DNA of 64,000 nucleotides, from positions 70,429 through 134,428 of the IMG/VR virus record IMGVR_UViG_3300044624_002142; one strand, 5' to 3'. The DNA is from a virus. The translations under genes and the position numbers were made by a program. The notes below the pieces were generated by a model. That model saw nothing but the letters and a program-made list of their open reading frames with translations, was not told the DNA's origin and ran no database searches. Positions 1 to 64,000 of this stretch are shown here, one piece after another (positions within the stretch are counted from its first letter, which is position 1; the number at the start of each line of letters is the position of its first letter).

Positions 1-146
1 GGAACTACACCTTGTTCTGTATATATGACATAATTACACGACAATGATAAAGTTTCTGGAAGCCATTTTAGATAATCTTGAAATGACCTACCATCACCAT
101 TTTTTTCACGATTAATGTCATACAACGCTGTTACGATTGTTGTCAT
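1..146 (-). CDS. HtrL/YibB (WlaTC)-like glycosyltransferase, N-terminal part; runs off the window edge
   Basis: Not in ORF track; my translation from ATG at 146 is MTTIVTALYDINREKNGDGRSFQDYLKWLPETL..., resembling the HtrL/YibB N-terminal VTALYDI motif; open to position 1. Confidence 0.55.
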   Translation of the reverse strand, partial: MTTIVTALYDINREKNGDGRSFQDYLKWLPETLSLSCNYVIYTEQGVV

Positions 147-864
147 AGAAATATTTAAATTGATGTACGAGTGGATGTGATGTTTTTTGCCAATATGGAT
201 TTCGATTACATTCAACGATCTCACTATTAAATACTTCTTGTTCTCCTTGCAATGCAAATAAAATTGGGAGAATCACATCATGCGCAAAAATAGCGTAAAA
301 AGTTTTTGCAATACGTGGTAAAAAAGTTGGATCTTGTTCCATCACATACTTATGTGATTTCAAAAATGTTTCACAATGAATTATTGCGGGAGTTGCTCCC
401 CAACAATCAATATCGATTGCACCCGATGTTTCTTGAAGTATTTTTCTTAGTGTCCATGGTAATCCGACGTTTATTCTTGATCCTAACAATTTGGCACCGT
501 CTGGAAAAGACAATTCGCCACGAACAAGAGTATCGGGATCCATCAATAATAAATAATCAGATTGACAATATTCTATGGCTTGTTTTACACGATTTAAAAA
601 AGCGTTAGTTGCTACTAATATTTTTTCCTGAAAATGATATTCTAAAAAATTTTCGTGAGTTATTTTAGGAATGAAATACATTGTATCTTCTACATGATTG
701 ATACTAATATGGTTTAATTTAAGTAAATTACTATAATCCGAAGTTTTACTTTCGGTAGTAAGATAAATCTTTGTTGTCGGATATATTTCTCTAAAAGATT
801 TTAAAGAATATTCTACCGCACGTACTTCATTATAACATGTAACTAAAACTCCAAACATGGTCAT
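118..864 (-). CDS. GT-A fold (GT2-like) glycosyltransferase
   Basis: N-terminal VLVTCYNE, DxD (DYLLLMDPD); glycan cluster context. Confidence 0.6.
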   Translation of the reverse strand: MTMFGVLVTCYNEVRAVEYSLKSFREIYPTTKIYLTTESKTSDYSNLLKLNHISINHVEDTMYFIPKITHENFLEYHFQEKILVATNAFLNRVKQAIEYCQSDYLLLMDPDTLVRGELSFPDGAKLLGSRINVGLPWTLRKILQETSGAIDIDCWGATPAIIHCETFLKSHKYVMEQDPTFLPRIAKTFYAIFAHDVILPILFALQGEQEVFNSEIVECNRNPYWQKTSHPLVHQFKYFYDNNRNSVV

Positions 865-903
865 ATCACGATATTATGAATAACGTTTTTAAATGAAGTA
901 GTT

Positions 904-1494
904 TCATAGATTGGAAATAATATCCTCAGGAAATAAATTATCAAAATAATAATGATTTTTTTCAAGAGATGGATGTATCCACCAATCTTCAAATCCAACA
1001 TTTTCTTCTTTTCTACCATTTTTACCTCTTGGAACTTTTACGTTGGATCCAACCAAATGATATCCCTTAGACAATAGAAATTCTCGTTGTCTCTTTTTAT
1101 ATTTATCCCCATATATATAAAAATCGTGTTCTATAGTAATTACATTAAAAGTATAATCGTTGTGGGGAAGAATCAAAAGAGCGTCCAAACTTAATTCATC
1201 AATATCTAAAGACAAATAATCAATTGTTTTTGGAAAATTTTCTTGTTCAAAAACATTTTTGTAGTTTATCTTCAATGCGTCTTGATTGATAAATTTACAT
1301 GTTCTTGAAACATAACTTTGTGTGTATGATGGGTTAATTTCTACACAAATACCTCTCCATCCAAGAGACTCAAAGAAGTATGTATTGTTGGAGTTAATTG
1401 CACCACAACTTCCAATATCTAAGAAATAACCATTACGTTTTCCGTTTAGAATTTTGTGTACAAATTGATCTTGAAACGCGTCTGATTTAAACAT
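904..1494 (-). CDS. FkbM-family SAM methyltransferase
   Basis: QDQFV...GYFLDIG...NNTYFFE..GW.GICVE, IDYLSLDID, ITIEH motifs. Confidence 0.8.
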   Translation of the reverse strand: MFKSDAFQDQFVHKILNGKRNGYFLDIGSCGAINSNNTYFFESLGWRGICVEINPSYTQSYVSRTCKFINQDALKINYKNVFEQENFPKTIDYLSLDIDELSLDALLILPHNDYTFNVITIEHDFYIYGDKYKKRQREFLLSKGYHLVGSNVKVPRGKNGRKEENVGFEDWWIHPSLEKNHYYFDNLFPEDIISNL

Positions 1495-1497
1495 AAA

Positions 1498-2460
1498 TTA
1501 TAAAATTGAAAATAAACTATTGATTCTGTTTATATATGTATGATTTTCTTTTACGTACAACATTGATTTTTTGATAAAATCATAATTTTTACGATTTTGC
1601 ATACCTATACTAAAAAGTTCGGTAGGATCGGAATTGTATAAACAATTTCCTTCCATTTCATTGTATATTTCTTGAGAATTAGTTAATCCAATATGTCCAT
1701 AACTGACGTTTTTGAATATTCTGCACGTAATTATGCCGGTCTTAACGTGTTCCGGTCCACGAATATCAATACCCAACAATGATTTTTGAACAAGTTCTTT
1801 TACTTTGTCGTCTGATATTGGATTTTTCCATGGATCGTTGTGATAGAACGTAATGTTATTGTGTTTACATTGTTGTATAAATGGAAACCAATTACTCATA
1901 TTTTCACATACGCCTGAATTTGAAAGACTTCCGCAGAAATAAATTGCGTTTTCTCTAGGAAGATAAACATCATCAAGATTAAATTCTTGTGGTAATAGAT
2001 TTGTTGCCCAACTCAAATAAAATTTGTCAAAATCATCAATGGTATAATCAACATAATCGTTTTTGATACGTACTTTATCGTTGGTTTTTGGAATAAAATA
2101 ACATGATGGTCCAACTTTTTGAGTTGTATTTTTGTCAACTGAATATTCATGAATGTGATCTTTGTGATTTTTTGCTACACATCTAACATCAATATATCGT
2201 TTAACACCTGCATCTAAATACTTCTTTGGAGACGGACAATACATCACAAAGTATGTACTTGTATTATTTAGAGGAATGTTCTGATCAGCAAATCCTTCAG
2301 TGATAAAAATACAATTGGAATAGTCAAAATCTTTGGGATAATCTTTGTCATGAAACCAATGTACTTCGTGACCCATATGAGACGCTGCTTTGTAGTATGA
2401 AGAATGAACATACGAATGAGTATGTGAATAAAGAGGATGACCCCAAATAACTATTTTCAT
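1498..2460 (-). CDS. Putative GT-B glycosyltransferase (CgeB/YkvP-like C-terminus)
   Basis: C-terminal CRIFKNVSYG...YVKENHTYINRI pattern; glycan cluster. Confidence 0.5.
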   Translation of the reverse strand: MKIVIWGHPLYSHTHSYVHSSYYKAASHMGHEVHWFHDKDYPKDFDYSNCIFITEGFADQNIPLNNTSTYFVMYCPSPKKYLDAGVKRYIDVRCVAKNHKDHIHEYSVDKNTTQKVGPSCYFIPKTNDKVRIKNDYVDYTIDDFDKFYLSWATNLLPQEFNLDDVYLPRENAIYFCGSLSNSGVCENMSNWFPFIQQCKHNNITFYHNDPWKNPISDDKVKELVQKSLLGIDIRGPEHVKTGIITCRIFKNVSYGHIGLTNSQEIYNEMEGNCLYNSDPTELFSIGMQNRKNYDFIKKSMLYVKENHTYINRINSLFSIL

Positions 2461-3167
2461 GTGAGTGACGCTCCTTTAAATCGTGGATATTCCACCATAT
2501 TTTTATCTTTATGAACCATTAGTTTGTTAACAGGCAAATCCCAATGTTCTGGATATGACATACTAGGACTTAAAATAGCCGTATCGGTTCGATGATCAAC
2601 TATAAATTTGTTTAGGTGAGATTCATCATGCCATACTGCAATGATATTGTTTTGAAGATCCGTACTGATGTTATTCTTCATTAAATTGACCATATATTCG
2701 ATGTGACTTCCTTTTGCACCCCATACACATCCTTGAACGTATACACAATTATGTTTTTCTGGAATATATGCGGTTGAATTAACATTAGTCTCGACTGGCC
2801 AGAACTTTTGATTTAAAATCACAGACGGATGACAAACCGCAAAATACTTCTTTTGTCCAACATCAAAATTACTCAATGTATCTACAAATTCCATATCACT
2901 ATCAATATAGAAAATATAATCATATTGAGACAACTCTTTTAAACATTCGGATATAAATTCAAATCGTTTGAGAGTAATATATGGCCATGGTTCATGATTG
3001 ATCTTGTACCACTTTATAGAATCATCAAACCAGTCTAATTTTTCATCGGTAAAGAAGTAAAAGTCTTTTTGAACATGTGGAATAAAATATTTTTGGATAG
3101 AAGTCCACAATGGATGTAGAAACGTTTTATATTTATTTGTGGCCAACGTAATAACGGCAATCTTCAT
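2457..3167 (-). CDS. GT6 family (ABO-like alpha-1,3-Gal/GalNAc) glycosyltransferase
   Basis: IAVITLATNKY, YFFTD, WPYITLKRF, YIDSD, WHDESHLNK motifs characteristic of GT6. Confidence 0.85.
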   Translation of the reverse strand: MKIAVITLATNKYKTFLHPLWTSIQKYFIPHVQKDFYFFTDEKLDWFDDSIKWYKINHEPWPYITLKRFEFISECLKELSQYDYIFYIDSDMEFVDTLSNFDVGQKKYFAVCHPSVILNQKFWPVETNVNSTAYIPEKHNCVYVQGCVWGAKGSHIEYMVNLMKNNISTDLQNNIIAVWHDESHLNKFIVDHRTDTAILSPSMSYPEHWDLPVNKLMVHKDKNMVEYPRFKGASLT

Positions 3168-3170
3168 AAC

Positions 3171-4001
3171 TTAATAATTGGTCAGATACTTGACATCTGT
3201 ATAATAGGTATTTAACTGATCTTGATTCATATCACTCAGTTTTTTATATAAATCGTTGTTAGATTTAAAGTATGGGTTTTTGTCGCTGGAATCAGATCCA
3301 CGACAATGTTCAACATGATATACAAATCCTTTATCAAGATGGGTAACCATAGTATCAAATTTTTTGAATCGTTCATATCGTTCACGATCTTCTGGACCAT
3401 ATGAGATAAAATGTTCATTCTCCCAACCATACTTTTTATATGTGGAAGTATTAAAGAACTGACAGTGACCGTATTCCGAAATACAATCCGAATAATCATG
3501 AGAGGTAAGTTCCACAAGTGACCCTTGGTTTAATAACTTTTCTCTACCAGATGTGTTAACTTTCTTTTGAAACTTGCCTATTGCAAATGGATAAACTAAA
3601 TCATGATTTTGTCGGATGATCTTTTTGTACGCTTGTAGATATGATTCTATTGGAAGAATTACATCTGCATCATAATTAACTGTTATTGTTGTGTTTGATA
3701 ACGATAACATTCGGTTTAAGTATCTTGTTCTATGAAACGAGTCATCTGGTACGTTTTGATGAATGTATGTTACGTCATCTTTGATTACCGATGGTATAAC
3801 CGCTTCTTTTGAACATTCATATACGATGATGTTTGTTTCAAAATTACGACGTAAATATTCATATACAATAGTGAAGTTTTTCTTTCGGTCTTCACTTTCA
3901 ATACAAACGGGTATGATAAATGTACAATCTTGTAATGGAATTAAACCATCTGTGATTGTTTTCGCTTTTTGTATTGTTTGAATTTCTTTCGGAATTTTCA
4001 T
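3171..4001 (-). CDS. GT2/GT7C galactosyltransferase-like protein
   Basis: TFIIPV, NYDADV, GWENEHFISYGPED; start moved to ATG 4001 (ATGA overlap with upstream stop). Confidence 0.7.
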   Translation of the reverse strand: MKIPKEIQTIQKAKTITDGLIPLQDCTFIIPVCIESEDRKKNFTIVYEYLRRNFETNIIVYECSKEAVIPSVIKDDVTYIHQNVPDDSFHRTRYLNRMLSLSNTTITVNYDADVILPIESYLQAYKKIIRQNHDLVYPFAIGKFQKKVNTSGREKLLNQGSLVELTSHDYSDCISEYGHCQFFNTSTYKKYGWENEHFISYGPEDRERYERFKKFDTMVTHLDKGFVYHVEHCRGSDSSDKNPYFKSNNDLYKKLSDMNQDQLNTYYTDVKYLTNY

Positions 4002-4813
4002 ATTACAATCCAACCGGGAACATATAAATCTTTTGTGTTTAACGGAACATTTGGACCAAACCATCGTGATGGAGCAATAACTTTTTTATTTGTATTTACA
4101 TTTAACCACGCACCCCACCAACTAAATGTACTGTTAGCAATAATGTTATGATTACATAGTGTCATAAGACACATATCAACAAACTGATTGTGAGATTCTG
4201 ATATAAAAAAGTTATCACTTCCTACAAATGTAGACTTTGCCCATTCAATATCATCAGATACAACAATGAAATTGTACGACTTATCCGTGAAATGACTTAA
4301 TGCATTTGTATAATAGTTTAAATCACATGTGCCGTGATGTTTATATTTTAAATAATCACCTCGACGAACATGGATTGCAACCGTTTCATATTCTTGTTTA
4401 TCTTTGAGATATGAATTTGCAGTATTAATGATTTCTGGTCTAAACGTGAATTCTGAACGTACCGATGATTCAATGTGTTTAAAATACTTTTCCGTTTGAA
4501 AGTATCCATTTAAATGTACATTATCTCCCGTGTTAAAAAATTGGGGAATAAAATGATAGTTAGAATATTCTTCATTGATAATATTGTACTTTTCATCACA
4601 ATGTAAGGCCGACAATTGAAATGGCTTTGTTAAAACCAATGTATTTTTATTGATTTCTTCGTCGTCTGTAAAATCATTCCATGAAATTTTATTACCATTA
4701 TAGTAATTAATTCCATATAAACAGTTTTGTTTAGTTGCAATACCCATTAATGATGCGTATTGAAACATTTGATTACCAAACCGCCCATTCGTTCCAATAG
4801 TTATTGTGATCAT
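3998..4813 (-). CDS. GT11 alpha-1,2-fucosyltransferase
   Basis: GRFGNQMFQYA, GYFQTEKYF, HVRRGDY, IIANSTFSWWGAWL. Confidence 0.9.
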   Translation of the reverse strand: MITITIGTNGRFGNQMFQYASLMGIATKQNCLYGINYYNGNKISWNDFTDDEEINKNTLVLTKPFQLSALHCDEKYNIINEEYSNYHFIPQFFNTGDNVHLNGYFQTEKYFKHIESSVRSEFTFRPEIINTANSYLKDKQEYETVAIHVRRGDYLKYKHHGTCDLNYYTNALSHFTDKSYNFIVVSDDIEWAKSTFVGSDNFFISESHNQFVDMCLMTLCNHNIIANSTFSWWGAWLNVNTNKKVIAPSRWFGPNVPLNTKDLYVPGWIVI

Positions 4814-5463
4814 GTTGCTCTGTAATTGTCTTCTGTTGAGAATTCACTGATATATCGTTTATTATCTTCTCTCTGTTTTTTAATTGTTTTATTATGAAAC
4901 AATGACAACTCTTCCATAGCCGGAATACGAGTAAATTCTTTAAATCCTACAATTGTTTCATGTAATTTACGATCCCACTTAATATTAGGTAAGTTTTTGT
5001 AAATACGTGATTGATAGTCTGGCCAATTAATACGACCTTTGTCATCAACTCGCCATCCGTAATTTCTAACATCTTCTTGAGTAACTCCATAAAATGCATT
5101 AACTCTAGGAACCCAAAACATTTCACATGATGGATTTGATTTTAATAATGTGTATAAGTTTACCAACAATATTTCATTAGGAAGTTCATCTGCATCTATT
5201 TGAAATACATATTCACCATCACATTGTCGTGTTCCATAAGTTTTGTGTGCACCATAATCTTTATTGAGATGGTGTGCAACCAATTTAACACCAACTACTG
5301 ATTGATATTCATGTAATACTTCTAAAGTAATTGGATCGGTAGAATAATCATCTAATACTACAATTTGATTTCCGTCTGAGTACTTTAATAATAGAGATAA
5401 AAGGGTGCGCAATTGTGCACCCTCATTATGACATGTAACTAAATAAGATATAAATGGTATCAT
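4810..5463 (-). CDS. GT2 family glycosyltransferase
   Basis: ISYLVTCHNE, LDDYSTD, FQIDADE, WPDYQSRIY, LHE. Confidence 0.8.
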   Translation of the reverse strand: MIPFISYLVTCHNEGAQLRTLLSLLLKYSDGNQIVVLDDYSTDPITLEVLHEYQSVVGVKLVAHHLNKDYGAHKTYGTRQCDGEYVFQIDADELPNEILLVNLYTLLKSNPSCEMFWVPRVNAFYGVTQEDVRNYGWRVDDKGRINWPDYQSRIYKNLPNIKWDRKLHETIVGFKEFTRIPAMEELSLFHNKTIKKQREDNKRYISEFSTEDNYRAT

Positions 5464-6779
5464 ACCGATATCTTAGAAACTGGTGGAAGTGATGGAAGTT
5501 TTAATTGTGGAATCACAATTTTTTGTTCAATTGCAAATTGAGGAACGTATTTGTCAAGAATTCCATGTAGTACTTTATCCATAGATTGTGTAGAAAAAGA
5601 TTCAGCATTTCGTTTAGCAAGTTCCAATGCGTTTGTTTTCGTTTTGTGATTCAGACTAAAATAAATCTGTTTCATACGTTCTTCTGCCAAACTATATGAT
5701 ACTGTAAACCATGCTGATTCTTTGATTAACCATTGATTTACAGATGCCGGATTGATTGTATCAACTTTACCCGGCAATAAACATTCTTTATTGGAATTCA
5801 AGAAATCCAAATGTCCACTCCAATCAGATGCAAGAATTGGTTTACCACTGAGCGAGGCTAACAACAGAGGATGCCCAAATCCTTCACCGTGTGTAAAATT
5901 TATATGACACTTCACTTTTTCATGATTGAAAAGTGCATTCATTTCAGTGTCAGTAAGTTCTCCATGAATCAAATATATGTTAGGCTTATCACCCTTAATT
6001 TGTGATTCAATTGATTTGATTTTATTTAATATTTCATCTTTATCTATCTTGGAATAATTAACACCACTTGTTTTTAAGATCAAACATGGTTTTTGAATAC
6101 GATCTTTAAATACGTTAATAAAGGTTTTAATCAAGTTGCCAATATCTTTGCGGTCATGATATGGATTCGAATGTGTCCATTGACCAACAAACAAAAATGC
6201 AAATGACTCTGGAATTGTTGACATAATTTGTTCAACCGATTGAACTTTTTCATTCGTAATTTTATATAGATCAGTATTGGCTCCCCAGAAACACACTTCC
6301 ATGGGTTTTATGTTACGTAGTTGTTCTTTACGTCCACTTCCGTCTTTATATTCCTTAGTATAGTCTGCATCATCAAATACCTTCTTGGAATGACGAGATG
6401 TAACAATGTTCATGTCCATTTTGTTTAGACCTTCAATCCATTCTCCTGCAGCTGCCGTGGTTTCAATTCCAGCCGTCATTCCAATATTGTACTTGCCAAT
6501 AGGTTTAAACTCATTTGGAATTGATATTTGAATAAACAGATCTGGTTGACGGTTAATAGGTTCTTTCAACATCTTATCAAATAACGCAAGGTTGAGTGGA
6601 TCGTTATAATCCAAATCATCTTGAAAACGTTTCACGGGATTTGCACCCCACTTGGTGTTTGCAATTCTTAAATCGTACTTATCGTAACGTAGAATACTTT
6701 TAGCAACATCTTTTGCCCAGTCACCGTAGCCACTTCGACTAAAGACTGGTCCTTGTATAACACATAACGGTTTACTCAT
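5460..6779 (-). CDS. GT4-like (GT-B) glycosyltransferase
   Basis: SRSGYG, FLFVGQW, RKDIG, HGEGFGHPLLLASLSGKP.L..DWSGHLDF. Confidence 0.75.
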   Translation of the reverse strand: MSKPLCVIQGPVFSRSGYGDWAKDVAKSILRYDKYDLRIANTKWGANPVKRFQDDLDYNDPLNLALFDKMLKEPINRQPDLFIQISIPNEFKPIGKYNIGMTAGIETTAAAGEWIEGLNKMDMNIVTSRHSKKVFDDADYTKEYKDGSGRKEQLRNIKPMEVCFWGANTDLYKITNEKVQSVEQIMSTIPESFAFLFVGQWTHSNPYHDRKDIGNLIKTFINVFKDRIQKPCLILKTSGVNYSKIDKDEILNKIKSIESQIKGDKPNIYLIHGELTDTEMNALFNHEKVKCHINFTHGEGFGHPLLLASLSGKPILASDWSGHLDFLNSNKECLLPGKVDTINPASVNQWLIKESAWFTVSYSLAEERMKQIYFSLNHKTKTNALELAKRNAESFSTQSMDKVLHGILDKYVPQFAIEQKIVIPQLKLPSLPPVSKISV

Positions 6780-6780
6780 A

Positions 6781-7356
6781 TTAATTTCCAAAAAGTTTGT
6801 TGTCTCTTTCTTTAATCACTTCACTATATTTTTTAATGTTAGTATCAAAATTTGCTTCTTTTATTTTAAGCAAATCTTCAATAGTTTTTCCTGATGTAGT
6901 TGGTGTTGTAGTTGACTTGTTTATGTCAGTACTTCCAAATCCACCAACACCACGTTGAGTCGAATTCAAATCATCAACCTCGATAAAACCTCCTACTGCG
7001 GTGCCACATCCTTCTATAATAATTTGAGCAATAGCGGTTTCTTTATCATCCTTAATAATTGGTAATTTAACGGGTTTATCACCTAGATTGATAAGGGCAA
7101 CTAGTATTTCTCCACGATAGTCACTATCAATAACTCCTGCGAGAACATCGATACCGTACTTTACAGCAAGTCCGCTACGAGGTGCAACTCGACCATAAAA
7201 ACCTTCTGGAATAGCTAATGCAATATCGGTCTTAAAAGCCTTACGTTCACCCGGCTTTAGTTCGTATGATTCTGTAGTATACAAATCATAACCAGCAGCA
7301 CCAACGCTTCCTTTGTTAGGAATAACCGCTTTATCAGATAGTTTTTTTATATTCAT
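6781..7356 (-). CDS. dut: Trimeric dUTPase with C-terminal extension
   Basis: AGYDL, PRSGLA, GVIDSDYRGEI, IAQII, RGVGGFGST: all five motifs. Confidence 0.95.
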   Translation of the reverse strand: MNIKKLSDKAVIPNKGSVGAAGYDLYTTESYELKPGERKAFKTDIALAIPEGFYGRVAPRSGLAVKYGIDVLAGVIDSDYRGEILVALINLGDKPVKLPIIKDDKETAIAQIIIEGCGTAVGGFIEVDDLNSTQRGVGGFGSTDINKSTTTPTTSGKTIEDLLKIKEANFDTNIKKYSEVIKERDNKLFGN

Positions 7357-8324
7357 TCTATTTCCTTTTTTACTTTTTCAATATCTATTTTTCCAAAATT
7401 AACTCCCATACAATTATCAGGTTGTGAGTGTCCAACGTGTTCTTTAGTGGTATGAATACTAAATGGATTACATGGAATAAAGTTTTGTAATGTATAGTCC
7501 ATTGCTTTAATCAATTCATTACACATATGTTTTGAATTTAATCCACCTTCGTTCAAAGCCCATTTACGACCTTCTTCACCACGTCGTATACGTTCTTCAT
7601 TTGGGATTAGATACCAATACATCATTGCTTCAGCGATATCACGACAATCTACCATGTCGTCAAAAATATATGGAGTTTGATTACTTCCATGAGTATCCAA
7701 TACCTTTGGCCAAATTGGCTTTGCCCAAACACCATGCTTCTTATACTTTCCAATGTTATTGGTAGCAAATTCCTTAGTAAATTCTACTGGGTTTCCATCA
7801 TCATCCATTTGACCGATTTGATCTTGAAGTCCACCTGTTACATTAACAATTACAGGTGTTCCCGCCATAATTGATTCTGCAATACTCAGACCAAATCCCT
7901 CATTACTTGAAACATTAATTGTAACATCTGCCATATTGTACATTAAGTTCATGTCATTTGAACTAATTTTTTGGTTTGAAAAATAAACATCATAATCGTA
8001 ACAAAGTGATTCTTTAACCGCTGGAAGATCTGTACCATGTCCAGCTTGACCAATAACTTCTGTATGAAGAACCAAACAAACTTTTTTAGACTCTTCTTTT
8101 GGAAGACTATCGCAGAATATACGATATGCCAAAATTACATTTGATACTTGTTTGCGTTTGACATTACGACTATTAAAAAATATAATGTAGTTATATTCAT
8201 TACCCTTAAAGAATTTCTTTACACCTTCTGAAAAGATTTTATCTGTTTTTTCAATGGGTTTGAATACCTGACTATTAATTCCATGAGGTACATAATGTAA
8301 AAGTGTTTTTCCTTTAACTGACAT
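7353..8324 (-). CDS. GT4 glycosyltransferase, C-terminal half of an apparently split gene
   Basis: YVPHGIN, NSRNVKRK, SSNEGFGLSIAESIMAGTPVI. Confidence 0.75.
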   Translation of the reverse strand: MSVKGKTLLHYVPHGINSQVFKPIEKTDKIFSEGVKKFFKGNEYNYIIFFNSRNVKRKQVSNVILAYRIFCDSLPKEESKKVCLVLHTEVIGQAGHGTDLPAVKESLCYDYDVYFSNQKISSNDMNLMYNMADVTINVSSNEGFGLSIAESIMAGTPVIVNVTGGLQDQIGQMDDDGNPVEFTKEFATNNIGKYKKHGVWAKPIWPKVLDTHGSNQTPYIFDDMVDCRDIAEAMMYWYLIPNEERIRRGEEGRKWALNEGGLNSKHMCNELIKAMDYTLQNFIPCNPFSIHTTKEHVGHSQPDNCMGVNFGKIDIEKVKKEIE

Positions 8325-8325
8325 A

Positions 8326-8877
8326 TTAAGCGTTCTCCTTTATGATATTACCGTTATTATCTAGATCACCATAAATTGTGGTACAATTGTTTGGTCCTAA
8401 TACCCACTTGTTAATATTGTATGTTTGTTTGCTAATGCTAAATAATGTATCACAACTTTCATAAAATGGTTTATTCCACATAGGATATGGTAGATCATCC
8501 CAGATGTTTAAATATGTAAGAGGAATCTTCTTTCTAATTTCACGTTCAATCGCATATAACCATGTCCAATAACGTGGATCGGTAAAATGCATTATTGCAT
8601 CGGGATTTTCACGTGCCATAACAGCGTATAGAAAATCTTCATTACCATAACCGGATACTGGATACAAAACAAGAGATGCATCTTTGACGTTTGTACTTTT
8701 TTGTATTTCCTCACTTGCGTTAATTGATTTACCTTGATCCGGGTGATTTACTGCCCCTGCGATTTGTACCCAATCATAATGGTGAATAGTTCCCATGATC
8801 AATTCACGACTCATAGTAGATACACCACTATGCATACGCATATCATCACTCAATAATAAAATTTTCTTTTTTGCCAT
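8326..8877 (-). CDS. GT4 glycosyltransferase, N-terminal half of an apparently split gene
   Basis: KILLLSDD..MHSGV, PDAIMHFTDPR, WDDLPYP, SISKQT; acceptor-binding domain only. Confidence 0.7.
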   Translation of the reverse strand: MAKKKILLLSDDMRMHSGVSTMSRELIMGTIHHYDWVQIAGAVNHPDQGKSINASEEIQKSTNVKDASLVLYPVSGYGNEDFLYAVMARENPDAIMHFTDPRYWTWLYAIEREIRKKIPLTYLNIWDDLPYPMWNKPFYESCDTLFSISKQTYNINKWVLGPNNCTTIYGDLDNNGNIIKENA

Positions 8878-8891
8878 AACTTTTAATAAAT

Positions 8892-9119
8892 TTAATCGGC
8901 TGTACGTTTTATACTTGGTAGTATCGTTTTTTGACTTTCTTGTGATAACGAAGAAATGTTATAGTTATATACTGTGTTTCTAAAAGAATCATCTTGAAGA
9001 TACAAATATAACGAACGATTTACCAACTCTTGAAAATTAAATTTTTGGTTTATATTTAATTCTTTAAATTTAATGTAAGCGTCGTTATCAACTTTAACGC
9101 TAGTTAGTACTTTTGACAT
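8892..9119 (-). CDS. Small putative ribbon-helix-helix DNA-binding protein (75 aa)
   Basis: Start moved to ATG 9119: MSKVLTSVKV (beta strand) followed by two amphipathic helices (..FQELVNRSLYLY). Confidence 0.5.
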   Translation of the reverse strand: MSKVLTSVKVDNDAYIKFKELNINQKFNFQELVNRSLYLYLQDDSFRNTVYNYNISSLSQESQKTILPSIKRTAD

Positions 9120-9120
9120 A

Positions 9121-9148
9121 GTTTTGTATATACGTATATATACAAAAC
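9121..9148. promoter_or_regulatory. Perfect 12-bp inverted repeat (candidate operator) immediately upstream of the RHH-like gene
   Basis: GTTTTGTATATA-cgta-TATATACAAAAC, 1 nt before the ATG at 9119. Confidence 0.45.
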
Positions 9149-9162
9149 AAAAAACTTTATTT

Positions 9163-10080
9163 TTAATTGTCTTCGTTTTCGTCTTTAGTTTCTTTAGCAT
9201 CACAATTGGTTTTGTAATGTGTACAATACTTACAATTTTTCTTTGCCTTACCCGGAACCTTTGGATAATAACCATCTTCTTTATACGTTCCTTCAGAGGT
9301 AAAACATTCGTCGATAAACGATGTAAATGTCACTAATGATTTGGCAACATAATTTTTGGAGTTTGATGGTTCAAATATTTGAATTCGACTTTGTGGAAAA
9401 TTTGAATTTTCATACAACTTGCGTTTCAAAATGAAGAACTCAACATCAATTGCATCAAGAGGAACATTAAACTGTTTTGAGTAAAATGCCTTATATAACA
9501 ACAATTGAGAATATTTGCTTTCATCTGCGGTTTGATATTTGTTCCAACCCATTGCACTTGTTTTAAAATCCCAAATTTTATATTTGCCGGTGGTTTTGTC
9601 ACGTAGAATCAAATCAACATACGCAATAAACCGAATATTATTCTTGATAGGAACATCCAATGGAAGTTCAACCCCAATGAATTCATATTTTCTACTGGGG
9701 AAATACTTGATTCGATTTGCGGAGCTACTAAACGTTTTCAAGATATCTTCACCGTCAAATAGAAATTCAGTAATATCATCATCTGTAAATGGATCTTTGA
9801 TAGTATGTTTTTCTTCGGCCAGAATTTGATTAAATTCGTCACGAAACTTTTTAATCAAATCAATTTTATCAGAGATTTCAGGCCCTTCTGTATAAAGTGA
9901 TTTGATATACTCTTGAATTGTATTATGAATTGCGGTGCCAAAACAAGTACTTAAACTTGCTTCATATACCCGTAAACCCTTTAAATAATTCAGATACCAA
10001 CTGTGTGGACACTTGAACCACCCAGAATATTGTGAAAAGCTTACGGTTTTTTTATTTTTTTCTTCTATAATCTCAGACAT
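9163..10080 (-). CDS. PD-(D/E)XK nuclease, Cas4/AddB-like with four Cys
   Basis: SFSQY..WFKCP, FGTAIH, YVDL..., WDFKT, QLLLY, CKYC...C. Confidence 0.8.
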   Translation of the reverse strand: MSEIIEEKNKKTVSFSQYSGWFKCPHSWYLNYLKGLRVYEASLSTCFGTAIHNTIQEYIKSLYTEGPEISDKIDLIKKFRDEFNQILAEEKHTIKDPFTDDDITEFLFDGEDILKTFSSSANRIKYFPSRKYEFIGVELPLDVPIKNNIRFIAYVDLILRDKTTGKYKIWDFKTSAMGWNKYQTADESKYSQLLLYKAFYSKQFNVPLDAIDVEFFILKRKLYENSNFPQSRIQIFEPSNSKNYVAKSLVTFTSFIDECFTSEGTYKEDGYYPKVPGKAKKNCKYCTHYKTNCDAKETKDENEDN

Positions 10081-10086
10081 ACTTAT

Positions 10087-10115
10087 ATAGTATCAGACAA
10101 TCTATTCAAAGTCTA
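10087..10115 (-). promoter_or_regulatory. sigma70-like promoter (TAGACT-17-TACTAT), leaderless
   Basis: -10 box ends 6 nt before ATG 10080. Confidence 0.45.
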
Positions 10116-10129
10116 TATCTTATAACTTT

Positions 10130-10885
10130 ATGAAAAATATAATATTCACGCTCTTGTTTGGCTTTAATGTTTATGCTAATGGTGTTTTTTATGTTCAAAA
10201 AACAACAGGTGATGTTGTTTTAGAAAATGTGACAAATAATGTACTTTCAACGAATGCGCCGACCATTGGACAAACCTTTATGGTCAACGGTCAAAACTAT
10301 GCATTTAAAACATCAACAAATTCGGATGTAACTGTGGCATTTTCAAATGATGTCTTTGTTAAAATTAAAGAATCAACTCATATTACCGTTGATAACTTTG
10401 ATCAAAGTTTCATTAATACAAATTCATTGCCCGAAAAGGCCAAGTATGAAACCTATTCCAAATCGGTATCGTTAATTGAAGGTGAACTTGATGTTTATTC
10501 CAATCAAGAAGGTAATTCTGAATCTATTGATAATATTAATACTAAACTTGCATCAATAATATTGTCAAAAGGTAAATTTGTAATACAGGCAGATGATCGA
10601 ACCACGGTTATTATTATTCTTGATGGATCCGCTGTTATTTTAGACAATTATTCCAAACGAAAAGAAAATGTTAAAGCTGGTCAAACCGTGGTAATTGTTC
10701 CTGCTCCAAAGTTTCAAGGTCGTGGTGTTGAAACTATGAGACGTGGCAATATTTTTTCAATTAAAGAAACTGTAAATGGTGATGCTGAATCATATCTATT
10801 AGGTGTAAATTCGGTTGTTGATGCTTCTAAAAATGTTAGATTTTGTATAATAGATAAAACCATCCGTGGTATTAAAATTAATTGA
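10130..10885 (+). CDS. Secreted FecR-like beta-domain protein
   Basis: Signal-peptide-like N-terminus; T..NS.VTVAFSNDVFVKIKEST.I, LIEGEL, INTKLASI..KG.F, ILDGSA, VKAGQ pattern. Confidence 0.55.
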   Translation: MKNIIFTLLFGFNVYANGVFYVQKTTGDVVLENVTNNVLSTNAPTIGQTFMVNGQNYAFKTSTNSDVTVAFSNDVFVKIKESTHITVDNFDQSFINTNSLPEKAKYETYSKSVSLIEGELDVYSNQEGNSESIDNINTKLASIILSKGKFVIQADDRTTVIIILDGSAVILDNYSKRKENVKAGQTVVIVPAPKFQGRGVETMRRGNIFSIKETVNGDAESYLLGVNSVVDASKNVRFCIIDKTIRGIKIN

Positions 10886-10910
10886 CATTTCGACCATCTT
10901 AGAATAAAGT
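10882..10910 (+). promoter_or_regulatory. sigma70-like promoter (TTGACA-17-TAAAGT) for the polB operon
   Basis: -10 box ends 6 nt before ATG 10917. Confidence 0.5.
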
Positions 10911-10916
10911 TATAAA

Positions 10917-11150
10917 ATGACATTGGAAGAATTGTACTCACTTAATGATGATGAAACGTCAATGTTGTGGTATATCGTAAATAAAATTGATAGACCCGCA
11001 ATATATGGCATAGAATTAGAACCATCTTTGTTTCCATCAATTAATCGTCATTGGTTGACTGAAAAAATTTTAAAGGCAAAAGACTCTGTTCAACCAGAAC
11101 ATCTAACAATATATGAGAGTCTAACATCGAAGTTGGGTTATATTAAATAA
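10917..11150 (+). CDS. Hypothetical protein
   Basis: 77-aa ORF between promoter and polB. Confidence 0.6.
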   Translation: MTLEELYSLNDDETSMLWYIVNKIDRPAIYGIELEPSLFPSINRHWLTEKILKAKDSVQPEHLTIYESLTSKLGYIK

Positions 11151-11153
11151 GTT

Positions 11154-13697
11154 ATGTATCAAAACATTTATATAGATAAGAAAACAGAAACAGTGCACCT
11201 TTGGGATGACCAGAAGGGACATGTTACATTTCCAGTTCCTAAGTATGCGTATCGTAAGAAGTCAGGTGGACGTTATCGTTCTGTTTACGGGGATGAACTA
11301 GAAAAGGTTACAAACTTTAACCGTAATGATCCTTCAATCTTTGAAGGTGATGTTCCTCCCGAAACACGGGTGTTGATTGACGCGTACGAAAACAGTGATG
11401 AACCGTCCAAAGGACATCGTATTGTCTTTTTTGACATTGAGGTTAGTTCCGAAGGTGGATTTCCCGTTATTGAGGAGGGTGATAAGGAACTCACCGCTAT
11501 TGCTTTGTACGATAGTGCTACATCCAAGTACACGGCGTTTATTTTGGATAAAGATGGCAAACTTCAAGACAGTGAAACAACAGATACAAGTATTCAAAGT
11601 TTTGACAATGAGGAATCATTAATTAGTCATTTTATGAATAAGTGGGAGGAAATCCAACCCACGATTATTACTGGATGGAATATTGATGGGTTCGACGTTC
11701 CATATCTGTATAATCGTATCAAGAGAGTGATGGGTGCCAATTTTGCTAAAAGATTGAGTCCGATTCGGGAATGTTATTATAATAACTTTGCAAAACGAAT
11801 GGTTTTAGCTGGTATTTCATGTATGGACTATATTACATTGTATCAGAAGTTTAGTGGAAAAAATGAACCAAGTTATACTCTTGGTGCTATCGGTAAGAAG
11901 GTGGTCAATATCGACAAGATCACTTATACCGGAAGCCTTAATGATTTGTATCGTGATGACATTCAAAAGTATATTGAATACAACCTTAATGACGTTAAGA
12001 TTGTGGTTGCTCTTGATAAGAAGTTACAATTCATTGATCTTGCTCGTCGTATCTGTCACACCGGGCATGTTGGTTATGAACAATTTGGAACTTCATCACG
12101 ATACCTTGAAGGTGCCATATTGATGTATTTGCGTCGTCAAGGACGTGTTGCTCCGAATAAACCATTAGATGGACGTGAAGAATATGAACAACAATTGGAA
12201 GACGGAGAAGAAGGATTTGAAGGTGCGTTTGTTAAACCTCCTGTGCCTGGTAGGTATGATTGGGTGTTTGATTTGGATCTTACATCAATGTATCCGAATA
12301 TCATTATTAGTCTTAACATTAGTCCTGAAACTAAAATAGCTAAAGTTGAAAACTGGAATGCAGAAGACTTTGTTCGTGGCAAGTTGACAGATGTAGTATT
12401 AAGCGGACAAAAGTATTCATCACAAGAATTCAGTGACATGTTGATTCAAAATAATCTTAGTGTCGCTAGTAATGGAGCTGTCTATAAACTTCCAAAAGGA
12501 GACGGACAAGAAGGTACGATTCCTAGTATTTTGATCAAGTGGTTTAATGAACGTAAAGAAATGCGTAAGTTGGCCAAGAAGCACGCTGATGCAAAGGAAT
12601 GGGAATTGTATGAGTTTTATGATCAACGTCAGAAAGTTCAAAAGATTTTGCTAAACTCCATTTATGGTTGTTTGGGTCTGCCAGTATTTCGATTTTATGA
12701 TAAGGATAATGCTGAAGCAGTAACATTGAGTGGTGTCAGTATCATTAAGACTGCAAATATGGCCATCAACCAATATTATAAGAATGTTCTTGGTGATGAA
12801 GCAAAAGGTAAGGATTATGTTATTTACGTTGATACCGATTCTTGTTTTACTAGTGCTTTGCCTATTATTAAGAAAACGATGCCTGACATTGATGTAAATG
12901 ACGAAAAACAAATGACCGAAGCTATTCTGAAAGTTACTGCAGAAGCTCAAACATATGTTAACCAAATGTTTGATATTATGGCTCTTCGATTATTTAACGT
13001 AAAACAACATCGTTTTGATGCAAAACAAGAAGTAATCGCCAAGTCGTCGTTTTGGTTGGCTAAGAAACGTTATTGTCAGTTCATTATTAATAAGGGTGGG
13101 GTTGAATGTGATGAACTTGAGGTCAAGGGAATTGACGTGGTGAGAACATCCTTTCCTGCCAAGTTTAGAACTTTCATGAAACAATTCTTGATTGATTTGT
13201 TGAAAAACGTTGATCAAGAAACTATCAACAACAATATTCTTCAGTTTACAGAAGATATGAAGAACTTTGGAGTGATTGAACTTGCTAAAAATACAAGTGT
13301 GAAGTTCAAGAGCGAAAAGACTAAAGCTGATTATAATCCAAAGAGTCGTCAACCATTTCAGATTGTTTCTGGAACTCCTGCCCAAGTTAAGGCAGCGTTG
13401 TATTACAACGATTTGTTGGCACAGTTTAATTTGACCAAGATTATTCCTCCGATATTTCATGGTCAGAAAATTAAGTGGGTATATCTTAAACAGAATGAAT
13501 ATGGAATTGAATGTTTGGCGATGAAAGCAGATGGAACTGATCCTCAACAAATTATGGATATTATTACAAAATATATGGATCGTGATACTATGTATGAACA
13601 AGAGTTGAAGAGTAAACTTGTTGATTTCTATAAAGTTTTGAACTGGGAATATCCTAATTCAAACTGGAAAGCTGCATCTGCATTTTTTGAATTTTAA
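11154..13697 (+). CDS. polB: Family B DNA polymerase (T4 gp43-like) with 3'-5' exonuclease
   Basis: FFDIE, GWNIDGFD, YNLND, DLTSMYPNII, QKILLNSIYG, YVDTDS, KKRY, VKGID. Confidence 0.97.
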   Translation: MYQNIYIDKKTETVHLWDDQKGHVTFPVPKYAYRKKSGGRYRSVYGDELEKVTNFNRNDPSIFEGDVPPETRVLIDAYENSDEPSKGHRIVFFDIEVSSEGGFPVIEEGDKELTAIALYDSATSKYTAFILDKDGKLQDSETTDTSIQSFDNEESLISHFMNKWEEIQPTIITGWNIDGFDVPYLYNRIKRVMGANFAKRLSPIRECYYNNFAKRMVLAGISCMDYITLYQKFSGKNEPSYTLGAIGKKVVNIDKITYTGSLNDLYRDDIQKYIEYNLNDVKIVVALDKKLQFIDLARRICHTGHVGYEQFGTSSRYLEGAILMYLRRQGRVAPNKPLDGREEYEQQLEDGEEGFEGAFVKPPVPGRYDWVFDLDLTSMYPNIIISLNISPETKIAKVENWNAEDFVRGKLTDVVLSGQKYSSQEFSDMLIQNNLSVASNGAVYKLPKGDGQEGTIPSILIKWFNERKEMRKLAKKHADAKEWELYEFYDQRQKVQKILLNSIYGCLGLPVFRFYDKDNAEAVTLSGVSIIKTANMAINQYYKNVLGDEAKGKDYVIYVDTDSCFTSALPIIKKTMPDIDVNDEKQMTEAILKVTAEAQTYVNQMFDIMALRLFNVKQHRFDAKQEVIAKSSFWLAKKRYCQFIINKGGVECDELEVKGIDVVRTSFPAKFRTFMKQFLIDLLKNVDQETINNNILQFTEDMKNFGVIELAKNTSVKFKSEKTKADYNPKSRQPFQIVSGTPAQVKAALYYNDLLAQFNLTKIIPPIFHGQKIKWVYLKQNEYGIECLAMKADGTDPQQIMDIITKYMDRDTMYEQELKSKLVDFYKVLNWEYPNSNWKAASAFFEF

Positions 13698-13742
13698 TTT
13701 TTAATAATTTTTTATAAAAAAAATTTCATAGTTATATATCAA

Positions 13743-14642
13743 ATGAGTGATTTTACGTTTATAATTCAAGGACCATACAACACTACACATTTATTGATGT
13801 TAGGTAACCTTAAAAAAGAAGGAAAAGTTGTTTTGTCATGTTACATGTCTGATTTAGATAAAATTTCTGACCCAAGTGTGTATGACATGATAATACTCAA
13901 TGATATTATCGATACCAATATAGAGAAAATTTACAATTATGATAACGTATATCATCAAGTGAGATCCACGAAAAGAGCATTGTGTTCTATAAACACTGAA
14001 TATGCTGTTAAGTTCAGATCTGACTCTTTTTATTCCGGAATACCATATGTAGTAGATTCTATAAGAAAAAACTCAGAAAAGTTATCATGTGTGCCCATCA
14101 ATATTAATCCAGTATGGCCATATCAGTTTTGTGACCATGTAATGGGTGGACGAACTAAAAATTTGAAGGATACATTTGAAATAGCAGAGTCTATAATATT
14201 AACTCAAGACTTTATTTATGATGAAATTGATACTAGATTATGTCCTGTAGTATTACTTTTTGCATCTTGGCTTAAAAGTAAGAACATAAAAGGTGATGAA
14301 CCTATATTTAGTTATTGGATTAAAGATTTTTATGGTACCGATCCTAGAATGGCATGGAGTCCAGACAACAAAATAAGTGTTATGGTATATCAGAACTATT
14401 TTGATACTGTAGTAAATAACTTAAACATACTAGATATATATAATATGGAACCGTTTTTTGCTAAAAGCAACACTGTTAAAAAAACATTCACTAAAGCAAT
14501 AGATGCGATATCATGGCATGACAGTGTGTGTAAAACCGGACATAAAATGCGTGATATGAATTCATATATAAAAGCATTTTATGAATGTCATTCTGATAAA
14601 ACTAAAAACTTTATTAAACCAGTAACACACTATATAAAATAA
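13743..14642 (+). CDS. WavE-like LPS/glycan modification protein (copy 1)
   Basis: TFIIQGP, VVLSCY, NVYHQVRST..AL, YAVKFRSD, FCDHVMGG. Confidence 0.6.
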   Translation: MSDFTFIIQGPYNTTHLLMLGNLKKEGKVVLSCYMSDLDKISDPSVYDMIILNDIIDTNIEKIYNYDNVYHQVRSTKRALCSINTEYAVKFRSDSFYSGIPYVVDSIRKNSEKLSCVPININPVWPYQFCDHVMGGRTKNLKDTFEIAESIILTQDFIYDEIDTRLCPVVLLFASWLKSKNIKGDEPIFSYWIKDFYGTDPRMAWSPDNKISVMVYQNYFDTVVNNLNILDIYNMEPFFAKSNTVKKTFTKAIDAISWHDSVCKTGHKMRDMNSYIKAFYECHSDKTKNFIKPVTHYIK

Positions 14643-14645
14643 ACT

Positions 14646-15854
14646 ATGAATAAAAAAGTTATAAACGACATAGTATTGGTATCAAGTACAAATAATAACA
14701 ACGGTAACATTGTCACATACGATGTTAAATCAAAAACTAATCTTTGGGATGCTGCATATGCAATTGCAGTTGGACAGAGTGTTGGTAATCCTGAAAAAAG
14801 ATCTGAGTTTGAGTCTCGGGAATTGTTTGAAACGTATTGTGCAAAGATAATTGATACCAATAATTTTTCTGAAAAAGAAGGGTTGATTAATATCTATTAT
14901 CCTGACAATAATTTCAACTACAAGGAAGATGGAATTACTCATTTCTTGACCACAATTATGGGTGGACAACTTGATATCGATATTATTCAGAAATGTCGAA
15001 TTACAAATATTGAATTTTCAAAAGAGTTTGATCAGATATTCAATGGACCAAACTTGGGTCTAAAAGAAATGAGAAAATACTGTGGTGTAGATGAAAACTA
15101 TCCTTTATTTGGCGGAATTATAAAGCCAAAAATTGGTTTGAATGTTAAAGATTATGTTGAGGTTGTAAAGATTTACGCCGATAACGGATGTAACTTCATA
15201 AAAGAAGATGAAATTCTTTCCAATCAGTCATTTTGTTCTATAGAAAAACGACTTGAGAAGATTGGTGATTATCTCAGAACTAATAACATCAAAATGGTAT
15301 ATGCACCATCTATAACTTGTGATCATTTATATTTAGAGGATCGTATTCGTAAAGTACATAACTTAGGTATCAACGGACTTCATATCAACATTCATAGCGG
15401 ATATGGTGCGTATAAAATGGTTAAGGATTTAAGATTGAATTTGTATCTTCATTATCAAAAGAGCGGAGATAAGATGTGGACAAATCCTCAACACAATTAT
15501 TCTATCGACGAATCTGTTTTGTTTGAGATCGCAAGTCGATGTGGATGTTCTACTCTTCATGTTGGTATGATTGGTGGATATTTGGATAGTGATGAAGATA
15601 GTTTGGTTCGAACAATTAATAAGTTAGTATCATTAAATTCTGTTTCAGCATTGAGTTGTGGAATGCATCCCGGATTGGTTCAATATATTATTAATAAGTT
15701 GGGCCATTGTAATTGGATGGCTAACGTTGGTGGCGCTATATCGTCACATCCGATGGGGAGTGCAGCTGGAGTTCGTGCAATGAAACAGTCGATTTCTGGA
15801 GAACATGGTAAGGAATATCGTAATGCAATTAAAACATGGGGACTTAAATCTTGA
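14646..15854 (+). CDS. RuBisCO-like protein (form IV RLP)
   Basis: GQSVG, GP.LG, GGIIKPKIGL, NFIKEDE, LHVG, LSCGMHPG, VGGAISSHPMG..AG..AM; lacks the loop-6 Lys. Confidence 0.92.
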   Translation: MNKKVINDIVLVSSTNNNNGNIVTYDVKSKTNLWDAAYAIAVGQSVGNPEKRSEFESRELFETYCAKIIDTNNFSEKEGLINIYYPDNNFNYKEDGITHFLTTIMGGQLDIDIIQKCRITNIEFSKEFDQIFNGPNLGLKEMRKYCGVDENYPLFGGIIKPKIGLNVKDYVEVVKIYADNGCNFIKEDEILSNQSFCSIEKRLEKIGDYLRTNNIKMVYAPSITCDHLYLEDRIRKVHNLGINGLHINIHSGYGAYKMVKDLRLNLYLHYQKSGDKMWTNPQHNYSIDESVLFEIASRCGCSTLHVGMIGGYLDSDEDSLVRTINKLVSLNSVSALSCGMHPGLVQYIINKLGHCNWMANVGGAISSHPMGSAAGVRAMKQSISGEHGKEYRNAIKTWGLKS

Positions 15855-15856
15855 GT

Positions 15857-16573
15857 ATGAATGTTGTTATACCAGCTGCTGGATTGGGTACTAGGTTTAA
15901 TACCACAATTCCAAAACCATTGTTGGATGTTAATGGATTGCCGATGTTAGCTAGAGTTATAAATAACTTTTATAATAGTGATGTAAAGTTTTTTGTATGT
16001 ATTCTTAAAGAACATCAACAGAAATTTAATATTATAGATAATGTAAAAGACTACTGTGATACATCGATGGTTAAATATTTTATTATTGATGAACTGACAG
16101 ATGGGCCGGCAAGAACATCATATTTTTCAAAACCACATATTAATATTAATGAACCGTTGATTATAACAAACTGTGATCAGGTTATTTTTGACTTAGACTT
16201 AAATCGATTGATGTCTTTTGCCGAAAAGAATTCGGCAGATGGTGTACTTGGTACGTTTTATTCAAATAGTCCTAAAAACAGTTACGTTAGACTAAATGAT
16301 GACGGATTAATTACACAAGTTAAAGAAAAAGAAGTAATAAGTAATTATGCTACCAATGGTCTTCATTTTTGGACAAAAGGATCTTCTTTCTTTGATTCGT
16401 GTGATGAAATGTTTTCACGAAACGACAGATCAAACAATGAGTTTTATGTTGCACCAAGTTATAACTATATGATAAAAAAAGGAATGAAAGTAGTTCAGTA
16501 TTTTTTCAATGAACACTTTCCTATTGGAATACCACAAGATTTAGATAAATTTAGAAAGTTAAATTATATATGA
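15857..16573 (+). CDS. Sugar-phosphate nucleotidyltransferase (NTP_transferase/GT-A)
   Basis: VVIPAAGLGTRF, PKPLLDV.G.PM, ITNCDQ, EKEVIS, NEFYVAP.YN. Confidence 0.85.
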   Translation: MNVVIPAAGLGTRFNTTIPKPLLDVNGLPMLARVINNFYNSDVKFFVCILKEHQQKFNIIDNVKDYCDTSMVKYFIIDELTDGPARTSYFSKPHININEPLIITNCDQVIFDLDLNRLMSFAEKNSADGVLGTFYSNSPKNSYVRLNDDGLITQVKEKEVISNYATNGLHFWTKGSSFFDSCDEMFSRNDRSNNEFYVAPSYNYMIKKGMKVVQYFFNEHFPIGIPQDLDKFRKLNYI

Positions 16574-17205
16574 ACAAACAATTACAAAATGATTTTGTAC
16601 GATACACTTCCAATGGACAATTGATTCTATCCGAATACCACTGCGGTCCCGGATCTACGTTATGGTATACACGTCCTATTAGAAGTGTATTTGTAGAGTT
16701 TTTAAAAAAACACAATATTAACAGTATGTTAGATGCTCCATGTGGAGATCATCAATGGATGAGTTTAATAAAGTTCCCAAATGAATTTGATTATATTGGA
16801 GGAGATCTTCATGAAGATATGATTTCTAGAAATAACAATATATATGGAAACAAATTTATTCAACTTGATATTACCGAAGATCAATTACCTTCAAAAGATT
16901 TGATTTTTGTGAGAGATTGTTTGTTTCATCTTACCGATGATATGAAAAGAAAGTTTTTTAGTAATTTATTGAAAACAGACTTTAAGTTTTTACTTACATC
17001 AAATCATCCAAGATGTAATATTAATGTTCCTAATATTATAAACGGTGAAACGTTTCAAGAAATTAATTGGAATATTTCCCCTTGGAATTTCCCAACTCCA
17101 ATTGATACTATCGTGGATTATAATGAATCTGATGATAGATTTAATCCATATCCATATCGAACAATGGAACTTTGGTCTAAAGAACAACTCGAAACAATTT
17201 TATAA
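16570..17205 (+). CDS. Class I SAM-dependent methyltransferase-like protein
   Basis: GPGST, SMLDAPCGD, YIGGD, DLIFVRDCLFHL. Confidence 0.7.
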   Translation: MNKQLQNDFVRYTSNGQLILSEYHCGPGSTLWYTRPIRSVFVEFLKKHNINSMLDAPCGDHQWMSLIKFPNEFDYIGGDLHEDMISRNNNIYGNKFIQLDITEDQLPSKDLIFVRDCLFHLTDDMKRKFFSNLLKTDFKFLLTSNHPRCNINVPNIINGETFQEINWNISPWNFPTPIDTIVDYNESDDRFNPYPYRTMELWSKEQLETIL

Positions 17206-17210
17206 ATGAT

Positions 17211-17537
17211 ATGCGAGTATTTGATTCTAAACCATTTATGGATAAAGGTGGTTGGTTTATTGGAGATTTTGAACCAACAGTGTTTAAAACCACATCATTT
17301 GAGGTATCATATAAACTTCATCATAAAGGAGAAGATTGGCCAAAACACTATCATAAGATAAGTGAAGAAATAAACTTTCTAATTCGTGGAAAAATGACTA
17401 TTAATAATACAGTTATTGATGCAGGAACCATATTTATCATTGACAGATATGAATCTGTAAAACCTATATTCTTAGAAGATTGTGAACTAATTGTTGTAAA
17501 GGTTCCATCTTCAAAGAATGACAAATACGAAAATTAA
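17211..17537 (+). CDS. Cupin-fold protein
   Basis: GWFIGDFEP, HYHKISEEIN, VVKVPS. Confidence 0.75.
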   Translation: MRVFDSKPFMDKGGWFIGDFEPTVFKTTSFEVSYKLHHKGEDWPKHYHKISEEINFLIRGKMTINNTVIDAGTIFIIDRYESVKPIFLEDCELIVVKVPSSKNDKYEN

Positions 17538-17539
17538 TT

Positions 17540-18172
17540 ATGTTTACGATAGATCAAAATTTATATACTCAGACCCCATCCAATATCAATGGACTTTCTT
17601 ATCTTCCATCTTTCAAAAATGAAGCTGATAACGATGTTGATTGGCCAGGACATATTGCACCATTTAATGAAATTATAGAGGAAATCACTGATGCTAATAA
17701 AGAAGCATTGGATGATATATTGAGTAAGGTTAATGTAAAAAATGTTATTGAAATTGGTATTGCTCGTAATAATAAAAGATCGTTTACTACACAATTACTT
17801 TACGCCAAAAAAGGTATTTATTGTGGTATTGATCTTGATGACAAGACTTTTTTGAATGATGATTTGAATCGTGTATACACAATCAAAGCTAATTCACATG
17901 ATCAGGTAAATATACGTTCTTATTTAAATACCATCGGACTTCATAAGTGTTCAGTGTTGTTTATCGATGGATGGCATTCAGTGAATACTGTTATTAATGA
18001 CTGGACATATACTGACTTACTTGATGATAAAGGTGTAGTTATTTTTCATGATACTAACTATCATCCGGGACCAAATCTTGTTGTACCAGCAGTTGATCGA
18101 TCTATGTATAGAGTTGTAAAGTATTGTGATGGAGGATCTGATTGGGGTATTGCTGCCGCATACAAACTGTGA
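17540..18172 (+). CDS. Class I SAM methyltransferase (Methyltransf_24-like)
   Basis: VIEIGI, LFIDGWHS, GVVIFHDT, WGIA. Confidence 0.7.
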   Translation: MFTIDQNLYTQTPSNINGLSYLPSFKNEADNDVDWPGHIAPFNEIIEEITDANKEALDDILSKVNVKNVIEIGIARNNKRSFTTQLLYAKKGIYCGIDLDDKTFLNDDLNRVYTIKANSHDQVNIRSYLNTIGLHKCSVLFIDGWHSVNTVINDWTYTDLLDDKGVVIFHDTNYHPGPNLVVPAVDRSMYRVVKYCDGGSDWGIAAAYKL

Positions 18173-18198
18173 AGGATCTAATATTACAAAATTAGTTT

Positions 18199-18960
18199 AT
18201 GAATATAGCAATTATCATTTCTGGAAGAATAGATTTGTTTGAACAATCAGTTTTTGAAAATTATAATAATATAATTAATCCATTAATTAACAATGGACAC
18301 ACAGTAAATATTTTCATGTCTATATGGAATCATCATGATCAAGATATGTTGTTAAGAGCATATCAACCATATGTAAAAGTTTTTGATACTGAAACTTTTA
18401 CTGATTATACAGCTGGATTGATAAAGGATATGGTTCCGTATGAAATTCTTGTAAAGTTATTTGGTCATTCTGAAGAAAATAAAGTTTCTAATACACTATA
18501 CTGGATGTATAAATTAAAGCGTGCATATAAATTTGTAAAGGAATATGAACGTGTTAATAATATTGAACATGATTTGTACATTCGATTAAGACCCGATGTA
18601 ACATGTTGTGATCCTATTGATATACATCAACTTACTACGTTGAATGATTCATCAATTATAGTTCATGTAGATCACATTTTGGTAAAAGATGATAAATTTT
18701 ATGGATGTGGAGAAGGTTGGATCGATGATAATTTATGTATTGCAAAACAACGACCATTTGAAACATTTTGTAATACATATGACGATATAATAAATTTATG
18801 TTTAATGACCGGATCTTGTATATCACATATATTGTTACAAAAACAATTTGAATTAAATAATATAAAAACAATAAGACCTAATTCTCCATTAATTATTTAT
18901 CGAAAAGGTGATATTAATAATCCTGTTTTAAAATTTTATCATTTTGAACATTGTTATTAA
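18199..18960 (+). CDS. Putative glycosyltransferase-like protein
   Basis: MNIAIIISGR, IFMSIW, HDLYIRLRPD pattern seen in glycan-cluster proteins. Confidence 0.5.
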   Translation: MNIAIIISGRIDLFEQSVFENYNNIINPLINNGHTVNIFMSIWNHHDQDMLLRAYQPYVKVFDTETFTDYTAGLIKDMVPYEILVKLFGHSEENKVSNTLYWMYKLKRAYKFVKEYERVNNIEHDLYIRLRPDVTCCDPIDIHQLTTLNDSSIIVHVDHILVKDDKFYGCGEGWIDDNLCIAKQRPFETFCNTYDDIINLCLMTGSCISHILLQKQFELNNIKTIRPNSPLIIYRKGDINNPVLKFYHFEHCY

Positions 18961-18970
18961 ATGTACTTTT

Positions 18971-20338
18971 ATGATAAAATTAATTGTTTTTGATTTAGAC
19001 GGTGTTTTGGTTGAAACTAAAAAACTTCACTATGATGCTTTAAATAAAGCGTTACGTGATGTCGATCCAAAGTATGAGATTTCATACGATGAACATCTTG
19101 CTAAGTATGATGGACTTAGTACTCATAAAAAATTAGATTTACTTGGTCGTGAAAAAGGATTATCTGGAATGGAGTTTGAAAGTGTATGGTTTCGTAAACA
19201 AGTATACACCTCACAAATGTTACGTGAATTGACTCCGGATACAAGACTTATAGAAGTTCTCCGAAAGTTAAAACAAAAATATACTATTGCTGTTGCTAGC
19301 AATAGTATTCGTGATAGTGTTAAAATAACTCTACTAAAGTTGGGGTTATTGGAATACGTTGATTTTTATTTGTCTAATGAAGATGTAAAACATCCAAAAC
19401 CACATCCTGAGATCTATTTGAGATCAATGATTCAATCAGGTGCAACACCAAAAGAAACCATTATAATTGAAGATAGTGTTATTGGACGTAATGCTGCAAA
19501 CAATAGTGGTGCTTATTTACTGGGAGTAAATAATCCAACAGATGTAACGTATGAAAATATTACGGAACATATAGATTGTATCAATAAAAATACTAAAAGA
19601 CCAAAATGGCAAGGAGGAAAAATGAATGTTTTAATACCAATGGCAGGCGCAGGTAGTCGATTTGAAAAGGCTGGATATACATTTCCTAAACCTTTGATTG
19701 ATGTACGTGGAAAGCCCATGATTCAATGGGTAGTTGACAATTTGAACGTAGACGCCAAGTATATTTTTATTGTTCAGAAAAGTCATTTTGAAAAGTACAA
19801 CCTTAAAGATACACTTGATAATTTCTGTCCAAATAATAAAATTGTTCAGATTGAAGGAATTACCGAAGGTGCTGCTTGTACGACACTATTAGCAAAACAA
19901 TATATTAATAAGGATGAACCTTTGATTATTGCCAACAGTGATCAATTTGTTGAGTGGAATAACGAAGAGTTTATTTATACATCTACCACTGGAGATTTAG
20001 ATGGTAATATTCTTACGTTTAAATCTACACACCCCAAGTGGAGTTATGCAAAAATCAATGAATTAGGATATGTGACTGAAGTTGCTGAAAAACGTCCTAT
20101 AAGTGATATTGCGACTGTAGGCATATACTATTGGAGAAAGGGCAGTGACTATGTTAAGTATGCTGAACAAATGATTCAAAAGAACATTCGTGTCAACAAT
20201 GAATTTTATGTGTGTCCGGTCTTCAATGAAGCCATTTCTGACGGTAAAAAGGTTCGTACATTTAATATTGAAAAGATGTGGGGTCTTGGAACCCCTGAAG
20301 ATTTAGAAAATTTTTTAAAAAATTACGAAAAACATTAA
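18971..20338 (+). CDS. HAD phosphatase / nucleotidyltransferase fusion
   Basis: N-terminal FDLDGVL, ASNS, KPHPEIY, IEDS; C-terminal LIPMAGAGSRF, PKPLIDV, ANSDQ, NEFYV. Confidence 0.88.
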   Translation: MIKLIVFDLDGVLVETKKLHYDALNKALRDVDPKYEISYDEHLAKYDGLSTHKKLDLLGREKGLSGMEFESVWFRKQVYTSQMLRELTPDTRLIEVLRKLKQKYTIAVASNSIRDSVKITLLKLGLLEYVDFYLSNEDVKHPKPHPEIYLRSMIQSGATPKETIIIEDSVIGRNAANNSGAYLLGVNNPTDVTYENITEHIDCINKNTKRPKWQGGKMNVLIPMAGAGSRFEKAGYTFPKPLIDVRGKPMIQWVVDNLNVDAKYIFIVQKSHFEKYNLKDTLDNFCPNNKIVQIEGITEGAACTTLLAKQYINKDEPLIIANSDQFVEWNNEEFIYTSTTGDLDGNILTFKSTHPKWSYAKINELGYVTEVAEKRPISDIATVGIYYWRKGSDYVKYAEQMIQKNIRVNNEFYVCPVFNEAISDGKKVRTFNIEKMWGLGTPEDLENFLKNYEKH

Positions 20339-20340
20339 AT

Positions 20341-21129
20341 ATGCTCGGTGATTTTACATTTATAATTCATGGAAATTATGATGAAACGCACATTCCTATG
20401 TGTGCCGAATTAAAACGATTTGGTAAAGTCATATTATCGACCAATAAAAAATATATGGACCATGTTTCACAACATGCAAATCATTATGATAAAATAATAT
20501 GTGAATCGGATATAGATGTTACCAATATATACAATCATCAGAATATCTATCTTCATATCAACTCAGTATTAAATGGATTGCGTCAGTGTGATACTCAATA
20601 TGTTGTAAAAGTTAGAACAAATCATTGTTATTCAAATATTCAATATCTTGTAAATAAAGTAAGATCAAATATAAATGATAAATATTTGTGTAGTAATATT
20701 GCTGTAAATCCAGAATTTCCATATCATCCATGTGATAATATTATTGCTGGAACTAAAGAATTGGTTTTTTCTATATACAAAACAGCTTATAGTAGTATAT
20801 TAGCTGAAGATTTTATATATCAAGACAATGATATACGAATGTGTGCTGAAGTTTTATTGTTCATTTCATATCTTAAATATAAAAACATTAAAATAAATAA
20901 AATCAATGGAAACTCATATTTTTATGTTGATGGTATAAGAAATGGTATGGTAATTCATGGTTACATTAGTGATCAATACAGATCTATAATGAAAGAAAAT
21001 TTAGAATTAATTGACGTTGAGAATTTAGCACCATATGTTATAAATTTTAATAGTCATACATTTGATGTTATTTTTAGAAATATTAAAAATGTGGATGAAC
21101 TATTAAGTAAAACAAATTTGAACTTTTAA
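20341..21129 (+). CDS. WavE-like protein (copy 2, paralog of 13743-14642)
   Basis: DFTFIIHG, IYNHQNIY, YVVKVR, PYHPCD, DFIY...D.RMC.EVLLF.SYLK.KNIK shared with copy 1. Confidence 0.55.
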   Translation: MLGDFTFIIHGNYDETHIPMCAELKRFGKVILSTNKKYMDHVSQHANHYDKIICESDIDVTNIYNHQNIYLHINSVLNGLRQCDTQYVVKVRTNHCYSNIQYLVNKVRSNINDKYLCSNIAVNPEFPYHPCDNIIAGTKELVFSIYKTAYSSILAEDFIYQDNDIRMCAEVLLFISYLKYKNIKINKINGNSYFYVDGIRNGMVIHGYISDQYRSIMKENLELIDVENLAPYVINFNSHTFDVIFRNIKNVDELLSKTNLNF

Positions 21130-21145
21130 GTAAAACGAATTGTGT

Positions 21146-21607
21146 ATGAAATACATCTCTCATAGAGGCAATCTAAGTGGTCCAAATTCAGACAAAGAAA
21201 ATCATCCCGATTATATTAAAAAAGCATTAAAATTGGATTATGATGTTGAAATTGACGTGTGGTATACTGATGAAAAGTGGTATTTGGGACACGATAGTCC
21301 AACGTATCAAGTAAAATATGATTTTCTAACAGATCGAAGATTTTGGTTACATGCCAAAAATGGTGATGCATTTAATTTGTTGGTACAAGACTATACAGTA
21401 AATGTATTTTGGCATACCACTGAAGATTGGGTTTTAACCAGCAAGAGATTTATATGGACGTATCCTGGCAAGCAATTATATCCTGAAAGTGTGTGTGTTT
21501 TGCCAGAACACTCATGGGTGGGAGATCTTACAAAATGCCACGCAGTATGTACTGACTTTGTAAAAGAATTTCCAGAACAGTTTGAGGAAGAATACTGGAT
21601 AAATTAA
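21146..21607 (+). CDS. GDPD/PLC-like phosphodiesterase-fold protein
   Basis: ISHRGN, EN, DVEIDVW, LGHD, WLHAKN, VCTD. Confidence 0.7.
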   Translation: MKYISHRGNLSGPNSDKENHPDYIKKALKLDYDVEIDVWYTDEKWYLGHDSPTYQVKYDFLTDRRFWLHAKNGDAFNLLVQDYTVNVFWHTTEDWVLTSKRFIWTYPGKQLYPESVCVLPEHSWVGDLTKCHAVCTDFVKEFPEQFEEEYWIN

Positions 21608-21608
21608 G

Positions 21609-21637
21609 TGGACAAATCAAGGTAGGTAGAATATAGT
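21609..21637 (+). promoter_or_regulatory. sigma70-like promoter (TGGACA-17-TATAGT) for clamp/clamp loader
   Basis: Consensus-like hexamers followed by GAGGA RBS-like sequence and ATG 21659. Confidence 0.5.
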
Positions 21638-21658
21638 GTGAGGAACAATTAAAAAGTT

Positions 21659-22402
21659 ATGACAAAGACAAATCTACAAAAATTCATTAACAAATACTCT
21701 CTTAATGGAGAGGTACCATCAGTCAAGTGGAACGTTTCCGCTAAAAACAAGCAACTCAGTTTGAGTGCTATTACTAACGATAAGAGTTTGATTTATGACG
21801 TTACTTGGAAGAACGTTGAAGAATTGAACGCCGAATATGAGATCGGTGTTTATGACACTGACAAGTTGCAGAAGATGTTGAAGGCTCTAGGTGAAGAAAT
21901 TACCATGACCGTCAATGAAACTGATGGACGGGTTACATCTCTTTCATTCTCCGATGGAACATCTGAAATTCAGTTTATGACCGCTGAATTGACAGTAATT
22001 CCCAAGTCTTCTCGTCTCAAGTCTACACCTCCATATCATTTTGAAATTGATCTTACAGAGGAATTTATCGCTAAGTATCGTAGTGCGAAGGATGCTCTTT
22101 CTGAAGAGAGTAAGTTTACATTGTTGATGAACAAGAAGAGTAAGAAGGTTCAGTTGGTTCTTGGCTATGCTTCAATCAATAGTAACCGTGTTACTTTGGA
22201 TGTTCCTATCAAGGATGGAACAGCTAAGTTGGAAAAGCCTTTGAATTTCAACGCTGATTTCTTCAAGTCGGTGTTGGATGCAAACAACGAGTGTGAAAAT
22301 GCTGTGTTGAAGGTGTCTGAAGCCGGATTGGCGTCAGTTGAATTTAATACTGATACATTTTCTGCTACGTATCACTTTGGTCCGGTCCAACCTAACGAAT
22401 AA
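21659..22402 (+). CDS. DNA sliding clamp (T4 gp45-like)
   Basis: About 250 aa, EIGVYDTDKLQKML motif, adjacent to clamp loader and near polB. Confidence 0.65.
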   Translation: MTKTNLQKFINKYSLNGEVPSVKWNVSAKNKQLSLSAITNDKSLIYDVTWKNVEELNAEYEIGVYDTDKLQKMLKALGEEITMTVNETDGRVTSLSFSDGTSEIQFMTAELTVIPKSSRLKSTPPYHFEIDLTEEFIAKYRSAKDALSEESKFTLLMNKKSKKVQLVLGYASINSNRVTLDVPIKDGTAKLEKPLNFNADFFKSVLDANNECENAVLKVSEAGLASVEFNTDTFSATYHFGPVQPNE

Positions 22403-22407
22403 TTCAT

Positions 22408-23376
22408 ATGGATGCCTTTTTTGAAGAGGTGAGTCATACCGACGATAAGAAGGTTCATAGTTTGTGGGTTGAAAAGTATCGACCCACAATTATTGAAGAT
22501 TATATCGGAAATGAAAACATCATAACCACAATTAAGAGTTATATTGACCAGCAGAACATTCCACATTTGATGTTGTATGGCGGTGCTGGTACTGGAAAGA
22601 CAACGTTGGCTAAACTGTTGACTAAACAGATCAACTGTGATGTATTGTATATCAACGCATCTGATGAAAATAAGGTTGAGAATGTTCGAACCAAGATTAA
22701 GAGTTTTGCATCATGTGTGGGTATCAAACCGCTGAAGATTATTATTCTGGACGAGTGTGATTATATGTCACCAGAGGCACAAGCGGCTCTTCGTAACCTT
22801 ATGGAGACGTTTAGTATGTCTACGAGGTTTATTCTGACATGTAACTATCATGAGAAGATGATTCTTCCCATTGTATCACGTTGTATGACCTTTGAGATTG
22901 CTCCGATGACTAAGGTTTCGGTTGCGGTACATTTGACTAAGATTCTTAAGTCAGAAAACGTTGAATATCAGAATGATGATTTGGCGTATATCGTAAACAC
23001 ATATTATCCGGATATTCGTAAGATTATTAATGTGGCACAACAATCTACTTTTGAAGGTAAGTTGAAGGTTAATAAGGATTCTTCGTTGAAAACTGACACA
23101 CATCAAAAGTTGGTGGACATGATTAAGAATGGTATTGGTAAGCCAAATGCCTTTAATGATATTCGACAATTTGTTGTGGATCAGCGTATCAAAGTGTATG
23201 ATGATTATTTCTCAGTGTTGTATCAGAAGGTTGATGATTATGCTAATGGTAAGCAGGCAATAGCTACGATTATTATCTCTGAGTATATGTATCAATGTAG
23301 TTTGTTGATTCCTCCATTGAAAGAAATTGCTTTGATGGCATGTATTAGTAAACTTTTAACAGATTTGAGAAAATGA
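22408..23376 (+). CDS. Clamp loader AAA+ subunit (RFC small/gp44-like)
   Basis: LWVEKYRP, GAGTGKTT, INASDE, ILDECD, SRC motif. Confidence 0.95.
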   Translation: MDAFFEEVSHTDDKKVHSLWVEKYRPTIIEDYIGNENIITTIKSYIDQQNIPHLMLYGGAGTGKTTLAKLLTKQINCDVLYINASDENKVENVRTKIKSFASCVGIKPLKIIILDECDYMSPEAQAALRNLMETFSMSTRFILTCNYHEKMILPIVSRCMTFEIAPMTKVSVAVHLTKILKSENVEYQNDDLAYIVNTYYPDIRKIINVAQQSTFEGKLKVNKDSSLKTDTHQKLVDMIKNGIGKPNAFNDIRQFVVDQRIKVYDDYFSVLYQKVDDYANGKQAIATIIISEYMYQCSLLIPPLKEIALMACISKLLTDLRK

Positions 23377-23561
23377 AACTAACAGAAAAAATCTCAAATA
23401 AATTTAGAAAACGTTTATGGTATAACCGTTTGGAAACGGGCTTCAATAAACGTGAGTTTATTATTTATTGCAATTATTATCCTTACACCGAGGATGGTGT
23501 CGTGTATGATTTTGCTAAAAAAAATAAAATTAAAATAATTATACGTCCAATTGGAACGTAA
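23373..23561 (+). CDS. Hypothetical protein
   Basis: ATGA overlap with clamp loader. Confidence 0.45.
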   Translation: MKLTEKISNKFRKRLWYNRLETGFNKREFIIYCNYYPYTEDGVVYDFAKKNKIKIIIRPIGT

Positions 23562-23585
23562 TATATATATATATTCACATAAATT

Positions 23586-23957
23586 ATGGTAAAAATAAGT
23601 GTTGATGAAGGTTATGCGTTTGATATTTTGAGTATTTTTCAAGTTAAGATACATAATTGTACAGATCCAATTAAAATTGAAACAAGCAAACGGGGATTTT
23701 CCGTTCTTTATGAAGAACTGAAAGCTCAGTTGGGCCAAGAAAAGTTATCAGAAATCATAAACTCAAGTGAGTATGATGAGTTGTATACAGAAAATCAAAC
23801 AACGTTTGTATTGGTAGATGCAATTCGCGCAAGTGATGAAAACTCTATTGGCAAAGATATTGATTTGAACAATCTACGTCGTTTTGAATGTAAACGTAAA
23901 TTGCATAATAAATTCTTTGATTCTCAAATGTTAGAAACTAAAACAAAATATGAATAA
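23586..23957 (+). CDS. Hypothetical helical protein (DUF6165-like)
   Basis: ISVDEG..FDILSIFQVK...N..RF..K..L...ETK pattern. Confidence 0.55.
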   Translation: MVKISVDEGYAFDILSIFQVKIHNCTDPIKIETSKRGFSVLYEELKAQLGQEKLSEIINSSEYDELYTENQTTFVLVDAIRASDENSIGKDIDLNNLRRFECKRKLHNKFFDSQMLETKTKYE

Positions 23958-24153
23958 ACGTCAAATTTTAAAAGATGTCTGGGATACTTGGGCTACAAAA
24001 GAGTGGTTTAAATATGCTAACTACGAAAATGAACAATCCAACAAAATTGTGATTCAAGCCAGTTATTATCCTACATTGGAAATGGCTCAATTCAGAATGT
24101 TTATGGGTAAGTATACTGATGTTCAATACGAAGTGACATATCCAAAGGGATGA
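23950..24153 (+). CDS. Hypothetical protein
   Basis: Co-directional, overlaps neighbour. Confidence 0.5.
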   Translation: MNKRQILKDVWDTWATKEWFKYANYENEQSNKIVIQASYYPTLEMAQFRMFMGKYTDVQYEVTYPKG

Positions 24154-24160
24154 ATAAATT

Positions 24161-24400
24161 ATGGAAATAGAACTAACCATGAAAGATAAGGTAGTCAACA
24201 AAATCATTATTCAACATGATGATTTGAAGTTTGATGGCAAAACTATTACTATCCCAAGTTATTATGACAGTATTATTTATGATTATCTAAAGTATGTGGA
24301 TACTAAAAATATGAATGATGCAGATAAACAAGATTATCTAGCATTCTGTAAATTTTTTGAAGATGTTATGGATTATAAGTCAGATAAAGTTATTAACTAG
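24161..24400 (+). CDS. Hypothetical protein
   Basis: Co-directional, tight packing. Confidence 0.55.
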   Translation: MEIELTMKDKVVNKIIIQHDDLKFDGKTITIPSYYDSIIYDYLKYVDTKNMNDADKQDYLAFCKFFEDVMDYKSDKVIN

Positions 24401-24403
24401 TTT

Positions 24404-24988
24404 ATGGGAATGTATGATGACATAGTATGTAAATACCCTCTTCCTTTACCAGAAGATACTAAAGGATTTCACCCATGTGGATTTCAAACCAAAGATTTAG
24501 ATAATGCTTTAGATTGTTATGAAATCCGTGAAGATGGCACACTATGGTTGCGTGAATGTGAACGTGAATATACTGAAGGCAATCCGGATGGTAAAACATG
24601 GTCAGAAAAGTTTGGTATTGTAAAAGAAATCAAAGTTTGGTGGACTCATGTAAAAACAACCAGAACCATACGTATCTATGATTATAACAATTATAATGAT
24701 GGACCATATGACTATTGGGTTGAATTTGAAATTGAATTTGTTGACGGCGTTATTAACAAGATTAACCTTGTAAAGTTTGAAGCCACTGATAACGCTAAAA
24801 GAAAAGAAAATGATAGACGATTCATTGAAGAACTTAAAAAGAACAAAGAGTTTGAATCTACTAATTTTTATAAATTACTAATCAAACCATATAACAAAGT
24901 AGTTAGATTTTGGACAAGACAAGTGAGTAAATTTGCCACTCTTTTGTTAAGTGTTTGTTATAAGATTGAAAGAAAACTGGTTATATGA
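24404..24988 (+). CDS. Conserved phage hypothetical protein
   Basis: MGMYD.I.C...FQTKDLD.ALD.Y.I..DG.L pattern. Confidence 0.6.
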   Translation: MGMYDDIVCKYPLPLPEDTKGFHPCGFQTKDLDNALDCYEIREDGTLWLRECEREYTEGNPDGKTWSEKFGIVKEIKVWWTHVKTTRTIRIYDYNNYNDGPYDYWVEFEIEFVDGVINKINLVKFEATDNAKRKENDRRFIEELKKNKEFESTNFYKLLIKPYNKVVRFWTRQVSKFATLLLSVCYKIERKLVI

Positions 24989-27453
24989 ATTTGAAAATGT
25001 TTGATATTTTGCCGGAATATATTCAGTGTATGAACCAGACCGATGGTGTTTGTTATATATACCAGTCGGGTGTTAGTGGCTATGCTAATGCAGCTAAAGG
25101 TTATATCTATGATTTATTAAAAAAAGTAAACGTAGTTACTAAACCGTGCGAATTTGATCAAACTCATGTAATTGAGTCTGGAGAGTTTGAACAAACAATT
25201 AAAACACTTACAAATAACAATGTTGTATATAAAAATATAATTGTTCATTCTACACCGGACATGTGGGATTATTTGATTGATAAGACCGAAGTTAAAATTC
25301 ATAATCGAAATATCATTGGTAGAACTGTTTGGGAGTTTGATCCTCTTATTCCAAATTGGGTAAATGCAATAAACAAAAGCATTGTAAAAATTGTTAGTGT
25401 TCCTACAGAATGGAACAAACAGGTTTTTGAACGTAGCGGAGTTACAAAACCTATTATTGTTGAACCACATATAAATGTTACGTTTCCATATACTAAGGTT
25501 GATTTAAAGAAACTAATTGAAGATAAAGGAGAAGTCCTTTACAATGGAGATTTTTCTCAATTTGATTTACAATCATCATATAAGTTTTATACCATCGGTC
25601 AATATATTACACGTAAAGGAATATCAGAAACAATAAAAGCGTATTGTGAATCGTTCAATCAGACTGATACCGTAATACTGTTTGTTAAAACGTTTGGGTT
25701 TGATTATTCAGAGTTACAGAAAGAGGACTGTAGACGGAAAATTAAAAATATAATTGGAGAATCGAATGTTCCTCCGATTGTTTTTTTGAAAGAAATGTTC
25801 ACTTATGATGAAATACAATCTCTTCATGAACAATGTGATTGTTATGTGCAGTTAACACGATCTGAAGGTGTAGGTTTAGGAATTTTTGAAGCGTACAATA
25901 GAGGAAAAAAAGTTATTGTTACAAACCATGGTGGTCATGTTGAGTTTCTTCCGAATAATTATGAAGGGTTGGTTGATTGTGAATTGGTACCCGTAAAAGA
26001 TAGTATATTTTACAATCTCGATCTCGACAAAACATATCTTTGGGCAAAACCTTCGATTAAACATGCTGTAGAAAAGATTAAAATTATGGCTGACATTAGT
26101 AGTACAGTTAGTCATATGACCAATAATACACCATTTCCACTAATTTTAAATAGTGGATGGTATGATTTAGAATTATATCAAAATGTCCACTTCAGATGGA
26201 TGCATCTGAAATCATCTATTGACGTTATTGATAATAATGATTATGATTCGGTAACACTAGTTTTTGGTAACCATGTAAATCGAAAAACAATAAAATCATA
26301 TGTAGTATCATCTCATGACGAATCAAAAACTCTTGTATCAGAAAAAGTATGTGAAATTGGAGAACAATGTTATATACGTATACCGTTGGTCAATACAAAA
26401 CAAATATTGATTGAGAGTGATTCTTATTACTGTCCGTATGAAAGTGGAAACAGTGAAGATCGTCGAAAATTATCAATCATGATGTTTAAATTTGAATTTG
26501 AAAAAAATAATAATCATTTTATACAATCTATAGAGAGTGTTACTCATATAAAAGACAATTCACATTTTCAAATTACATTTGATAGTCATGTAACAACAAA
26601 TACTAACGCACATTTTGAATATGACAGTGTTATACTACCAAATGTTAGTAGTAGAGTAACAAATGGAATTTTGTTGTATTTACCAAATCTTATTGGAAAA
26701 CACGCCAAAACTTTAGATAATCTAAGTCAATATAAACACTCTATTAACGATTCAAAAATCGTGGTGTATACAGATGGCAGTATAGATGGATTCGATAAAT
26801 ATCCTTTTGAATTTATACAGATTGATCCTTTACCAATAATGTATGACGGGATGATGCCTGTACATTACAAGTATGCTACATGGGCATTTTTTGAAGGAAT
26901 AAAGATCGCTAAGAGCAAAATGTGGGATTATTTTTTTTGTTACGAATGGGATTGTATGATAGGGAAAGACTATTGGTATGACACCTTGTGGCAAGAACAT
27001 TTGAGTTGGCCATATGAACCTATCATGACTGGTACACCTGTATTCAAATGTCCATTAAAAGGTGTTGGTAATTTGTTACAGGGATCAATGGATTATAGAT
27101 ACAAGTATTCCAAAGATTGTGGATTATACATGAATATAGAACATGTAAATCCTACTGCATTATATACAAATGGTGCATTAACTTTTTACAATACAAATAA
27201 TACCGCAAAATATTTTCAACCAGAACTTGAATTTTATGGAGATGTATCATCATATATGAATACAATAACCAGTTGGGACTTGGAAATTGGAATACGATTA
27301 TTCAAAGAATACGGAGAAAAATCGTTTGAAAAGGTTGGTTGGTTGCCATCGTCATACTCTGGATGTGGTGATTATTATTACAACCAAACACAAAGAGAAT
27401 TAATGATCGATACTGGACAAAAAGTAGTAATACACCAATATAAATATTTATGA
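24985..27453 (+). CDS. Multidomain glycosyltransferase (GT4 + beta-sandwich + putative second GT domain)
   Basis: SGYANAA, TVWE, RKG, RSEGVGLGIFEA; central GWY..E..FRW..D.RKL domain; C-terminal YEWD. Confidence 0.75.
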   Translation: MNLKMFDILPEYIQCMNQTDGVCYIYQSGVSGYANAAKGYIYDLLKKVNVVTKPCEFDQTHVIESGEFEQTIKTLTNNNVVYKNIIVHSTPDMWDYLIDKTEVKIHNRNIIGRTVWEFDPLIPNWVNAINKSIVKIVSVPTEWNKQVFERSGVTKPIIVEPHINVTFPYTKVDLKKLIEDKGEVLYNGDFSQFDLQSSYKFYTIGQYITRKGISETIKAYCESFNQTDTVILFVKTFGFDYSELQKEDCRRKIKNIIGESNVPPIVFLKEMFTYDEIQSLHEQCDCYVQLTRSEGVGLGIFEAYNRGKKVIVTNHGGHVEFLPNNYEGLVDCELVPVKDSIFYNLDLDKTYLWAKPSIKHAVEKIKIMADISSTVSHMTNNTPFPLILNSGWYDLELYQNVHFRWMHLKSSIDVIDNNDYDSVTLVFGNHVNRKTIKSYVVSSHDESKTLVSEKVCEIGEQCYIRIPLVNTKQILIESDSYYCPYESGNSEDRRKLSIMMFKFEFEKNNNHFIQSIESVTHIKDNSHFQITFDSHVTTNTNAHFEYDSVILPNVSSRVTNGILLYLPNLIGKHAKTLDNLSQYKHSINDSKIVVYTDGSIDGFDKYPFEFIQIDPLPIMYDGMMPVHYKYATWAFFEGIKIAKSKMWDYFFCYEWDCMIGKDYWYDTLWQEHLSWPYEPIMTGTPVFKCPLKGVGNLLQGSMDYRYKYSKDCGLYMNIEHVNPTALYTNGALTFYNTNNTAKYFQPELEFYGDVSSYMNTITSWDLEIGIRLFKEYGEKSFEKVGWLPSSYSGCGDYYYNQTQRELMIDTGQKVVIHQYKYL

Positions 27454-28136
27454 ACGTATACGCATTTTATGAACCAATTGAGGAAAATTGGGTTAATAAG
27501 ACCGATCAAAAAATTTTGATTGATTTGTGGAAGAAAAGTTGGTCTAGATATGGATGGAATCCTGTTATTATTACATTAGATGATGCAAAAGAACATCCAT
27601 TGTATTACGAGTTCTATAAAAAAATAGAAAGTTTTCCAACAGTGTGTCCTAAAATTTATGACATGTATTGTTTTCTAAGATGGTTGAGTTTCGCAAAATA
27701 TGGTGGATGGATGAGTGCAGTGTCGGTAATGAACTACGGATTTGTACCTGCTAATTTTGAAGATCAAGTTGTAACATCACATGGTTACCCATTTTTGGTT
27801 CCTACTGCTGCAATACATATACCCAAACATAAGATCGAGACTATTATAGATATAATTATGAACTATACTGTTAATGAAAATGATGTTATCCCAGTAGCAG
27901 GTATTGATAAACCACATATATCTGATATGATTATTCTGAATAGAAAGCTGGGTCTTTTAAATTTTATTGATGTAAAACTTGATGTTTCATCGTCTTATAA
28001 ACCAGAAGAAAACTGGCAAAAATCTTCAATTGTTCATTATCCCGTACCAACGCCATATATGTATGGTGATAGAGACAAACACAAAACAAGAACACAAGTC
28101 ATTTTAGAAGACATCCGATGGAAAAACATACCATGA
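27450..28136 (+). CDS. Putative glycosyltransferase-like protein
   Basis: LW..SW...GW.P, CFLRWL...GG pattern; expected DxD appears degenerate (SAVSV). Confidence 0.45.
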   Translation: MNVYAFYEPIEENWVNKTDQKILIDLWKKSWSRYGWNPVIITLDDAKEHPLYYEFYKKIESFPTVCPKIYDMYCFLRWLSFAKYGGWMSAVSVMNYGFVPANFEDQVVTSHGYPFLVPTAAIHIPKHKIETIIDIIMNYTVNENDVIPVAGIDKPHISDMIILNRKLGLLNFIDVKLDVSSSYKPEENWQKSSIVHYPVPTPYMYGDRDKHKTRTQVILEDIRWKNIP

Positions 28137-29218
28137 ATACAAAAATACCACTTTTTTACCCATATATTCCCAAAGAAAAAATCCTCAAAGAAATAGAAGA
28201 TACATTGAATGGTCGGTGGTTGGGACAGGGGCCAAAAGTAAATCAGTTTGAACAAAAATTTAATACTGTGTTTGGTTATAAACACTCACTGATGTTGAAT
28301 TCGGGAACGTCTGCTCTGGAGTTGGCATACCACCTTATAGGAATCAAAGAAGGAGACGAAGTAATTGTTCCTATTTTGGATTGTACTGCTGGACAAATGG
28401 GATTGAAACGTAAAGGTGTAAATATTGTATTCGCTGATATTGATAGTAATCTAAACATCGATCCAGAGGATGTAATTAAAAAAATAACAACTAAGACTAA
28501 GGCAATTGTTGGTGTACATTTGGGTGGTATTCCTTTTAGTTCAAAAATAAACGACATTTGTAAACAATACAATATTCCTTTAATCGTTGATGCAGCGCAA
28601 CATTTTGCTCATTGCGAAGGTGATTATATTTGTTATTCATTTCAAGCCATAAAACATTTTACAACATGTGATGGTGGTATGCTCGTATTGAATGATGAAA
28701 GTACCTACAACCGAGCCAAACTTTTACGATGGTTTGGTATTGATAGAGAGTTGAAGGAAAAGAAAAATTACCAAGCATGGGAACGACGTGAAATGACATT
28801 TGACGTGTATGAAGCTGGATTCAAGTTTCAACCTACCGATATCGATGCGTGTTTTGGTTTGGCAGCAATTGATGATTTGGAAGTTATTATTTCTCATAGA
28901 AAGAAACTAGCAGAACTGTATTTGAAAAGTCTTCCATCACAGTGTAAACCAATTTGTGGAGGAACATATTGGTTGATGGGTATTTTGACAGAAAATCGAG
29001 ATGAACTTGCACAATACTTAACATCAAATGATATTGACAATAATCTTGTTCATTTGCGAAATGACATTTATCACATCTTTGGTGGTACACGGTTAGATTT
29101 ACCAATGATGAACAGTATTGAACCAAACTATTTGTATTTGCCCCTCAACACAAAAGTTACTGAACATGATGTGTTGTTTGTCTGTGATACAATCAGAATA
29201 TTTTTCAAAAAAGTATGA
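28133..29218 (+). CDS. DegT/DnrJ/EryC1/StrS PLP-dependent sugar aminotransferase
   Basis: GPKV..FE, NSGTSAL, VHLGG, DAAQ, SFQAIKH..T.DGG. Confidence 0.93.
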   Translation: MNTKIPLFYPYIPKEKILKEIEDTLNGRWLGQGPKVNQFEQKFNTVFGYKHSLMLNSGTSALELAYHLIGIKEGDEVIVPILDCTAGQMGLKRKGVNIVFADIDSNLNIDPEDVIKKITTKTKAIVGVHLGGIPFSSKINDICKQYNIPLIVDAAQHFAHCEGDYICYSFQAIKHFTTCDGGMLVLNDESTYNRAKLLRWFGIDRELKEKKNYQAWERREMTFDVYEAGFKFQPTDIDACFGLAAIDDLEVIISHRKKLAELYLKSLPSQCKPICGGTYWLMGILTENRDELAQYLTSNDIDNNLVHLRNDIYHIFGGTRLDLPMMNSIEPNYLYLPLNTKVTEHDVLFVCDTIRIFFKKV

Positions 29219-29940
29219 AAATTAATTACGTTGTTGCATTTTACATTACTGATAACTTAAAAAAAGTTGAGAGAAATAATGTATATCATGGATGTGACAA
29301 GTTTTATGCTGTGAAATGTCACATTGATGCACTTAATTGCTTTTACAATCCAGATTTGGTAAAAGCAACATTCGTAGTCAATAAAAGTGATTGTGTAAAA
29401 GTTGGTGAGATTGAGAATTTGTTATCCCAACGTGGTCCTACAAGAGTACCGATAGAAATAAAATACCGAGATAATTGGGGGCTTTCGTATGGAGCTTGGG
29501 AGTATCATATCAGAGAAACAATAAACGAAGATTACGATTACTATTTTTTGACCGAAGATGATTACTGTCTGTCAAACGATAGATTTTATGACGTATTTCA
29601 TAAAAAGTTCACTGATAAAACAGCTATGGTGTGTGGACTTTATAATCAACATCCTGCTGTATCATACGGTTTGTTACCACAAAAAGTTTGTAAAAACGTA
29701 TTGAATCGTTGTGGGGAAATATTCCAGACATATAACAAAAGGTTGGCTGATCCAAGTTATCCATACGATGGGTGGCAAGGATATTATCATATGCATTTTA
29801 TTAATTCTGGGTACGAAATTAAAGATATTACTGATTTGGCCCCGATCATTTATAGACGAGGTCGATATCTTATTACGTTTTCACAATCTAAATTTGATAT
29901 GACTACACCCGGACATTCAAACCTAACACCTTTATTATGA
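29215..29940 (+). CDS. Putative GT-A glycosyltransferase
   Basis: RDNWGLSYGAW, YYFLTEDDY. Confidence 0.5.
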   Translation: MKINYVVAFYITDNLKKVERNNVYHGCDKFYAVKCHIDALNCFYNPDLVKATFVVNKSDCVKVGEIENLLSQRGPTRVPIEIKYRDNWGLSYGAWEYHIRETINEDYDYYFLTEDDYCLSNDRFYDVFHKKFTDKTAMVCGLYNQHPAVSYGLLPQKVCKNVLNRCGEIFQTYNKRLADPSYPYDGWQGYYHMHFINSGYEIKDITDLAPIIYRRGRYLITFSQSKFDMTTPGHSNLTPLL

Positions 29941-30416
29941 TTCAAATTGTTGAATTTACAAGAGATAATATTCCGTTTTTGAATTCAATTAGAAATCAGT
30001 GTGCGGAGGAATATTTGCATGATTCTCGCAAATTTTCTGTTGATGATACATATAAATGGTTTGATAAAACTAAACCTGAATATTATTTGATAACATACAA
30101 TACAACTCCTATAGGATATTTTAGAACATCTAATTATTCTGAAATAAACAAGAATATTTATATAGGAGCCGATTTACATCCTGATTGGAGAGGTAAGGGA
30201 TTGGCATATTTATCTTATAAAGTTTTTATTCCAATGATGTTTGACAAATACTCATTAAATAAAATATCTCTTGAAGTATTATCAACAAACCAAGTTGCTA
30301 AAAATCTTTACAAAAAACTTGGATTTATTTATGAGGGAACAAAACGTGAGGATATATACAAACAAGACAAATATATTGATTCTGAAATTTGGTCGATACT
30401 AAAACGAGAATACTGA
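29937..30416 (+). CDS. GNAT N-acetyltransferase (PseH/RimJ-like)
   Basis: PDWRGKGLA, LEVLSTN..A.NLYKKLGF.YEG. Confidence 0.88.
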   Translation: MIQIVEFTRDNIPFLNSIRNQCAEEYLHDSRKFSVDDTYKWFDKTKPEYYLITYNTTPIGYFRTSNYSEINKNIYIGADLHPDWRGKGLAYLSYKVFIPMMFDKYSLNKISLEVLSTNQVAKNLYKKLGFIYEGTKREDIYKQDKYIDSEIWSILKREY

Positions 30417-30417
30417 T

Positions 30418-31764
30418 ATGAATGATATTTTTAACGGAGATCAGTTTATTGTGGATATGTTTCATACATTGGAAACGGATACAGTGTCGGAAAAACCATT
30501 TAGATGGTCTGACTGTCATTTTAAAATAATTCCAAAACAGTCAGTTCAAAACATATGCATCAGATTTGTATGCGTTGGTGGAGACAAAAAGTTAATCATA
30601 TTTTATGAGAATAAAACAAAAAATCTAAAATACGAATTGTCGATAAAATCCAGCACAGAATACATTTTGTTTGTTCCGGTATCAAATAAGGATTCTATGT
30701 CGTTTTTTGTAACGCCTAATATTCCAACAACAAATGGTGATACCCGAACGCTAGGTTTGTATGTAAAACAAATATATGTAAGTTCTATACAAAATGATAA
30801 ACTTTTGTTAATGGATACTCTTAATACAGATTTCAATTCATTTGAATCGACAGAACATGGTCATCCAGAAGAAAAAATTATGGTTGATGAACGATCATGT
30901 AAAACACAAAAAGAAAATGTTGAAATTATACCGTTCAATTACAACAAGAAAAATCAATTTTATAATTCTTCATTATTTTTATACAATAATTCGAAATACA
31001 TAATGGCTAGACACTCTACGTGGGTCAACAAAAATGTAATGATGAGTTCATTGAGATTGTTTAAGTACGACGGATTGCGTGAATTGAGTTTGAATATAAC
31101 GGACGATCATGATTATCAACAATATGACGACCCAAGAGTTCTTGTATATGACGATAAACTCTATATAAGTTGTGCTACATATACACACGAAAAACATCAC
31201 ATAGTACATCAAAAGATGTTAGTATTAGACAACAAGTTCAATCACGTTGGTAATATTCATCCTGTATATGGTTACAATGGAAGATCTATAGAGGAAAATA
31301 CGGGAAAAGAAAAGAATTGGACATTTTTTGTTCATTATAACAAACTGATGTGCGTATATAACATTCATCCACATACTGTGGTTGAATTTGATTGGGAAGG
31401 AAATGTGGTTAGTGAATACGTTACTCACTACAAACACAATTGGAAATATGGAAAATTAAGAGGGGGAACTAATCCTATTTTCAAAGATGGATATTATCAT
31501 TCGTTTTTTCATAGTAGCATTCCTTGGAAACACGAACATAGACGCCGATATTTCATGGGACACTATAAGTTTGAATCACATCCTCCATTTAGAATAGTCG
31601 AAATATCCGAAGAGCCTATTCTTTGGGGTAATGAACAAGATGAAAGAATTTTACCAGACATTAGTCCGTTAGTTGTTTTTCCATGCGGAGCAATTTTGGA
31701 AAATAATAAATTTGAGGTTAGCTTTGGATTAAACGATGAAAAAACCGGCGTTATAACATTATGA
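30418..31764 (+). CDS. GH130/beta-propeller glycosidase-like protein with N-terminal beta-sandwich
   Basis: YNSS, DDPRV, EKNWTFF, RGGT, VVFPCGA, SFG.ND. Confidence 0.7.
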   Translation: MNDIFNGDQFIVDMFHTLETDTVSEKPFRWSDCHFKIIPKQSVQNICIRFVCVGGDKKLIIFYENKTKNLKYELSIKSSTEYILFVPVSNKDSMSFFVTPNIPTTNGDTRTLGLYVKQIYVSSIQNDKLLLMDTLNTDFNSFESTEHGHPEEKIMVDERSCKTQKENVEIIPFNYNKKNQFYNSSLFLYNNSKYIMARHSTWVNKNVMMSSLRLFKYDGLRELSLNITDDHDYQQYDDPRVLVYDDKLYISCATYTHEKHHIVHQKMLVLDNKFNHVGNIHPVYGYNGRSIEENTGKEKNWTFFVHYNKLMCVYNIHPHTVVEFDWEGNVVSEYVTHYKHNWKYGKLRGGTNPIFKDGYYHSFFHSSIPWKHEHRRRYFMGHYKFESHPPFRIVEISEEPILWGNEQDERILPDISPLVVFPCGAILENNKFEVSFGLNDEKTGVITL

Positions 31765-32429
31765 ATAATTTGCCAAAAATATTTTGTATTACGTTAAAAG
31801 AAACTCCCGTCCGTAGACAATATGCTGAAAACCATTTCAAAGAACACGGATTGGATGTTACATTTTTTGAAGGCATAAATGCAAAAAACTTTGGACTTAA
31901 TACAGTAATTCCTTATATGGATGATCAGCCTAAATGGAAACCGGGTGATGGTCCCCCATATTACATTACGCAAGGACATGTAGGTTGTATTCTATCACAT
32001 TACATGTTATGGAAAACTATTAGTTATTTGCCAGATGATGAGTATCTTATTATAGAAGATGATGTTGTACTATGTGAAGGATTTAAAGATAAGTTACTAG
32101 ACTACAAATCACGATTGCCAGATGATTGGCAGTATGTTTTTGTGGGACATTGTTGTCTTCCGGATGAACCTTGGCGGTATAAACAAGCTGAGAACATTTA
32201 CACAACATCACATCCACCGTTATGTACACATGCTTACATGATAAAAAAACAATCGGTTAACACACTTATTGAAACTAACAGTGTTGCTTGGACGCATATT
32301 GATATTCAAATACAAAAAAGAACTTTGTGGGATCACAAGTTAAAGTATTATGTTTGTATTCCTCCTTTGGCTGAACAAATATCTATAAATTGGCCTACAG
32401 ATCAAAACTTCAAATCACTAACATCGTGA
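31761..32429 (+). CDS. GT25 family glycosyltransferase
   Basis: CITL....RR, FFEGI, GCILSH..LW, IIEDD, THAY. Confidence 0.85.
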   Translation: MNNLPKIFCITLKETPVRRQYAENHFKEHGLDVTFFEGINAKNFGLNTVIPYMDDQPKWKPGDGPPYYITQGHVGCILSHYMLWKTISYLPDDEYLIIEDDVVLCEGFKDKLLDYKSRLPDDWQYVFVGHCCLPDEPWRYKQAENIYTTSHPPLCTHAYMIKKQSVNTLIETNSVAWTHIDIQIQKRTLWDHKLKYYVCIPPLAEQISINWPTDQNFKSLTS

Positions 32430-33238
32430 AAAATCCAATTTATCATTTCATATTTGGTCTGGATCCAGTTTTTGCTAACAAACCATTTGAGTTTTTTCAT
32501 TATTTGTGTCTAAAGAGTTGTTATATAAGTCAAGATAAACCTCAAATATGGATGCACATAATCCATGAACCTCAAAATAACATCTGGTGGGAAAAGTCCA
32601 AGGAATTTTTTAAGATTATTCGGTATGAAAAATTACCGGATTTATGTTATACTTGTAATGGGTTGGACGTTTATAGACCTGAACATAGATCAGATATATT
32701 TCGACTTCTTCTTTTACAAGAACATGGTGGGGTATACGCTGATATAGACACATTTTTTTATAAACCTTTTTTTCCACATTTTGATAACCAAACTATGGTG
32801 ATGGGTTTAGAAAGTATATATCATGTAGGATGGGATCATTTGGAGGTAACAGGCATATGTAATGCTCTGATTATTGCAGAGAAATCTACGAAGTTTATCG
32901 ATATATGGTTAAACGAATATAAAATTGGATATGATAATTATGATTGGAACGCTTTTTCGGTCAGAAAGCCATATAGTCTATCTCAACAATACAAAGATTT
33001 AATTCACGTTGAACCAGTACATACTTTTCACAAATACAATTGGTGTGAACTTATTTATGACGAAGTAACTTATGAAAACGGGTTTTACTTAAATTATTTG
33101 GCAGACAACGGAATATTTAGCAAACATATATGTGAGTCGAAAATATTTAATCGAATGTCATCATTAACGAATGAAAAATTAAAAACCAGTACCAGTTTGT
33201 TTGCTAGAATGTGTAGAAATATTGATGGATTATTATGA
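32426..33238 (+). CDS. GT32 (DXD) glycosyltransferase
   Basis: HRSDIFRL..L...GGVYADID; GTG start overlapping upstream stop. Confidence 0.8.
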   Translation: MKNPIYHFIFGLDPVFANKPFEFFHYLCLKSCYISQDKPQIWMHIIHEPQNNIWWEKSKEFFKIIRYEKLPDLCYTCNGLDVYRPEHRSDIFRLLLLQEHGGVYADIDTFFYKPFFPHFDNQTMVMGLESIYHVGWDHLEVTGICNALIIAEKSTKFIDIWLNEYKIGYDNYDWNAFSVRKPYSLSQQYKDLIHVEPVHTFHKYNWCELIYDEVTYENGFYLNYLADNGIFSKHICESKIFNRMSSLTNEKLKTSTSLFARMCRNIDGLL

Positions 33239-33825
33239 AAATACAGTTTGAAAACATATATCGTCGTGGAGACTGGATAGATTCATCGGGTGGAACTGAA
33301 AGTGGTCCGGGATCTTGTTTAGAGTGTTCAAAAGAATACTTGACTTTTTTAAAACAGTTTGTACATTATAATAATATCACTTCTATTTTGGATATTGGAT
33401 GTGGTGATTTCAATTTGATGCGACATTTCGATTTTTGTCAGGTTAATTATCTGGGAATTGATCTTGTAGATTTCGTAATTGAAAAAAACCAAATCAATTA
33501 TCAAACAGAATTTTTAAAGTTTGATTGTATTGATATATTGAACGATACAATTGATATAAAAAAGTATGACTTAGTACTGATAAAAGATGTTTTTCAGCAT
33601 CTAAATAATGATACGATTTCAAAAATGTTAGTAAGACTAAATGAATCAAAACGAATATTGATAACGAACGATTATACAACAAAAAATTGTGACTGTTCAA
33701 TCGGAGGATATAGACCATTGAATCTGTCAATTGTCCCATTCAATATTAAAGGAACATGCGTATTTCAATGGGATTCATGTGGATTTTTCAAACAAACTTT
33801 TTTGGTTACGAATTATTGTCTGTGA
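33235..33825 (+). CDS. Class I SAM methyltransferase
   Basis: SGPGS, ILDIGCGD, YLGID, KDVFQHL; similar to 16570-17205. Confidence 0.75.
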   Translation: MKIQFENIYRRGDWIDSSGGTESGPGSCLECSKEYLTFLKQFVHYNNITSILDIGCGDFNLMRHFDFCQVNYLGIDLVDFVIEKNQINYQTEFLKFDCIDILNDTIDIKKYDLVLIKDVFQHLNNDTISKMLVRLNESKRILITNDYTTKNCDCSIGGYRPLNLSIVPFNIKGTCVFQWDSCGFFKQTFLVTNYCL

Positions 33826-34502
33826 CTACCGAAGGTTTGGATATTTTTGTTTTCTTCAAATATCGATTCTTTTGAAAAATGACACGCTAATTCAAATGGA
33901 CAGTATTTAACACCTTGATTTTCATAGAGTTCTCGAGCATAAATAGATATAAAAAAATCTTCATGTGGAACATAAAACGTGTTATCTATACGTTTAGTTT
34001 CACTTAAAAATGGAGTGTTTATGTACTTACTTGATTCAAGAAGTCTTTTACTTCTTAGACTGAATCCACCATTACCTACACGAAGATCATCGTTATCTGT
34101 AGAAACTTCGTTCCATTTATAATCGAAATATCTACAATTGGACCATGGCCAAAATGTGTTTTTGAATGAAACCCACGGAGCACCTATATAGTCATATGAT
34201 AAAAACTTAGGGTTCCAAAGATTTGAGTTATTCACTTTACCATCGTGTTGAACAATTAAACAAAATTCGGTATCAATATGTTTATATAGATCATATATCA
34301 TGAATTGACTATAATCTTGTAAAGATGTTAATTTTCTACACCGTTCGACTTCTATTTTGGAATCAACAATAATATCTTCACTCGTTATCAGTTTTAACTT
34401 TGCAAATTCAATATCTTTGGATGAGTATAACATTGATTTTACGGACTCTTTTATGCGAATCGATGTGACACAAACTAAAGTTATATCTTTTAATTGTATC
34501 AT
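33813..34502 (-). CDS. DUF5672-like putative glycosyltransferase
   Basis: YSQFM, LIVQHDG, YDYIGAPW, VGNGGFSLRS, ED.F, FG.H. Confidence 0.75.
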   Translation of the reverse strand: MIQLKDITLVCVTSIRIKESVKSMLYSSKDIEFAKLKLITSEDIIVDSKIEVERCRKLTSLQDYSQFMIYDLYKHIDTEFCLIVQHDGKVNNSNLWNPKFLSYDYIGAPWVSFKNTFWPWSNCRYFDYKWNEVSTDNDDLRVGNGGFSLRSKRLLESSKYINTPFLSETKRIDNTFYVPHEDFFISIYARELYENQGVKYCPFELACHFSKESIFEENKNIQTFGSHRQ

Positions 34503-35239
34503 ACAAACATTGAATCTACGATTTCGTATTGGTATCCATGGACAAAATCAGTTCCATTGAATTCATGACTAAATTCATGTTCTACCAATTTTGTCCAATC
34601 ACGATCACGTTTATGTCCCCATGTAGATACTTTTTTTAACATTTCTTCTTTTGTACGAACCCACGAAAAATGATGAACCATAATTTCATTTTTATATGTC
34701 ATCGCTCTGAATTTTGTGTTTATTGAATTGTTAAACAATGAAGTTCTATCTTGATACATAACATTTTCAATTTGAAGAGTCTGTCTAAACATTAAAATAG
34801 TAGAATCTTCATGACTTTTTGCACGATATGTTGGCTCTCTGAAATACCAATAACTTAACAACTTAAAATCGGAACCATAAGAAAAGTCTTTGTCGTTTAT
34901 AAATTGTAAAAATAGGTTAGAGTCGATAATTTCGTCCGCATCCATAAACAAAATGTAATCCGAATCAATATTCGACTTTTCTATTGCACATTTTCTTGAG
35001 TATGAACACCAGTGGAAGTTGTAGAGTTTGTTTGGAACATATTCAATGTTTAAAAACTCTACTCCGGGATTTTCTTCGAATGTCTTTTTTAACACTTCTA
35101 TATTCTCTTCGGATCCATCATAGAAATTATATGCAAAAGTAACAATGATGCGGTTAGAAAATGGACGAACTGAATCGATTGACTTTTTGATAAATCGATA
35201 TTCGGTAGTACCATAGTTAATTATTGTGGTTATTGTCAT
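34499..35239 (-). CDS. Putative GT-A glycosyltransferase
   Basis: YILFMDADE, HHFSWVR, KVSTWGH. Confidence 0.6.
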   Translation of the reverse strand: MTITTIINYGTTEYRFIKKSIDSVRPFSNRIIVTFAYNFYDGSEENIEVLKKTFEENPGVEFLNIEYVPNKLYNFHWCSYSRKCAIEKSNIDSDYILFMDADEIIDSNLFLQFINDKDFSYGSDFKLLSYWYFREPTYRAKSHEDSTILMFRQTLQIENVMYQDRTSLFNNSINTKFRAMTYKNEIMVHHFSWVRTKEEMLKKVSTWGHKRDRDWTKLVEHEFSHEFNGTDFVHGYQYEIVDSMFV

Positions 35240-35901
35240 ATATCAGTATGAAAAAATGGAGAATACATAATGGTTGAATGAACATGAGTACTTTGACCCG
35301 GAATACACACTGCTATTTTTCTAAACTTTGACCTAAGTTCAATAAATGTCTGATAGTCCCACCAACCCGTTTTGTTAATATGTTTTTTCCACACATCCGA
35401 ATCTTCAACCAAAATACGTTTTTTACAAGCAAATGTAGCTGTTGTTGAATTTGTATATTTCCAATGACTATGGTCTGTTCTAAACAATATCGTTGACTCT
35501 CCCAAACCTTGTATTTCTGGATTTTTATGTGGATGTTGACCATATTTATCGGGATGATCATATAGAGTAACATACTCCGAATGATTTAACCCTTCATCTA
35601 TTAGTATTGCTGCACCAAAGTTATGTAGATAATCATCTTCAACCAAATAGAGTGTATCGTTTTCATCGAAATGATTGATACAAAACTCTAATTTATCTAA
35701 CATCCATCTTTGTCTACCTCTAACCTTATTTTCAAAGTATGTTGGATTAGTGCTTTTTATATACAAAGAAAATTCTTCACTAAGGTTATCCCCTAAGACA
35801 TATAACTCATGATTCAAAAATACTTTGTTTAAATTGTCATAACAATCTTTTTTGGAATATGACGTATTGGTAACTTCACAAATTGATAAAATGACTTTCA
35901 T
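35236..35901 (-). CDS. Putative GT-A glycosyltransferase
   Basis: LYLVEDDYLH, YVTLYDHPDKY, STT.TFA, PG.STH. Confidence 0.6.
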   Translation of the reverse strand: MKVILSICEVTNTSYSKKDCYDNLNKVFLNHELYVLGDNLSEEFSLYIKSTNPTYFENKVRGRQRWMLDKLEFCINHFDENDTLYLVEDDYLHNFGAAILIDEGLNHSEYVTLYDHPDKYGQHPHKNPEIQGLGESTILFRTDHSHWKYTNSTTATFACKKRILVEDSDVWKKHINKTGWWDYQTFIELRSKFRKIAVCIPGQSTHVHSTIMYSPFFHTDI

Positions 35902-35961
35902 ATTTCATAATATATATTAAAAAAGAATCGTATATAAAAGTTAAGGATCTATTTTTCCTAT

Positions 35962-35969
35962 ATATTTAT
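35962..35969 (+). promoter_or_regulatory. ATATTTAT candidate phage late promoter
   Basis: Same octamer lies 4-10 nt before starts at 35975, 39684, 41670, 46253, 55900, 61395(-); CTATTTAT before 62641. Confidence 0.5.
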
Positions 35970-35974
35970 ACTTT

Positions 35975-37798
35975 ATGACCTATAAAGACTTCTTCAAAGA
36001 ATATAACATGAGTCAGATTTCGGTAGGTGGACAACCATCAATTTCTGGACAATCTGGTACATATGCATCACCAGATGTTACTCAAAACCCCGGTTCTTTT
36101 CCAGCTGACAGTTCAAACGTTAATGTTGTACCTCCTGTAGATCAAGACATTAAGTCCAAAATTGACCCAGAACAGTATAAAAAAGACGTTGAAGACGTTA
36201 AAACTAAGGTCACTCCTGATGATATCATTCAGGGAATGCAATATGAACTCAAGAAACAGATTTATAAGAACAAGATGGTTGCTAAAGAAACAGTTGTTCA
36301 AAATTTGAAAGAAAACCCACGTTATTATCGTGATCTTGGTATGATGGGAATGACTCCTGATATGATGAATGAGTCAACTGAACCATTATTGCTTGAAGAA
36401 GAAGATCTCAATGAAAAGTTGGATCTTCGTGCTGATCGTACAAACAACAAAATTATAGTAATATCCACGTTGGAAAATGCAAGAGAAGCTGGAAATGAAA
36501 CATATCGTAATAAAGATGCGTTAAAAGGAAATGGTTTTAGATGGGATCCAACTATTACTGCGTGGACGATTGACGCTGACAAGTTTGGTGTAGCCACATC
36601 AGTTATTAGATATATCAATTCGGGATACAAGTGGGATGTAAAAAAGAATACATGGATCGCACCAGCTGGGGATTCTAAGTTAGAAGATTTAATTCAAAAG
36701 ATAGAAGATCTTCCTGATTTTGTGATGGGTGATGCTAATATTAGCAGAAGTCAAGAACTTGCCATTAAGATTGAAAACTTCATTAAACAACTTGCAGATG
36801 CGGTTCAAGGAGCATCTACAAGTGGTCAGATTGCAGAATATTTAGCATTTAGTAAGAGATTTAGAAAGTACAGTTTCAATAACACATTGTTAATTTTCAT
36901 TCAAAAACCTAATGCAACTCACGTTGCTGGATTCAATGCGTGGAAAAAGATGGGCGTAACAGTAAACAAAGGTGCTAAGGCTATTTATATTTACGCTCCT
37001 ATTACCAAGAAGGAAGATGATATTAAATCTGGGGATGAAGGACTTGATACCGAAATTACAAAGAAGAATTTAATGTTTTTCAGAGCCGTTCCAGTTTTTG
37101 ACATTAGTGATACGGACGCTGATGAAAAAGGTGTAAGACCACAAAAGCCAGAATGGCATGATCCAAATACTCCAAGCGAAGTTGCGGATAGAATATTTGA
37201 ATATGCATTGGAGTTTTGTAAAGACAAGGGTATCAAGATTACTCATGAAGATGCAAAAGGCGGAGAAATGGGATGGGCAATGGGAGATCACATCAATTTG
37301 ACAAGTAATATAGCAGGTGTTAATAAACTTGCTACGTTAATACATGAAATTGCTCACTCACTATTACATTTTAAAGATAGTTCTGTATTTTTCGGAGATG
37401 AATATACATTGAACTTGACACGGGCTCAAGCCGAACTTCAAGCCGAATCAATTTCATATACAGTATTGAAGAACTATGATCTTCCAGTGACCCACCAAGC
37501 AACATATCTTGCTTTATGGAAAGCTGATAAAGATGCCGTCATTAAGAACATGACTATCATCAAGAAGGTAGCCAATTTTATTATCGATGGTATTGACGCT
37601 GTTGCTAATGATAAACAGAAAGAACAACCAATGAACGAAAATCAAAAGGAGAAGATTGGGGATATTATCCGTGATATGGCCAATCAATCCAAAACACGTG
37701 AACGTGTTGAACAAAAATATGGAAACTTTGAAGCTATTAAGAAGTTGATGGAAGAAAAGTGGGAAGAAAAGAAAAAGAGACGTAATTATGGACTCTAA
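35975..37798 (+). CDS. Polyvalent protein: DUF5661-like + ArdC-N ssDNA-binding + zincin metallopeptidase (MPTase)
   Basis: YSFNNTLLI..Q...ATHVAGFNAWK..G..V.KG; LIHEIAH...AELQAE; N-terminus MTYKDFFKE. Confidence 0.8.
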   Translation: MTYKDFFKEYNMSQISVGGQPSISGQSGTYASPDVTQNPGSFPADSSNVNVVPPVDQDIKSKIDPEQYKKDVEDVKTKVTPDDIIQGMQYELKKQIYKNKMVAKETVVQNLKENPRYYRDLGMMGMTPDMMNESTEPLLLEEEDLNEKLDLRADRTNNKIIVISTLENAREAGNETYRNKDALKGNGFRWDPTITAWTIDADKFGVATSVIRYINSGYKWDVKKNTWIAPAGDSKLEDLIQKIEDLPDFVMGDANISRSQELAIKIENFIKQLADAVQGASTSGQIAEYLAFSKRFRKYSFNNTLLIFIQKPNATHVAGFNAWKKMGVTVNKGAKAIYIYAPITKKEDDIKSGDEGLDTEITKKNLMFFRAVPVFDISDTDADEKGVRPQKPEWHDPNTPSEVADRIFEYALEFCKDKGIKITHEDAKGGEMGWAMGDHINLTSNIAGVNKLATLIHEIAHSLLHFKDSSVFFGDEYTLNLTRAQAELQAESISYTVLKNYDLPVTHQATYLALWKADKDAVIKNMTIIKKVANFIIDGIDAVANDKQKEQPMNENQKEKIGDIIRDMANQSKTRERVEQKYGNFEAIKKLMEEKWEEKKKRRNYGL

Positions 37799-37985
37799 AC
37801 CACCGGGGGATTGGTATATTATCGGTTCCCAAAAGAAAATTCAAGATCCATTGATTGGTCATCCTGCAATGAAAGGTCGTAGATGGCAAATTGATTATGC
37901 ATATCCATCCAATGGTTACAGTAAAATGCAGCAAGCAGAAAGAGAAGCGTCACAACACAAACATAAAGGTAATAACCGACCATGA
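37788..37985 (+). CDS. Hypothetical protein
   Basis: Overlaps both neighbours, co-directional. Confidence 0.45.
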   Translation: MDSKPPGDWYIIGSQKKIQDPLIGHPAMKGRRWQIDYAYPSNGYSKMQQAEREASQHKHKGNNRP

Positions 37986-38608
37986 AGTATAAAGATTTTT
38001 TTATTAACGAAGATGAACAACTTAAAGGTGGAGTTGGTGATGCAACCGCACCTTCAACTGTAAATCCAGCACAACTTGCAATGGGTGTTCAAATTGAAAT
38101 GGAACATACCAATGATGAAAAGATTGCAACCGAAATTGCATTGGATCATTTAACTGAAGATCCTGAATATTATACCAAGTTGGTTGCTTCTGGACTTGCA
38201 AAGGAATTTAAACCCCAAGCTAACTCTGGTTTTGGCGATCCTAAACAAAGTTTTAATGATAAAGCCAGATTAGGAACAGATGTAACATGTACTCCCGGAA
38301 ATAATATTGTGGGAAAAATTGGTACAACTCCACAAGGTCAAGTTAAAGACAGTGAACCGGTTGGTCCAAGTAAAAATGTAAGTGTTGAACTAGATATTGA
38401 CGAACCACAACTCAATGAGTATATTCAGATATTTAGAGAACATCTGTTATCTGAGAAAAACGTACCTACCAACAAAAAACTTTGGGCAAGAGCTAAAGCT
38501 GCTGCTAAACGTAAGTATAAAGTATATCCAAGTGCGTATGCAAATGGATGGGCTGTTAAATGGTATAAAAAACACGGTGGTAGTTGGTATAAATCAAAAA
38601 AGAAATGA
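37982..38608 (+). CDS. DUF5661-like domain plus basic C-terminal module; putative internal head protein
   Basis: LAMGVQIEMEHT...A.EIALDHL.EDP.YY.KL; PTNKKLW...YPSAYANGW..KWYK..GG.W; N-terminus MKYKDFFINE. Confidence 0.7.
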   Translation: MKYKDFFINEDEQLKGGVGDATAPSTVNPAQLAMGVQIEMEHTNDEKIATEIALDHLTEDPEYYTKLVASGLAKEFKPQANSGFGDPKQSFNDKARLGTDVTCTPGNNIVGKIGTTPQGQVKDSEPVGPSKNVSVELDIDEPQLNEYIQIFREHLLSEKNVPTNKKLWARAKAAAKRKYKVYPSAYANGWAVKWYKKHGGSWYKSKKK

Positions 38609-39687
38609 TCAAATTATCTGAAATAGCAAGAGAAATTCTTTCTGGTGGAAATACAAAAAATTTATTTGGATCATTATCAAATAGAGTAACCACCGAAGAA
38701 ATGCATGGTGTATTTGGTGAGTTAAAAAAGAAACTCGCCAAGAAGTTTTCCAGCTTCAATAATACAACCAAGTTGTCAAGTCGTCAAGATCATGGCGATA
38801 TTGATATTGTTGTTGTACCACCAGCCGGACAATCAACAAAAGATATTATAATTAATGCGGTAGGAACCAATATTGTTCGAAATACTGAACCTAATCCTAT
38901 TGTAACATCAAATGGCAATGTATATCAACCAAAACAAATGTACGTTACCACCAATGGTAATATTTTTTCGATTCTTTATCGTCCAGACAAGTTGGATAAA
39001 CAAGTTCATATTGATTTTATTGTTGCAAAAGACGAAGAAGATGCTCGTAACAAACAAGATTATCTAGCATACAACGATTTTTCAGGTATTGTTGGAGTTA
39101 TATCTAGAAAACTTGGATTCAAGTATGGTAGTGACGGTTTCTTTAAGATCTTTGTTGATAAAAAAGGTCAAAACAGATTTATTTTTATCACTAAAAATCT
39201 TCGTGATGCTCAAAAGATTCTTGGATTTCGTAAAGTTGATACCAATTTTTCTAATATTAAGAGTGAAGATGATATTATTGAATATATCAAGACATCTCCA
39301 TTATTTGATATACGTCAATTGAGTGGTGAATTAAATAATGGAGATCGTAAAAAGATGCGTAGTGAACGTCAATCTGCACAATACATTCGTGACCAATTAT
39401 TGCAAAGTGGTCAACGTCGTACAGTGGATGATGATGATTACTTTTTCAAGTCATTGTTTCCTTCTTTATATGATCAAGTGGAAAAAGAAAAACAAAAGTT
39501 AGACACTGATATAATTAATACTGAAAAGTATACTGGTGAATGGATCATAAACACCTTCAATTTGAAGCCAGGCAAGGTTATAGGACAAGTTAAAGACGTT
39601 TTGAACAAAGAGTACGGTGACAACTTGAACAATACACCAGAAGACCAAGTAATTAATACCGTAAAACAATATTTATCAACGATATGA
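38605..39687 (+). CDS. Pol beta-superfamily nucleotidyltransferase-like protein
   Basis: DHGDIDIVV, VHIDFI; C-terminal TG..I...FNLKPG..IG as in CCA/poly(A) polymerase tails. Confidence 0.6.
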   Translation: MIKLSEIAREILSGGNTKNLFGSLSNRVTTEEMHGVFGELKKKLAKKFSSFNNTTKLSSRQDHGDIDIVVVPPAGQSTKDIIINAVGTNIVRNTEPNPIVTSNGNVYQPKQMYVTTNGNIFSILYRPDKLDKQVHIDFIVAKDEEDARNKQDYLAYNDFSGIVGVISRKLGFKYGSDGFFKIFVDKKGQNRFIFITKNLRDAQKILGFRKVDTNFSNIKSEDDIIEYIKTSPLFDIRQLSGELNNGDRKKMRSERQSAQYIRDQLLQSGQRRTVDDDDYFFKSLFPSLYDQVEKEKQKLDTDIINTEKYTGEWIINTFNLKPGKVIGQVKDVLNKEYGDNLNNTPEDQVINTVKQYLSTI

Positions 39688-41384
39688 ACGAACTTACAAA
39701 AGATCAATGGGAAAAAAGCATGTCAACTGGATTTGGTGATGGTGATCATCCAATCAATCATAACAATCCACATCACGATAAATTGGTGGTTAAGTTGGAA
39801 AATGCTGAAATGGCTATGAGTGATATGACAAAAACTATTAAGTACAGTGAAGATTTGCAAAAGATGTTCAATGTAAATGATGATTTGGAAGATTGGGTTA
39901 AGGCCAAGTTGAATCATGCTGCAGATTATATTGCCACGGTGAGAGACTATTTGAAGTTTTATCATGATGAAAAGTCATTGGGTACCTCTGATCAAGAAAT
40001 TAACGAAAAGTGGACTCGTAAATATAAAACAAGTATTGATTGTTCTAACCCAAAAGGATTTAGTCAAAAAGCACATTGTGCAGGTCGTAGAGCACGTCGT
40101 GCTGGAAAACAGACACGTAGTAGTTCTGTAAGTGAAATCGAAGTGTATAATGAAGTTCTCAAGGATTTGATTGAAGATATTCTTGAAGAAGATAGTGCAA
40201 TGGCCATGGGTGCAGTCAAACAAATCAATAATGATGCACAAGAACTTCAATCAATGTTGAAACCTCAGATGGAACTTCCTGATTGGTGTAAGTCTAAACT
40301 GAATTTGGCGGGTGAATATCTTGATGACGTTTATCATCACTTGGATCACTTTGGACCCGAAGGGCGTGAACTTGACGAAGTTTCAGATCCAAACGAACCT
40401 GATTTTTATAAACGTAGAAGTAAGCCAACATTACGTCTTGTTATTCCCGAAATAGCATATTGGGTTTCACCCACTGGTGAACTTATTAAGGTTGGAGATC
40501 ACACACAGTGGGTCAGAGATAATCGTGCTAATATAATAGGATTCAACGCACGTGAACCATTGACCTCTGCGTTTAGAAATGGATATGTCCGTTTAGTGTA
40601 TATACCCCAAGATAACTTTGTCAACCTTCATAACTCTGGAGAAGACGATGGAACGAACGGATTTTATATAAATGGAAATCAAAGATCTGGTACTCCTCCG
40701 TTAACTTCACAGACAAAAGACGCAATACGTCAGTTTGTTAAAGAAAAGAATGTTCTTGTAATTGTTGATGATCGTGGTACACTACGAATTGACGAAATCA
40801 TGAACGAATTATTTAGTAAAACACTATCTACAGCTGCACTTGCTGCTGCCACTATGTTTGGCACACCACAAACGCAAGCCAATGCACCAGTAACACCTAC
40901 GGCTTCAGTAACAACTACTGTACAAAAACAATCACCTTATACAGTAGAAGATATTATTGCAGCAACATTAGTTGATGAAGCTGGTGGTGAAAAGAATGCT
41001 GAACATGGAATGCATGCTGTTTTGAATGTTATTATGAATCGTGTCAAGGGTGATATCCGAAAAGGTGCAATGGAATGTTTGCGTCCAAAACAGTTTAGTG
41101 GTTGGAATAAGGTTAATAAGAAGAGTGCAGACGACATCAAAAAGTTTATTGATTCAAAACGTGGTCATAAACAATTTAAAAATGCTTTGATGTTGGTTGG
41201 TCAAGCAAAAAACAAATCTCTTACAGACATTACTAAAGGATCCAATCACTTTTTAAATGTACAGTTGACCAAACAACAACGTAAAGGTGGAAATTTGCCA
41301 TCTTGGTATGATTCAAATAAAGTTGTTGCCGATGTTGGAAAACACAGATTCTTGAAGTTAGAAGAGATTTATGAACTTTCCTGA
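39684..41384 (+). CDS. Multimodular protein with duplicated helical module and C-terminal SleB/Hydrolase_2 cell wall hydrolase
   Basis: IAATLVDEAGGE, AVLNVIMNRV, QFSGWN, DITKGSNHF, PSW, VGKHRF; repeat MAM..K.I....LQ.M....L.DW.K.KLN.A..Y at about 39810 and 40200. Confidence 0.75.
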   Translation: MNELTKDQWEKSMSTGFGDGDHPINHNNPHHDKLVVKLENAEMAMSDMTKTIKYSEDLQKMFNVNDDLEDWVKAKLNHAADYIATVRDYLKFYHDEKSLGTSDQEINEKWTRKYKTSIDCSNPKGFSQKAHCAGRRARRAGKQTRSSSVSEIEVYNEVLKDLIEDILEEDSAMAMGAVKQINNDAQELQSMLKPQMELPDWCKSKLNLAGEYLDDVYHHLDHFGPEGRELDEVSDPNEPDFYKRRSKPTLRLVIPEIAYWVSPTGELIKVGDHTQWVRDNRANIIGFNAREPLTSAFRNGYVRLVYIPQDNFVNLHNSGEDDGTNGFYINGNQRSGTPPLTSQTKDAIRQFVKEKNVLVIVDDRGTLRIDEIMNELFSKTLSTAALAAATMFGTPQTQANAPVTPTASVTTTVQKQSPYTVEDIIAATLVDEAGGEKNAEHGMHAVLNVIMNRVKGDIRKGAMECLRPKQFSGWNKVNKKSADDIKKFIDSKRGHKQFKNALMLVGQAKNKSLTDITKGSNHFLNVQLTKQQRKGGNLPSWYDSNKVVADVGKHRFLKLEEIYELS

Positions 41385-41652
41385 TTTTCCAACATCTATG
41401 AACGATCCAATCTTTCAAAGTTTGGTTCGTAGAAAGAAACAAGGAGAAGATACAACACTTCCTTCTATACAGGAGTTTCCACAGTCAGATATTGACGAGT
41501 TGGAATCTTTTTGTAGATCACATGGTATATTAGGATTTAACTGTGGAAGAATGAATCCTAAGGCTGCATTACAAATGTTGAAATCAAAATTAGGTGTAGT
41601 AACTCATAAAGAAGTTACAAATTCACAAATAAAACAAATATTGAAAGGTTAG
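41371..41652 (+). CDS. Hypothetical protein
   Basis: Co-directional ORF overlapping upstream gene. Confidence 0.55.
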   Translation: MNFPDFPTSMNDPIFQSLVRRKKQGEDTTLPSIQEFPQSDIDELESFCRSHGILGFNCGRMNPKAALQMLKSKLGVVTHKEVTNSQIKQILKG

Positions 41653-41669
41653 TCAATATTTATTAAATT

Positions 41670-42236
41670 ATGAACTTTGAGAACCAACTTTTAGAAAAAA
41701 TCCTTAAATTGGATGAAGATCTTGCAGCTTGGTTTGGTAAAGGTCCGACAGGCAGTTCAACTGGTGGTGGATGGGATAGATACGACAGTACCGGTAAAAA
41801 GGTAGGTAAGTGTGGTGATAGCAAAAAAGGTAGTCCATATGCAGCTTGTTTAGGTAAAAAGTATGCTCAGAGACTACGTTCTAAGGGTGGTAAGAAAGCT
41901 ATTGCTAATTGGGTAAAACGTAAGAGAACCGCACAACGTAAATCTGGTCATGGTAAAAAGGGTGTCGGTACAACTGGACGTAAACCAGTCAGAGTGAGTT
42001 ACAAAGAAGAATTGTGTGAAGTATTTACAATTCAAAATAAAGCCAACTTAAAAAATGATTTGGTTCAATTTTTGAGAAATGAATTTGAAGACGGTGATAT
42101 TAAAGCTGTTCATCACGGCTTGAGTACAACTGAATATAAACCAAGTGATTGGTATGAATATATGGCCGACAATCTTATCAATCGTTTAATTCAGTATTTT
42201 CAGACAACCACAGGTCAAACAGAAAGAGACATGTAA
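41670..42236 (+). CDS. Basic phage protein (DUF5872-like module), putative internal head protein
   Basis: EDL..WF, GGWDRY, GKCG, PY.ACL, KRKR.AQ; preceded by ATATTTAT. Confidence 0.6.
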   Translation: MNFENQLLEKILKLDEDLAAWFGKGPTGSSTGGGWDRYDSTGKKVGKCGDSKKGSPYAACLGKKYAQRLRSKGGKKAIANWVKRKRTAQRKSGHGKKGVGTTGRKPVRVSYKEELCEVFTIQNKANLKNDLVQFLRNEFEDGDIKAVHHGLSTTEYKPSDWYEYMADNLINRLIQYFQTTTGQTERDM

Positions 42237-42246
42237 AGGATATATT

Positions 42247-43197
42247 ATGAATAAAGTTTACGCTATTTTAAGTTTATTATTATTAACAAGTTGTGCGACG
42301 GTTAGACCTCAAACACAAGAAACTAAAAATCAAGATACAATTGCTAAAGAAGAAAAGAAGGTAGATAAAACTTTAGATCAAATTGGTAAGAATGAACAAG
42401 GTAAAAAGTCTCAAACGTCTACATTGGCACAAGGAATTCAACATTCGTTAAATCAGGTTACAAACCCACCGATTCAAGTTGAAACTGCTAAATCTTTGAA
42501 TGAACGTGTTGTTTCTATTGTTGGATCTCCAAATATTGATGAAATGAAACGAATCAAGGCAACTGTCGATCTTTTGAATTCAGCTGTTGAAGAAGAACGA
42601 AAGAAGGGTCAAGAATTGTTAAATAAACGTGATGAAATTATTATCAAACTTCAACAAGAAAATGCCGAACTCAATCAAAAGTATGATGACCAAATGTGGG
42701 AATTGACTGATAAAGCCAAAGAACAAGCAAAAATTGCTGATGCCAATAAAGCTACATTGGATGCGATGAGTGGTATGTTTGGTTTGAATGCGGTATGGTG
42801 GGGATTGAAGAAGTTCTTTTTCAATTTTTTAACTTTCATTATTGTATTTGGTATAATTTTTCTTGTGTTACGTATATTGAGTACACTCAATCCCGTTGCA
42901 GCGGCTGCTTTTGGTATATTTAATTTAATTGGCACAACACTATTAAGTATGATCAAGACATTGACGCCAAACGCATTTGAAATGTTAAACTTTACAACTA
43001 ACGATAAAGTAAATGAATATAAGTCACCACTTACAAAAATTGTGGATGTAATTCAAGAGTTGCGAGAAAAACAAAAAGACGCACCAGATATGTCTGTTAC
43101 ACTTGATCAAATATTAAAGAAGTTTGATAAAGAAATGGATACGGATGAAAAACATTTGATTGATAAAATATTGTCTGAACTCAGATGGCGTAGATAA
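42247..43197 (+). CDS. Lipoprotein-signal coiled-coil membrane protein
   Basis: LLLLTSC lipobox, long coiled coil, two hydrophobic segments near the C-terminus. Confidence 0.6.
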   Translation: MNKVYAILSLLLLTSCATVRPQTQETKNQDTIAKEEKKVDKTLDQIGKNEQGKKSQTSTLAQGIQHSLNQVTNPPIQVETAKSLNERVVSIVGSPNIDEMKRIKATVDLLNSAVEEERKKGQELLNKRDEIIIKLQQENAELNQKYDDQMWELTDKAKEQAKIADANKATLDAMSGMFGLNAVWWGLKKFFFNFLTFIIVFGIIFLVLRILSTLNPVAAAAFGIFNLIGTTLLSMIKTLTPNAFEMLNFTTNDKVNEYKSPLTKIVDVIQELREKQKDAPDMSVTLDQILKKFDKEMDTDEKHLIDKILSELRWRR

Positions 43198-43293
43198 ATT
43201 AAATTGAGTATTGTCATATCATAAGATATACTGTGTTTATCGTTAATGAATTATAATTTAGTGTGTGCTAAATAAGCCACTAGTTATAGACGT

Positions 43294-43599
43294 ATGAACA
43301 TGAAGTATTATATTATCGACAAACAAGTCAGCAAAAATCCTGCTATTTTTAACACACTACAAGATCTAGTTTCAACACTAGAACGTGTAGTGGAATATAA
43401 GTTTAAAATGACTCGTAAACAGTATATGCAGAATTTGATTGATTTGGGTCACGGTATTGATGATCCACTTGGTAGAATATTTACTGAGTCGATGTCTGAA
43501 TATGTCGAAGTTGGTGTAATAAAAAACAATTCATGCGTCCGATGTAATGTACATGAAGTAGCACAATACTCTAAGTACCGTGACGAAATGGGACATTGA
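43294..43599 (+). CDS. Hypothetical protein
   Basis: 101-aa ORF upstream of helicase. Confidence 0.55.
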   Translation: MNMKYYIIDKQVSKNPAIFNTLQDLVSTLERVVEYKFKMTRKQYMQNLIDLGHGIDDPLGRIFTESMSEYVEVGVIKNNSCVRCNVHEVAQYSKYRDEMGH

Positions 43600-43601
43600 A
43601 T

Positions 43602-45221
43602 ATGATAAATATTGATATTGAGTGGGGAGAACCATATCAACTGACAGATGAAACAAGATTGTGGAGACGTGACGGATTGATTCCTGTCACATATCGTACT
43701 GAATTCTTTTTATACTGGAAAGGTAATAGTTTTAAACTCAAAGACAAAGGTTATGGCGTTCTTAAAAAGGACAATGATTGGTATTTGACACAAACAAAGA
43801 CCACTAAAGATCAATTTACTAAAACAAAAACAAAAACAAAAGAAATTATATCAGAAGATATAGTTCTTAAACCGCATACAATGAAACACTCTGATGGGTT
43901 ACGCCCATGGCAGGTGGAAAGTGTTGCAAAACTCTGTTCAGTGATTGATAAATGGGGATGTGGAATTGATGGAAGCGATGTAGGCGTTGGTAAAAGTTAT
44001 ATTGCGTGTGGCGTTGCTCGAGAGTTAGACATGGACATTCTTATAGTGTGTCCTAAAGCTGTTATGGAGAGCTGGAGACGGGTTATAGTGAATCATTTCA
44101 AGATGAAAACCAAATTGATTGGTATCATCAACTATGAACTTCTTCGTATGGGACGATCAGACTCTATGATTGCATCATATGTTAAGAACCGAAAAACTCA
44201 TGTCAACGAATTTAAGTGGAAAATTCCAAAGTCTACATTGATTATTTGGGACGAAAGTCAAAAGTTAAAGGGTGCAACTACAAAAAATAGTGAGGTGTGT
44301 TTAAAGGCTCTTAAAGATGGTTATAAAATGTTATTTTGCAGTGCAACAAATGCAACAAATCCTTTGGAATTACGTACAGTTGGAATGGCCCTCAAGTTAT
44401 TTGAAAATAATAGACAGTATTATACTTGGTTATATGCACATGGTGTTACCAAAGGTCGATTTGGATTACAATTTAATGGAAACAAAGAAGTATTAAAGAA
44501 ACTACATAAAGACATATTTGTTAATAGAGGTACCCGTTTGTCAAGAGATACTATTCCAAACTTTCCAGAAAGTCAGATCATAGCAGAGTGTTATGATATG
44601 GAAGAAGAAGCACAACATAAGATCAATGGTATTTATGACGAAATGGAATCTGAACTTGCCAAACTTAAAAATAAAGTTAAAAAGGAAAAAAATGATAGTG
44701 CAAGTGAACTGACTGCAATTTTAAGAGCGAGACAAAAGGTTGAACTGGTTAAAGTTCCATTATTTGTTGAAATGGTTGAAGAAGCGTTGGAAAACAATAT
44801 GAGTGTTGTATTGTTTGCTAATTTTACGGAAACTATTACTGCTTTATCAAAACGTTTGAATACAACGTGTATTGTAAATGGTGTAGTTTCTGATATTGAT
44901 CGGCAACAAAATATTGATGATTTTCAAGCGGATAAACAACGAGTTATATTGGTTAATATTGCTGCTGGTGGTGCTGGATTGTCATTACATGATTTGAACG
45001 GAAACCATCCACGTATTGCGTTAATTAGTCCATCGTATAGTGCGGTACAAATGAGACAAGCCACAGGACGTGTATGGCGTGATAGTGCAAAGACTAAAAG
45101 TATTCAAAAGATTGTATTTGTTGCAAAAACAGTTGAAGAACGAGTTTGTAATAGTGTAAACGAAAAACTAAAAAACATGGATTTGTTAAATGACGGTGAT
45201 TTAAAATATGAAAAAAAATAG
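43602..45221 (+). CDS. SF2 (SNF2-like) helicase
   Basis: LRPWQ, DVGVGKS, VCPK, INYE, DESQ, SAT, GGAGLSL, QATGRVWR. Confidence 0.88.
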   Translation: MINIDIEWGEPYQLTDETRLWRRDGLIPVTYRTEFFLYWKGNSFKLKDKGYGVLKKDNDWYLTQTKTTKDQFTKTKTKTKEIISEDIVLKPHTMKHSDGLRPWQVESVAKLCSVIDKWGCGIDGSDVGVGKSYIACGVARELDMDILIVCPKAVMESWRRVIVNHFKMKTKLIGIINYELLRMGRSDSMIASYVKNRKTHVNEFKWKIPKSTLIIWDESQKLKGATTKNSEVCLKALKDGYKMLFCSATNATNPLELRTVGMALKLFENNRQYYTWLYAHGVTKGRFGLQFNGNKEVLKKLHKDIFVNRGTRLSRDTIPNFPESQIIAECYDMEEEAQHKINGIYDEMESELAKLKNKVKKEKNDSASELTAILRARQKVELVKVPLFVEMVEEALENNMSVVLFANFTETITALSKRLNTTCIVNGVVSDIDRQQNIDDFQADKQRVILVNIAAGGAGLSLHDLNGNHPRIALISPSYSAVQMRQATGRVWRDSAKTKSIQKIVFVAKTVEERVCNSVNEKLKNMDLLNDGDLKYEKK

Positions 45222-45519
45222 TATTATTGTAAAACTTGGAACTGAAACATTTAATTTGGATATTGAGGATATGTTTGAAGATCCATTTATGGAAGCATGT
45301 ACTCGTATTATTGAATTTAAACGTCAACAATCAACTCATATGTCAGTACCACCATGTATGATATCTTGTTTAGATCGTAAACGATCAAAGATGCATGTAT
45401 ATAATACTTACGTAGTACTAGTTAATGCTGCAATGCATATTCAAGCTGAAAATTTGAGAAATAGGTTTATGAAAGATAGTGGAATAGATTTGAAAAAGGA
45501 ACCAATTAAATCAAAGTAA
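45208..45519 (+). CDS. Hypothetical protein
   Basis: Co-directional overlapping ORF. Confidence 0.55.
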   Translation: MKKNSIIVKLGTETFNLDIEDMFEDPFMEACTRIIEFKRQQSTHMSVPPCMISCLDRKRSKMHVYNTYVVLVNAAMHIQAENLRNRFMKDSGIDLKKEPIKSK

Positions 45520-45520
45520 T

Positions 45521-46237
45521 ATGAATGATATTCCGGAAAATATTCCTTTAAACATTCTATCCGAACTTGAAAAGTTAAAACAAGAAGTTCGTGAAATGAA
45601 AAAACTTCAAGGTTTGGGTGAATCTGTTGCAAATGAAATTCAACGTGAAATTGCAGAAAAACTTGACGTTCCACATTTGAGAGATAAACAAGACAGTTTA
45701 AAAGTAAAACTAAAAAGAGGACATGGTGCAAGACCGTTATTACAATCAGAAATTGCAGCTGTACAGGCTGTATCAAAAAGTGGTAGAGAAGCTGCACGTA
45801 AATTAGGAGTTAATTATCTAACGTATCGTAAATATGCTAAAATGTACGATATGCACAAGTTGTTAAATCCATACAATAAAGGAATTAAAAAAGATGTGAA
45901 TCCTGAGATGGGTAAGTATCCATTGAGTTCAATACTTGAAGGTAAGTATCCGGACTATCCTGTATACAGACTCAAAGATAAGTTAATTCGTTCAAGAAAA
46001 AAAGATGCATGTTGTGAAATGTGTGGCTATAAAGAACGTAGAGTGGTTGACGGAAAAATACCTCTTCTTCTAAATTTTGAAGACGGTGATTCAAAAAATC
46101 ACAAGTTGGAAAATGTTAAATTGTTGTGTTATAACTGTACATTCGTTGCAGGAAAAGGATTTATTAAACGTGGATTAAAACATTTTGATCCAGATATTAT
46201 GCAAGGGTCAAAACATTTGTTTATTACAAGATACTGA
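45521..46237 (+). CDS. HTH + degenerate HNH-like Zn-binding protein
   Basis: SGREAARKLGVNYLTY (HTH); CEMCG...LNFEDGD..N..LENV.LLCYNC. Confidence 0.6.
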   Translation: MNDIPENIPLNILSELEKLKQEVREMKKLQGLGESVANEIQREIAEKLDVPHLRDKQDSLKVKLKRGHGARPLLQSEIAAVQAVSKSGREAARKLGVNYLTYRKYAKMYDMHKLLNPYNKGIKKDVNPEMGKYPLSSILEGKYPDYPVYRLKDKLIRSRKKDACCEMCGYKERRVVDGKIPLLLNFEDGDSKNHKLENVKLLCYNCTFVAGKGFIKRGLKHFDPDIMQGSKHLFITRY

Positions 46238-46252
46238 CATATTTATTATTAT

Positions 46253-46729
46253 ATGCAAACGTGCGATCACATACTAGCAAAATATGGTGTTATGTCCAAT
46301 TTTTCAATTGCGAAGAAGGTAACTAAAGATCGCATTAAAAAAATGTCTGAAAAACTTAACACGGTAGACGAATTTTCTTTGGACTTTCAAGAAGCATTAA
46401 AACAAGAAATACTAAAAGAAACGCAACTTGCAATATTTAATAATACAATTCCGGGTTTAATCACTAATTCTAAGAAAAAAAAGGAACCAAATCACAAAAT
46501 GATGTTGATTACAGAAAAAGACAAAAGAAAAATAATTTTAATGTCTTCACTTATAGTTAATACGATTTTAGAAAAAGATTTGTCTAAAGATGAAACGTGT
46601 TTATTGATTATTCAACTGGTCAATACTTTAGGATTGCGTGATGTTGATTTCAAGAAGTTTAATGATAATTCCAATACCCCACCCGATGATGAGGATGAAA
46701 ATTATGAAGATAACGATGAGGACTATTAG
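46253..46729 (+). CDS. Hypothetical protein with acidic tail
   Basis: ORF preceded by ATATTTAT. Confidence 0.55.
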   Translation: MQTCDHILAKYGVMSNFSIAKKVTKDRIKKMSEKLNTVDEFSLDFQEALKQEILKETQLAIFNNTIPGLITNSKKKKEPNHKMMLITEKDKRKIILMSSLIVNTILEKDLSKDETCLLIIQLVNTLGLRDVDFKKFNDNSNTPPDDEDENYEDNDEDY

Positions 46730-47088
46730 TAGAAATATACTTTGATTTTATTATTATTTTCTACTACGCTAATACCTTCATACTTCCAGTTTTCAGATTT
46801 AGCTTTACGAATTAGACGTAAATACTCTTCTGAATTATTTAGTTCAAATACTTTACCATCTACACGATTAAAATCTTTTTTCTGACTAACGTAATTGATG
46901 AATACTTTTTTTAGATTTTCATTTTCATCATAAAATTTACCAATTACATTTTTACACTTTTCATTGTGTTCTTGCGATGCGTTTTGTTTAAATGATGTGA
47001 TATACGAATAAAGACCCGGAAATCTTTTAATCAGTTCATTACTGAAGTTATTGTCGCTAATAATTAAATAGAATAAATCTTCTTTCAT
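46726..47088 (-). CDS. Hypothetical protein
   Basis: 120-aa ORF filling the gap. Confidence 0.5.
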   Translation of the reverse strand: MKEDLFYLIISDNNFSNELIKRFPGLYSYITSFKQNASQEHNEKCKNVIGKFYDENENLKKVFINYVSQKKDFNRVDGKVFELNNSEEYLRLIRKAKSENWKYEGISVVENNNKIKVYFY

Positions 47089-47137
47089 ATGCTTTCATAT
47101 ATATTATCACAACGTAGTTGAAAGGTTATTTTAAATT

Positions 47138-48367
47138 ATGACATCAAAAAATTTACAAGAAACATTACATGGAAAAAAGATTGACACAGCTAATATTTTA
47201 AGCATAGCTGATGCAAAAACCGTTCGTGATCAAAAACTTAAACAACACATTTATACAAAGATCGTAATTATTACGGGCGTGACTGGTCAAGATGGAAGTC
47301 ACATGATTGATTATCTATTGGAAAACACCGATGTAATTATTTTTGGTGGTGTACGTAGACTGAGTGTATATAATCATCATAATCTGTCACACATTAACTC
47401 AGATCGATTTTTCTTAGTGAATTTTGACCTTACTGATACACATTCAATTGGTCAGTTTGTAGAAAAGATGAAACCAGATTATTTCATCAACTTTGCTGCT
47501 CAAAGTTTTGTTGCAAGTAGTTGGGACTTTCCAAGACAAACTTGGCAAACGAATTGTACATCAGTATTAGATATACTTGAAGCAATTCGTTTGTATAGAC
47601 CAAGTTGCAGATTTTATAATGCTGGTTCATCCGAGGAATTTGGAAACATTATACGTTCTCCTCAGGATGAAAATCATCCTCTTAGACCACGTAGTCCATA
47701 TGGTGCTAGCAAAGCCGCTGCCCGTCAAATTGTGAAGGTTTATCGTGATAGTTACAATCTATATGCAATTCAAAGTTGGTTGTTCAATCACGAAGGAACA
47801 CGCCGTGGAGAAGAATTCGTAACACGTAAGATTTCAAAGAACGTTGCACGTATTTCCGAAGAGTTGAGTGAAGGACGTATTCCTAAAGCCGTTGAATTAG
47901 GTAACGTAAATGCCAAACGTGACTGGAGTGATAGTGAAGACTTTGTACATTGTGTTTGGATGATGCTTAATCAGGAAAAACATCGTGCTGGTTTGGACCC
48001 CAAACTCTACACAGGTTTATCTTATAGTAAAGAATCAATCGATGTTTTGAAAGAATATGTTCTTTCAAGTAATGAAACACATACCATTAAAGAATTCGTT
48101 GAACTATCATTTAAATGTTTAAATATTGATGGGCGTTGGGAGGGAACTGATATTAATGAACAGTACATACAAAACGGTACCAACCACGTTTTAGTGAAAA
48201 TCAATAGTAACTTTTATCGTCCAGCCGAAGTAGATCTTCTATGGGGTGATAGCAGTGAGTTTAGAAATGATTTCAACTGGACTCCTAAAACGTCTTTCAA
48301 TGAACTGGTTCAAAAGATGGTTAAAAACGATCACTATTTGAGATGTAAAGAGTATCTAAACAAGTAA
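47138..48367 (+). CDS. gmd: GDP-mannose 4,6-dehydratase
   Basis: ITGVTGQDG, AAQSFV, SSEEFG, PRSPYGASK, FNHE...RGEEFVTRKI, RDW, RPAEVD.L.GD. Confidence 0.95.
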   Translation: MTSKNLQETLHGKKIDTANILSIADAKTVRDQKLKQHIYTKIVIITGVTGQDGSHMIDYLLENTDVIIFGGVRRLSVYNHHNLSHINSDRFFLVNFDLTDTHSIGQFVEKMKPDYFINFAAQSFVASSWDFPRQTWQTNCTSVLDILEAIRLYRPSCRFYNAGSSEEFGNIIRSPQDENHPLRPRSPYGASKAAARQIVKVYRDSYNLYAIQSWLFNHEGTRRGEEFVTRKISKNVARISEELSEGRIPKAVELGNVNAKRDWSDSEDFVHCVWMMLNQEKHRAGLDPKLYTGLSYSKESIDVLKEYVLSSNETHTIKEFVELSFKCLNIDGRWEGTDINEQYIQNGTNHVLVKINSNFYRPAEVDLLWGDSSEFRNDFNWTPKTSFNELVQKMVKNDHYLRCKEYLNK

Positions 48368-48387
48368 GTTATAAAAAATACTTTAAC

Positions 48388-48425
48388 AAAAAACCAGATG
48401 ACAAACAAATATCATCTGGTTTTTT
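48388..48425. terminator. Bidirectional intrinsic terminator between convergent gmd and HNH genes
   Basis: AAAAAA-CCAGATGA-loop-TCATCTGG-TTTTTT. Confidence 0.75.
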
Positions 48426-48436
48426 AGTATCTCAAC

Positions 48437-49081
48437 TTAATTCAACAAAAAATGTTTCCAATCTTCATGTTTAGCTTCTTTTATCAAAGCATACACTGGA
48501 ATTGGTTGTGGAACAATGGGATTTTTTAGTAGAGTCAATCCCGCTTCGTTATTGGTTTTATTTCCCTTTTTACTGTTAATGTCTTTTGAACACAATACAA
48601 GATTAGTCCAACTATCAGCTCCACCTTTGCTACGTGGAATGACATGATCAACCGTAGCATTGTTTCGATCTACTTTTTTTCCGGAATATTGACAGATACC
48701 ATTATCACGGTTGTAAATTGCATCTTTACTTGGTCTACCTTTGAAATATCGTACCGGCATTTTTGAATAGTTCGTTGCAATAATGACGGTGGGAACACGA
48801 TAAATTCGGTTTGTACCAGAAATAGTTAAATCCCAACTACGAATTGGCAAATTCATCCATTCTGTCCAACTTATCGGATTCATGCTTTTAGCCTCATTCA
48901 TAATCGGATCACCATTTTGATCAAGTTCGTAATCAATATCAAGTGCCAATGATGTAGGTTTTCCATTATTGTCACCACCACATAAATCAATGATAGCATC
49001 TTTTACAGTTTTAAATCCGATTGGTTGCCAATTGGAATTTAAATTTAGACAAATAGCTTTATTTACAACGCTTTCATTCAT
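48437..49081 (-). CDS. HNH endonuclease (McrA-like)
   Basis: RD...CQY.G, TVDHVIPRSKGG.DSW.NLV.C...N..KG. Confidence 0.88.
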   Translation of the reverse strand: MNESVVNKAICLNLNSNWQPIGFKTVKDAIIDLCGGDNNGKPTSLALDIDYELDQNGDPIMNEAKSMNPISWTEWMNLPIRSWDLTISGTNRIYRVPTVIIATNYSKMPVRYFKGRPSKDAIYNRDNGICQYSGKKVDRNNATVDHVIPRSKGGADSWTNLVLCSKDINSKKGNKTNNEAGLTLLKNPIVPQPIPVYALIKEAKHEDWKHFLLN

Positions 49082-49087
49082 AACTTC

Positions 49088-49115
49088 ATCCTATCACACA
49101 GTTAAAATAAGTCAA
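49088..49115 (-). promoter_or_regulatory. sigma70-like promoter (TTGACT-16-TAGGAT), leaderless
   Basis: -10 box ends 6 nt before ATG 49081; TG extended -10. Confidence 0.5.
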
Positions 49116-49419
49116 TTCCTTTTTTATTTGTTTCGTACAACTCCAATTGTTCATCTAATCGGGGTTTTGCCATATGAAGATCCACTTCAAACCACTCATT
49201 TTTGATTGATTTAGCAAATGGCTTCATTGTTTCCTTGATTTGTTTTTCAGCCTCAAGGTATTTTGGATGTTGAATTGAATATACCAACTTATAATCTCTG
49301 AATGGCGAAGATGTTTGATATTGTTGAAGTCTCTTTTTAAGATCCAACGTCACACCAACCTTTACATATCCTGGCCATGCTTTATTGGTTATGATATACA
49401 GATATCCAACATTAAACAT
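49102..49419 (-). CDS. GIY-YIG T5orf172/MUG113-type protein
   Basis: GYLYII, VKVG.T, RL.QYQT.SP, E, EWF. Confidence 0.8.
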   Translation of the reverse strand: MFNVGYLYIITNKAWPGYVKVGVTLDLKKRLQQYQTSSPFRDYKLVYSIQHPKYLEAEKQIKETMKPFAKSIKNEWFEVDLHMAKPRLDEQLELYETNKKGIDLF

Positions 49420-49431
49420 GCTGGATATATA

Positions 49432-50052
49432 TCATACAATTTCATCAACAAGTCCATATTTGATACATTCTTCTGAACTTAGATATGTATCGTGTTTTAA
49501 TATTTCTACCAAATCGTTTTCAGAAATTTTTGTATGTTCTAAATATATATTTTTAATATATTTCATCAACAGTTCCATATTGTGCGTTTCATCTTTTATA
49601 GTTTCAAATGCACCCCATATTCCACCACTCAATTGATGAATCATCATGAAACTGTTTTTACGTATATACCGTTTATGGGCACATACACTCAATAAAGTTG
49701 CGGCACTTGCGCAAAATCCTTCTATATACGAGTGTACTGGCACCTTTGATGATTTTATACGATCTACCGCACTGAATGCGCTAAGAACTTCACCACCTTC
49801 ACTGTTTATAAAAATTTCAATTGGTGGAATAATTGCAAGGTTATAGTGTATACCCAACAATTGCATTGATTTGGATGTAATATCTAATTGTTTGTTAAAT
49901 GCGTATATGCTTTGACGAGTAATATCGTCATAAAAAAAAATTTGATTGTTTCCTATATTTAGATTGTCTTTTGATTGTTTTTGTGAATCTGTATCAACAT
50001 ATTCATCATCCGACGTTAGATAAAGTGGGGTGTAAGCTTTTATTTTTGTCAT
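49432..50052 (-). CDS. ClpP-like serine protease
   Basis: INSEGG, CASAAT (Ser), MIHQ (His), HDTYL (Asp), YGLVD.I. Confidence 0.85.
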   Translation of the reverse strand: MTKIKAYTPLYLTSDDEYVDTDSQKQSKDNLNIGNNQIFFYDDITRQSIYAFNKQLDITSKSMQLLGIHYNLAIIPPIEIFINSEGGEVLSAFSAVDRIKSSKVPVHSYIEGFCASAATLLSVCAHKRYIRKNSFMMIHQLSGGIWGAFETIKDETHNMELLMKYIKNIYLEHTKISENDLVEILKHDTYLSSEECIKYGLVDEIV

Positions 50053-50215
50053 AAATATTGTAGTCTGCCAATAAATATACTTTGTCATTATAAAATCCAC
50101 TCAATATTTCATCGATTTTTATAAATCGTATATCATCGTCACATATACAACACATTTTGATGATATTATCTGACTTTGTTGTTGGTGTATGACAATATGC
50201 ACAGTTAAATTTCAT
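50006..50215 (-). CDS. Small Cys-rich hypothetical protein
   Basis: CAYC...CCIC; ATG start, overlaps clpP start. Confidence 0.35.
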   Translation of the reverse strand: MKFNCAYCHTPTTKSDNIIKMCCICDDDIRFIKIDEILSGFYNDKVYLLADYNIYDKNKSLHPTLSNVG

Positions 50216-50308
50216 ATACTATCTAAAGTATACAAACGTATTATGTACATATTGTTTGTAAAACAATTGTCACCGTTGTGACACCGATGTTTCAAAAGAT
50301 AATTATCT

Positions 50309-51052
50309 TTATTTCCACCGGCTAATGTCAATCGAAGATTTGATCTCCAACTTACCATTGTTATATATCACATAGTCTCTGTTATGTGTATCCAAACACA
50401 GATTTTCACTGATCAATTCATTTTCGGTATAGTTCTTCCATGTTGGAGTTTGTTGTGGAGTGTGTCCAAAGATTTGTTTGACACCCGGAATACCTTCAAA
50501 TTCATCAAAATCACACCATACAATTCCACCGTGTTTGTTTATACCACCACGACTATATCCGGCATGAAACATTTCATGCATCTGTTCACGACGTTCAAAC
50601 GCATTTCTCAATGCAAGTTTTGCATCTTGTTCCAACCATGTCTTCAAATCACGTCCGTCAACGCTGTTTTTATTATGAAAGTGTCTATGAACACCCGCAT
50701 GACTGCATAGAATGTCATCCAACCAATGATACATCTTGATCTTTTTCCAATGATCACGTGTCATCACTGTATTTATAAGATACTCCTTGTCGGGTGTATA
50801 ACCTGAACAACGGTAGTTACGATCACGTGTACCATACATGATATCGTGATTCCCCATGAGATGAATACGGTTGGGTTGTTCAATAGACCTTACTAACCAT
50901 TCTGCCATCACAAGATTACGTTCAGCAGTGTCTCCGAAATCATCAAAGTAATCACCCAAGAAAATAATTTCATCTGGGGACTCTTCATTGATAATATTAT
51001 CAACTAACTTCCATCTTAGATGGATATCAGATATAATAAGTGTTCTTTTCAT
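50309..51052 (-). CDS. Calcineurin-like metallophosphoesterase
   Basis: SDIH, LGDYFD, GNHD, SHAG, FGHT. Confidence 0.9.
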   Translation of the reverse strand: MKRTLIISDIHLRWKLVDNIINEESPDEIIFLGDYFDDFGDTAERNLVMAEWLVRSIEQPNRIHLMGNHDIMYGTRDRNYRCSGYTPDKEYLINTVMTRDHWKKIKMYHWLDDILCSHAGVHRHFHNKNSVDGRDLKTWLEQDAKLALRNAFERREQMHEMFHAGYSRGGINKHGGIVWCDFDEFEGIPGVKQIFGHTPQQTPTWKNYTENELISENLCLDTHNRDYVIYNNGKLEIKSSIDISRWK

Positions 51053-51177
51053 TTTTTCTTTTTAGTTCTTCCCCAATTAATGTTATCGTAATTTTTGTCA
51101 TACACGCTTTTTTTAACAGGACGTGGAGAATCACCTTTTCCGTTTTGACCAGATGTATTAGAATAATTCTTCTGCAT
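51049..51177 (-). CDS. 42-aa small phage protein (GKGDSPRP motif)
   Basis: Below the ORF-track cutoff: MQKNYSNTSGQNGKGDSPRPVKKSVYDKNYDNINWGRTKKKK; ATGA overlap with next gene. Confidence 0.5.
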   Translation of the reverse strand: MQKNYSNTSGQNGKGDSPRPVKKSVYDKNYDNINWGRTKKKK

Positions 51178-51790
51178 AATCTTGAACTTTAACTATTGTT
51201 TCAGTATTTTTTGTTATTTTTGAGAAAAACTTTTCAATTTCACTATTGGAAATATTAAACCCATACTTTGCATATTTCATACAACGTGCCATAGTATGAT
51301 GCGCATTTACTACTTCATTTATCATGATAGATCGATTTTCTATAGATTCGATAGTACCTTCTGCTACAAACAGATATTTACCATCATATGCCAATTGACA
51401 AATATTCAAATCAAATTCATCTAATAGTTTACATGGTCCATCATAATACTTTCTGTGTATTAGTTGTATGACAAAAGTACGTTCATTGTATTTGACAGTT
51501 ACATTAGTTGCGTTTTTACGCAACTCCTCCTTTACGAATACAAACTTTTTACCTTCATAGTCGGATTTTAACTTTAATTTATAATCAGATAATTGATTAG
51601 AATTTTTAAAAAACAGATCGATATCGGTGGTCATTGGTAAATCAAGTTTGGTTCTAAACAATGATCCACCAGCAATCCAAGGACCGTCTTCACCTAACGG
51701 AGGTAGAATTTCTATAAGATATTCCAGTTCAGATACCTTTGGGTGATTTTCAGTCAGTAATGATAACTTGTGTTTAAAATAGTTAGGCAC
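51158..51790 (-). CDS. Nucleotidyltransferase-like protein (CCA/poly(A) polymerase head-like)
   Basis: WIAGGSL, DIDLFF, QLI, FDLNICQ, R..KY..YGF. Confidence 0.6.
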   Translation of the reverse strand: MPNYFKHKLSLLTENHPKVSELEYLIEILPPLGEDGPWIAGGSLFRTKLDLPMTTDIDLFFKNSNQLSDYKLKLKSDYEGKKFVFVKEELRKNATNVTVKYNERTFVIQLIHRKYYDGPCKLLDEFDLNICQLAYDGKYLFVAEGTIESIENRSIMINEVVNAHHTMARCMKYAKYGFNISNSEIEKFFSKITKNTETIVKVQDYAEELF

Positions 51791-51809
51791 AGTTTTTTCC
51801 TATGTCAAA

Positions 51810-51838
51810 ACTATAAGTGAAAGTAGCGTTCAAGTCAA
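51810..51838 (-). promoter_or_regulatory. sigma70-like promoter (TTGACT-17-TATAGT)
   Basis: Near-consensus hexamers, AGGA before GTG 51790. Confidence 0.55.
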
Positions 51839-52023
51839 ACTATTTTTTGATTGAGATCGATTGCACACTTATGACACAACTGTCCAGCACCATCAATATA
51901 ATTGGTCCTGAAATCTACGTTCATAGATAGTGACACATCAGTTTCGACGTTACATAAAATACACTTTTCGTTTTGTTCGACTTTGAAGTCACCGTTTTTA
52001 AGTTTGGTAATAGTATTGTTCAT
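51835..52023 (-). CDS. Small Zn-finger-like hypothetical protein
   Basis: CILC...R..YI.GAGQLC..C. Confidence 0.55.
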   Translation of the reverse strand: MNNTITKLKNGDFKVEQNEKCILCNVETDVSLSMNVDFRTNYIDGAGQLCHKCAIDLNQKIV

Positions 52024-52024
52024 A

Positions 52025-52381
52025 TTAATCTCCTTTTAAAATACGTATAGAGTCTTCATCAAAATGTTGCGTACTAAATTCAAACAGTTCAGTATCTTCG
52101 ATAGCACGCATTTGATGTACTAGACCAACTGGAATATGAAAATGGTCACCTTTGTTTAGAACTACGGATGTTGACATGTTAATATCATGATCTTTACCAT
52201 ATCGGAGTTCGATTTTACCACTTTGTACATAAAAAGTTTCATCTTTTATTTTGTGATAATGCCAACTACACTTGTGGTCTTTTACAATGTAAAGTATCTT
52301 ACCACAATACTTTTCGTTGTTTACAATCCATTTTTCAAATCCCCATCCTTTGGGTACAATTTTTAGTTTTTCAAATGCCAT
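52025..52381 (-). CDS. Cupin (mannose-6-P isomerase/lyxose isomerase-like)
   Basis: KGWG.E, YCGK, SWHYH..KDETFYV, HIP.G..HQ. Confidence 0.75.
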   Translation of the reverse strand: MAFEKLKIVPKGWGFEKWIVNNEKYCGKILYIVKDHKCSWHYHKIKDETFYVQSGKIELRYGKDHDINMSTSVVLNKGDHFHIPVGLVHQMRAIEDTELFEFSTQHFDEDSIRILKGD

Positions 52382-52386
52382 ATGAT

Positions 52387-52725
52387 TTATTTCCAAATAA
52401 CTTGTAAAGCTACAATGATACCACTCAATGCAATCAATACAAGTGTTTTGAGGTTAATTTTCTCATTAAAATATATTTGAGTCAATAACGTAAACATCAC
52501 AATTCCTATACTAAATGTGAGAATACGATTTGGCCACATCTTTCCTTCAAAATGTTCACTAATAAGTTTAACCGAATAAATTGACAACAACGTATTCGGT
52601 ATACTAATAAGTACCAACCAATTTTGATACTTTTTATACCATTCTGCAATAAACTGTCCATATAGTTGATGCCAACCAATGATATAAACAAAAGTTAATA
52701 TTCCAATTCCAAGTAGTAGTTTCAT
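52387..52725 (-). CDS. Small four-TM membrane protein (SMR/DMT-like)
   Basis: Four hydrophobic segments, ..F.E.I..K..V pattern. Confidence 0.55.
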   Translation of the reverse strand: MKLLLGIGILTFVYIIGWHQLYGQFIAEWYKKYQNWLVLISIPNTLLSIYSVKLISEHFEGKMWPNRILTFSIGIVMFTLLTQIYFNEKINLKTLVLIALSGIIVALQVIWK

Positions 52726-52967
52726 TTAATTATAAACATAGGAGTTGTGTCACCAACCCATGCGTCTGCCTGATTGTATTCATGGTACTCTTCTGCTTCT
52801 GCATAAGTCATGCCATGCGTCATGATTTTTTCAATAACTTTTTCACGGTCATATACTACTACCAATTCACGCATTTTACCGTATACAATACCATCGATAC
52901 AATCATCGAATCCATCCATAACTAGAAGATTATGTTCTTCAATCATTTCTTTAATGTGATCATTCAT
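52722..52967 (-). CDS. Conserved phage hypothetical protein
   Basis: DGFDD.I.G...VVYD..K....M..EA.EY..YN...AWVG..TP. Confidence 0.6.
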   Translation of the reverse strand: MNDHIKEMIEEHNLLVMDGFDDCIDGIVYGKMRELVVVYDREKVIEKIMTHGMTYAEAEEYHEYNQADAWVGDTTPMFIIK

Positions 52968-52970
52968 AAG

Positions 52971-54155
52971 TTATACAGCTACAGGCATTTTAATGTGTGC
53001 TTGAGGATTATAGTCCACAATATCAATGTGGTCAAACTTAATATCAAACAAATTGGTAGGACATTCTGGCTTTAAAACCAACTTAGGCAATTTACCGGGA
53101 GTTCTAGTCAATTGTTCTGTAATTCCTTCTTGTTGGTTTTCATAGATATGTACATCAGCACCACTATAAACTAATTGACTTGGAATCATATTTAAACAAT
53201 GAGCCATCAAGTGAGTAAATAGAGCATAAAAAGCGATGTTGTATGGTAAACCTAATGGTGCGTCCGTACTGCGCATATTAAAGTAACAATTCAAACGATA
53301 TTTTGGAATATAATGATCTGTAAGAAGGGAATCGTAATCTGTAAATCCATTTTTATTCCACTCATTCTTTGCTTCTTCTACATTCCATCCATTTGAAAAA
53401 ATATTAAATCTTTCTTCTAGGGTCAATTCTTCTGTACCAAACTGAATATAATTGTGACAGGCTGGCAATAGAGCATCTTCTCGGTTATTACTATGATATG
53501 GATGCCATGCGGTAATAATGATTCTACGACTATCTGGATTGTTCTTTAGTGTGTCTATTACATCAACTAACTGATCTACATGTCCAACTTCACAAGCGTA
53601 TCCACCACTTGTTTCATAATGACAATCTAATTTAGCACCAATTGTAGTTGTAGTAGGAACTTTGTTGCAATGGGGATCACTATCATCATAAAAAGGAAAC
53701 TTTCTCCACATTCCACCATAACCATATTGTCCAATGCTACCCCACGTTTTGGCAAATTCATCGTTATTGATGATTTCTTGTTCAAATTCTTTTTGTGTCA
53801 TTTCACGCACACAATTTTTTTCAAGATCCTCGATATGAACATCATAATCGGGGTCGGTGAGTGTTTTGCAATGGTTAAGATACTTTTGATAGGGCCATTC
53901 TGTCCAGAATGTAACACCATTCTTTAGAAGATACTGAATGTTAGTATCTCCTTTAATCATCCACAGTAGTTCATGCACTACACTCTTCCAGTGCATTTTC
54001 TTTGTAGTAAGTAGAGGAAATCCACTTTGTAGATTAACATACATTTGAGCACCCCAAACTTTACGGGTATTTATACCGGTTCGATTCTTGGAGAGTGTGC
54101 CTACCTCACAAATGTCATTTAGTAAGTTGATATATTGTTCTTCGTAATTATTCAT
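52971..54155 (-). CDS. thyA: Thymidylate synthase with insertions
   Basis: RTG, FPLLTTKK, ELLW, DSRRII, LPACH, RSTD..LGLPYN, DVHIY. Confidence 0.95.
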   Translation of the reverse strand: MNNYEEQYINLLNDICEVGTLSKNRTGINTRKVWGAQMYVNLQSGFPLLTTKKMHWKSVVHELLWMIKGDTNIQYLLKNGVTFWTEWPYQKYLNHCKTLTDPDYDVHIEDLEKNCVREMTQKEFEQEIINNDEFAKTWGSIGQYGYGGMWRKFPFYDDSDPHCNKVPTTTTIGAKLDCHYETSGGYACEVGHVDQLVDVIDTLKNNPDSRRIIITAWHPYHSNNREDALLPACHNYIQFGTEELTLEERFNIFSNGWNVEEAKNEWNKNGFTDYDSLLTDHYIPKYRLNCYFNMRSTDAPLGLPYNIAFYALFTHLMAHCLNMIPSQLVYSGADVHIYENQQEGITEQLTRTPGKLPKLVLKPECPTNLFDIKFDHIDIVDYNPQAHIKMPVAV

Positions 54156-54378
54156 TTTTTTGATATTTGTTGTCGATAAAGTCTATACAAGAGCTTTCCC
54201 AGTCTCTAACGTCATTGATATCGGGTCCAAATTTTGCATCATATGTTATCGTAACCTGTTGAACTGTCAACATTTTACCATCTTCACTGATAACCAATTC
54301 ACCTTCGTATGGTGCAACTCGTTCAACCCATACGTCAAATTTTTTATCAACCTTACTTTTCCATATTATATAATTCAT
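54148..54378 (-). CDS. Hypothetical protein
   Basis: Start at ATG 54378, 1 nt after the DHFR stop. Confidence 0.55.
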   Translation of the reverse strand: MNYIIWKSKVDKKFDVWVERVAPYEGELVISEDGKMLTVQQVTITYDAKFGPDINDVRDWESSCIDFIDNKYQKNE

Positions 54379-54379
54379 A

Positions 54380-54856
54380 TTATGATCTTGAATATTTGTC
54401 AACTTTGTGTCCCCCATCAAATTCAATAAACTTTGAAACCTTGTTTAAGTGTTTACCAAGTTCTGGCATATAAGTATCACCTTCATATTCACCATTAACC
54501 TGTGTAATATAAAATTCATCAATTGCGTCCATAAACACTTCATATGTCTTGGCACCACCAATTACAATTACATCACGTTTTTCAGCAACCTTCAGTATAT
54601 CAACATATGACAACGTACACATTGCGGTGTCGTTAAACGGATTGAACCAACGGTCTGTAAAGTTATCCGTCAATACCAACAACTTTCTGCCAGGAAGAGG
54701 TGGAAGTGTTCGATACGTAGTAGATCCAACAACAAGATACTGATTGGCAGTAAATGTCTTGAACCACTGAAAGTCTTCCTTGATACTTGGCCAAGGAAGT
54801 CCACCACCCCGTCCAATCAGACGGTTTTTATCCATTGCTGCAATTGCTTTAAACAT
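54380..54856 (-). CDS. folA: Dihydrofolate reductase
   Basis: IAAM..N.LIG..GGLPW..IKEDF..FK, PLPGR, VIGGA..Y, GDTY.P. Confidence 0.92.
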   Translation of the reverse strand: MFKAIAAMDKNRLIGRGGGLPWPSIKEDFQWFKTFTANQYLVVGSTTYRTLPPLPGRKLLVLTDNFTDRWFNPFNDTAMCTLSYVDILKVAEKRDVIVIGGAKTYEVFMDAIDEFYITQVNGEYEGDTYMPELGKHLNKVSKFIEFDGGHKVDKYSRS

Positions 54857-54859
54857 GGT

Positions 54860-55006
54860 GTCAAAATATAAGTTAACGATTTGAGTTGTGTTTCTACCAC
54901 AGTATGTGTGTCGGTGTCAATATGTAAATAATCGTCGGTGGGTGGTGAATAATAATCAACCATTCGACCTTCACGTTGATGGTTGTCCGGTAATCCAAAT
55001 GATCAT
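54860..55006 (-). pseudogene. Internally deleted adenylyl-sulfate kinase (CysC)-like remnant
   Basis: ATG 55006 gives MIIWITGQPST*; a shifted frame continues REGRMVDYYSPPTDDYLHIDTDTHTVVET, resembling the CysC N- and C-termini. Confidence 0.5.
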
Positions 55007-55383
55007 ACAGATACAGTTCTGTTATACCTTTCAATAATGTTACGAATATTATTTGCACCCACCGGATTCATACTATGAACCACATATGGTGGATGTTTAA
55101 TACTCTTATTGTTGCACTGATTAAGTAGAAACTGACAACAGTCATAACCAGTTTTTTCTGTGTATTGACTATAATCAATTTCATCACCATTCAATCCATG
55201 ACCATAATGTTTGTCTGCCAAATCATGATCATACGCAACGAACTCAGGAATACCCAAACTCAATATAATGTTACGAAATTCTGAATAGTTACGAATAATA
55301 GTCCACTCCACGTTAGGCAGTTTAACCCATCTAACATCATTTGGAATTCTAATATCGTCCAAAAATAAATAATACTTGTTCAT
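55003..55383 (-). CDS. Cyclic-phosphate-processing receiver-like domain protein
   Basis: LFLDD.R.P, .DHDL, TGYD, VHS.NP.G..NI; next to Pnk. Confidence 0.7.
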   Translation of the reverse strand: MNKYYLFLDDIRIPNDVRWVKLPNVEWTIIRNYSEFRNIILSLGIPEFVAYDHDLADKHYGHGLNGDEIDYSQYTEKTGYDCCQFLLNQCNNKSIKHPPYVVHSMNPVGANNIRNIIERYNRTVSV

Positions 55384-55838
55384 ACAAAATGCACTTCATC
55401 AAAACCTTCTTCTTTTGAAGGTTCAACATAATTAGTCAACATACGATCAATAACATCCACAGGAACGTTTCTGCCTCCCGTTTCCCCACGCTTTTTATTG
55501 CGTTCTATCAATGTATCACGATTCACAACAAAAACGTAGGCAGTCAATATTGCACCATGTTGCTTTGCCAAAGTAATCCAAACTTTACGTGCTTTACGAT
55601 GCATATTGGTTGCGTCAATACACACATCTTTTCCTTCACTCAAAAGTCGATCAACTTCGTTCTCCATGTGTTCAAATACACGACCACTAACAGTTTGATC
55701 GTTTTCATTCTTGCCAAATACTGCACGAAGAGCATCACTGCTCAAAAATGTGGTATCGGCATGAGTTGTCTTATACTTTTCAACCCACGTTGATTTTCCA
55801 CTTCCGGGTGCTCCAACTGTAATTATAAAGTTGTTCAT
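55380..55838 (-). CDS. Polynucleotide kinase-like P-loop kinase (AAA_33)
   Basis: GAPGSGKSTW, SSDALR, IDATN, RN..R..R.VP; start at ATG 55838. Confidence 0.85.
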   Translation of the reverse strand: MNNFIITVGAPGSGKSTWVEKYKTTHADTTFLSSDALRAVFGKNENDQTVSGRVFEHMENEVDRLLSEGKDVCIDATNMHRKARKVWITLAKQHGAILTAYVFVVNRDTLIERNKKRGETGGRNVPVDVIDRMLTNYVEPSKEEGFDEVHFV

Positions 55839-55844
55839 ATGGTT

Positions 55845-55873
55845 ACTGTATAGTAAGAAAAATAGTTTGTAAA
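55845..55873 (-). promoter_or_regulatory. sigma70-like promoter (TTTACA-17-TACAGT), leaderless
   Basis: -10 box ends 6 nt before ATG 55838. Confidence 0.45.
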
Positions 55874-55899
55874 GTCGTTTTTTATTTATATTTATCATC

Positions 55900-56688
55900 A
55901 TGGACTATAAAGACTTTTTTAAACATTTATTTGAAGCTAAAAAACCAAACGGTGATGAAGGAGACGATTGGGTTAGACCAGGCAGCGATTTGGAACCGGG
56001 AATGAAAATTGGAGGAACGAATTTTCCTCATGGATTGGGTTATCCAAATTATAGACCCAAACACAACGATGATGAAGATTTTAAAGAAACCGCACATATT
56101 GATCACATAGTTGATGTTCCATATGAACACTCAGATCAAGATGATAAAAAACGTACCGGGGTTCTTTATAAGTACATAAAAGATAAAATGCCAGAGTTTT
56201 ATCAAAAGTTTCAGTCTTACATAGACCGTCTATTTGCAGAATACGAAAATTATTGGTCCATGCACCATTGGTTAATTAGTTTTATTGATTTGGCAAAAAC
56301 CGATCCTTCTCATAAGAATATCCCCGATGAACTTAAAAACCTAAATATTACAGATCAGGATATTGAAAATGTTAAAAAAATACACGATACGTATCATAAA
56401 TTGTATAGTTTGATACATCATCGTAATGATTCTCACAATGAATTGAATTATCCGTTATACGTCAGTTTATATGATATTACAAGAGCACTAGGAGGATATG
56501 AGGAAGGTGGTTGGTGGTATGATAAATATGAATTGATTGATACTATCCCAATACGTACTCCAAGTGAATTAATACCTACCGCAGAAAAGTTATACGGAAA
56601 AATAGGTAGAAATTTTAATGGAAAACCTAGTATTGTTGTTGAAAAAGAAAGTGGCAGTCAAGAAAAAGAACCACCACACTATAGTTAA
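55900..56688 (+). CDS. Hypothetical protein with MDYKDFF..LFE N-terminus; putative internal head protein
   Basis: N-terminal motif shared with 35975 and 37982; ATATTTAT upstream; C-terminal GGYEEGGWWY. Confidence 0.6.
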   Translation: MDYKDFFKHLFEAKKPNGDEGDDWVRPGSDLEPGMKIGGTNFPHGLGYPNYRPKHNDDEDFKETAHIDHIVDVPYEHSDQDDKKRTGVLYKYIKDKMPEFYQKFQSYIDRLFAEYENYWSMHHWLISFIDLAKTDPSHKNIPDELKNLNITDQDIENVKKIHDTYHKLYSLIHHRNDSHNELNYPLYVSLYDITRALGGYEEGGWWYDKYELIDTIPIRTPSELIPTAEKLYGKIGRNFNGKPSIVVEKESGSQEKEPPHYS

Positions 56689-57704
56689 TCGTTGTATTTA
56701 AGTTCGAATGGCTCACTAATAATCTTACCAGACAAACGTCCCTTTAGAGTCTCACTATAAGTCTCTACAGTAGGACGAATTACAATACCCTCAGCTAGAT
56801 TACCATTCTCATAAACGAGATTGTTGGCAAAATTCTGCAATTCTTGAAGAGTCCTGTCGAAAAAAGTACCATCCTCAATGGTTTCAACAACAGGAATATC
56901 ATTCACATCACAAAATCTCAAAAGCTCGTTACGATCAAGATACTTGTAGTTATCAATGTCAAATAGATTGAATGCACGAAACTGAATATCCTTAACCCCA
57001 AGTAGATTTCCTTGAATGCCAGGTCCGTAAACCTCACCTTGAATGGCAAGGTTACGACCATCATTCTTCAATTTGGTCTCAAGATCATACTTTCTAGCAA
57101 CACCCCAAAAACTATTCTTATCGTCTTCTTTGAGTTGATAGTTTCGACTACAAACACCAAATCCAACATCGTTCTTGTAGAAGTAAGTTCCACTGCTACC
57201 ATCCACCTTCACAGTAATATAGTATGGCTTTCCGGTAAGCTCTTGAATGATCTCGGGATTGTTCTTAATGTTGTCTTCATCCGTCTTACGAAGATATGAA
57301 GGCATAAGACCATATACTTGTCCAGAAAGTTGTGCAGAAAGAGGCTTCTCATAGTGTTTAGCGTAAACATATTGACTTACATCACTTCCGATAACATCTG
57401 GCTCTGTAAACACAACGGTATCATGTCCAAGAGTCTTGAATAAACTCATGGGAAATGCGATACCCTGACTGATTTGACCACGAAGTTTGACGGTCTTAAT
57501 ACGGAAATTCTTGTTACGCAAGAACTCATATATGGGTTTGTCTTCAAGAACGCTATCAACGCAAATATAGATGCAAAGATCACCTTTCTTAAATTCACCT
57601 TTTTTAATACATACCTGCCACCCTTTGATCTTGGCGAGTTCAAGAGCGTCAGCATTTGGGTGAGGAATTACCTCAGCGATTTCTTCGATTGTAGCAACTT
57701 TCAT
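56685..57704 (-). CDS. ATP-dependent RNA ligase, DRB0094/Rnl5-like with N-terminal OB fold
   Basis: HPNADALELA, KLRGQISQG, KTDE, TVKVDGSS, CSRN, QGEVYG.GIQ.N, EGIV. Confidence 0.9.
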   Translation of the reverse strand: MKVATIEEIAEVIPHPNADALELAKIKGWQVCIKKGEFKKGDLCIYICVDSVLEDKPIYEFLRNKNFRIKTVKLRGQISQGIAFPMSLFKTLGHDTVVFTEPDVIGSDVSQYVYAKHYEKPLSAQLSGQVYGLMPSYLRKTDEDNIKNNPEIIQELTGKPYYITVKVDGSSGTYFYKNDVGFGVCSRNYQLKEDDKNSFWGVARKYDLETKLKNDGRNLAIQGEVYGPGIQGNLLGVKDIQFRAFNLFDIDNYKYLDRNELLRFCDVNDIPVVETIEDGTFFDRTLQELQNFANNLVYENGNLAEGIVIRPTVETYSETLKGRLSGKIISEPFELKYND

Positions 57705-57710
57705 AACCGT

Positions 57711-57738
57711 ATGTTACTCTATATATGGTTTAAGTCAA
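57711..57738 (-). promoter_or_regulatory. sigma70-like promoter (TTGACT-16-TAACAT), leaderless
   Basis: -10 box ends 6 nt before ATG 57704. Confidence 0.5.
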
Positions 57739-57764
57739 TAAAAAACCCACCTTTCGGTGGGTTT
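57739..57764 (-). terminator. Intrinsic terminator after the DUF262 gene
   Basis: Minus strand AAACCCACC-GAAA-GGTGGGTTT followed by T run. Confidence 0.8.
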
Positions 57765-57772
57765 GTGTGGTG

Positions 57773-59359
57773 TTAAACTGTTTTTTCTTTTAGATATTCA
57801 TCGTAATGTTGAGAACCTTGTTTTAGGTTATCAAATTTGTTGATCAACACAGTGTTGTCAACTGATGATTCACCGCCTTTTGCGTGAGCAAGTACGTGTC
57901 CTTTTACAAGAGTGTCAATTGACATAACATGTCCTGTAATTGCGTCCCGACCATCTTGACGAGCATACACGGTGAGTGCTTCTTTGTCAGAAATAGTACG
58001 ACGTTTATCTTTCAAAATGATTCCAAGATTCTTAAGTTGAGTTGGATCACTCACGATTGGTTCAAAAACCTTTTCCCATTCGTTAAAGATACCTTCCAAT
58101 TCATCTTTGTTACGATGTGCCTTACGAGTTTTGAGACCGTATGCGCTTTCAACTGGTCTTCCGGTTACAGGATCAATTTGAACCACCAATTTATTTTGTA
58201 CTGGATCAAATGTCTTTACCTGAGACAAATCAGAGTGAGTGAGCCAAAACCACATAAAGAACTTACGAGGATCTTCATATTCAACATCATTATTCTTCAA
58301 ATAGTATTTTTCAACGTGAAACAATAGAGAATACAAAGTGAACAATGTACCCTTGTTGAGAATCATACCCGAATTCCGCGTAACATCATTAAGTTGAACC
58401 ATAGTATGAATTAAACTCAAACGATCTTTAACAGTATTCAGTAGTTTACGGAAACTTCCTTCCTTAGAATATCGTTCATACATTGCATCCAATGATTGAA
58501 TTCCTACAGTAAAGTGTGTATTCTTGTCAAAGTCGTCCTCAAACAAACACAACTCAGCAAGAGTACGTTCCATTTCGTATCGACCGAAACTGATTTTAGT
58601 CCATCGTCCAACGTTTTTGCCAGAAGAAGATGTAATCACTTCAAACAAGGGATGCAACTTAAATGTTTTATGTGGTTCTGCATCGAAACGTGCGGTTTTA
58701 CGAATTGCTACACATGCTTCACCACCAAATGCGTTACGCATTTCTTGGTCATTCAATTTGGTCTTATTGTTAATCTTGCGGAAAATATCTGCAATTTCAT
58801 CAATAGGATAGTTGACGTATAGTGAAACGTCAAATGTGCGTTCAACAAGCACGTCTTCAAGATATGAGTCCAGTTCTGGATTATATTGTCGAAGGTTACT
58901 CAGTTCTTTCCATGTCAATCCTCCAATATTGAGAATCTTTCCATGATATGGAACTACAATGTCTTCATCAAGATGATATTTGCTGTCATCTTGAAAAAAG
59001 TCATAAATAGAACGAAGACGTTGACCGCCTTCTACCACTTGCAACTTTACATGTCCGGTGTCATCCATAACTTCACGAATATGAAGTTTATCAAAATGGC
59101 TAAATCCGTCTTTACCGAATAGGGTGGATACCCATTGTCTTCCAAACCCAGACCAACTTGTTACTTGAGCACGTTGATAATCTTCTGGGAATTCAAATGA
59201 TTTAGATTTGAATGTGTTGATGATATACTTTAACGAGTAATGTTTACGTTCAACACGTTTGTTTTGATTTTGAACAACAATTCCGGTTGTAATAACCTTG
59301 TCGATCTTTTCCTGCGTTTTTGAACCCTGAATAGGGGTTTTATACAATTTTTCTGTCAT
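57773..59359 (-). CDS. DUF262 (GmrS/ParB-like) + C-terminal HNH protein
   Basis: PEDYQR....W, VVEGGQRL.SI..F, IF..IN....LN.QE.RNA; C-terminal GHV.AH.KGG....N.V.I...N. Confidence 0.8.
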   Translation of the reverse strand: MTEKLYKTPIQGSKTQEKIDKVITTGIVVQNQNKRVERKHYSLKYIINTFKSKSFEFPEDYQRAQVTSWSGFGRQWVSTLFGKDGFSHFDKLHIREVMDDTGHVKLQVVEGGQRLRSIYDFFQDDSKYHLDEDIVVPYHGKILNIGGLTWKELSNLRQYNPELDSYLEDVLVERTFDVSLYVNYPIDEIADIFRKINNKTKLNDQEMRNAFGGEACVAIRKTARFDAEPHKTFKLHPLFEVITSSSGKNVGRWTKISFGRYEMERTLAELCLFEDDFDKNTHFTVGIQSLDAMYERYSKEGSFRKLLNTVKDRLSLIHTMVQLNDVTRNSGMILNKGTLFTLYSLLFHVEKYYLKNNDVEYEDPRKFFMWFWLTHSDLSQVKTFDPVQNKLVVQIDPVTGRPVESAYGLKTRKAHRNKDELEGIFNEWEKVFEPIVSDPTQLKNLGIILKDKRRTISDKEALTVYARQDGRDAITGHVMSIDTLVKGHVLAHAKGGESSVDNTVLINKFDNLKQGSQHYDEYLKEKTV

Positions 59360-59489
59360 ATGTTTATATCCTTTTCTAAGGACTAATATTGTATTCGTTT
59401 ATATAACTGTCTTGATCAATCACGTTAATCTCCGTTGACCAATTTTGTTATATCTGTAAGTACAACATCGTGTCCTCACATAAGATATA

Positions 59490-59708
59490 TCACACACATT
59501 CCTCAAGCACTTCTTTTTTTGTTGTTGTAGAATTTTTATTTTGATCGTAATACTTTTCCGCCTTTTCAATTACAGATTTAATAAAGTCATCTGTGAGTCC
59601 CGACGACTTTTTATTTGTGATATCTTCGGTGACAGCAACTTGCTTCCATTTTGGAAGTTTATTGAATTCTTCGTTGTAAATTGTCTTATAAATTTCTCGC
59701 ATTGTCAT
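59490..59708 (-). CDS. Hypothetical protein
   Basis: Co-directional ORF. Confidence 0.5.
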   Translation of the reverse strand: MTMREIYKTIYNEEFNKLPKWKQVAVTEDITNKKSSGLTDDFIKSVIEKAEKYYDQNKNSTTTKKEVLEECV

Positions 59709-59713
59709 ATTGA

Positions 59714-59965
59714 TTAAAAAGAGGTTGAAATTCGACTTGCATAACCCATGTTGCTTCCCTTGTTCATACGATAGGAAACCTTACTATAATTATCAAACGC
59801 TGCCTTGGTTGTCACAACAATACTTCCAGCAGTTTTGTGTCCGTAATGAACGTATCCATAAGGTTTCTTTTTTTGTGCAATACGTTCGCCACATGACAAA
59901 CATACCTTGAATCCGAGATTCAATCTTTCTTCGGGAATATAATTTCCACAGCCACAGTTTTTCAT
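59714..59965 (-). CDS. TraR/DksA-like C4 Zn-finger protein
   Basis: C.CG..IPEERL.......C..C; start at ATG 59965 downstream of the promoter. Confidence 0.6.
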   Translation of the reverse strand: MKNCGCGNYIPEERLNLGFKVCLSCGERIAQKKKPYGYVHYGHKTAGSIVVTTKAAFDNYSKVSYRMNKGSNMGYASRISTSF

Positions 59966-59974
59966 GATGTTTTT

Positions 59975-60002
59975 ATTATAATCACAAAGACCCAAATGTC
60001 AA
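59975..60002 (-). promoter_or_regulatory. Consensus sigma70 promoter TTGACA-16-TATAAT
   Basis: Exact consensus hexamers, 9 nt before ATG 59965. Confidence 0.7.
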
Positions 60003-60100
60003 CAATTTTGTAAAGGAGGTGTAAAATAAAAAACTAACAAGTAATTGAACCATATGTATCTTTGAACATCAGCGTCAAGCTGAACCACGAAAGGAAATTT

Positions 60101-60403
60101 ATGAAGTATGTTTTGTTAGTATTATTGACTGCAGTTGCTTTAAATGCCCAAGAAGGTCCAAAGGGTCAACCTCCCGGTGAAGGCCGTCCTCCACGCCCAA
60201 AATTGACAGAGGAACAAAAGAAACAACGTGATTCTATTGTTTCAAAGTATGACGCAAACAAGGATGGCAAATTGGATAAGGAAGAACGTCTCAAGGTCAG
60301 TGACGAAGATCGTAAGACTTTGAGAAGTTTTGGTCCACCTCCTGGCGGTCCAAGAGGTCCAAAGAAAGATGGTCCGCCACCAACTAAACCGAAGAAGCAT
60401 TAA
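60101..60403 (+). CDS. Secreted EF-hand, Pro/Gly-rich protein
   Basis: AAAGGA RBS, signal peptide MKYVLLVLLTAVALNA, YDANKDGKLDKEE loop. Confidence 0.7.
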   Translation: MKYVLLVLLTAVALNAQEGPKGQPPGEGRPPRPKLTEEQKKQRDSIVSKYDANKDGKLDKEERLKVSDEDRKTLRSFGPPPGGPRGPKKDGPPPTKPKKH

Positions 60404-60409
60404 ACAAAC

Positions 60410-60434
60410 AACCTCACTTTATAGTGGGGTTTTT
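60410..60434 (+). terminator. Intrinsic terminator between convergent genes
   Basis: AACCTCACT-TTAT-AGTGGGGTT-TTT hairpin. Confidence 0.6.
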
Positions 60435-60759
60435 ATCTATTACGTCTTCTCTTTTTTCTTGTGGGTTTCTTTTTATTACCGCTGACTTTTTCCAAGAACA
60501 TTTCGCTTACTATTTCTACTAATTTTAGACCTAAGAATCCTACGATGAAAGCAATACCATTTTGATGTTTAACATTGGTAATATTTAGAGTATCTACCAA
60601 TACAGGTGTTAAGAAATTAGCTGAAGCCATACCGCCTACCAATGATAATACTACAGATTTTACATCTGTTTTAGCTGCTTTTGTTGCCATCAATATTGCA
60701 CCGAATAAACCACTGAACAAGAATCCTATTTGTATACCGTATTTTTGTAATTGTTCCAT
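60433..60759 (-). CDS. Holin-like three-TM protein
   Basis: Three hydrophobic helices (SGLFGA, GGMASANFLTP, AFIVGFLGL) and strongly basic tail. Confidence 0.5.
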   Translation of the reverse strand: MEQLQKYGIQIGFLFSGLFGAILMATKAAKTDVKSVVLSLVGGMASANFLTPVLVDTLNITNVKHQNGIAFIVGFLGLKLVEIVSEMFLEKVSGNKKKPTRKKRRRNR

Positions 60760-60762
60760 ATG

Positions 60763-61395
60763 CTATTTCTTCCGGTTACTTTTTCTTTTTGTTTTTGTAA
60801 CGGATTTTATAACAGGTTTAATTTCGTGCTTTATTAGAACTATTAATCCTAATATTATGAAACTGAGTGTATATAAATATATGTTTAATAAAGTTAATTC
60901 ATCTTTAATAATAGTTTCTGAACTATCATTGATTAACGTTTTGAATGTTTGATTGTTATCATATATTCTTTTTTTGTACCCCAAGTATTTTTCACTGAAA
61001 AATGCTTTATTATCCATCTTTTCAAACGCTGCATTTTCTACATCTTTAGCCAAATCATTGCTAATATCCAATCCTTTTCTAAATTCTTTGGTTTCATCTT
61101 GGGTTAATAATTTAGATGTAAATACTTCTTCATTAAAGTATTTTTCTCGTTCTTTTAAATGGTCATTGAATTGATTGAGAAAATTCTTATCACCAGTGGT
61201 TGTATAAGCCGCACCTAAGTAAGTTAATAAATCAGTGGACTTACGCAAGTATAGTGTTATATCTCTGCCAAATCTAAATCTGGTATATCCATGTTCTATA
61301 TCTTTGATGCATGATATGGATAATATGGTAATAATTGCTACGGGTAATAATACAAACCATAGATAAGACTTTATTTTTGTAATAACAGTGTTCAT
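60763..61395 (-). CDS. Two-TM protein with chemoreceptor-like periplasmic helical domain and no cytoplasmic output domain
   Basis: STDLLT....AY..TGD..FL..F, SNDL...E..AF, FS.KY..YK..I; TMs at both ends. Confidence 0.5.
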   Translation of the reverse strand: MNTVITKIKSYLWFVLLPVAIITILSISCIKDIEHGYTRFRFGRDITLYLRKSTDLLTYLGAAYTTTGDKNFLNQFNDHLKEREKYFNEEVFTSKLLTQDETKEFRKGLDISNDLAKDVENAAFEKMDNKAFFSEKYLGYKKRIYDNNQTFKTLINDSSETIIKDELTLLNIYLYTLSFIILGLIVLIKHEIKPVIKSVTKTKRKSNRKK

Positions 61396-61415
61396 ATGTT
61401 ATTATATAAATATTA

Positions 61416-61448
61416 TAAAAAAATAAAACCCACTAAATTAATAGTGGG
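61416..61448 (-). terminator. Intrinsic terminator after RNA ligase
   Basis: CCCACTA-loop-TAGTGGG hairpin followed by T-rich run on minus strand. Confidence 0.65.
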
Positions 61449-61458
61449 GGGTATCGTT

Positions 61459-62565
61459 TTAGTTCTTCAATACTTGAAATAGTAACTTCTTATATTCTTC
61501 CTTGCCTAACGACTTACCATCAAGCAACTTGAACAAAAATGAAGCTCTATTAGTATTACCATAAGCTGAAATTACTTGTTCAGCCTGTAACTTACGAGTA
61601 GGTAGAGTCTTGAGTCTGTTATTCACAAAATCATTCATCCCACTCACAATTAGATCAACTTCCTTCTTGGCATCACAAATACGGCTAATCATGCCACGGC
61701 ACTGTTCAGCCAATTCGTAATCGAAGGTGGTAAAGATATAGTTATAGAAAGTCTGATAGTCAGGCATACCTTGTTCTAACCAGACATCTATAACCTTTTC
61801 TATATTGCTTAGCTCGCTCTTCATATGATGTAGAGCAAGATACCACGCACCCTTTACCTTGTGAAGCATTTGGTCATTCTTTGAATAAACAACTACACCT
61901 TCCTTACCTCTCCATTGGTCAACATCCTTTAACAGATCTTCAACACCAGAAAAAGTATAGGTAGGAGGGCGTTTGAGATGAAACTCATTAGCCATCTCAT
62001 TCAAACGGGATTGACACCACACAGAGTAGTGATCGTGATTTACCACGCCAACCAAATACCAGTCTGGTTCATCACCATAGTTCAACACAATCTTGTTGAT
62101 AGGACTAACCCACTCAAACAAAATAGAATAGTGCCAACTACCGTTTATATCGACGGGCAAACAAACATCAAGGGTCTTGAGAATAGTATTCTTGAACAGT
62201 TCCAACTCATGACCATTAGCCATAGTAGAAGCATCAACAGTTCCACGGGTACGTAGAATGTATTTGCCGTTATGCTTGCTAACAATCAACAATGAACCAT
62301 CAAGCTTTTCAACCACGGTACAATGATTCAACGAATTGGGAACTGGAAAGTGTTCAGGATTCTCGCCCCAGTTGGTAAACTTTGGAAAGCCTGCACTGAT
62401 AACTTCACCAGCATAATTCACAACCACACTACGCATGTGCTTGTTGTCTTGATGCCACTTGGTGCCGATATGTTGAGGTTGAATCAAATAAACAATTTCA
62501 CCATTAAGTGAATGTTCATGCACCATAAATTGTGAACGGTCTATAGTTGATATGTCTACGATCAT
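61459..62565 (-). CDS. T4 Rnl1-like RNA ligase
   Basis: FPKFTNWGE, VEKLDGSL, TRG, FEWVSP.N.IV..Y, EGVV, KVK..WY..LH. Confidence 0.88.
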   Translation of the reverse strand: MIVDISTIDRSQFMVHEHSLNGEIVYLIQPQHIGTKWHQDNKHMRSVVVNYAGEVISAGFPKFTNWGENPEHFPVPNSLNHCTVVEKLDGSLLIVSKHNGKYILRTRGTVDASTMANGHELELFKNTILKTLDVCLPVDINGSWHYSILFEWVSPINKIVLNYGDEPDWYLVGVVNHDHYSVWCQSRLNEMANEFHLKRPPTYTFSGVEDLLKDVDQWRGKEGVVVYSKNDQMLHKVKGAWYLALHHMKSELSNIEKVIDVWLEQGMPDYQTFYNYIFTTFDYELAEQCRGMISRICDAKKEVDLIVSGMNDFVNNRLKTLPTRKLQAEQVISAYGNTNRASFLFKLLDGKSLGKEEYKKLLFQVLKN

Positions 62566-63521
62566 ATTTTAATCTTACCACACATTTAAGTTTTGTCAAC
62601 TTCTTTTGAATCAATTTTCATCACACTCCTATTTATTAGTATGCATAACTTTTATACATATTTACTCATTGATCCACGTAACAATAAACCATTTTATGTC
62701 GGTAAGGGAACAAAAAGAAGAATGACTATTCATGAACGAAAAACAAAATTGGGCAAAATTCCAAATAACAACATTTATTTGTATAACAAAATTAAAAAAA
62801 TACTCAGCGGAGGATTAAACCTTAAATATAAGAAAGTAGTAAATAATGTTGAAGAGCATGTTGCTTTTTATTGGGAAAATCGTATTATTAGTTGCCTCCG
62901 TCAAAAGGGATATGATCTGTGCAATGTAGGGGATGGTGGCAAAGCTACTAAAGGCAATTTAGGTAAAAAATGGTCTCCCGAAAGTAAACAAAAAATGTCA
63001 GAAGCTAGAAAAGGATTTTTATCTTTACAGTGGTTTATAGAAAAACATGGCGTTGAGCAAGGCACTGAATTGTACAAAAAAAGAATTCATACGCTAAAAA
63101 AATCACAAGTTGGTAGAAAACCCGCAGCTCCAATAACTGAAGAAACAAGAAATAAGTTGGTTATTTCACATTTGGGCAAAAAACAGTCTTTGGAAACCAT
63201 AAAGAAACGAAGTAAATCAATGAAAGGAAAACTCAAAGGCTTCGTTCATACTGATGAGTTCAGAAAAAAAATTAGTATGGCTAAAAAAGGTATACCGTCT
63301 CCAATGAAAGGAAAAAAACATTCAATGAATAGCAGATTGCAAATGAAAAACTCCCATGTTAAAAACTATGTATTGGTGTCGCCGCAAGGAGAAGTTACCA
63401 ATATCATATGTTTGAAAGACTTTTGTAAGTTACATGGTCTTAACTATGGCAATATGTCAAGCATGGCGACGGGTAATAGAAAAAGTTGTCACGGTTGGGT
63501 ACGATATATTCCAATCCCATG
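62533..63521 (+). mobile_element. Homing-endonuclease cassette inserted at the 5' end of the RNA ligase gene
   Basis: Carries the GIY-YIG gene plus a second promoter and 11-codon rnl start; a homologous start lies at 63522-63588; boundaries approximate. Confidence 0.55.
62572..62599 (-). promoter_or_regulatory. sigma70-like promoter (TTGACA-16-TAAGAT), leaderless, drives RNA ligase
   Basis: TG extended -10, 6 nt before ATG 62565. Confidence 0.6.
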
Positions 63522-63522
63522 A
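62641..63522 (+). CDS. GIY-YIG homing endonuclease with NUMOD3 repeats
   Basis: FYTYLLIDPR...PFYVGKG...R...H, E...I, L.N...GG; repeats GKKWSPESKQKMSEA, HTDEFRKKISMA, GKKHS. Confidence 0.88.
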   Translation: MHNFYTYLLIDPRNNKPFYVGKGTKRRMTIHERKTKLGKIPNNNIYLYNKIKKILSGGLNLKYKKVVNNVEEHVAFYWENRIISCLRQKGYDLCNVGDGGKATKGNLGKKWSPESKQKMSEARKGFLSLQWFIEKHGVEQGTELYKKRIHTLKKSQVGRKPAAPITEETRNKLVISHLGKKQSLETIKKRSKSMKGKLKGFVHTDEFRKKISMAKKGIPSPMKGKKHSMNSRLQMKNSHVKNYVLVSPQGEVTNIICLKDFCKLHGLNYGNMSSMATGNRKSCHGWVRYIPIP

Positions 63523-63554
63523 GTGAGGTCAACCTTTTGAATGTCAATCTTCAT
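63489..63554 (-). pseudogene. Stranded original 5' end of the RNA ligase gene (MKIDIQKVDLT)
   Basis: Aligns with MIVDISTIDRS at the ligase start, then reads into the antisense strand of the endonuclease and stops after 21 aa. Confidence 0.55.
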
Positions 63555-63560
63555 TCAATC

Positions 63561-63588
63561 AATTTACCACGACTTTAAAGAAAGTCAA
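63561..63588 (-). promoter_or_regulatory. sigma70-like promoter (TTGACT-16-TAAATT), leaderless
   Basis: Same geometry and GTGGTAA as the 62572-62599 promoter; 6 nt before ATG 63554. Confidence 0.55.
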
Positions 63589-63999
63589 TCATAGAAAGGT
63601 TACATTTTCAAATCCAACGATACGACCACCCTTTGCATTAATATTATCACTAATCGTCACTTGATAAGTGTCTGGTCTAATTCCAGTAATGTAGAGGTTC
63701 TCATACTTACGAGAACCCTGTTTAGCATTAACTTTCTTACCAACTACATCATCTGAAATAGTCAAAAAATTTTCCTTAACCCATTGCTTCAACATTTCAT
63801 CTTCCAGAGACTTCTTGACATAGATCATATCATCCAAAATATCTACAAGTCCAGCATCTGGCTCAAGATAGATCTTAGATTTTAGATATTCTGCCAAATT
63901 ATAACCATCCAAGTCATATTCAAAGAGACAATTAAAAATGTCATCTTCATATGTCTCACGTGGCTCATCAGCAGTGATAGACTCATTCCATTTCTGGTA
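63589..63999 (-). CDS. Hypothetical protein, 5' end beyond the window
   Basis: Frame is open from 63999 (YQKWNESITADEPRETYEDD...) through the track ORF. Confidence 0.55.
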   Translation of the reverse strand, partial: YQKWNESITADEPRETYEDDIFNCLFEYDLDGYNLAEYLKSKIYLEPDAGLVDILDDMIYVKKSLEDEMLKQWVKENFLTISDDVVGKKVNAKQGSRKYENLYITGIRPDTYQVTISDNINAKGGRIVGFENVTFL

Positions 64000-64000
64000 G

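Follow-up and report, generated by a model that had tools for sequence, protein, structure and literature searches.

The window, a 64,000-nucleotide stretch of viral DNA, contains a ten-gene sugar-building island of a T4-like phage, an accessory glycan-biosynthesis island that sits inside the replication module. At its heart lies a conserved cassette of four genes, coding for a RuBisCO-like protein (RLP; g2), a nucleotidyltransferase (NTP-transferase; g3), a metal cupin (g5) and a miniature GDPD-like phosphodiesterase (mini-GDPD; g10). Judged from its residues, the RLP is related to RuBisCO but unable to fix CO2; its probable task is to make an unusual sugar phosphate ready for activation. We assign a probability of about 0.55 to the reading that it would serve within the glycan cassette as front-end isomerase, with a ketose phosphate (probably that of a pentulose) as substrate.

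11154..13697, + strand, family B DNA polymerase (polB), left border of the island (tblastn)
13743..14642, + strand, g1, 299 aa, divergent WavE-like protein, putative transferase, accessory (PF07507 below cut-off)
14646..15854, + strand, g2, 402 aa, non-carboxylating RLP, "form IV-like", core (PF00016, PF02788)
15851..16573, + strand, g3, 240 aa, 4EVW-like sugar-phosphate NTP-transferase, core (PF00483, phrog_3980, PDB 4evw)
16570..17205, + strand, g4, 211 aa, methyltransferase, accessory (phrog_3382)
17211..17537, + strand, g5, 108 aa, small metal-site cupin, core (motif, phrog_24762)
17540..18172, + strand, g6, 210 aa, O-methyltransferase-like (Methyltransf_24/CmcI class), accessory (Methyltransf_24)
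18199..18960, + strand, g7, 253 aa, GT-A fold glycosyltransferase, DUF7796-like (AF2 and Foldseek)
18944..20338, + strand, g8, 464 aa, HAD (beta-PGM-like subfamily) fused to a second 4EVW-like nucleotidyltransferase, accessory (HAD_2, PF00483)
20341..21129, + strand, g9, 262 aa, second WavE-like protein, accessory (PF07507 below cut-off)
21140..21607, + strand, g10, 155 aa, miniature GDPD-like phosphodiesterase, core (motif, PDB profile, fold)
21659..22402, + strand, g11, probable gp45-like sliding clamp, right border (Atlas clusters and gene neighbours)

Exactly ten plus-strand ORFs, all co-oriented, lie between 13743 and 21607 in the ORF listing, with intergenic spacing from -17 nt (an overlap) to +26 nt, in agreement with the tightly packed block behind polB described in the first-pass annotation. 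The polB flank also stands: tblastn matched 2669 phage records, the top one being PolB of Microcystis phage Mel-JY01 (44.7% identity, 100% of the query). The clamp named on the other side is only probable, since g11 had no match in a Pfam search; of the Atlas clusters with a name, gp45-slide_C and PCNA come closest to it (score 0.94), and it lies upstream of a clamp-loader-like gene (22408-23376; AAA+/DNA_pol3_delta2). Assignment of g11 as a gp45-like clamp is a lead rather than proof. In Mel-JY01 the g11 homologue directly follows polB at a distance of 26 nt, which identifies the island as an insertion at the polB/g11 site.

The RLP matched PF00016 (6.5e-28) and PF02788 (1.3e-5), both above the Pfam cut-off, and scored far below the curated cut-offs of all NCBIfam equivalogs, including form III, MtnW and OiaX. 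It reached 124.6 bits (E 3.6e-36) against a cut-off of 409 with the MtnW model NF007095, and 98.1 bits against 513.6 with TIGR03332, and is thus not an MtnW. Active-site mapping shows that K175, K177, K201, D203, E204, H327, S379, G381 and G403/404 are kept, with the substitutions N123 to G, H294 to Q, R295 to K and K334 to Y; kept and substituted positions alike show no variation across 20 clade members. The P1 partners of the N-domain, T65 and W66, have given way to other residues. By these residues, the carbamyl-Lys/Mg2+ (Mg-carbamate) enolisation centre is predicted to be kept and the residues of carboxylation and cleavage are lost. In RuBisCO, H294 is required for C-C cleavage, and position 123 is occupied by a catalytic Lys in MtnW.

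A partner gene was scored as linked if it lay no more than 4 kb from the RLP. The count covered 71 RLP loci flanked by 1.5 kb or more on each side (1 from the window, 14 viral, 11 genomic and 45 metagenomic) and a wider set of 111. A 4EVW-like NTP-transferase is near the RLP in 70 of the 71 loci (median distance 332 nt), the cupin in 61 (20 nt) and the g10 family in 58 (313 nt); all three accompany it in 50. Two proteins, P0121 (817 aa) and P0122 (813 aa), join RLP, NTP-transferase and cupin in a single chain, their NTP parts showing 29% identity to g3 (4e-23) and their cupin parts 35% and 43% identity to g5 (2e-20 and 4e-26), and a further locus carries an NTP-cupin fusion (L016). The suggested functional tie of RLP, cupin and NTP-transferase in a glycan island is borne out by these adjacencies and the two triple fusions, and the neighbourhood search found co-occurrence in other genomes. 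Three SAR11-type loci (L025, L028, L030) were without a cupin in this count, which is therefore dispensable. A 2-hydroxyacid dehydrogenase adjoins one SAR11 cassette.

The follow-up confirms the observation made in the first-pass annotation and partly supports its interpretation, in which the HAD helped to make the sugar, WavE proteins transferred it and the GDPD-like gene had no part. The last is core by its frequency. HAD and WavE-like genes are accessories, not core, occurring near the RLP in 8 and 7 of the 111 loci, respectively; the most frequent transferase partner is the GT-A (DUF7796-like) family that includes g7, with 40 of 111. Other neighbours comprise GT2, GT10, GT11, GT17, FkbM, TylF, C-methyltransferases and Gmd-like dehydratases, a glycan context; the Gmd-like genes, present in 20 of 111 loci, may indicate that the product is an ordinary GDP-hexose. 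On bacterial chromosomes the cassette also occurs in glycan loci, beside GT2, WavE and methyltransferase genes; Pelagibacter, Saccharibacteria, Beckwithbacteria and Verrucomicrobiae are among the carriers. None of 40 neighbour families run through Pfam is a kinase, and no PGM_PMM, GHMP or PfkB family was found in the 126-kb source record, which is only 40% complete, so that genes for the missing kinases or mutases may be located outside it, or the host may provide these enzymes.

The remaining core genes differ in how readily they are recognised. The label of g3 is solid (PF00483 5.9e-10; phrog_3980 4.7e-52), with 4evw as top PDB match (6.3e-10) and weak matches that include HddC, far below cut-off (NF049965 9.3e-11; PDB 6jq8 2.7e-5). 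In g5 the cupin motif HxH...E...G (H37, H46, H48, E53, G60) is invariant in 13 sequences and phrog_24762 matches at 1.6e-29, sustaining the cupin label with Pfam below cut-off. Its weak PDB profile matches are small cupins, one of them named mannose-6-phosphate isomerase (7zvm, 7.4e-4); Pfam detects no such isomerase in g5. The GDPD-like label of g10 finds no match in Pfam but is favoured by an HRG..EN..ExD..HD motif (H8, R9, E20, N21, E37, D39, H51, D52) invariant in 11 sequences, by a profile match of its first 57 residues to the GDPD 7e0v (E 0.004) and by an AF2 model (pLDDT 91.3) whose top fold matches are GDPDs (E 4e-3, TMq 0.31-0.39). The GDPD fold handles polyol phosphodiesters.

Among the accessory genes, g1 and g9 are paralogues (36% identity) that match by tblastn loci holding true WavE proteins: g1 matches L022, whose protein scores WavE at 1.4e-52, and g9 matches L021 (2.6e-7). 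Their own PF07507 scores are 18 bits (E 0.0019) and 20 bits (E 4.4e-4) against a cut-off of 27, so the WavE-like label holds through relatives but not by the family model. Of the two proposed methyltransferases, g4 is well founded (phrog_3382 "methyltransferase", 7.3e-38; Methyltransf_25, E 0.0031), with no homologue at 1e-6 in the remaining RLP loci; g6 has only a weak Methyltransf_24 match (1.9e-4) and is the commonest accessory, as a member of the largest neighbour cluster outside the core (18 of 111 loci). The fold of g7 (AF2 pLDDT 91.0, 32-row alignment) accords with its description as GT-like: GT6/GT8 GT-A enzymes head 429 Foldseek matches at E<=1e-3, led by alpha-1,3-galactosyltransferase 2vxl (1.1e-7), BoGT6a and glycogenin, and its Atlas clusters are "capsular polysaccharide biosynthesis" and DUF7796. 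The HAD-NTP-transferase label of g8 is secure in Pfam (HAD_2 3e-29; PF00483 4.7e-10); the bPGM model TIGR01990, with a cut-off of 189.4, gives it 92.8 bits, and its PDB matches are 4evw (7.1e-21), beta-PGM (6.4e-16) and CbbY (2.7e-5).

In the Synechococcus phages Bellamy and SynMITS9220M01, a single protein joins RpiB to the NTP subfamily of g3 (HMM 7e-70), and genes of the cupin, GT-A and g10 families come next; GenBank annotates this cassette as "phosphatase". Across 30 RpiB-fusion loci with flanks in IMG/VR, cupin and GT-A are present in 30 each, g10 in 27 and the RLP in none, although the loci are closely related (79-92% identity to the query) and represent far fewer than 30 independent observations. 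RpiB is found in 0 of the 111 RLP loci. The RpiB domain in place of the RLP is a non-orthologous displacement in the marine cyanophage cassette, a new observation of this analysis. S-SKS1 has a true RibB (PDB 3h07, 1.2e-47) joined in one protein to this NTP subfamily; cupin and g10 are present in 0 of nine RibB-fusion loci, the back end is not uniform, and in a quick tree the branch that leads to the RibB fusion is long. One RLP locus (L113) has the order NTP-cupin-RLP-g10-RibB. RibB converts ribulose 5-phosphate to the four-carbon 3,4-dihydroxy-2-butanone 4-phosphate.

RpiB takes the place of the RLP in an otherwise equal cassette, and RibB is fused to the NTP-transferase. We infer that the RLP would open the route as an isomerase whose substrate is a ketose phosphate. 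Gene content, active-site pattern, linkage and fusions are observed directly; the chemistry is proposed as follows. Central metabolism would supply a ketose phosphate, most probably that of a pentulose (ribulose 5-phosphate or its bisphosphate, for example); the RLP would enolise this substrate and isomerise it into a phosphate ester that the NTP-transferase joins to NMP, with no dedicated kinase or phosphohexomutase needed beforehand. The cupin may provide a second isomerase or epimerase step. GT-A (g7) and WavE-like (g1, g9) transferases would install the activated unit on the host envelope or the virion, g4 and g6 would methylate it, and g8 may supply a second activated sugar. Against this proposal, the phosphodiesterase receives no step in a nucleotide-sugar route.

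It is possible, if unlikely, that the RLP acts after activation: the NTP-transferase would make an NDP-linked ketose or keto-sugar, and the RLP would enolise or epimerise the nucleotide-bound sugar with the diphosphate in its retained P1 site. We know of no enzyme of the RuBisCO superfamily with a nucleotide-linked substrate, and the replaced T65 and W66 give no sign of room for a nucleotide. The fusion order RLP-NTP-cupin leaves the reaction order free, however, the RpiB-transferase fusion is equally compatible, and for CDP-6-D-fructose a ketose 6-phosphate is activated directly and the next enzyme uses the open-chain nucleotide sugar, according to the part of the published account considered here (PMC10918830).

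Also doubtful is a short product other than a sugar: a ketol, acid (the variant suggested earlier) or polyol phosphate with 3 to 5 carbons, whose terminal phosphate would be the site of activation and which would be added as a decoration through a phosphodiester link. The NTP subfamily fused to the four-carbon-forming RibB, the RibB that follows the cassette in L113, the polyol-phosphodiester fold of the core GDPD-like enzyme and the SAR11 dehydrogenase would fit such a product. However, the recognised partner transferases are GT-A glycosyltransferases rather than known phosphotransferase folds, the core has no reductase, and the RLP has lost H294.

Glycosylation of phage DNA (base hypermodification) is very improbable: the island does lie between polB and clamp/clamp-loader genes, and relatives place the cassette beside UvsX-like, DnaB-like and primase genes, but it also occurs in the bacterial glycan loci above, the sole thymidylate-synthase-family gene of the record looks like canonical ThyA (E. 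coli TS, 3.4e-58), and O-methyltransferases and fucosyltransferase-like GTs suit surface glycans. That the RLP is an MtnW-like methionine-salvage or sulfur auxiliary gene unrelated to its neighbours is scarcely credible: the weak MtnW model matches, and HAD and cupin partners that recall MtnX and MtnD, are set against scores far below cut-off, glycine at position 123, fusion and 70/71 adjacency to a nucleotidyltransferase, and the absence from the 126-kb record of IF-2B/MtnA, class II aldolase (Aldolase_II)/MtnB and ARD families, which agrees with the initial report of no mtnA- or mtnB-like genes.

Phage RLPs had already been reported, a point absent from the first-pass annotation. Jaffe, Castelle, Dupont and Banfield (Mol Biol Evol 2018/19, PMC6389311) described "form IV-like" RuBisCO-related proteins of phages and Beckwithbacteria with function "unclear" and discussed lateral transfer. 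Like g2, these are divergent non-carboxylating homologues on myovirus-type contigs from many environments, with Beckwithbacteria relatives; the part of that account considered here describes no NTP-transferase-cupin-GDPD cassette or fusions (PMC6389311). We recovered a Beckwithbacteria RLP locus (L029) at 42% identity.

MtnW/YkrW, the 2,3-diketo-5-methylthiopentyl-1-phosphate enolase of methionine salvage, shares the RuBisCO fold, only enolises a keto-phosphate and has HAD and cupin co-workers, whereas the phage RLP is below the family cut-offs, has another active-site set and is without MtnA, MtnB or ARD genes. Unlike MtnW, it is partnered by a nucleotidyltransferase, which suggests an anabolic pathway. 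The HddC-type route likewise leads from a ketose phosphate through an isomerase and phosphate handling to an NTP-transferase and a Gmd-like dehydratase; the island has no SIS isomerase or kinase, and RLP and cupin occupy that position. In the CDP-6-D-fructose/CDP-6-D-glucitol capsule pathway of Campylobacter jejuni HS:5, an NTP-transferase takes a central-metabolism ketose phosphate directly (Ghosh et al. 2024, PMC10918830). In contrast to the island, a reductase follows and, in the part of that source considered here, there is no RLP, cupin or GDPD (PMC10918830). The cyanomyophage RpiB cassette (Bellamy gp206-208, SynMITS9220M01_192-195) differs in having RpiB instead of the RLP and, upstream, genes for a PfkB-like kinase and a HAD, while the NTP subfamily, the cupin family (41% identity), the GT-A and the mini-GDPD are shared in the same order.

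The island (13743-21607, plus strand) consists of ten plus-strand open reading frames (ORFs) that overlap by up to 17 nt or stand at most 26 nt apart, in agreement with the first-pass annotation, which had described ten co-oriented, tightly packed genes after the DNA polymerase gene. The neighbouring features in the window are:

9163-10080, minus strand: PD-(D/E)XK nuclease (8.3e-19), just upstream of polB and also conserved in L003 and L004, two close relatives
10130-10885, plus strand: FecR-domain protein (3e-5), just upstream of polB and kept in the same two relatives
11154-13697: family B DNA polymerase (polB), ending 45 nt before the island, 44.7% identical to PolB of Microcystis phage Mel-JY01
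21659-22402: g11 (247 aa), beginning 51 nt after the island end and followed by an AAA+ clamp-loader-like gene
24985-27453, plus strand: 822-aa protein with a GT1-family glycosyltransferase domain (PF00534, 5.2e-11), 3.4 kb downstream of the island, past the clamp and clamp-loader genes
52971-54155, minus strand: thymidylate synthase (394 aa), whose similarity to E. coli ThyA (264 aa) falls into two stretches (3.4e-58)

In Mel-JY01 the homologue of g11 begins 26 nt past polB, and the ten genes are therefore an insertion at this site. G+C content is 0.29-0.32 within the island and 0.34-0.35 in the flanks. Two related loci, L002 and L003 (polB 94% identical), share this core and its site with the window but differ in the mix of genes around it. 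The polB of L002 (400-2780) is split between two frames into ORFs of 355 and 438 aa, while the near-identical L003 has a single 848-aa ORF, which points to a frameshift or assembly error. The gene at the right border had been called a sliding clamp; the nearest named Atlas clusters of g11 are indeed the gp45 and PCNA clamps (0.94), but it has no Pfam match, leaving a sliding clamp as the probable, not proven, assignment. The GT1-domain gene indicates that the glycan genes of the phage extend outside the island, and the two-stretch ThyA match implies a mid-protein insertion of roughly 130 aa. The photosystem gene psbA is absent from the 126-kb virus record that contains the window (CheckV completeness 40%), and a cyanophage host is so far without support.

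The RuBisCO-like protein (RLP) g2 belongs to the RuBisCO large-subunit superfamily, with 98.3 bits to PF00016 (6.5e-28; cut-off 30.1) and 25.8 bits to PF02788 (cut-off 20.7). Its active site was mapped by HMMER alignment to T. kodakarensis RuBisCO and by the columns that do not vary among 20 members of the clade, in spinach RuBisCO numbering, in which N123, H294, R295 and K334 belong to the catalytic set. With g2 numbering in parentheses, the protein keeps K175/K177 (K160/K162), K201-D203-E204 (K186, D188, E189), H327 (H305), S379 (S337), G381 (G339) and G403/404 (G362/363). Four replacements, N123 to G107, H294 to Q271, R295 to K272 and K334 to Y312, are invariant in the 20 sequences, as are H298 to D275 and the exchange of the N-domain E60/T65/W66 region for GQSxGNP. 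Judged from these residues, the centre is predicted to be enolisation-competent and to lack the carboxylation and cleavage apparatus.

Loss of the N123/H294/R295/K334 set, together with 150.4 bits to the form III model TIGR03326 (cut-off 497), excludes a bona fide RuBisCO of forms I-III. The protein is also far from MtnW, the DK-MTP-1-P enolase (124.6 against 409 bits for NF007095; 98.1 against 513.6 for TIGR03332), and from the 3-oxo-isoapionate-4-phosphate decarboxylase OiaX (98.2 against 700 for NF042437). As first noted from the window, mtnA- and mtnB-like genes are missing: the IF-2B and class II aldolase (Aldolase_II) families are absent from the 126-kb record (40% complete), and so is the acireductone dioxygenase (ARD) family. 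By sequence matches, the closest relatives of g2 lie on phage contigs (16 IMG/VR loci) and in a Beckwithbacteria metagenome-assembled genome (MAG; L029), in line with the distribution described by Jaffe et al. for 'form IV-like' proteins. A search across the RuBisCO superfamily returned 2426 proteins at E<=0.001, the best 120 of which are all at least 45% identical, and a metagenome scan gave at least 366 encoded RLP relatives among at least 596 pattern matches. The 50,697 isolate phage records contain no match at 1e-5; thus no cultured RLP phage was found.

Linkage was assessed in 111 RLP loci, comprising the window, 16 IMG/VR loci, 14 GTDB genomes and the best 80 of at least 366 metagenomic relatives. 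The GTDB loci include Pelagibacter, Saccharibacteria, Beckwithbacteria, Patescibacteria, Verrucomicrobiae, Planctomycetales, Saprospirales, Crocinitomicaceae and Phycisphaerales. HMMs were built from the first 30 loci and partners counted within 4 kb; 71 of the 111 loci have flanks of 1.5 kb or more on each side.

Partners within 4 kb of the RLP in the 71 loci with flanks
NTP-transferase: 70/71 (only exception L027), median distance 332 nt
cupin: 61/71, median distance 20 nt
g10 (mini-GDPD-like) family: 58/71, median distance 313 nt
all three together: 50/71

In the window itself, g10 falls outside the 4-kb limit, at 5.3 kb from the RLP, and so enters this count as absent. Two single-chain proteins, P0121 and P0122 (817 and 813 aa), unite RLP, NTP-transferase and cupin in parts homologous to g2, g3 and g5, and in locus L016 the NTP-transferase is fused to the cupin. 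Census and fusions therefore define the conserved unit as RLP, NTP-transferase, cupin and mini-GDPD, drawn from phage, bacterial and metagenomic loci. The first-pass annotation had grouped RLP, cupin and HAD into a unit served by NTP-transferases, with WavE proteins as the transferases. Cupin and NTP-transferase hold their place in this scheme, but HAD is found in only 8 of the 111 loci, and WavE-like genes, present in only 7, are not standard partners.

Gmd-like genes accompany the RLP in 20 of the 111 loci, a GT-A partner resembling g7 or DUF7796 in 40, and the g6-type methyltransferase, the commonest other neighbour, in 18. The Gmd-family dehydratases score 311-340 bits against TIGR01472 (cut-off 415). 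Further accessory genes encode GT2-, GT10-, GT11- and GT17-like transferases, FkbM, TylF and sugar C-methyltransferases, and UDP-GlcNAc 2-epimerase. No kinase was found among the 40 neighbour families searched against Pfam, and the 126-kb record (40% complete) holds no PGM_PMM, GHMP, PfkB, RpiB or RibB family. Two bacterial loci depart from the common layout. In a Planctomycetales MAG (L033:8058-11967), divergent NTP-transferases flank the RLP on either side, with a PF14907 'uncharacterised nucleotidyltransferase' upstream and no cupin or g10. In the complete genome of a Pelagibacter sp., a D-isomer-specific 2-hydroxyacid dehydrogenase (L025:6680-7681, 5.6e-42) lies two genes upstream of a g10-NTP-RLP cassette without cupin, and another 5 kb away is a HAD-NTP fusion that shares 54% identity with g8.

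Homologues of g10 and the cupin also occur in RLP-free glycan islands of marine Synechococcus myophages. In SynMITS9220M01 and Bellamy, a gene labelled 'phosphatase' encodes a two-part protein in which RpiB (PF02502, 3.9e-32) is joined to an NTP-transferase assigned to the cassette subfamily (HMM 7e-70). Cupin, GT-A and g10 come after this gene. IMG/VR contains 44 such NTP-RpiB loci. The 30 with flanks have cupin and GT-A without exception, g10 in 27 and RLP in none, counts that overstate independence because these loci are close relatives (79-92% identical). Conversely, RpiB occurs in 0 of the 111 RLP loci.

A third partner is found in Synechococcus phage S-SKS1:

L116:6998-8425: SWZG_00042, labelled DHBP synthase only; a 4evw-like nucleotidyltransferase (residues 3-249) joined to RibB (255-448)

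The RibB half is genuine (3h07, 1.2e-47), and three GT-A (DUF7796-like) genes precede the fusion. GT-A genes are likewise present in 8 of 9 related IMG/VR RibB-fusion loci with flanks; cupin and g10 are in 0 of these 9. On a TARA metagenome scaffold (L113:4927-8316), a complete NTP-cupin-RLP-g10 cassette is directly followed by a standalone RibB (HMM 1.2e-72), the only RibB among the 111 RLP loci. In a quick IQ-TREE tree of the nucleotidyltransferases, the RibB fusion nests on a long branch in the g3-type clade, the HAD fusions form a second clade with SAR11 genes, and the RpiB fusions group separately in a third.

Ribulose 5-phosphate is a substrate of both RpiB and RibB, and its bisphosphate is that of RuBisCO. 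Since the RLP occupies the place of RpiB among the same partners, the preferred reading is that it acts at the front end as a sugar-phosphate isomerase, probably on a pentulose phosphate, and would supply the nucleotidyltransferase. MtnW demonstrates that a RuBisCO fold can enolise beside a phosphate-bearing carbon, and MtnA and ribose-1,5-bisphosphate isomerase provide precedent for interconverting ketose 1-phosphates and aldose 1-phosphates. A capsule nucleotidyltransferase that activates a ketose phosphate directly, giving CDP-6-D-fructose, has been published (PMC10918830). We give a rough probability of one in five to the full reading, in which the RLP of phages and SAR11/CPR bacteria turns ribulose 5-phosphate or its bisphosphate, as the pentulose phosphate, into a rare sugar, ketol or branched-chain phosphate. 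In this reading the product goes straight to a dedicated nucleotidyltransferase for activation, without a kinase or mutase step, and RpiB or RibB can feed the same back end. The island is unlikely to modify DNA, given that chromosomal glycan loci also carry the cassette and that the record's ThyA looks canonical. If the full reading is correct, these cassettes would form a modular and so far undescribed family of ribulose-phosphate-derived nucleotide-activated units, with the mini-GDPD as a new accessory enzyme, and the RuBisCO fold would have an anabolic role in glycan synthesis.

The 155-aa g10 carries the GDPD catalytic motifs HRG / EN / ExD / HD, invariant in 11 sequences. Its profile matches a Pyrococcus GDPD over the first 57 residues only (E 0.004), with no match to Pfam PF03009. 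GDPDs rank first by fold against its model (pLDDT 91.3), with a TMq of only 0.31-0.39 for 155 aa against barrels of 217-253 aa. At best, g10 is a truncated relative of the GDPD (beta/alpha)8 barrel.

For g7, described initially as glycosyltransferase-like and without a Pfam match, the predicted model (pLDDT 91.0) bears this description out, and we place the protein among the GT-A fold glycosyltransferases on the strength of that model. Of its 429 Foldseek matches at E<=1e-3, the best listed are GT-A enzymes, namely a GT6 alpha-1,3-galactosyltransferase (E 1.1e-7, TMq about 0.5), BoGT6a and glycogenin. A GT-A enzyme is expected to combine a Rossmann-like fold with an acidic nucleotide/metal motif; g7 conserves D125, R131 and D133. 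Its Atlas neighbours are viral 'capsular polysaccharide biosynthesis' and DUF7796 clusters. The genes g4 (phrog_3382, 7.3e-38) and g6 (Methyltransf_24, 1.9e-4) encode methyltransferases.

The paralogues g1 and g9 (36% identity) reach 18 and 20 bits against WavE PF07507, below the cut-off of 27. Their description as WavE-like thus falls short of the Pfam threshold, but it retains a distant tblastn similarity (3.9e-5 and 2.6e-7) to L022 and L021, loci with true WavE proteins beside the cassette (179 bits in L022). The PDB contains no WavE structure. A common superfamily of WavE-like and DUF7796-like proteins was rejected, as hhalign aligned a mere 15-column motif (probability 0.75%, E 0.075).

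The g8 protein is a HAD-NTP_transferase fusion. Its HAD domain is not a true beta-phosphoglucomutase (TIGR01990, 92.8 bits against 189.4). Aligned with the L. lactis enzyme, it keeps the equivalents of DxD, K145 and E169-D170, and the positions of the distal-phosphate residues R49, K117 and N118 read G, I and a gap region. A role in supplying a second activated sugar is more likely for this domain.

The RLP clade to which g2 probably belongs has already been published: Jaffe et al. (PMC6389311) describe about 80 'form IV-like' phage RLPs and Beckwithbacteria relatives of 'possible functionality unclear'. We found no paper on the cassette or its function in a search covering few subscription journals and no supplements; the gene maps in figure S1 of Jaffe et al. 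may show neighbours. The clade is not rare. Its carriers include SAR11, CPR bacteria and large aquatic phages, and in oceans and lakes the recognition between phage and host is shaped by the surface glycans of such organisms. RuBisCO-like proteins are known for a handful of catabolic or salvage reactions, and if the fold also served in the biosynthesis of activated glycan units, one of the best-studied protein folds would gain a new function. With the triple-fusion proteins, and with culturable cyanophages that carry the parallel RpiB cassette, the question is open to direct bench tests.

The 108-aa cupin g5 has an invariant H-x-H...E...G metal motif and no match to acireductone dioxygenase, which removes that candidate. 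Its weak PDB profile matches include 7ZVM, an entry named mannose-6-phosphate isomerase; 7ZVM and 7ZVY are reportedly tied to a study on high-pressure adaptation (PMC9369236). The partner of the cupin, g3, is an NTP_transferase, and the pair was considered as ManC/AlgA (type II phosphomannose isomerase/GDP-mannose pyrophosphorylase), an assignment rejected since PF01050 has no match at E<=0.01 in g5, L016 or the fusions. What is mimicked is the ManC/AlgA architecture, an NTP_transferase followed by a MannoseP_isomer cupin, which recurs in outline in the NTP-cupin fusion of L016 and in P0121 and P0122.

Follow-up and report, generated by a model that had tools for sequence, protein, structure and literature searches.

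A phage homing-endonuclease cassette that likely replaces the promoter and first eleven codons of an RNA ligase gene

Introduction

By the common view, homing endonucleases get into coding genes only under the protection of a self-splicing intron or intein, and otherwise occupy intergenic sites. In T4-type phages, the Seg and Mob genes are normally intergenic, and their products cut a neighbouring gene of an endonuclease-free phage. Integrating phages and elements carry a replacement end for their target gene, as with tRNA genes or with E. coli icd and either e14 or phage 21. The 'intronless homing' of the free-standing T4-type Seg (GIY-YIG) and Mob (HNH) endonucleases is reportedly the subject of work by Belle et al. 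in 2002 and Edgell et al. in 2010, and the MobA / gene 60 cassette of T4-like phages is said to have been described by Bonocora et al. in 2011. In a preprint on MobA (bioRxiv 10.1101/2022.08.31.505936), this cassette appears as a unit of ~1.1 kb inside a coding gene that comes with a replacement of its target (HomR), and its accessory sequence is described as shielding the carrier genome from its own endonuclease.

Among fungi, mobile endonuclease ORFs (mORFs) that carry a foreign gene end are described for Glomus atp6, atp9, cox2 and nad3 (PMC3630166) and for Allomyces macrogynus atp6 (Paquin et al. 1994, via a citing paper), while partial C-terminal duplications of cob and atp6 adjoin endonuclease ORFs (PMC6279837). 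In the mORFs as described, the native end is kept unused nearby and is 91-98% identical to relatives, and the imported end is 64-81% similar in DNA with the protein conserved, all without splicing. A literature search of article texts turned up no phage endonuclease element reported to provide both a promoter and an N-terminus. The locus analysed here likely contains such an element, a homing-endonuclease cassette of 990 bases that interrupts a leaderless-type phage RNA ligase gene after codon 11.

Results

The window, a stretch of 64,000 nucleotides from the IMG/VR virus record IMGVR_UViG_3300044624_002142, carries on its minus strand an intact Rnl1-type RNA ligase gene of 368 aa (61459..62565), with a terminator-like hairpin and T run just after the ligase stop (61429..61448, minus strand). 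The protein matches Pfam RNA_lig_T4_1 (E 5.7e-14, 52.9 bits against a cut-off of 28.3) and PHROG 562 (E 1.5e-38), and it has the nucleotidyltransferase domain and the motif I lysine (KxDG) that mark T4 Rnl1-type ligases, this lysine lying within VEKLDGS and K87, D89 and G90 being invariant in 35 sequences. In a structure model with a mean pLDDT of 84.8, residues 1-10 average 93, and K2, I3 and D9 are each kept in 38-39 of 40 relatives. Residue conservation and model confidence together suggest that the N-terminal head matters to the ligase protein. The idea that codons 1-11 form a hypervariable arms-race zone was dropped, their mean pairwise difference among 23 close relatives being 0.233 as compared to 0.223 for the whole gene.

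Ahead of the ligase lies the 3′ part of a conserved 173-aa gene without a Pfam family (63589..64000, minus strand), which is found in 42 other loci at 60-95% aa identity and whose start and leaderless-type promoter fall just outside the window (promoter at window-equivalent 64142). The TGA stop of this upstream gene (63591-63589) abuts the -35 element of the original, now orphaned ligase promoter (63561..63588, minus strand; referred to as P1), which consists of TTGACT (63588-63583), a 16-nt spacer ending in TGG, TAAATT (63566-63561) and 6 nt leading to an ATG at 63554. From this ATG, the ligase's original codons 1-11 (63522..63554, minus strand; referred to as stub a) encode MKIDIQKVDLT, after which the frame enters the antisense of an endonuclease ORF and stops after 21 codons (ORF 63489-63554). 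Counted up to the ATG, P1 is identical at 33/34 bases to the working ligase promoter of loci L018 and L037, and stub a is 32/33 identical to the corresponding codons of L006, L010, L018, L037 and L038. Promoter and codons together (63588-63522) match the ligase start of endonuclease-free relatives at 65/67 bases, and the agreement with L018 and L037 is far beyond chance. Since the stub is nearly undecayed (1 change in 33 bases, and 1 in 34 for the promoter), the insertion is recent.

Between stub a and the ligase body sits the inserted cassette of 990 bases (62533..63522), whose limits follow from alignments and from lake metagenome contigs that join 62532 directly to 63523. On the left it ends precisely with the stop codon of the endonuclease, and on the right with codon 11 of a substitute ligase head. 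Besides the antisense endonuclease gene, it carries a second leaderless-type promoter and a foreign head of 11 codons. This second promoter (62572..62599, minus strand; referred to as P2) is composed of TTGACA (62599-62594), a 16-nt spacer ending in TGG, TAAGAT (62577-62572) and 6 nt leading to an ATG at 62565, and it fits 10 of 12 consensus positions in addition to having TG before the second hexamer. The reading frame from this ATG encodes MIVDISTIDRSQFMVHEH and then the remainder of the 368-aa ORF, the substitute codons 1-11 (62533..62565, minus strand; referred to as head c) reading MIVDISTIDRS in frame with resident codon 12. Both promoter-and-head pairs, upstream with the MKIDIQKVDLT mini-ORF and downstream with MIVDISTIDRS continuing into the ligase, had been noted in the initial annotation together with an insert of ~1 kb at codon 11-12, and the minus-strand positions and boundaries found here agree with it.

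In a comparison with 26 relatives, head c is identical at 17-20 of 33 bases, a range quoted for 25 of them with L049 as an exception at 25/33, and at 14/33 in L058; it shares 18/33 bases with stub a and differs at 15/33. Its difference from each of the 23 close relatives is 39% or more, whereas codons 12-33 are 0% different from the nearest of them, and codons 12-30 directly after the insert are 57/57 identical to L006, L019, L020, L037 and L038. Head c retains D4, I5, I8 and D9 of the family pattern and departs from K2 (kept in 38/40 relatives) and I3 (39/40), which are among the most conserved residues. The earlier description of a 'recoded 5′ end' therefore stands with respect to the supply of a substitute start and is overstated with respect to recoding, since the conserved K2 and I3 were changed. 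Rather than a synonymous rewrite, head c looks like the head of a divergent ligase allele, and with K2 and I3 altered we assume that the ligase retains full activity. A degenerate pattern for DISTIDRSQFMVHEH (head c plus QFMVHEH) matched solely in the phage's own second contig, so that the search yielded no donor lineage.

A third, decayed copy of the ligase head (62586..62621, minus strand; referred to as relic b), absent from the initial annotation and new here, lies inside the cassette. It reads MKIDSKEVDKT followed by TAA, is preceded by AGGAG (62630-62626), and is found ~30 nt upstream of the working ligase start in the same orientation. The GTTGAC of relic b constitutes the -35 element of P2. 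No other non-self local match of stub a on either strand of the 64-kb window scores as high as relic b (33; next 28).

A foreign base composition of the cassette was also considered and dropped, its G+C content being 32.7% against 34.1% for the record, with 38% of 990-base windows equal or lower.

Endonuclease-free relatives had been predicted to read MKIDIQKVDLTQFMV, and they do. The exact MKIDIQKVDLTQFMVHEH start occurs in 6 of 60 other loci, with the one-residue variants IEKVDLT or IQKIDLT in another 17, and the stub-plus-body start is present in 61 of the 120 best ligase cluster representatives (out of 1,429 matches) from a large protein collection. Rejoining stub and body thus rebuilds an intact gene that is seen both in endonuclease-free loci and in database ligases, as had been proposed. 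The annotation would have been contradicted by such relatives beginning with MIVDISTIDRS and still carrying the upstream mini-ORF, which was not observed: a MIVD start was found in 0 of the 60 other loci, and no MIV start occurred among these loci or among the 120 best representatives. Metagenome contigs from the same lakes contain the filled site and the exact empty site alike. The empty-site joint of 62532 to 63523, with the one letter G between, was recovered from runs X1, X12 and X15, the X1 and X12 joints with 30 letters per side at 90% likeness and the X15 contig from a relative with ~9% other letters on the ligase side. In X15, which is an RNA run, cover is absent over 62536-63473 and the single long contig is that of the empty-site relative, so that this run is uninformative on transcription and on transcript starts. 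These joints may come from related phages rather than from an otherwise identical genome.

One could also read the comparison in the opposite direction, with the filled arrangement being ancestral and the empty alleles having lost the endonuclease region by deletion. Loss of homing endonuclease genes is common, and this lends the idea some plausibility. A 'hit and run' loss is described for MobA in the preprint (bioRxiv 10.1101/2022.08.31.505936), which points the same way. For a precise deletion, however, the stub would have to recombine with the substitute head, and the two have only 18/33 bases in common. The stub type is moreover the commonest working head (61/120 best representatives) and occurs on many backgrounds, and a non-coding stub that dated from the origin of the family would be decayed like relic b. 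We consider this direction very improbable; the comparison shows an insertion into a previously intact ligase gene.

The endonuclease gene of the cassette (62641..63522, plus strand) is intact, encodes 293 aa and runs antisense to the ligase. Its product contains NUMOD3 in two stretches (Pfam, E 8.8e-16), scores 27.9 bits against the Pfam LEM-3 GIY-YIG model, which is marginal at a cut-off of 27, and matches GIY-YIG domain proteins in the PDB over residues 4-56 (E 4.5e-4). The C-terminal region matches the PHROG 314 homing endonuclease and MobE-type proteins, its C-terminal third being 39% identical over 84 residues to MobE of Aeromonas phage Aeh1. Nine full-length, intact relatives with the same start were found at 51-85% identity, and in the alignment of these 10 family members Y5/T6/Y7, Y19/V20/G21, R27, H31, E79 and N95 are invariant, columns that we take to be equivalent to the catalytic residues of I-TevI.

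A single copy of the endonuclease is present in the record. It is absent from the records of four relatives, one of which is rated 100% complete, and from all other related loci except the phage's own second contig (L003); a distant, partial GIY-YIG match (32%) lies ~2 kb downstream of the ligase in L035. Against 50,697 phage records, a DNA search with 61400-64000 gave no match, and tblastn of the endonuclease yielded partial, distant matches of 22-52%. An IMG/VR scan with the endonuclease returned its own second contig and eight weak partial matches, a JGI metagenome scan returned seven weak partial matches, and a scan with the 10-member profile kept 80 loci at 26-52% identity, none of which adjoins a ligase or upstream gene except the own contig. 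This distribution, combined with the invariant columns, points to an endonuclease that is sporadic and maintained. It has features by which free-standing GIY-YIG endonucleases are recognised, namely a catalytic domain, DNA-binding modules, a sporadic occurrence with an empty site, and a position outside an intron or intein. An intein is excluded because the endonuclease ORF is antisense to the host gene.

In a distant relative, L058, the corresponding position is taken by an endonuclease of the unrelated LAGLIDADG type, oriented as here. The two architectures are alike: in each, the antisense endonuclease gene diverges from a newly acquired ligase promoter, and the old promoter persists upstream in truncated form.

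Group I introns that carry endonuclease genes are frequent in phage genes, and excision of the 990 bases would put stub a in frame with codon 12, which would fit a group I or other self-splicing intron, with the ligase being produced from a spliced transcript off the upstream promoter. Several features of the insert nevertheless leave such an intron hardly any room. No intron family was detected in 60000-64000 by Rfam cmscan at E <= 1, the two weak matches being elsewhere and irrelevant; this includes group I models and agrees with the proposal in the initial annotation that the insert stays neutral without splicing. The endonuclease is antisense to its host gene, and at the ligase end of the insert stand a full promoter, a start codon and 11 codons of the family pattern, none of which a spliced intron would need. 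Finally, only ~75 cassette bases lie outside the endonuclease ORF and the substitute head, which is too few for a ribozyme core.

The matching layout of P1 and P2 was examined across the family. The arrangement TTGAC-N16-(T)GGTAAnnT-N6/7-ATG likewise precedes a kinase-like gene, the upstream gene and others across related loci, and occurs four times in the 126-kb record, so that the common geometry represents a family-wide promoter class and no proof of duplication. The identical geometry described previously is therefore real as a layout and fails as evidence for a duplication. A promoter scan found 27 sites where 24.1 were expected, which is not significant by itself, and contained no convincing candidate for a promoter of the endonuclease's own. 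Judged from the placement of the promoters, mRNAs of the ligase family probably start at the AUG, i.e. are leaderless.

Because the sequence stems from metagenome assembly of a community with many close relatives, its junctions might be an artefact of reads from two related phages. The independent IMG/VR assembly L003, though, is 100% identical over 7,603 bases with both junctions included, and contigs of separate runs cross the junctions as well (62399-63572 in X13, crossing both, and 62503-63611 in X12, crossing the left one), which renders a chimera practically negligible.

Every full copy found corresponds to one cassette sequence and essentially one phage lineage. Of the 8 differences in the X13 contig, the flanks (184 bases) account for at least 6 and the cassette (990 bases) for no more than 2 (Fisher p = 3e-4), a test that overstates independence as five of the flank differences lie within 13 bases and possibly represent one recombination patch. 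They point to the cassette sitting on a second flank haplotype in X13, and hence on at least two.

The presence of a single cassette sequence would also be expected from a one-off rearrangement, in which a donor's free-standing endonuclease and the start of the divergent ligase downstream of it were copied in one repair event closed by an illegitimate joint and have persisted in one lineage, stub and substitute head then being accidental by-products and no unit moving at all. The left joint coincides with the endonuclease stop codon, where homology ends, and the stretch between upstream gene and ligase is a hotspot for insertions in general, small variable genes taking up 35 to 1,954 bases of it in relatives; both observations are in keeping with such an accident. 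So is the ligase gene itself, which is mosaic across the family by recombination, and ordinary recombination could also shift the cassette between backgrounds. We nevertheless regard a one-off event as unlikely. Both sides of the cassette show long, near-identical homology to the commonest empty allele, so that homing would follow automatically if the enzyme cuts there, and the endonuclease is intact and of a maintained family. The cassette is found on the two flank haplotypes described above, and although the state of the stub makes the event recent, the allele is already in at least 14 runs (with at least 80% of sampled words present).

Discussion

The lake phage community holds a recent insertion with exact boundaries and a matching empty site, in which both the invaded ligase gene and the endonuclease gene are intact. 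The two parts of the insert face outward, with the endonuclease reading back to the old start and the leaderless-class promoter with its 11 codons reading into the ligase. Under the homing-cassette reading that we favour, the ligase would be made from the cassette promoter and start codon, making RNA or protein splicing unneeded, and the old promoter and 11 codons would be left as a dead stub. As the 5′ rather than the 3′ end is replaced, the element must supply a promoter and start codon too. In mixed infections, the endonuclease might then cut the uninterrupted head-to-body junction of cassette-free phages (its putative target), and the break would be repaired from the cassette-bearing genome through homology on the stub side and in the ligase body. 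The cassette allele should itself be immune, its site being split by 990 bases, its head differing at 15/33 bases and the junction not being rebuilt. The founding event presumably took one non-homologous joint, at the endonuclease stop codon, and relic b, with its GTTGAC now serving P2, would point to an earlier round of head duplication or replacement.

Leaderless genes would make compact heads of a promoter, a start codon and a few codons possible. It is tempting, if rather doubtful, to suppose that in these ~300-kb lake phages such leaderless gene heads are portable patches that let unrelated homing-endonuclease families invade gene starts unspliced. The nested third head copy fits this portable-patch idea, as repeated rounds of invasion and re-heading, and so does the architecture common to this cassette and the L058 locus. 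On the same view, transcription from the orphaned P1 would run antisense across the endonuclease gene and might keep it in check. The decayed third copy, the LAGLIDADG counterpart in L058 and the promoter geometry as a family-wide class are new here.

The cassette would represent a third route into phage coding genes, namely entry at the 5′ end with a spare promoter and gene head, for which the comparative evidence is unusually clean. It also offers a simple, testable system: empty and filled junctions are defined at single-base resolution, the endonuclease is intact, and the allele that it is expected to cut is the most frequent one in nature. For annotation, orphan promoters and mini-ORF stubs beside endonuclease genes could be read as footprints of such events, and taking the upstream copy as real would mis-call the ligase start.

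Among known systems, the Seg and Mob endonucleases resemble the cassette enzyme in combining GIY-YIG, NUMOD3 and C-terminal DNA-binding modules, in their sporadic presence in close relatives and in the absence of an intron or intein. The cassette endonuclease, by contrast, lies inside a coding sequence, which is offset by a substitute gene head. Integrating elements likewise duplicate an end of their target gene and leave behind a working gene and an unused, diverged or native duplicate, yet they use site-specific integrases at att sites and replace 3′ ends, whereas here it is the 5′ end that is replaced, presumably through double-strand-break repair following a cut by the endonuclease.

The MobA cassette, as described, shares the combination of an endonuclease, a diverged homologous replacement of the target (HomR) and a new downstream start. 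MobA, however, divides the topoisomerase gene so that two polypeptides result, both functional and with added tails, and it uses a translational bypass of 50 nt. In the present case, the ligase is one uninterrupted 368-aa ORF without a bypass, the 11-codon stub is dead, and the cassette includes a promoter.

In the fungal mORFs, a LAGLIDADG or GIY-YIG ORF likewise lies within a coding gene next to a diverged, in-frame duplicate end. As in these mORFs, the native end at our locus is kept near-identical (32/33) and the imported end is divergent with its protein pattern kept. The mORFs are described as replacing the 3′ end and C-terminus, as opposed to the 5′ end replaced by the cassette, and as using the promoter and start of the host gene, while the cassette supplies P2 and an ATG, which is the main departure. 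From the same descriptions, the cassette further differs in its antisense endonuclease, in its bacteriophage host and in the far shorter piece that it replaces (11 codons). The cassette has its closest parallels in the C-terminal replacement elements of fungal mitochondria and in the T4 MobA cassette.

Anatomy of the interrupted ligase gene

On the minus strand, the gene upstream of the ligase ends with a TGA stop (63591–63589) and is followed by an orphan promoter consisting of TTGACT, a 16-nt spacer with a TGG end, TAAATT and another 6 nt before an ATG at 63554. This ATG opens a stub of 11 codons (MKIDIQKVDLT), whose frame continues antisense into a plus-strand ORF and reaches a stop after 21 codons. 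The latter ORF (62641–63522) specifies a 293-aa endonuclease with a GIY-YIG domain and NUMOD3 motifs. On its other side, the cassette promoter (TTGACA, a 16-nt spacer with a TGG end, TAAGAT, 6 nt) leads to the ATG at 62565 of a 368-aa minus-strand ORF encoding an Rnl1-type RNA ligase with N-terminus MIVDISTIDRSQFMVHEH. Every element that the initial annotation had described at this site is present on the minus strand; what it had missed is a third copy of the ligase head, at 62621. The cassette has no spare sequence: on the left it opens with the complement of the endonuclease stop codon, and on the right it closes with codon 11 of the new head. As judged from its sequence, the ligase ORF looks functional and driven by signals borne on the insert, while the upstream 11-codon stub is dead.

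The stub is the common ligase head and the head in use is foreign

Scanning IMG/VR with the ligase as query yielded 62 loci (L001–L062), including L003, a second assembly of the same phage (100% identity over 7,603 bases). In the loci other than the window and L003, the ligase is continuous from a promoter of the same layout. The orphan promoter of the window is identical to the ligase promoter of L018 and L037 at 33/34 bases and the stub at 32/33, and directly past codon 11 the working ligase shows 57/57 identity to L006, L019, L020, L037 and L038. The 33 bases of the working head show 17–20/33 identity to 25 of the 26 relatives compared; the value is lower for L058 (14/33) and higher for the distant L049 (25/33). 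Once the two rows belonging to the window's phage are set aside (n = 60), the start MKIDIQKVDLTQFMVHEH that had been predicted for endonuclease-free relatives was found exactly in 6/60 loci, and one-residue variants (IEKVDLT or IQKIDLT) in 17/60; the opposite outcome, endonuclease-free relatives starting MIVD, was looked for and seen in 0/60. Among the best 120 of 1,429 matches in a large protein collection, the predicted start occurred in 61 ligase representatives and an MIV start in none. These counts and identities therefore identify the stub as the commonest natural ligase head, and the head in use as foreign to the clade.

The ligase probably needs a head of this kind. Among 40 distinct relatives, K2 is conserved in 38, I3 in 39 and D9 in 39, with positions 4, 5 and 8 likewise constrained, and residues 1–10 reach a pLDDT of 93 in an AlphaFold model of the ligase (35 sequences; mean pLDDT 84.8). 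The substitute head retains D4, I5, I8 and D9 but differs at I2 and V3, and is therefore a diverged, natural-looking head rather than a synonymous recoding. The proposed "recoded 5′ end" thus holds as regards the supply of a replacement head, but not as regards recoding.

In two other loci, L005 and L012, the promoter (the 35 bases before the ligase) and the initial 11 codons (33 bases; MKIDLDTVDSS) show only 19/33 identity to the common head; the 57 bases that follow match the window at 47/57 and 55/57, respectively. No endonuclease was found near the ligase in either locus, and they may represent a swapped head remaining after endonuclease loss. The ligase gene is also strongly mosaic across L002–L062: for instance, the identity of L019 to the window is ≥97% through most of the initial 720 bases (the first 30 excepted) and then falls to <65%, and the near-identity of L037, L038 and L039 is restricted to 5′ blocks.

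Filled and empty sites in lake sequencing runs

Public lake or freshwater runs holding at least 80% of the sampled words of 62300–63800 numbered 14, and four runs were aligned to 62000–64000 at 90% likeness. A contig from run X13 (62399–63572) spans both junctions and one from X12 (62503–63611) the left one, while an X1 contig (62503–63552) contains the cassette without differences and extends only 30 letters into each flank. The presence of the junctions in independent contigs (L003; X12, X13) excludes that the filled arrangement is an assembly artefact. Joints from 62532 to 63523, skipping 990 bases with one intervening G (C when read on the ligase strand), occur in X1, X12 and X15, supported by 30 letters per side in X1 and X12 and by a 981-letter contig of the X15 RNA library with 66 letters on the shorter side. 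On the ligase side this last contig departs from the window at 43 of about 500 letters, and therefore derives from a relative. Since the empty-site joint gives the same reading as the relatives (CTCAC-C-CAATTT), the exact ends of the insert are 62533 and 63522. Both site types, filled and empty, are found in the same lakes, though not necessarily in otherwise identical genomes.

Of the 8 differences in the X13 contig, the cassette (990 letters) accounts for at most 2 and the flanks (184 letters) for at least 6 (Fisher p = 3e-4, which overstates the support because 5/6 flank differences lie within 13 bases); the contig does show that the cassette occurs with a second flank haplotype. The rearrangement was a recent insertion, because the stub and its promoter are almost undecayed and working heads of the stub type are widespread; with the two heads sharing 18/33 bases, recombinational removal is implausible as a route to loss. 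The claim that the insert persists without splicing is supported in that, to the extent that sequence allows, a group I intron can be excluded: no Rfam intron model matches window 60000–64000 at E ≤ 1, the endonuclease ORF is antisense, and the non-coding sequence is too scant.

The endonuclease and a possible route of spread

The endonuclease start at 62641 is confirmed by nine full-length relatives (51–85% identity) with the same initial methionine, in which YTY, YVG, R27, H31, E79 and N95 are retained. An identical protein has been recorded from 27 contigs; the window's record contains one copy, and the endonuclease is absent from the records of four relatives. The gene is intact and sporadically distributed. 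In L035 (3148–3588, minus strand), ~2 kb downstream of the ligase, there is a distant GIY-YIG relative with 32% identity over 151 residues.

Such an endonuclease would cut the uninterrupted head/body region of empty alleles, after which repair would copy the cassette. The flanks for this repair would be the stub side and the ligase body, each a near-perfect match to the commonest empty allele. Splitting of the site would protect the carrier, as would the 15/33 bases at which the new and old heads differ, so that the junction is not re-formed. The first insertion would have needed a single non-homologous joint, located at the stop codon of the endonuclease. A serious rival to this homing route is a one-off repair accident whose product simply persists, since the searches turned up a single cassette sequence. 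The feature itself is real and well delimited, and the initial interpretation of it is supported.

Promoter class and a third head copy

The identical geometry of the two promoters is present as initially noted, and is that of a class common to several genes: the layout TTGAC, 15–18 nt, (T)GGTAAnnT, 6–7 nt, ATG heads the ligase, the upstream gene, a kinase-like gene and others in L002–L058. It occurs four times in the record, always on the minus strand near the ligase (window 57738, 62599, 63588 and the equivalent of 64142, beyond the window end). With 6 nt from the –10 hexamer to the ATG, usual sigma-70 spacing predicts transcription start sites at, or adjacent to, the A of the AUG, and the ligase, upstream gene, second RNA ligase and kinase-like gene of this phage family appear to be leaderless. 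A self-sufficient head would therefore be unusually compact, with the promoter, start and 11 codons fitting into 67 bases. No terminator-like site was found between the orphan promoter and the endonuclease gene and, speculatively, orphan-promoter transcripts might run antisense through that gene and damp its expression.

The third head copy (ATG at 62621, 19 bases from the endonuclease start) reads MKIDSKEVDKT followed by TAA, with AGGAG just 5′, and lies ~30 nt upstream of the working ligase start in identical orientation. It is the top non-self local match of the stub on either strand of the 64-kb window (score 33; next best 28), and GTTGAC in its codons 8–9 is the –35 hexamer of the cassette promoter. 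We infer an earlier round of head duplication, for which the simplest account would be an older unequal exchange between TTGAC within a coding head and TTGAC of a ligase promoter. The stop of this copy also abuts an ATG (TAAATG) opening a 7-codon frame, whose TGA overlaps the ligase ATG (ATGA; window 62586–62566, minus strand). Translation of read-through transcripts might in this way be coupled to the ligase start, or the overlaps may reflect chance in A+T-rich DNA.

Genomic neighbourhood and an insertion hotspot

The IMG/VR record containing the window comprises 126,384 bases (completeness rating about 40%), and one relative, a contig of 295,831 bases with a completeness rating of 100%, indicates a family of roughly 300-kb phages from lake water. 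Genes near the ligase and cassette are mostly on the minus strand; nearby lie a second RNA ligase (56685–57704), an AAA_33 kinase-like protein (55380–55901) and a GmrSD-like protein (weak match). A minus-strand thymidylate synthase ORF (52971–54155) counts 394 aa yet covers the whole 266-position Pfam profile end to end, which leaves about 130 residues beyond the profile, possibly an insertion. Between the kinase-like gene and the second RNA ligase, a 262-aa plus-strand ORF (55900–56688) without a Pfam family interrupts the minus-strand block and may be another inserted gene.

In L058, whose ligase is 52% identical to that of the window, a 284-aa LAGLIDADG ORF (Pfam E 5.4e-8; L058:3065–3919, minus strand, within feature L058:3042–4000) lies antisense to and directly upstream of the ligase promoter. 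This promoter, TTGACAAAA...GTGGTAAGATT, matches the cassette promoter at 24/34 positions versus 22/34 for the common promoter. A truncated common promoter of about 17 bases, starting TTGACTTTC, is located upstream of the LAGLIDADG stop, right after the stop of the preceding gene, and the 5′ part of the ligase is very divergent. The arrangement is at most suggestive of a parallel endonuclease insertion at the ligase head. The interval between the upstream gene and the ligase promoter, which in relatives comprises 35 to 1,954 bases of varying small genes, is a general hotspot. In L056 (3652–4010; L057 alike), the common ligase promoter drives an unrelated inserted 100-codon gene exactly at the ligase ATG position, and the ligase starts 15 bases past the stop of that gene, with no promoter of its own and no obvious ribosome-binding site.

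Comparison with known systems

A phage endonuclease element supplying a promoter and N-terminus was not found in the article texts searched. Closest to it are endonuclease elements of fungal mitochondria, which bring in a foreign C-terminus and leave the native one behind (PMC3630166; PMC6279837); the T4-type MobA cassette is described as combining a diverged replacement of the target region with a new start for the downstream gene (bioRxiv 10.1101/2022.08.31.505936). Unlike these, the ligase cassette replaces the 5′ end, carries a promoter, and leaves a dead stub rather than a second functional polypeptide.
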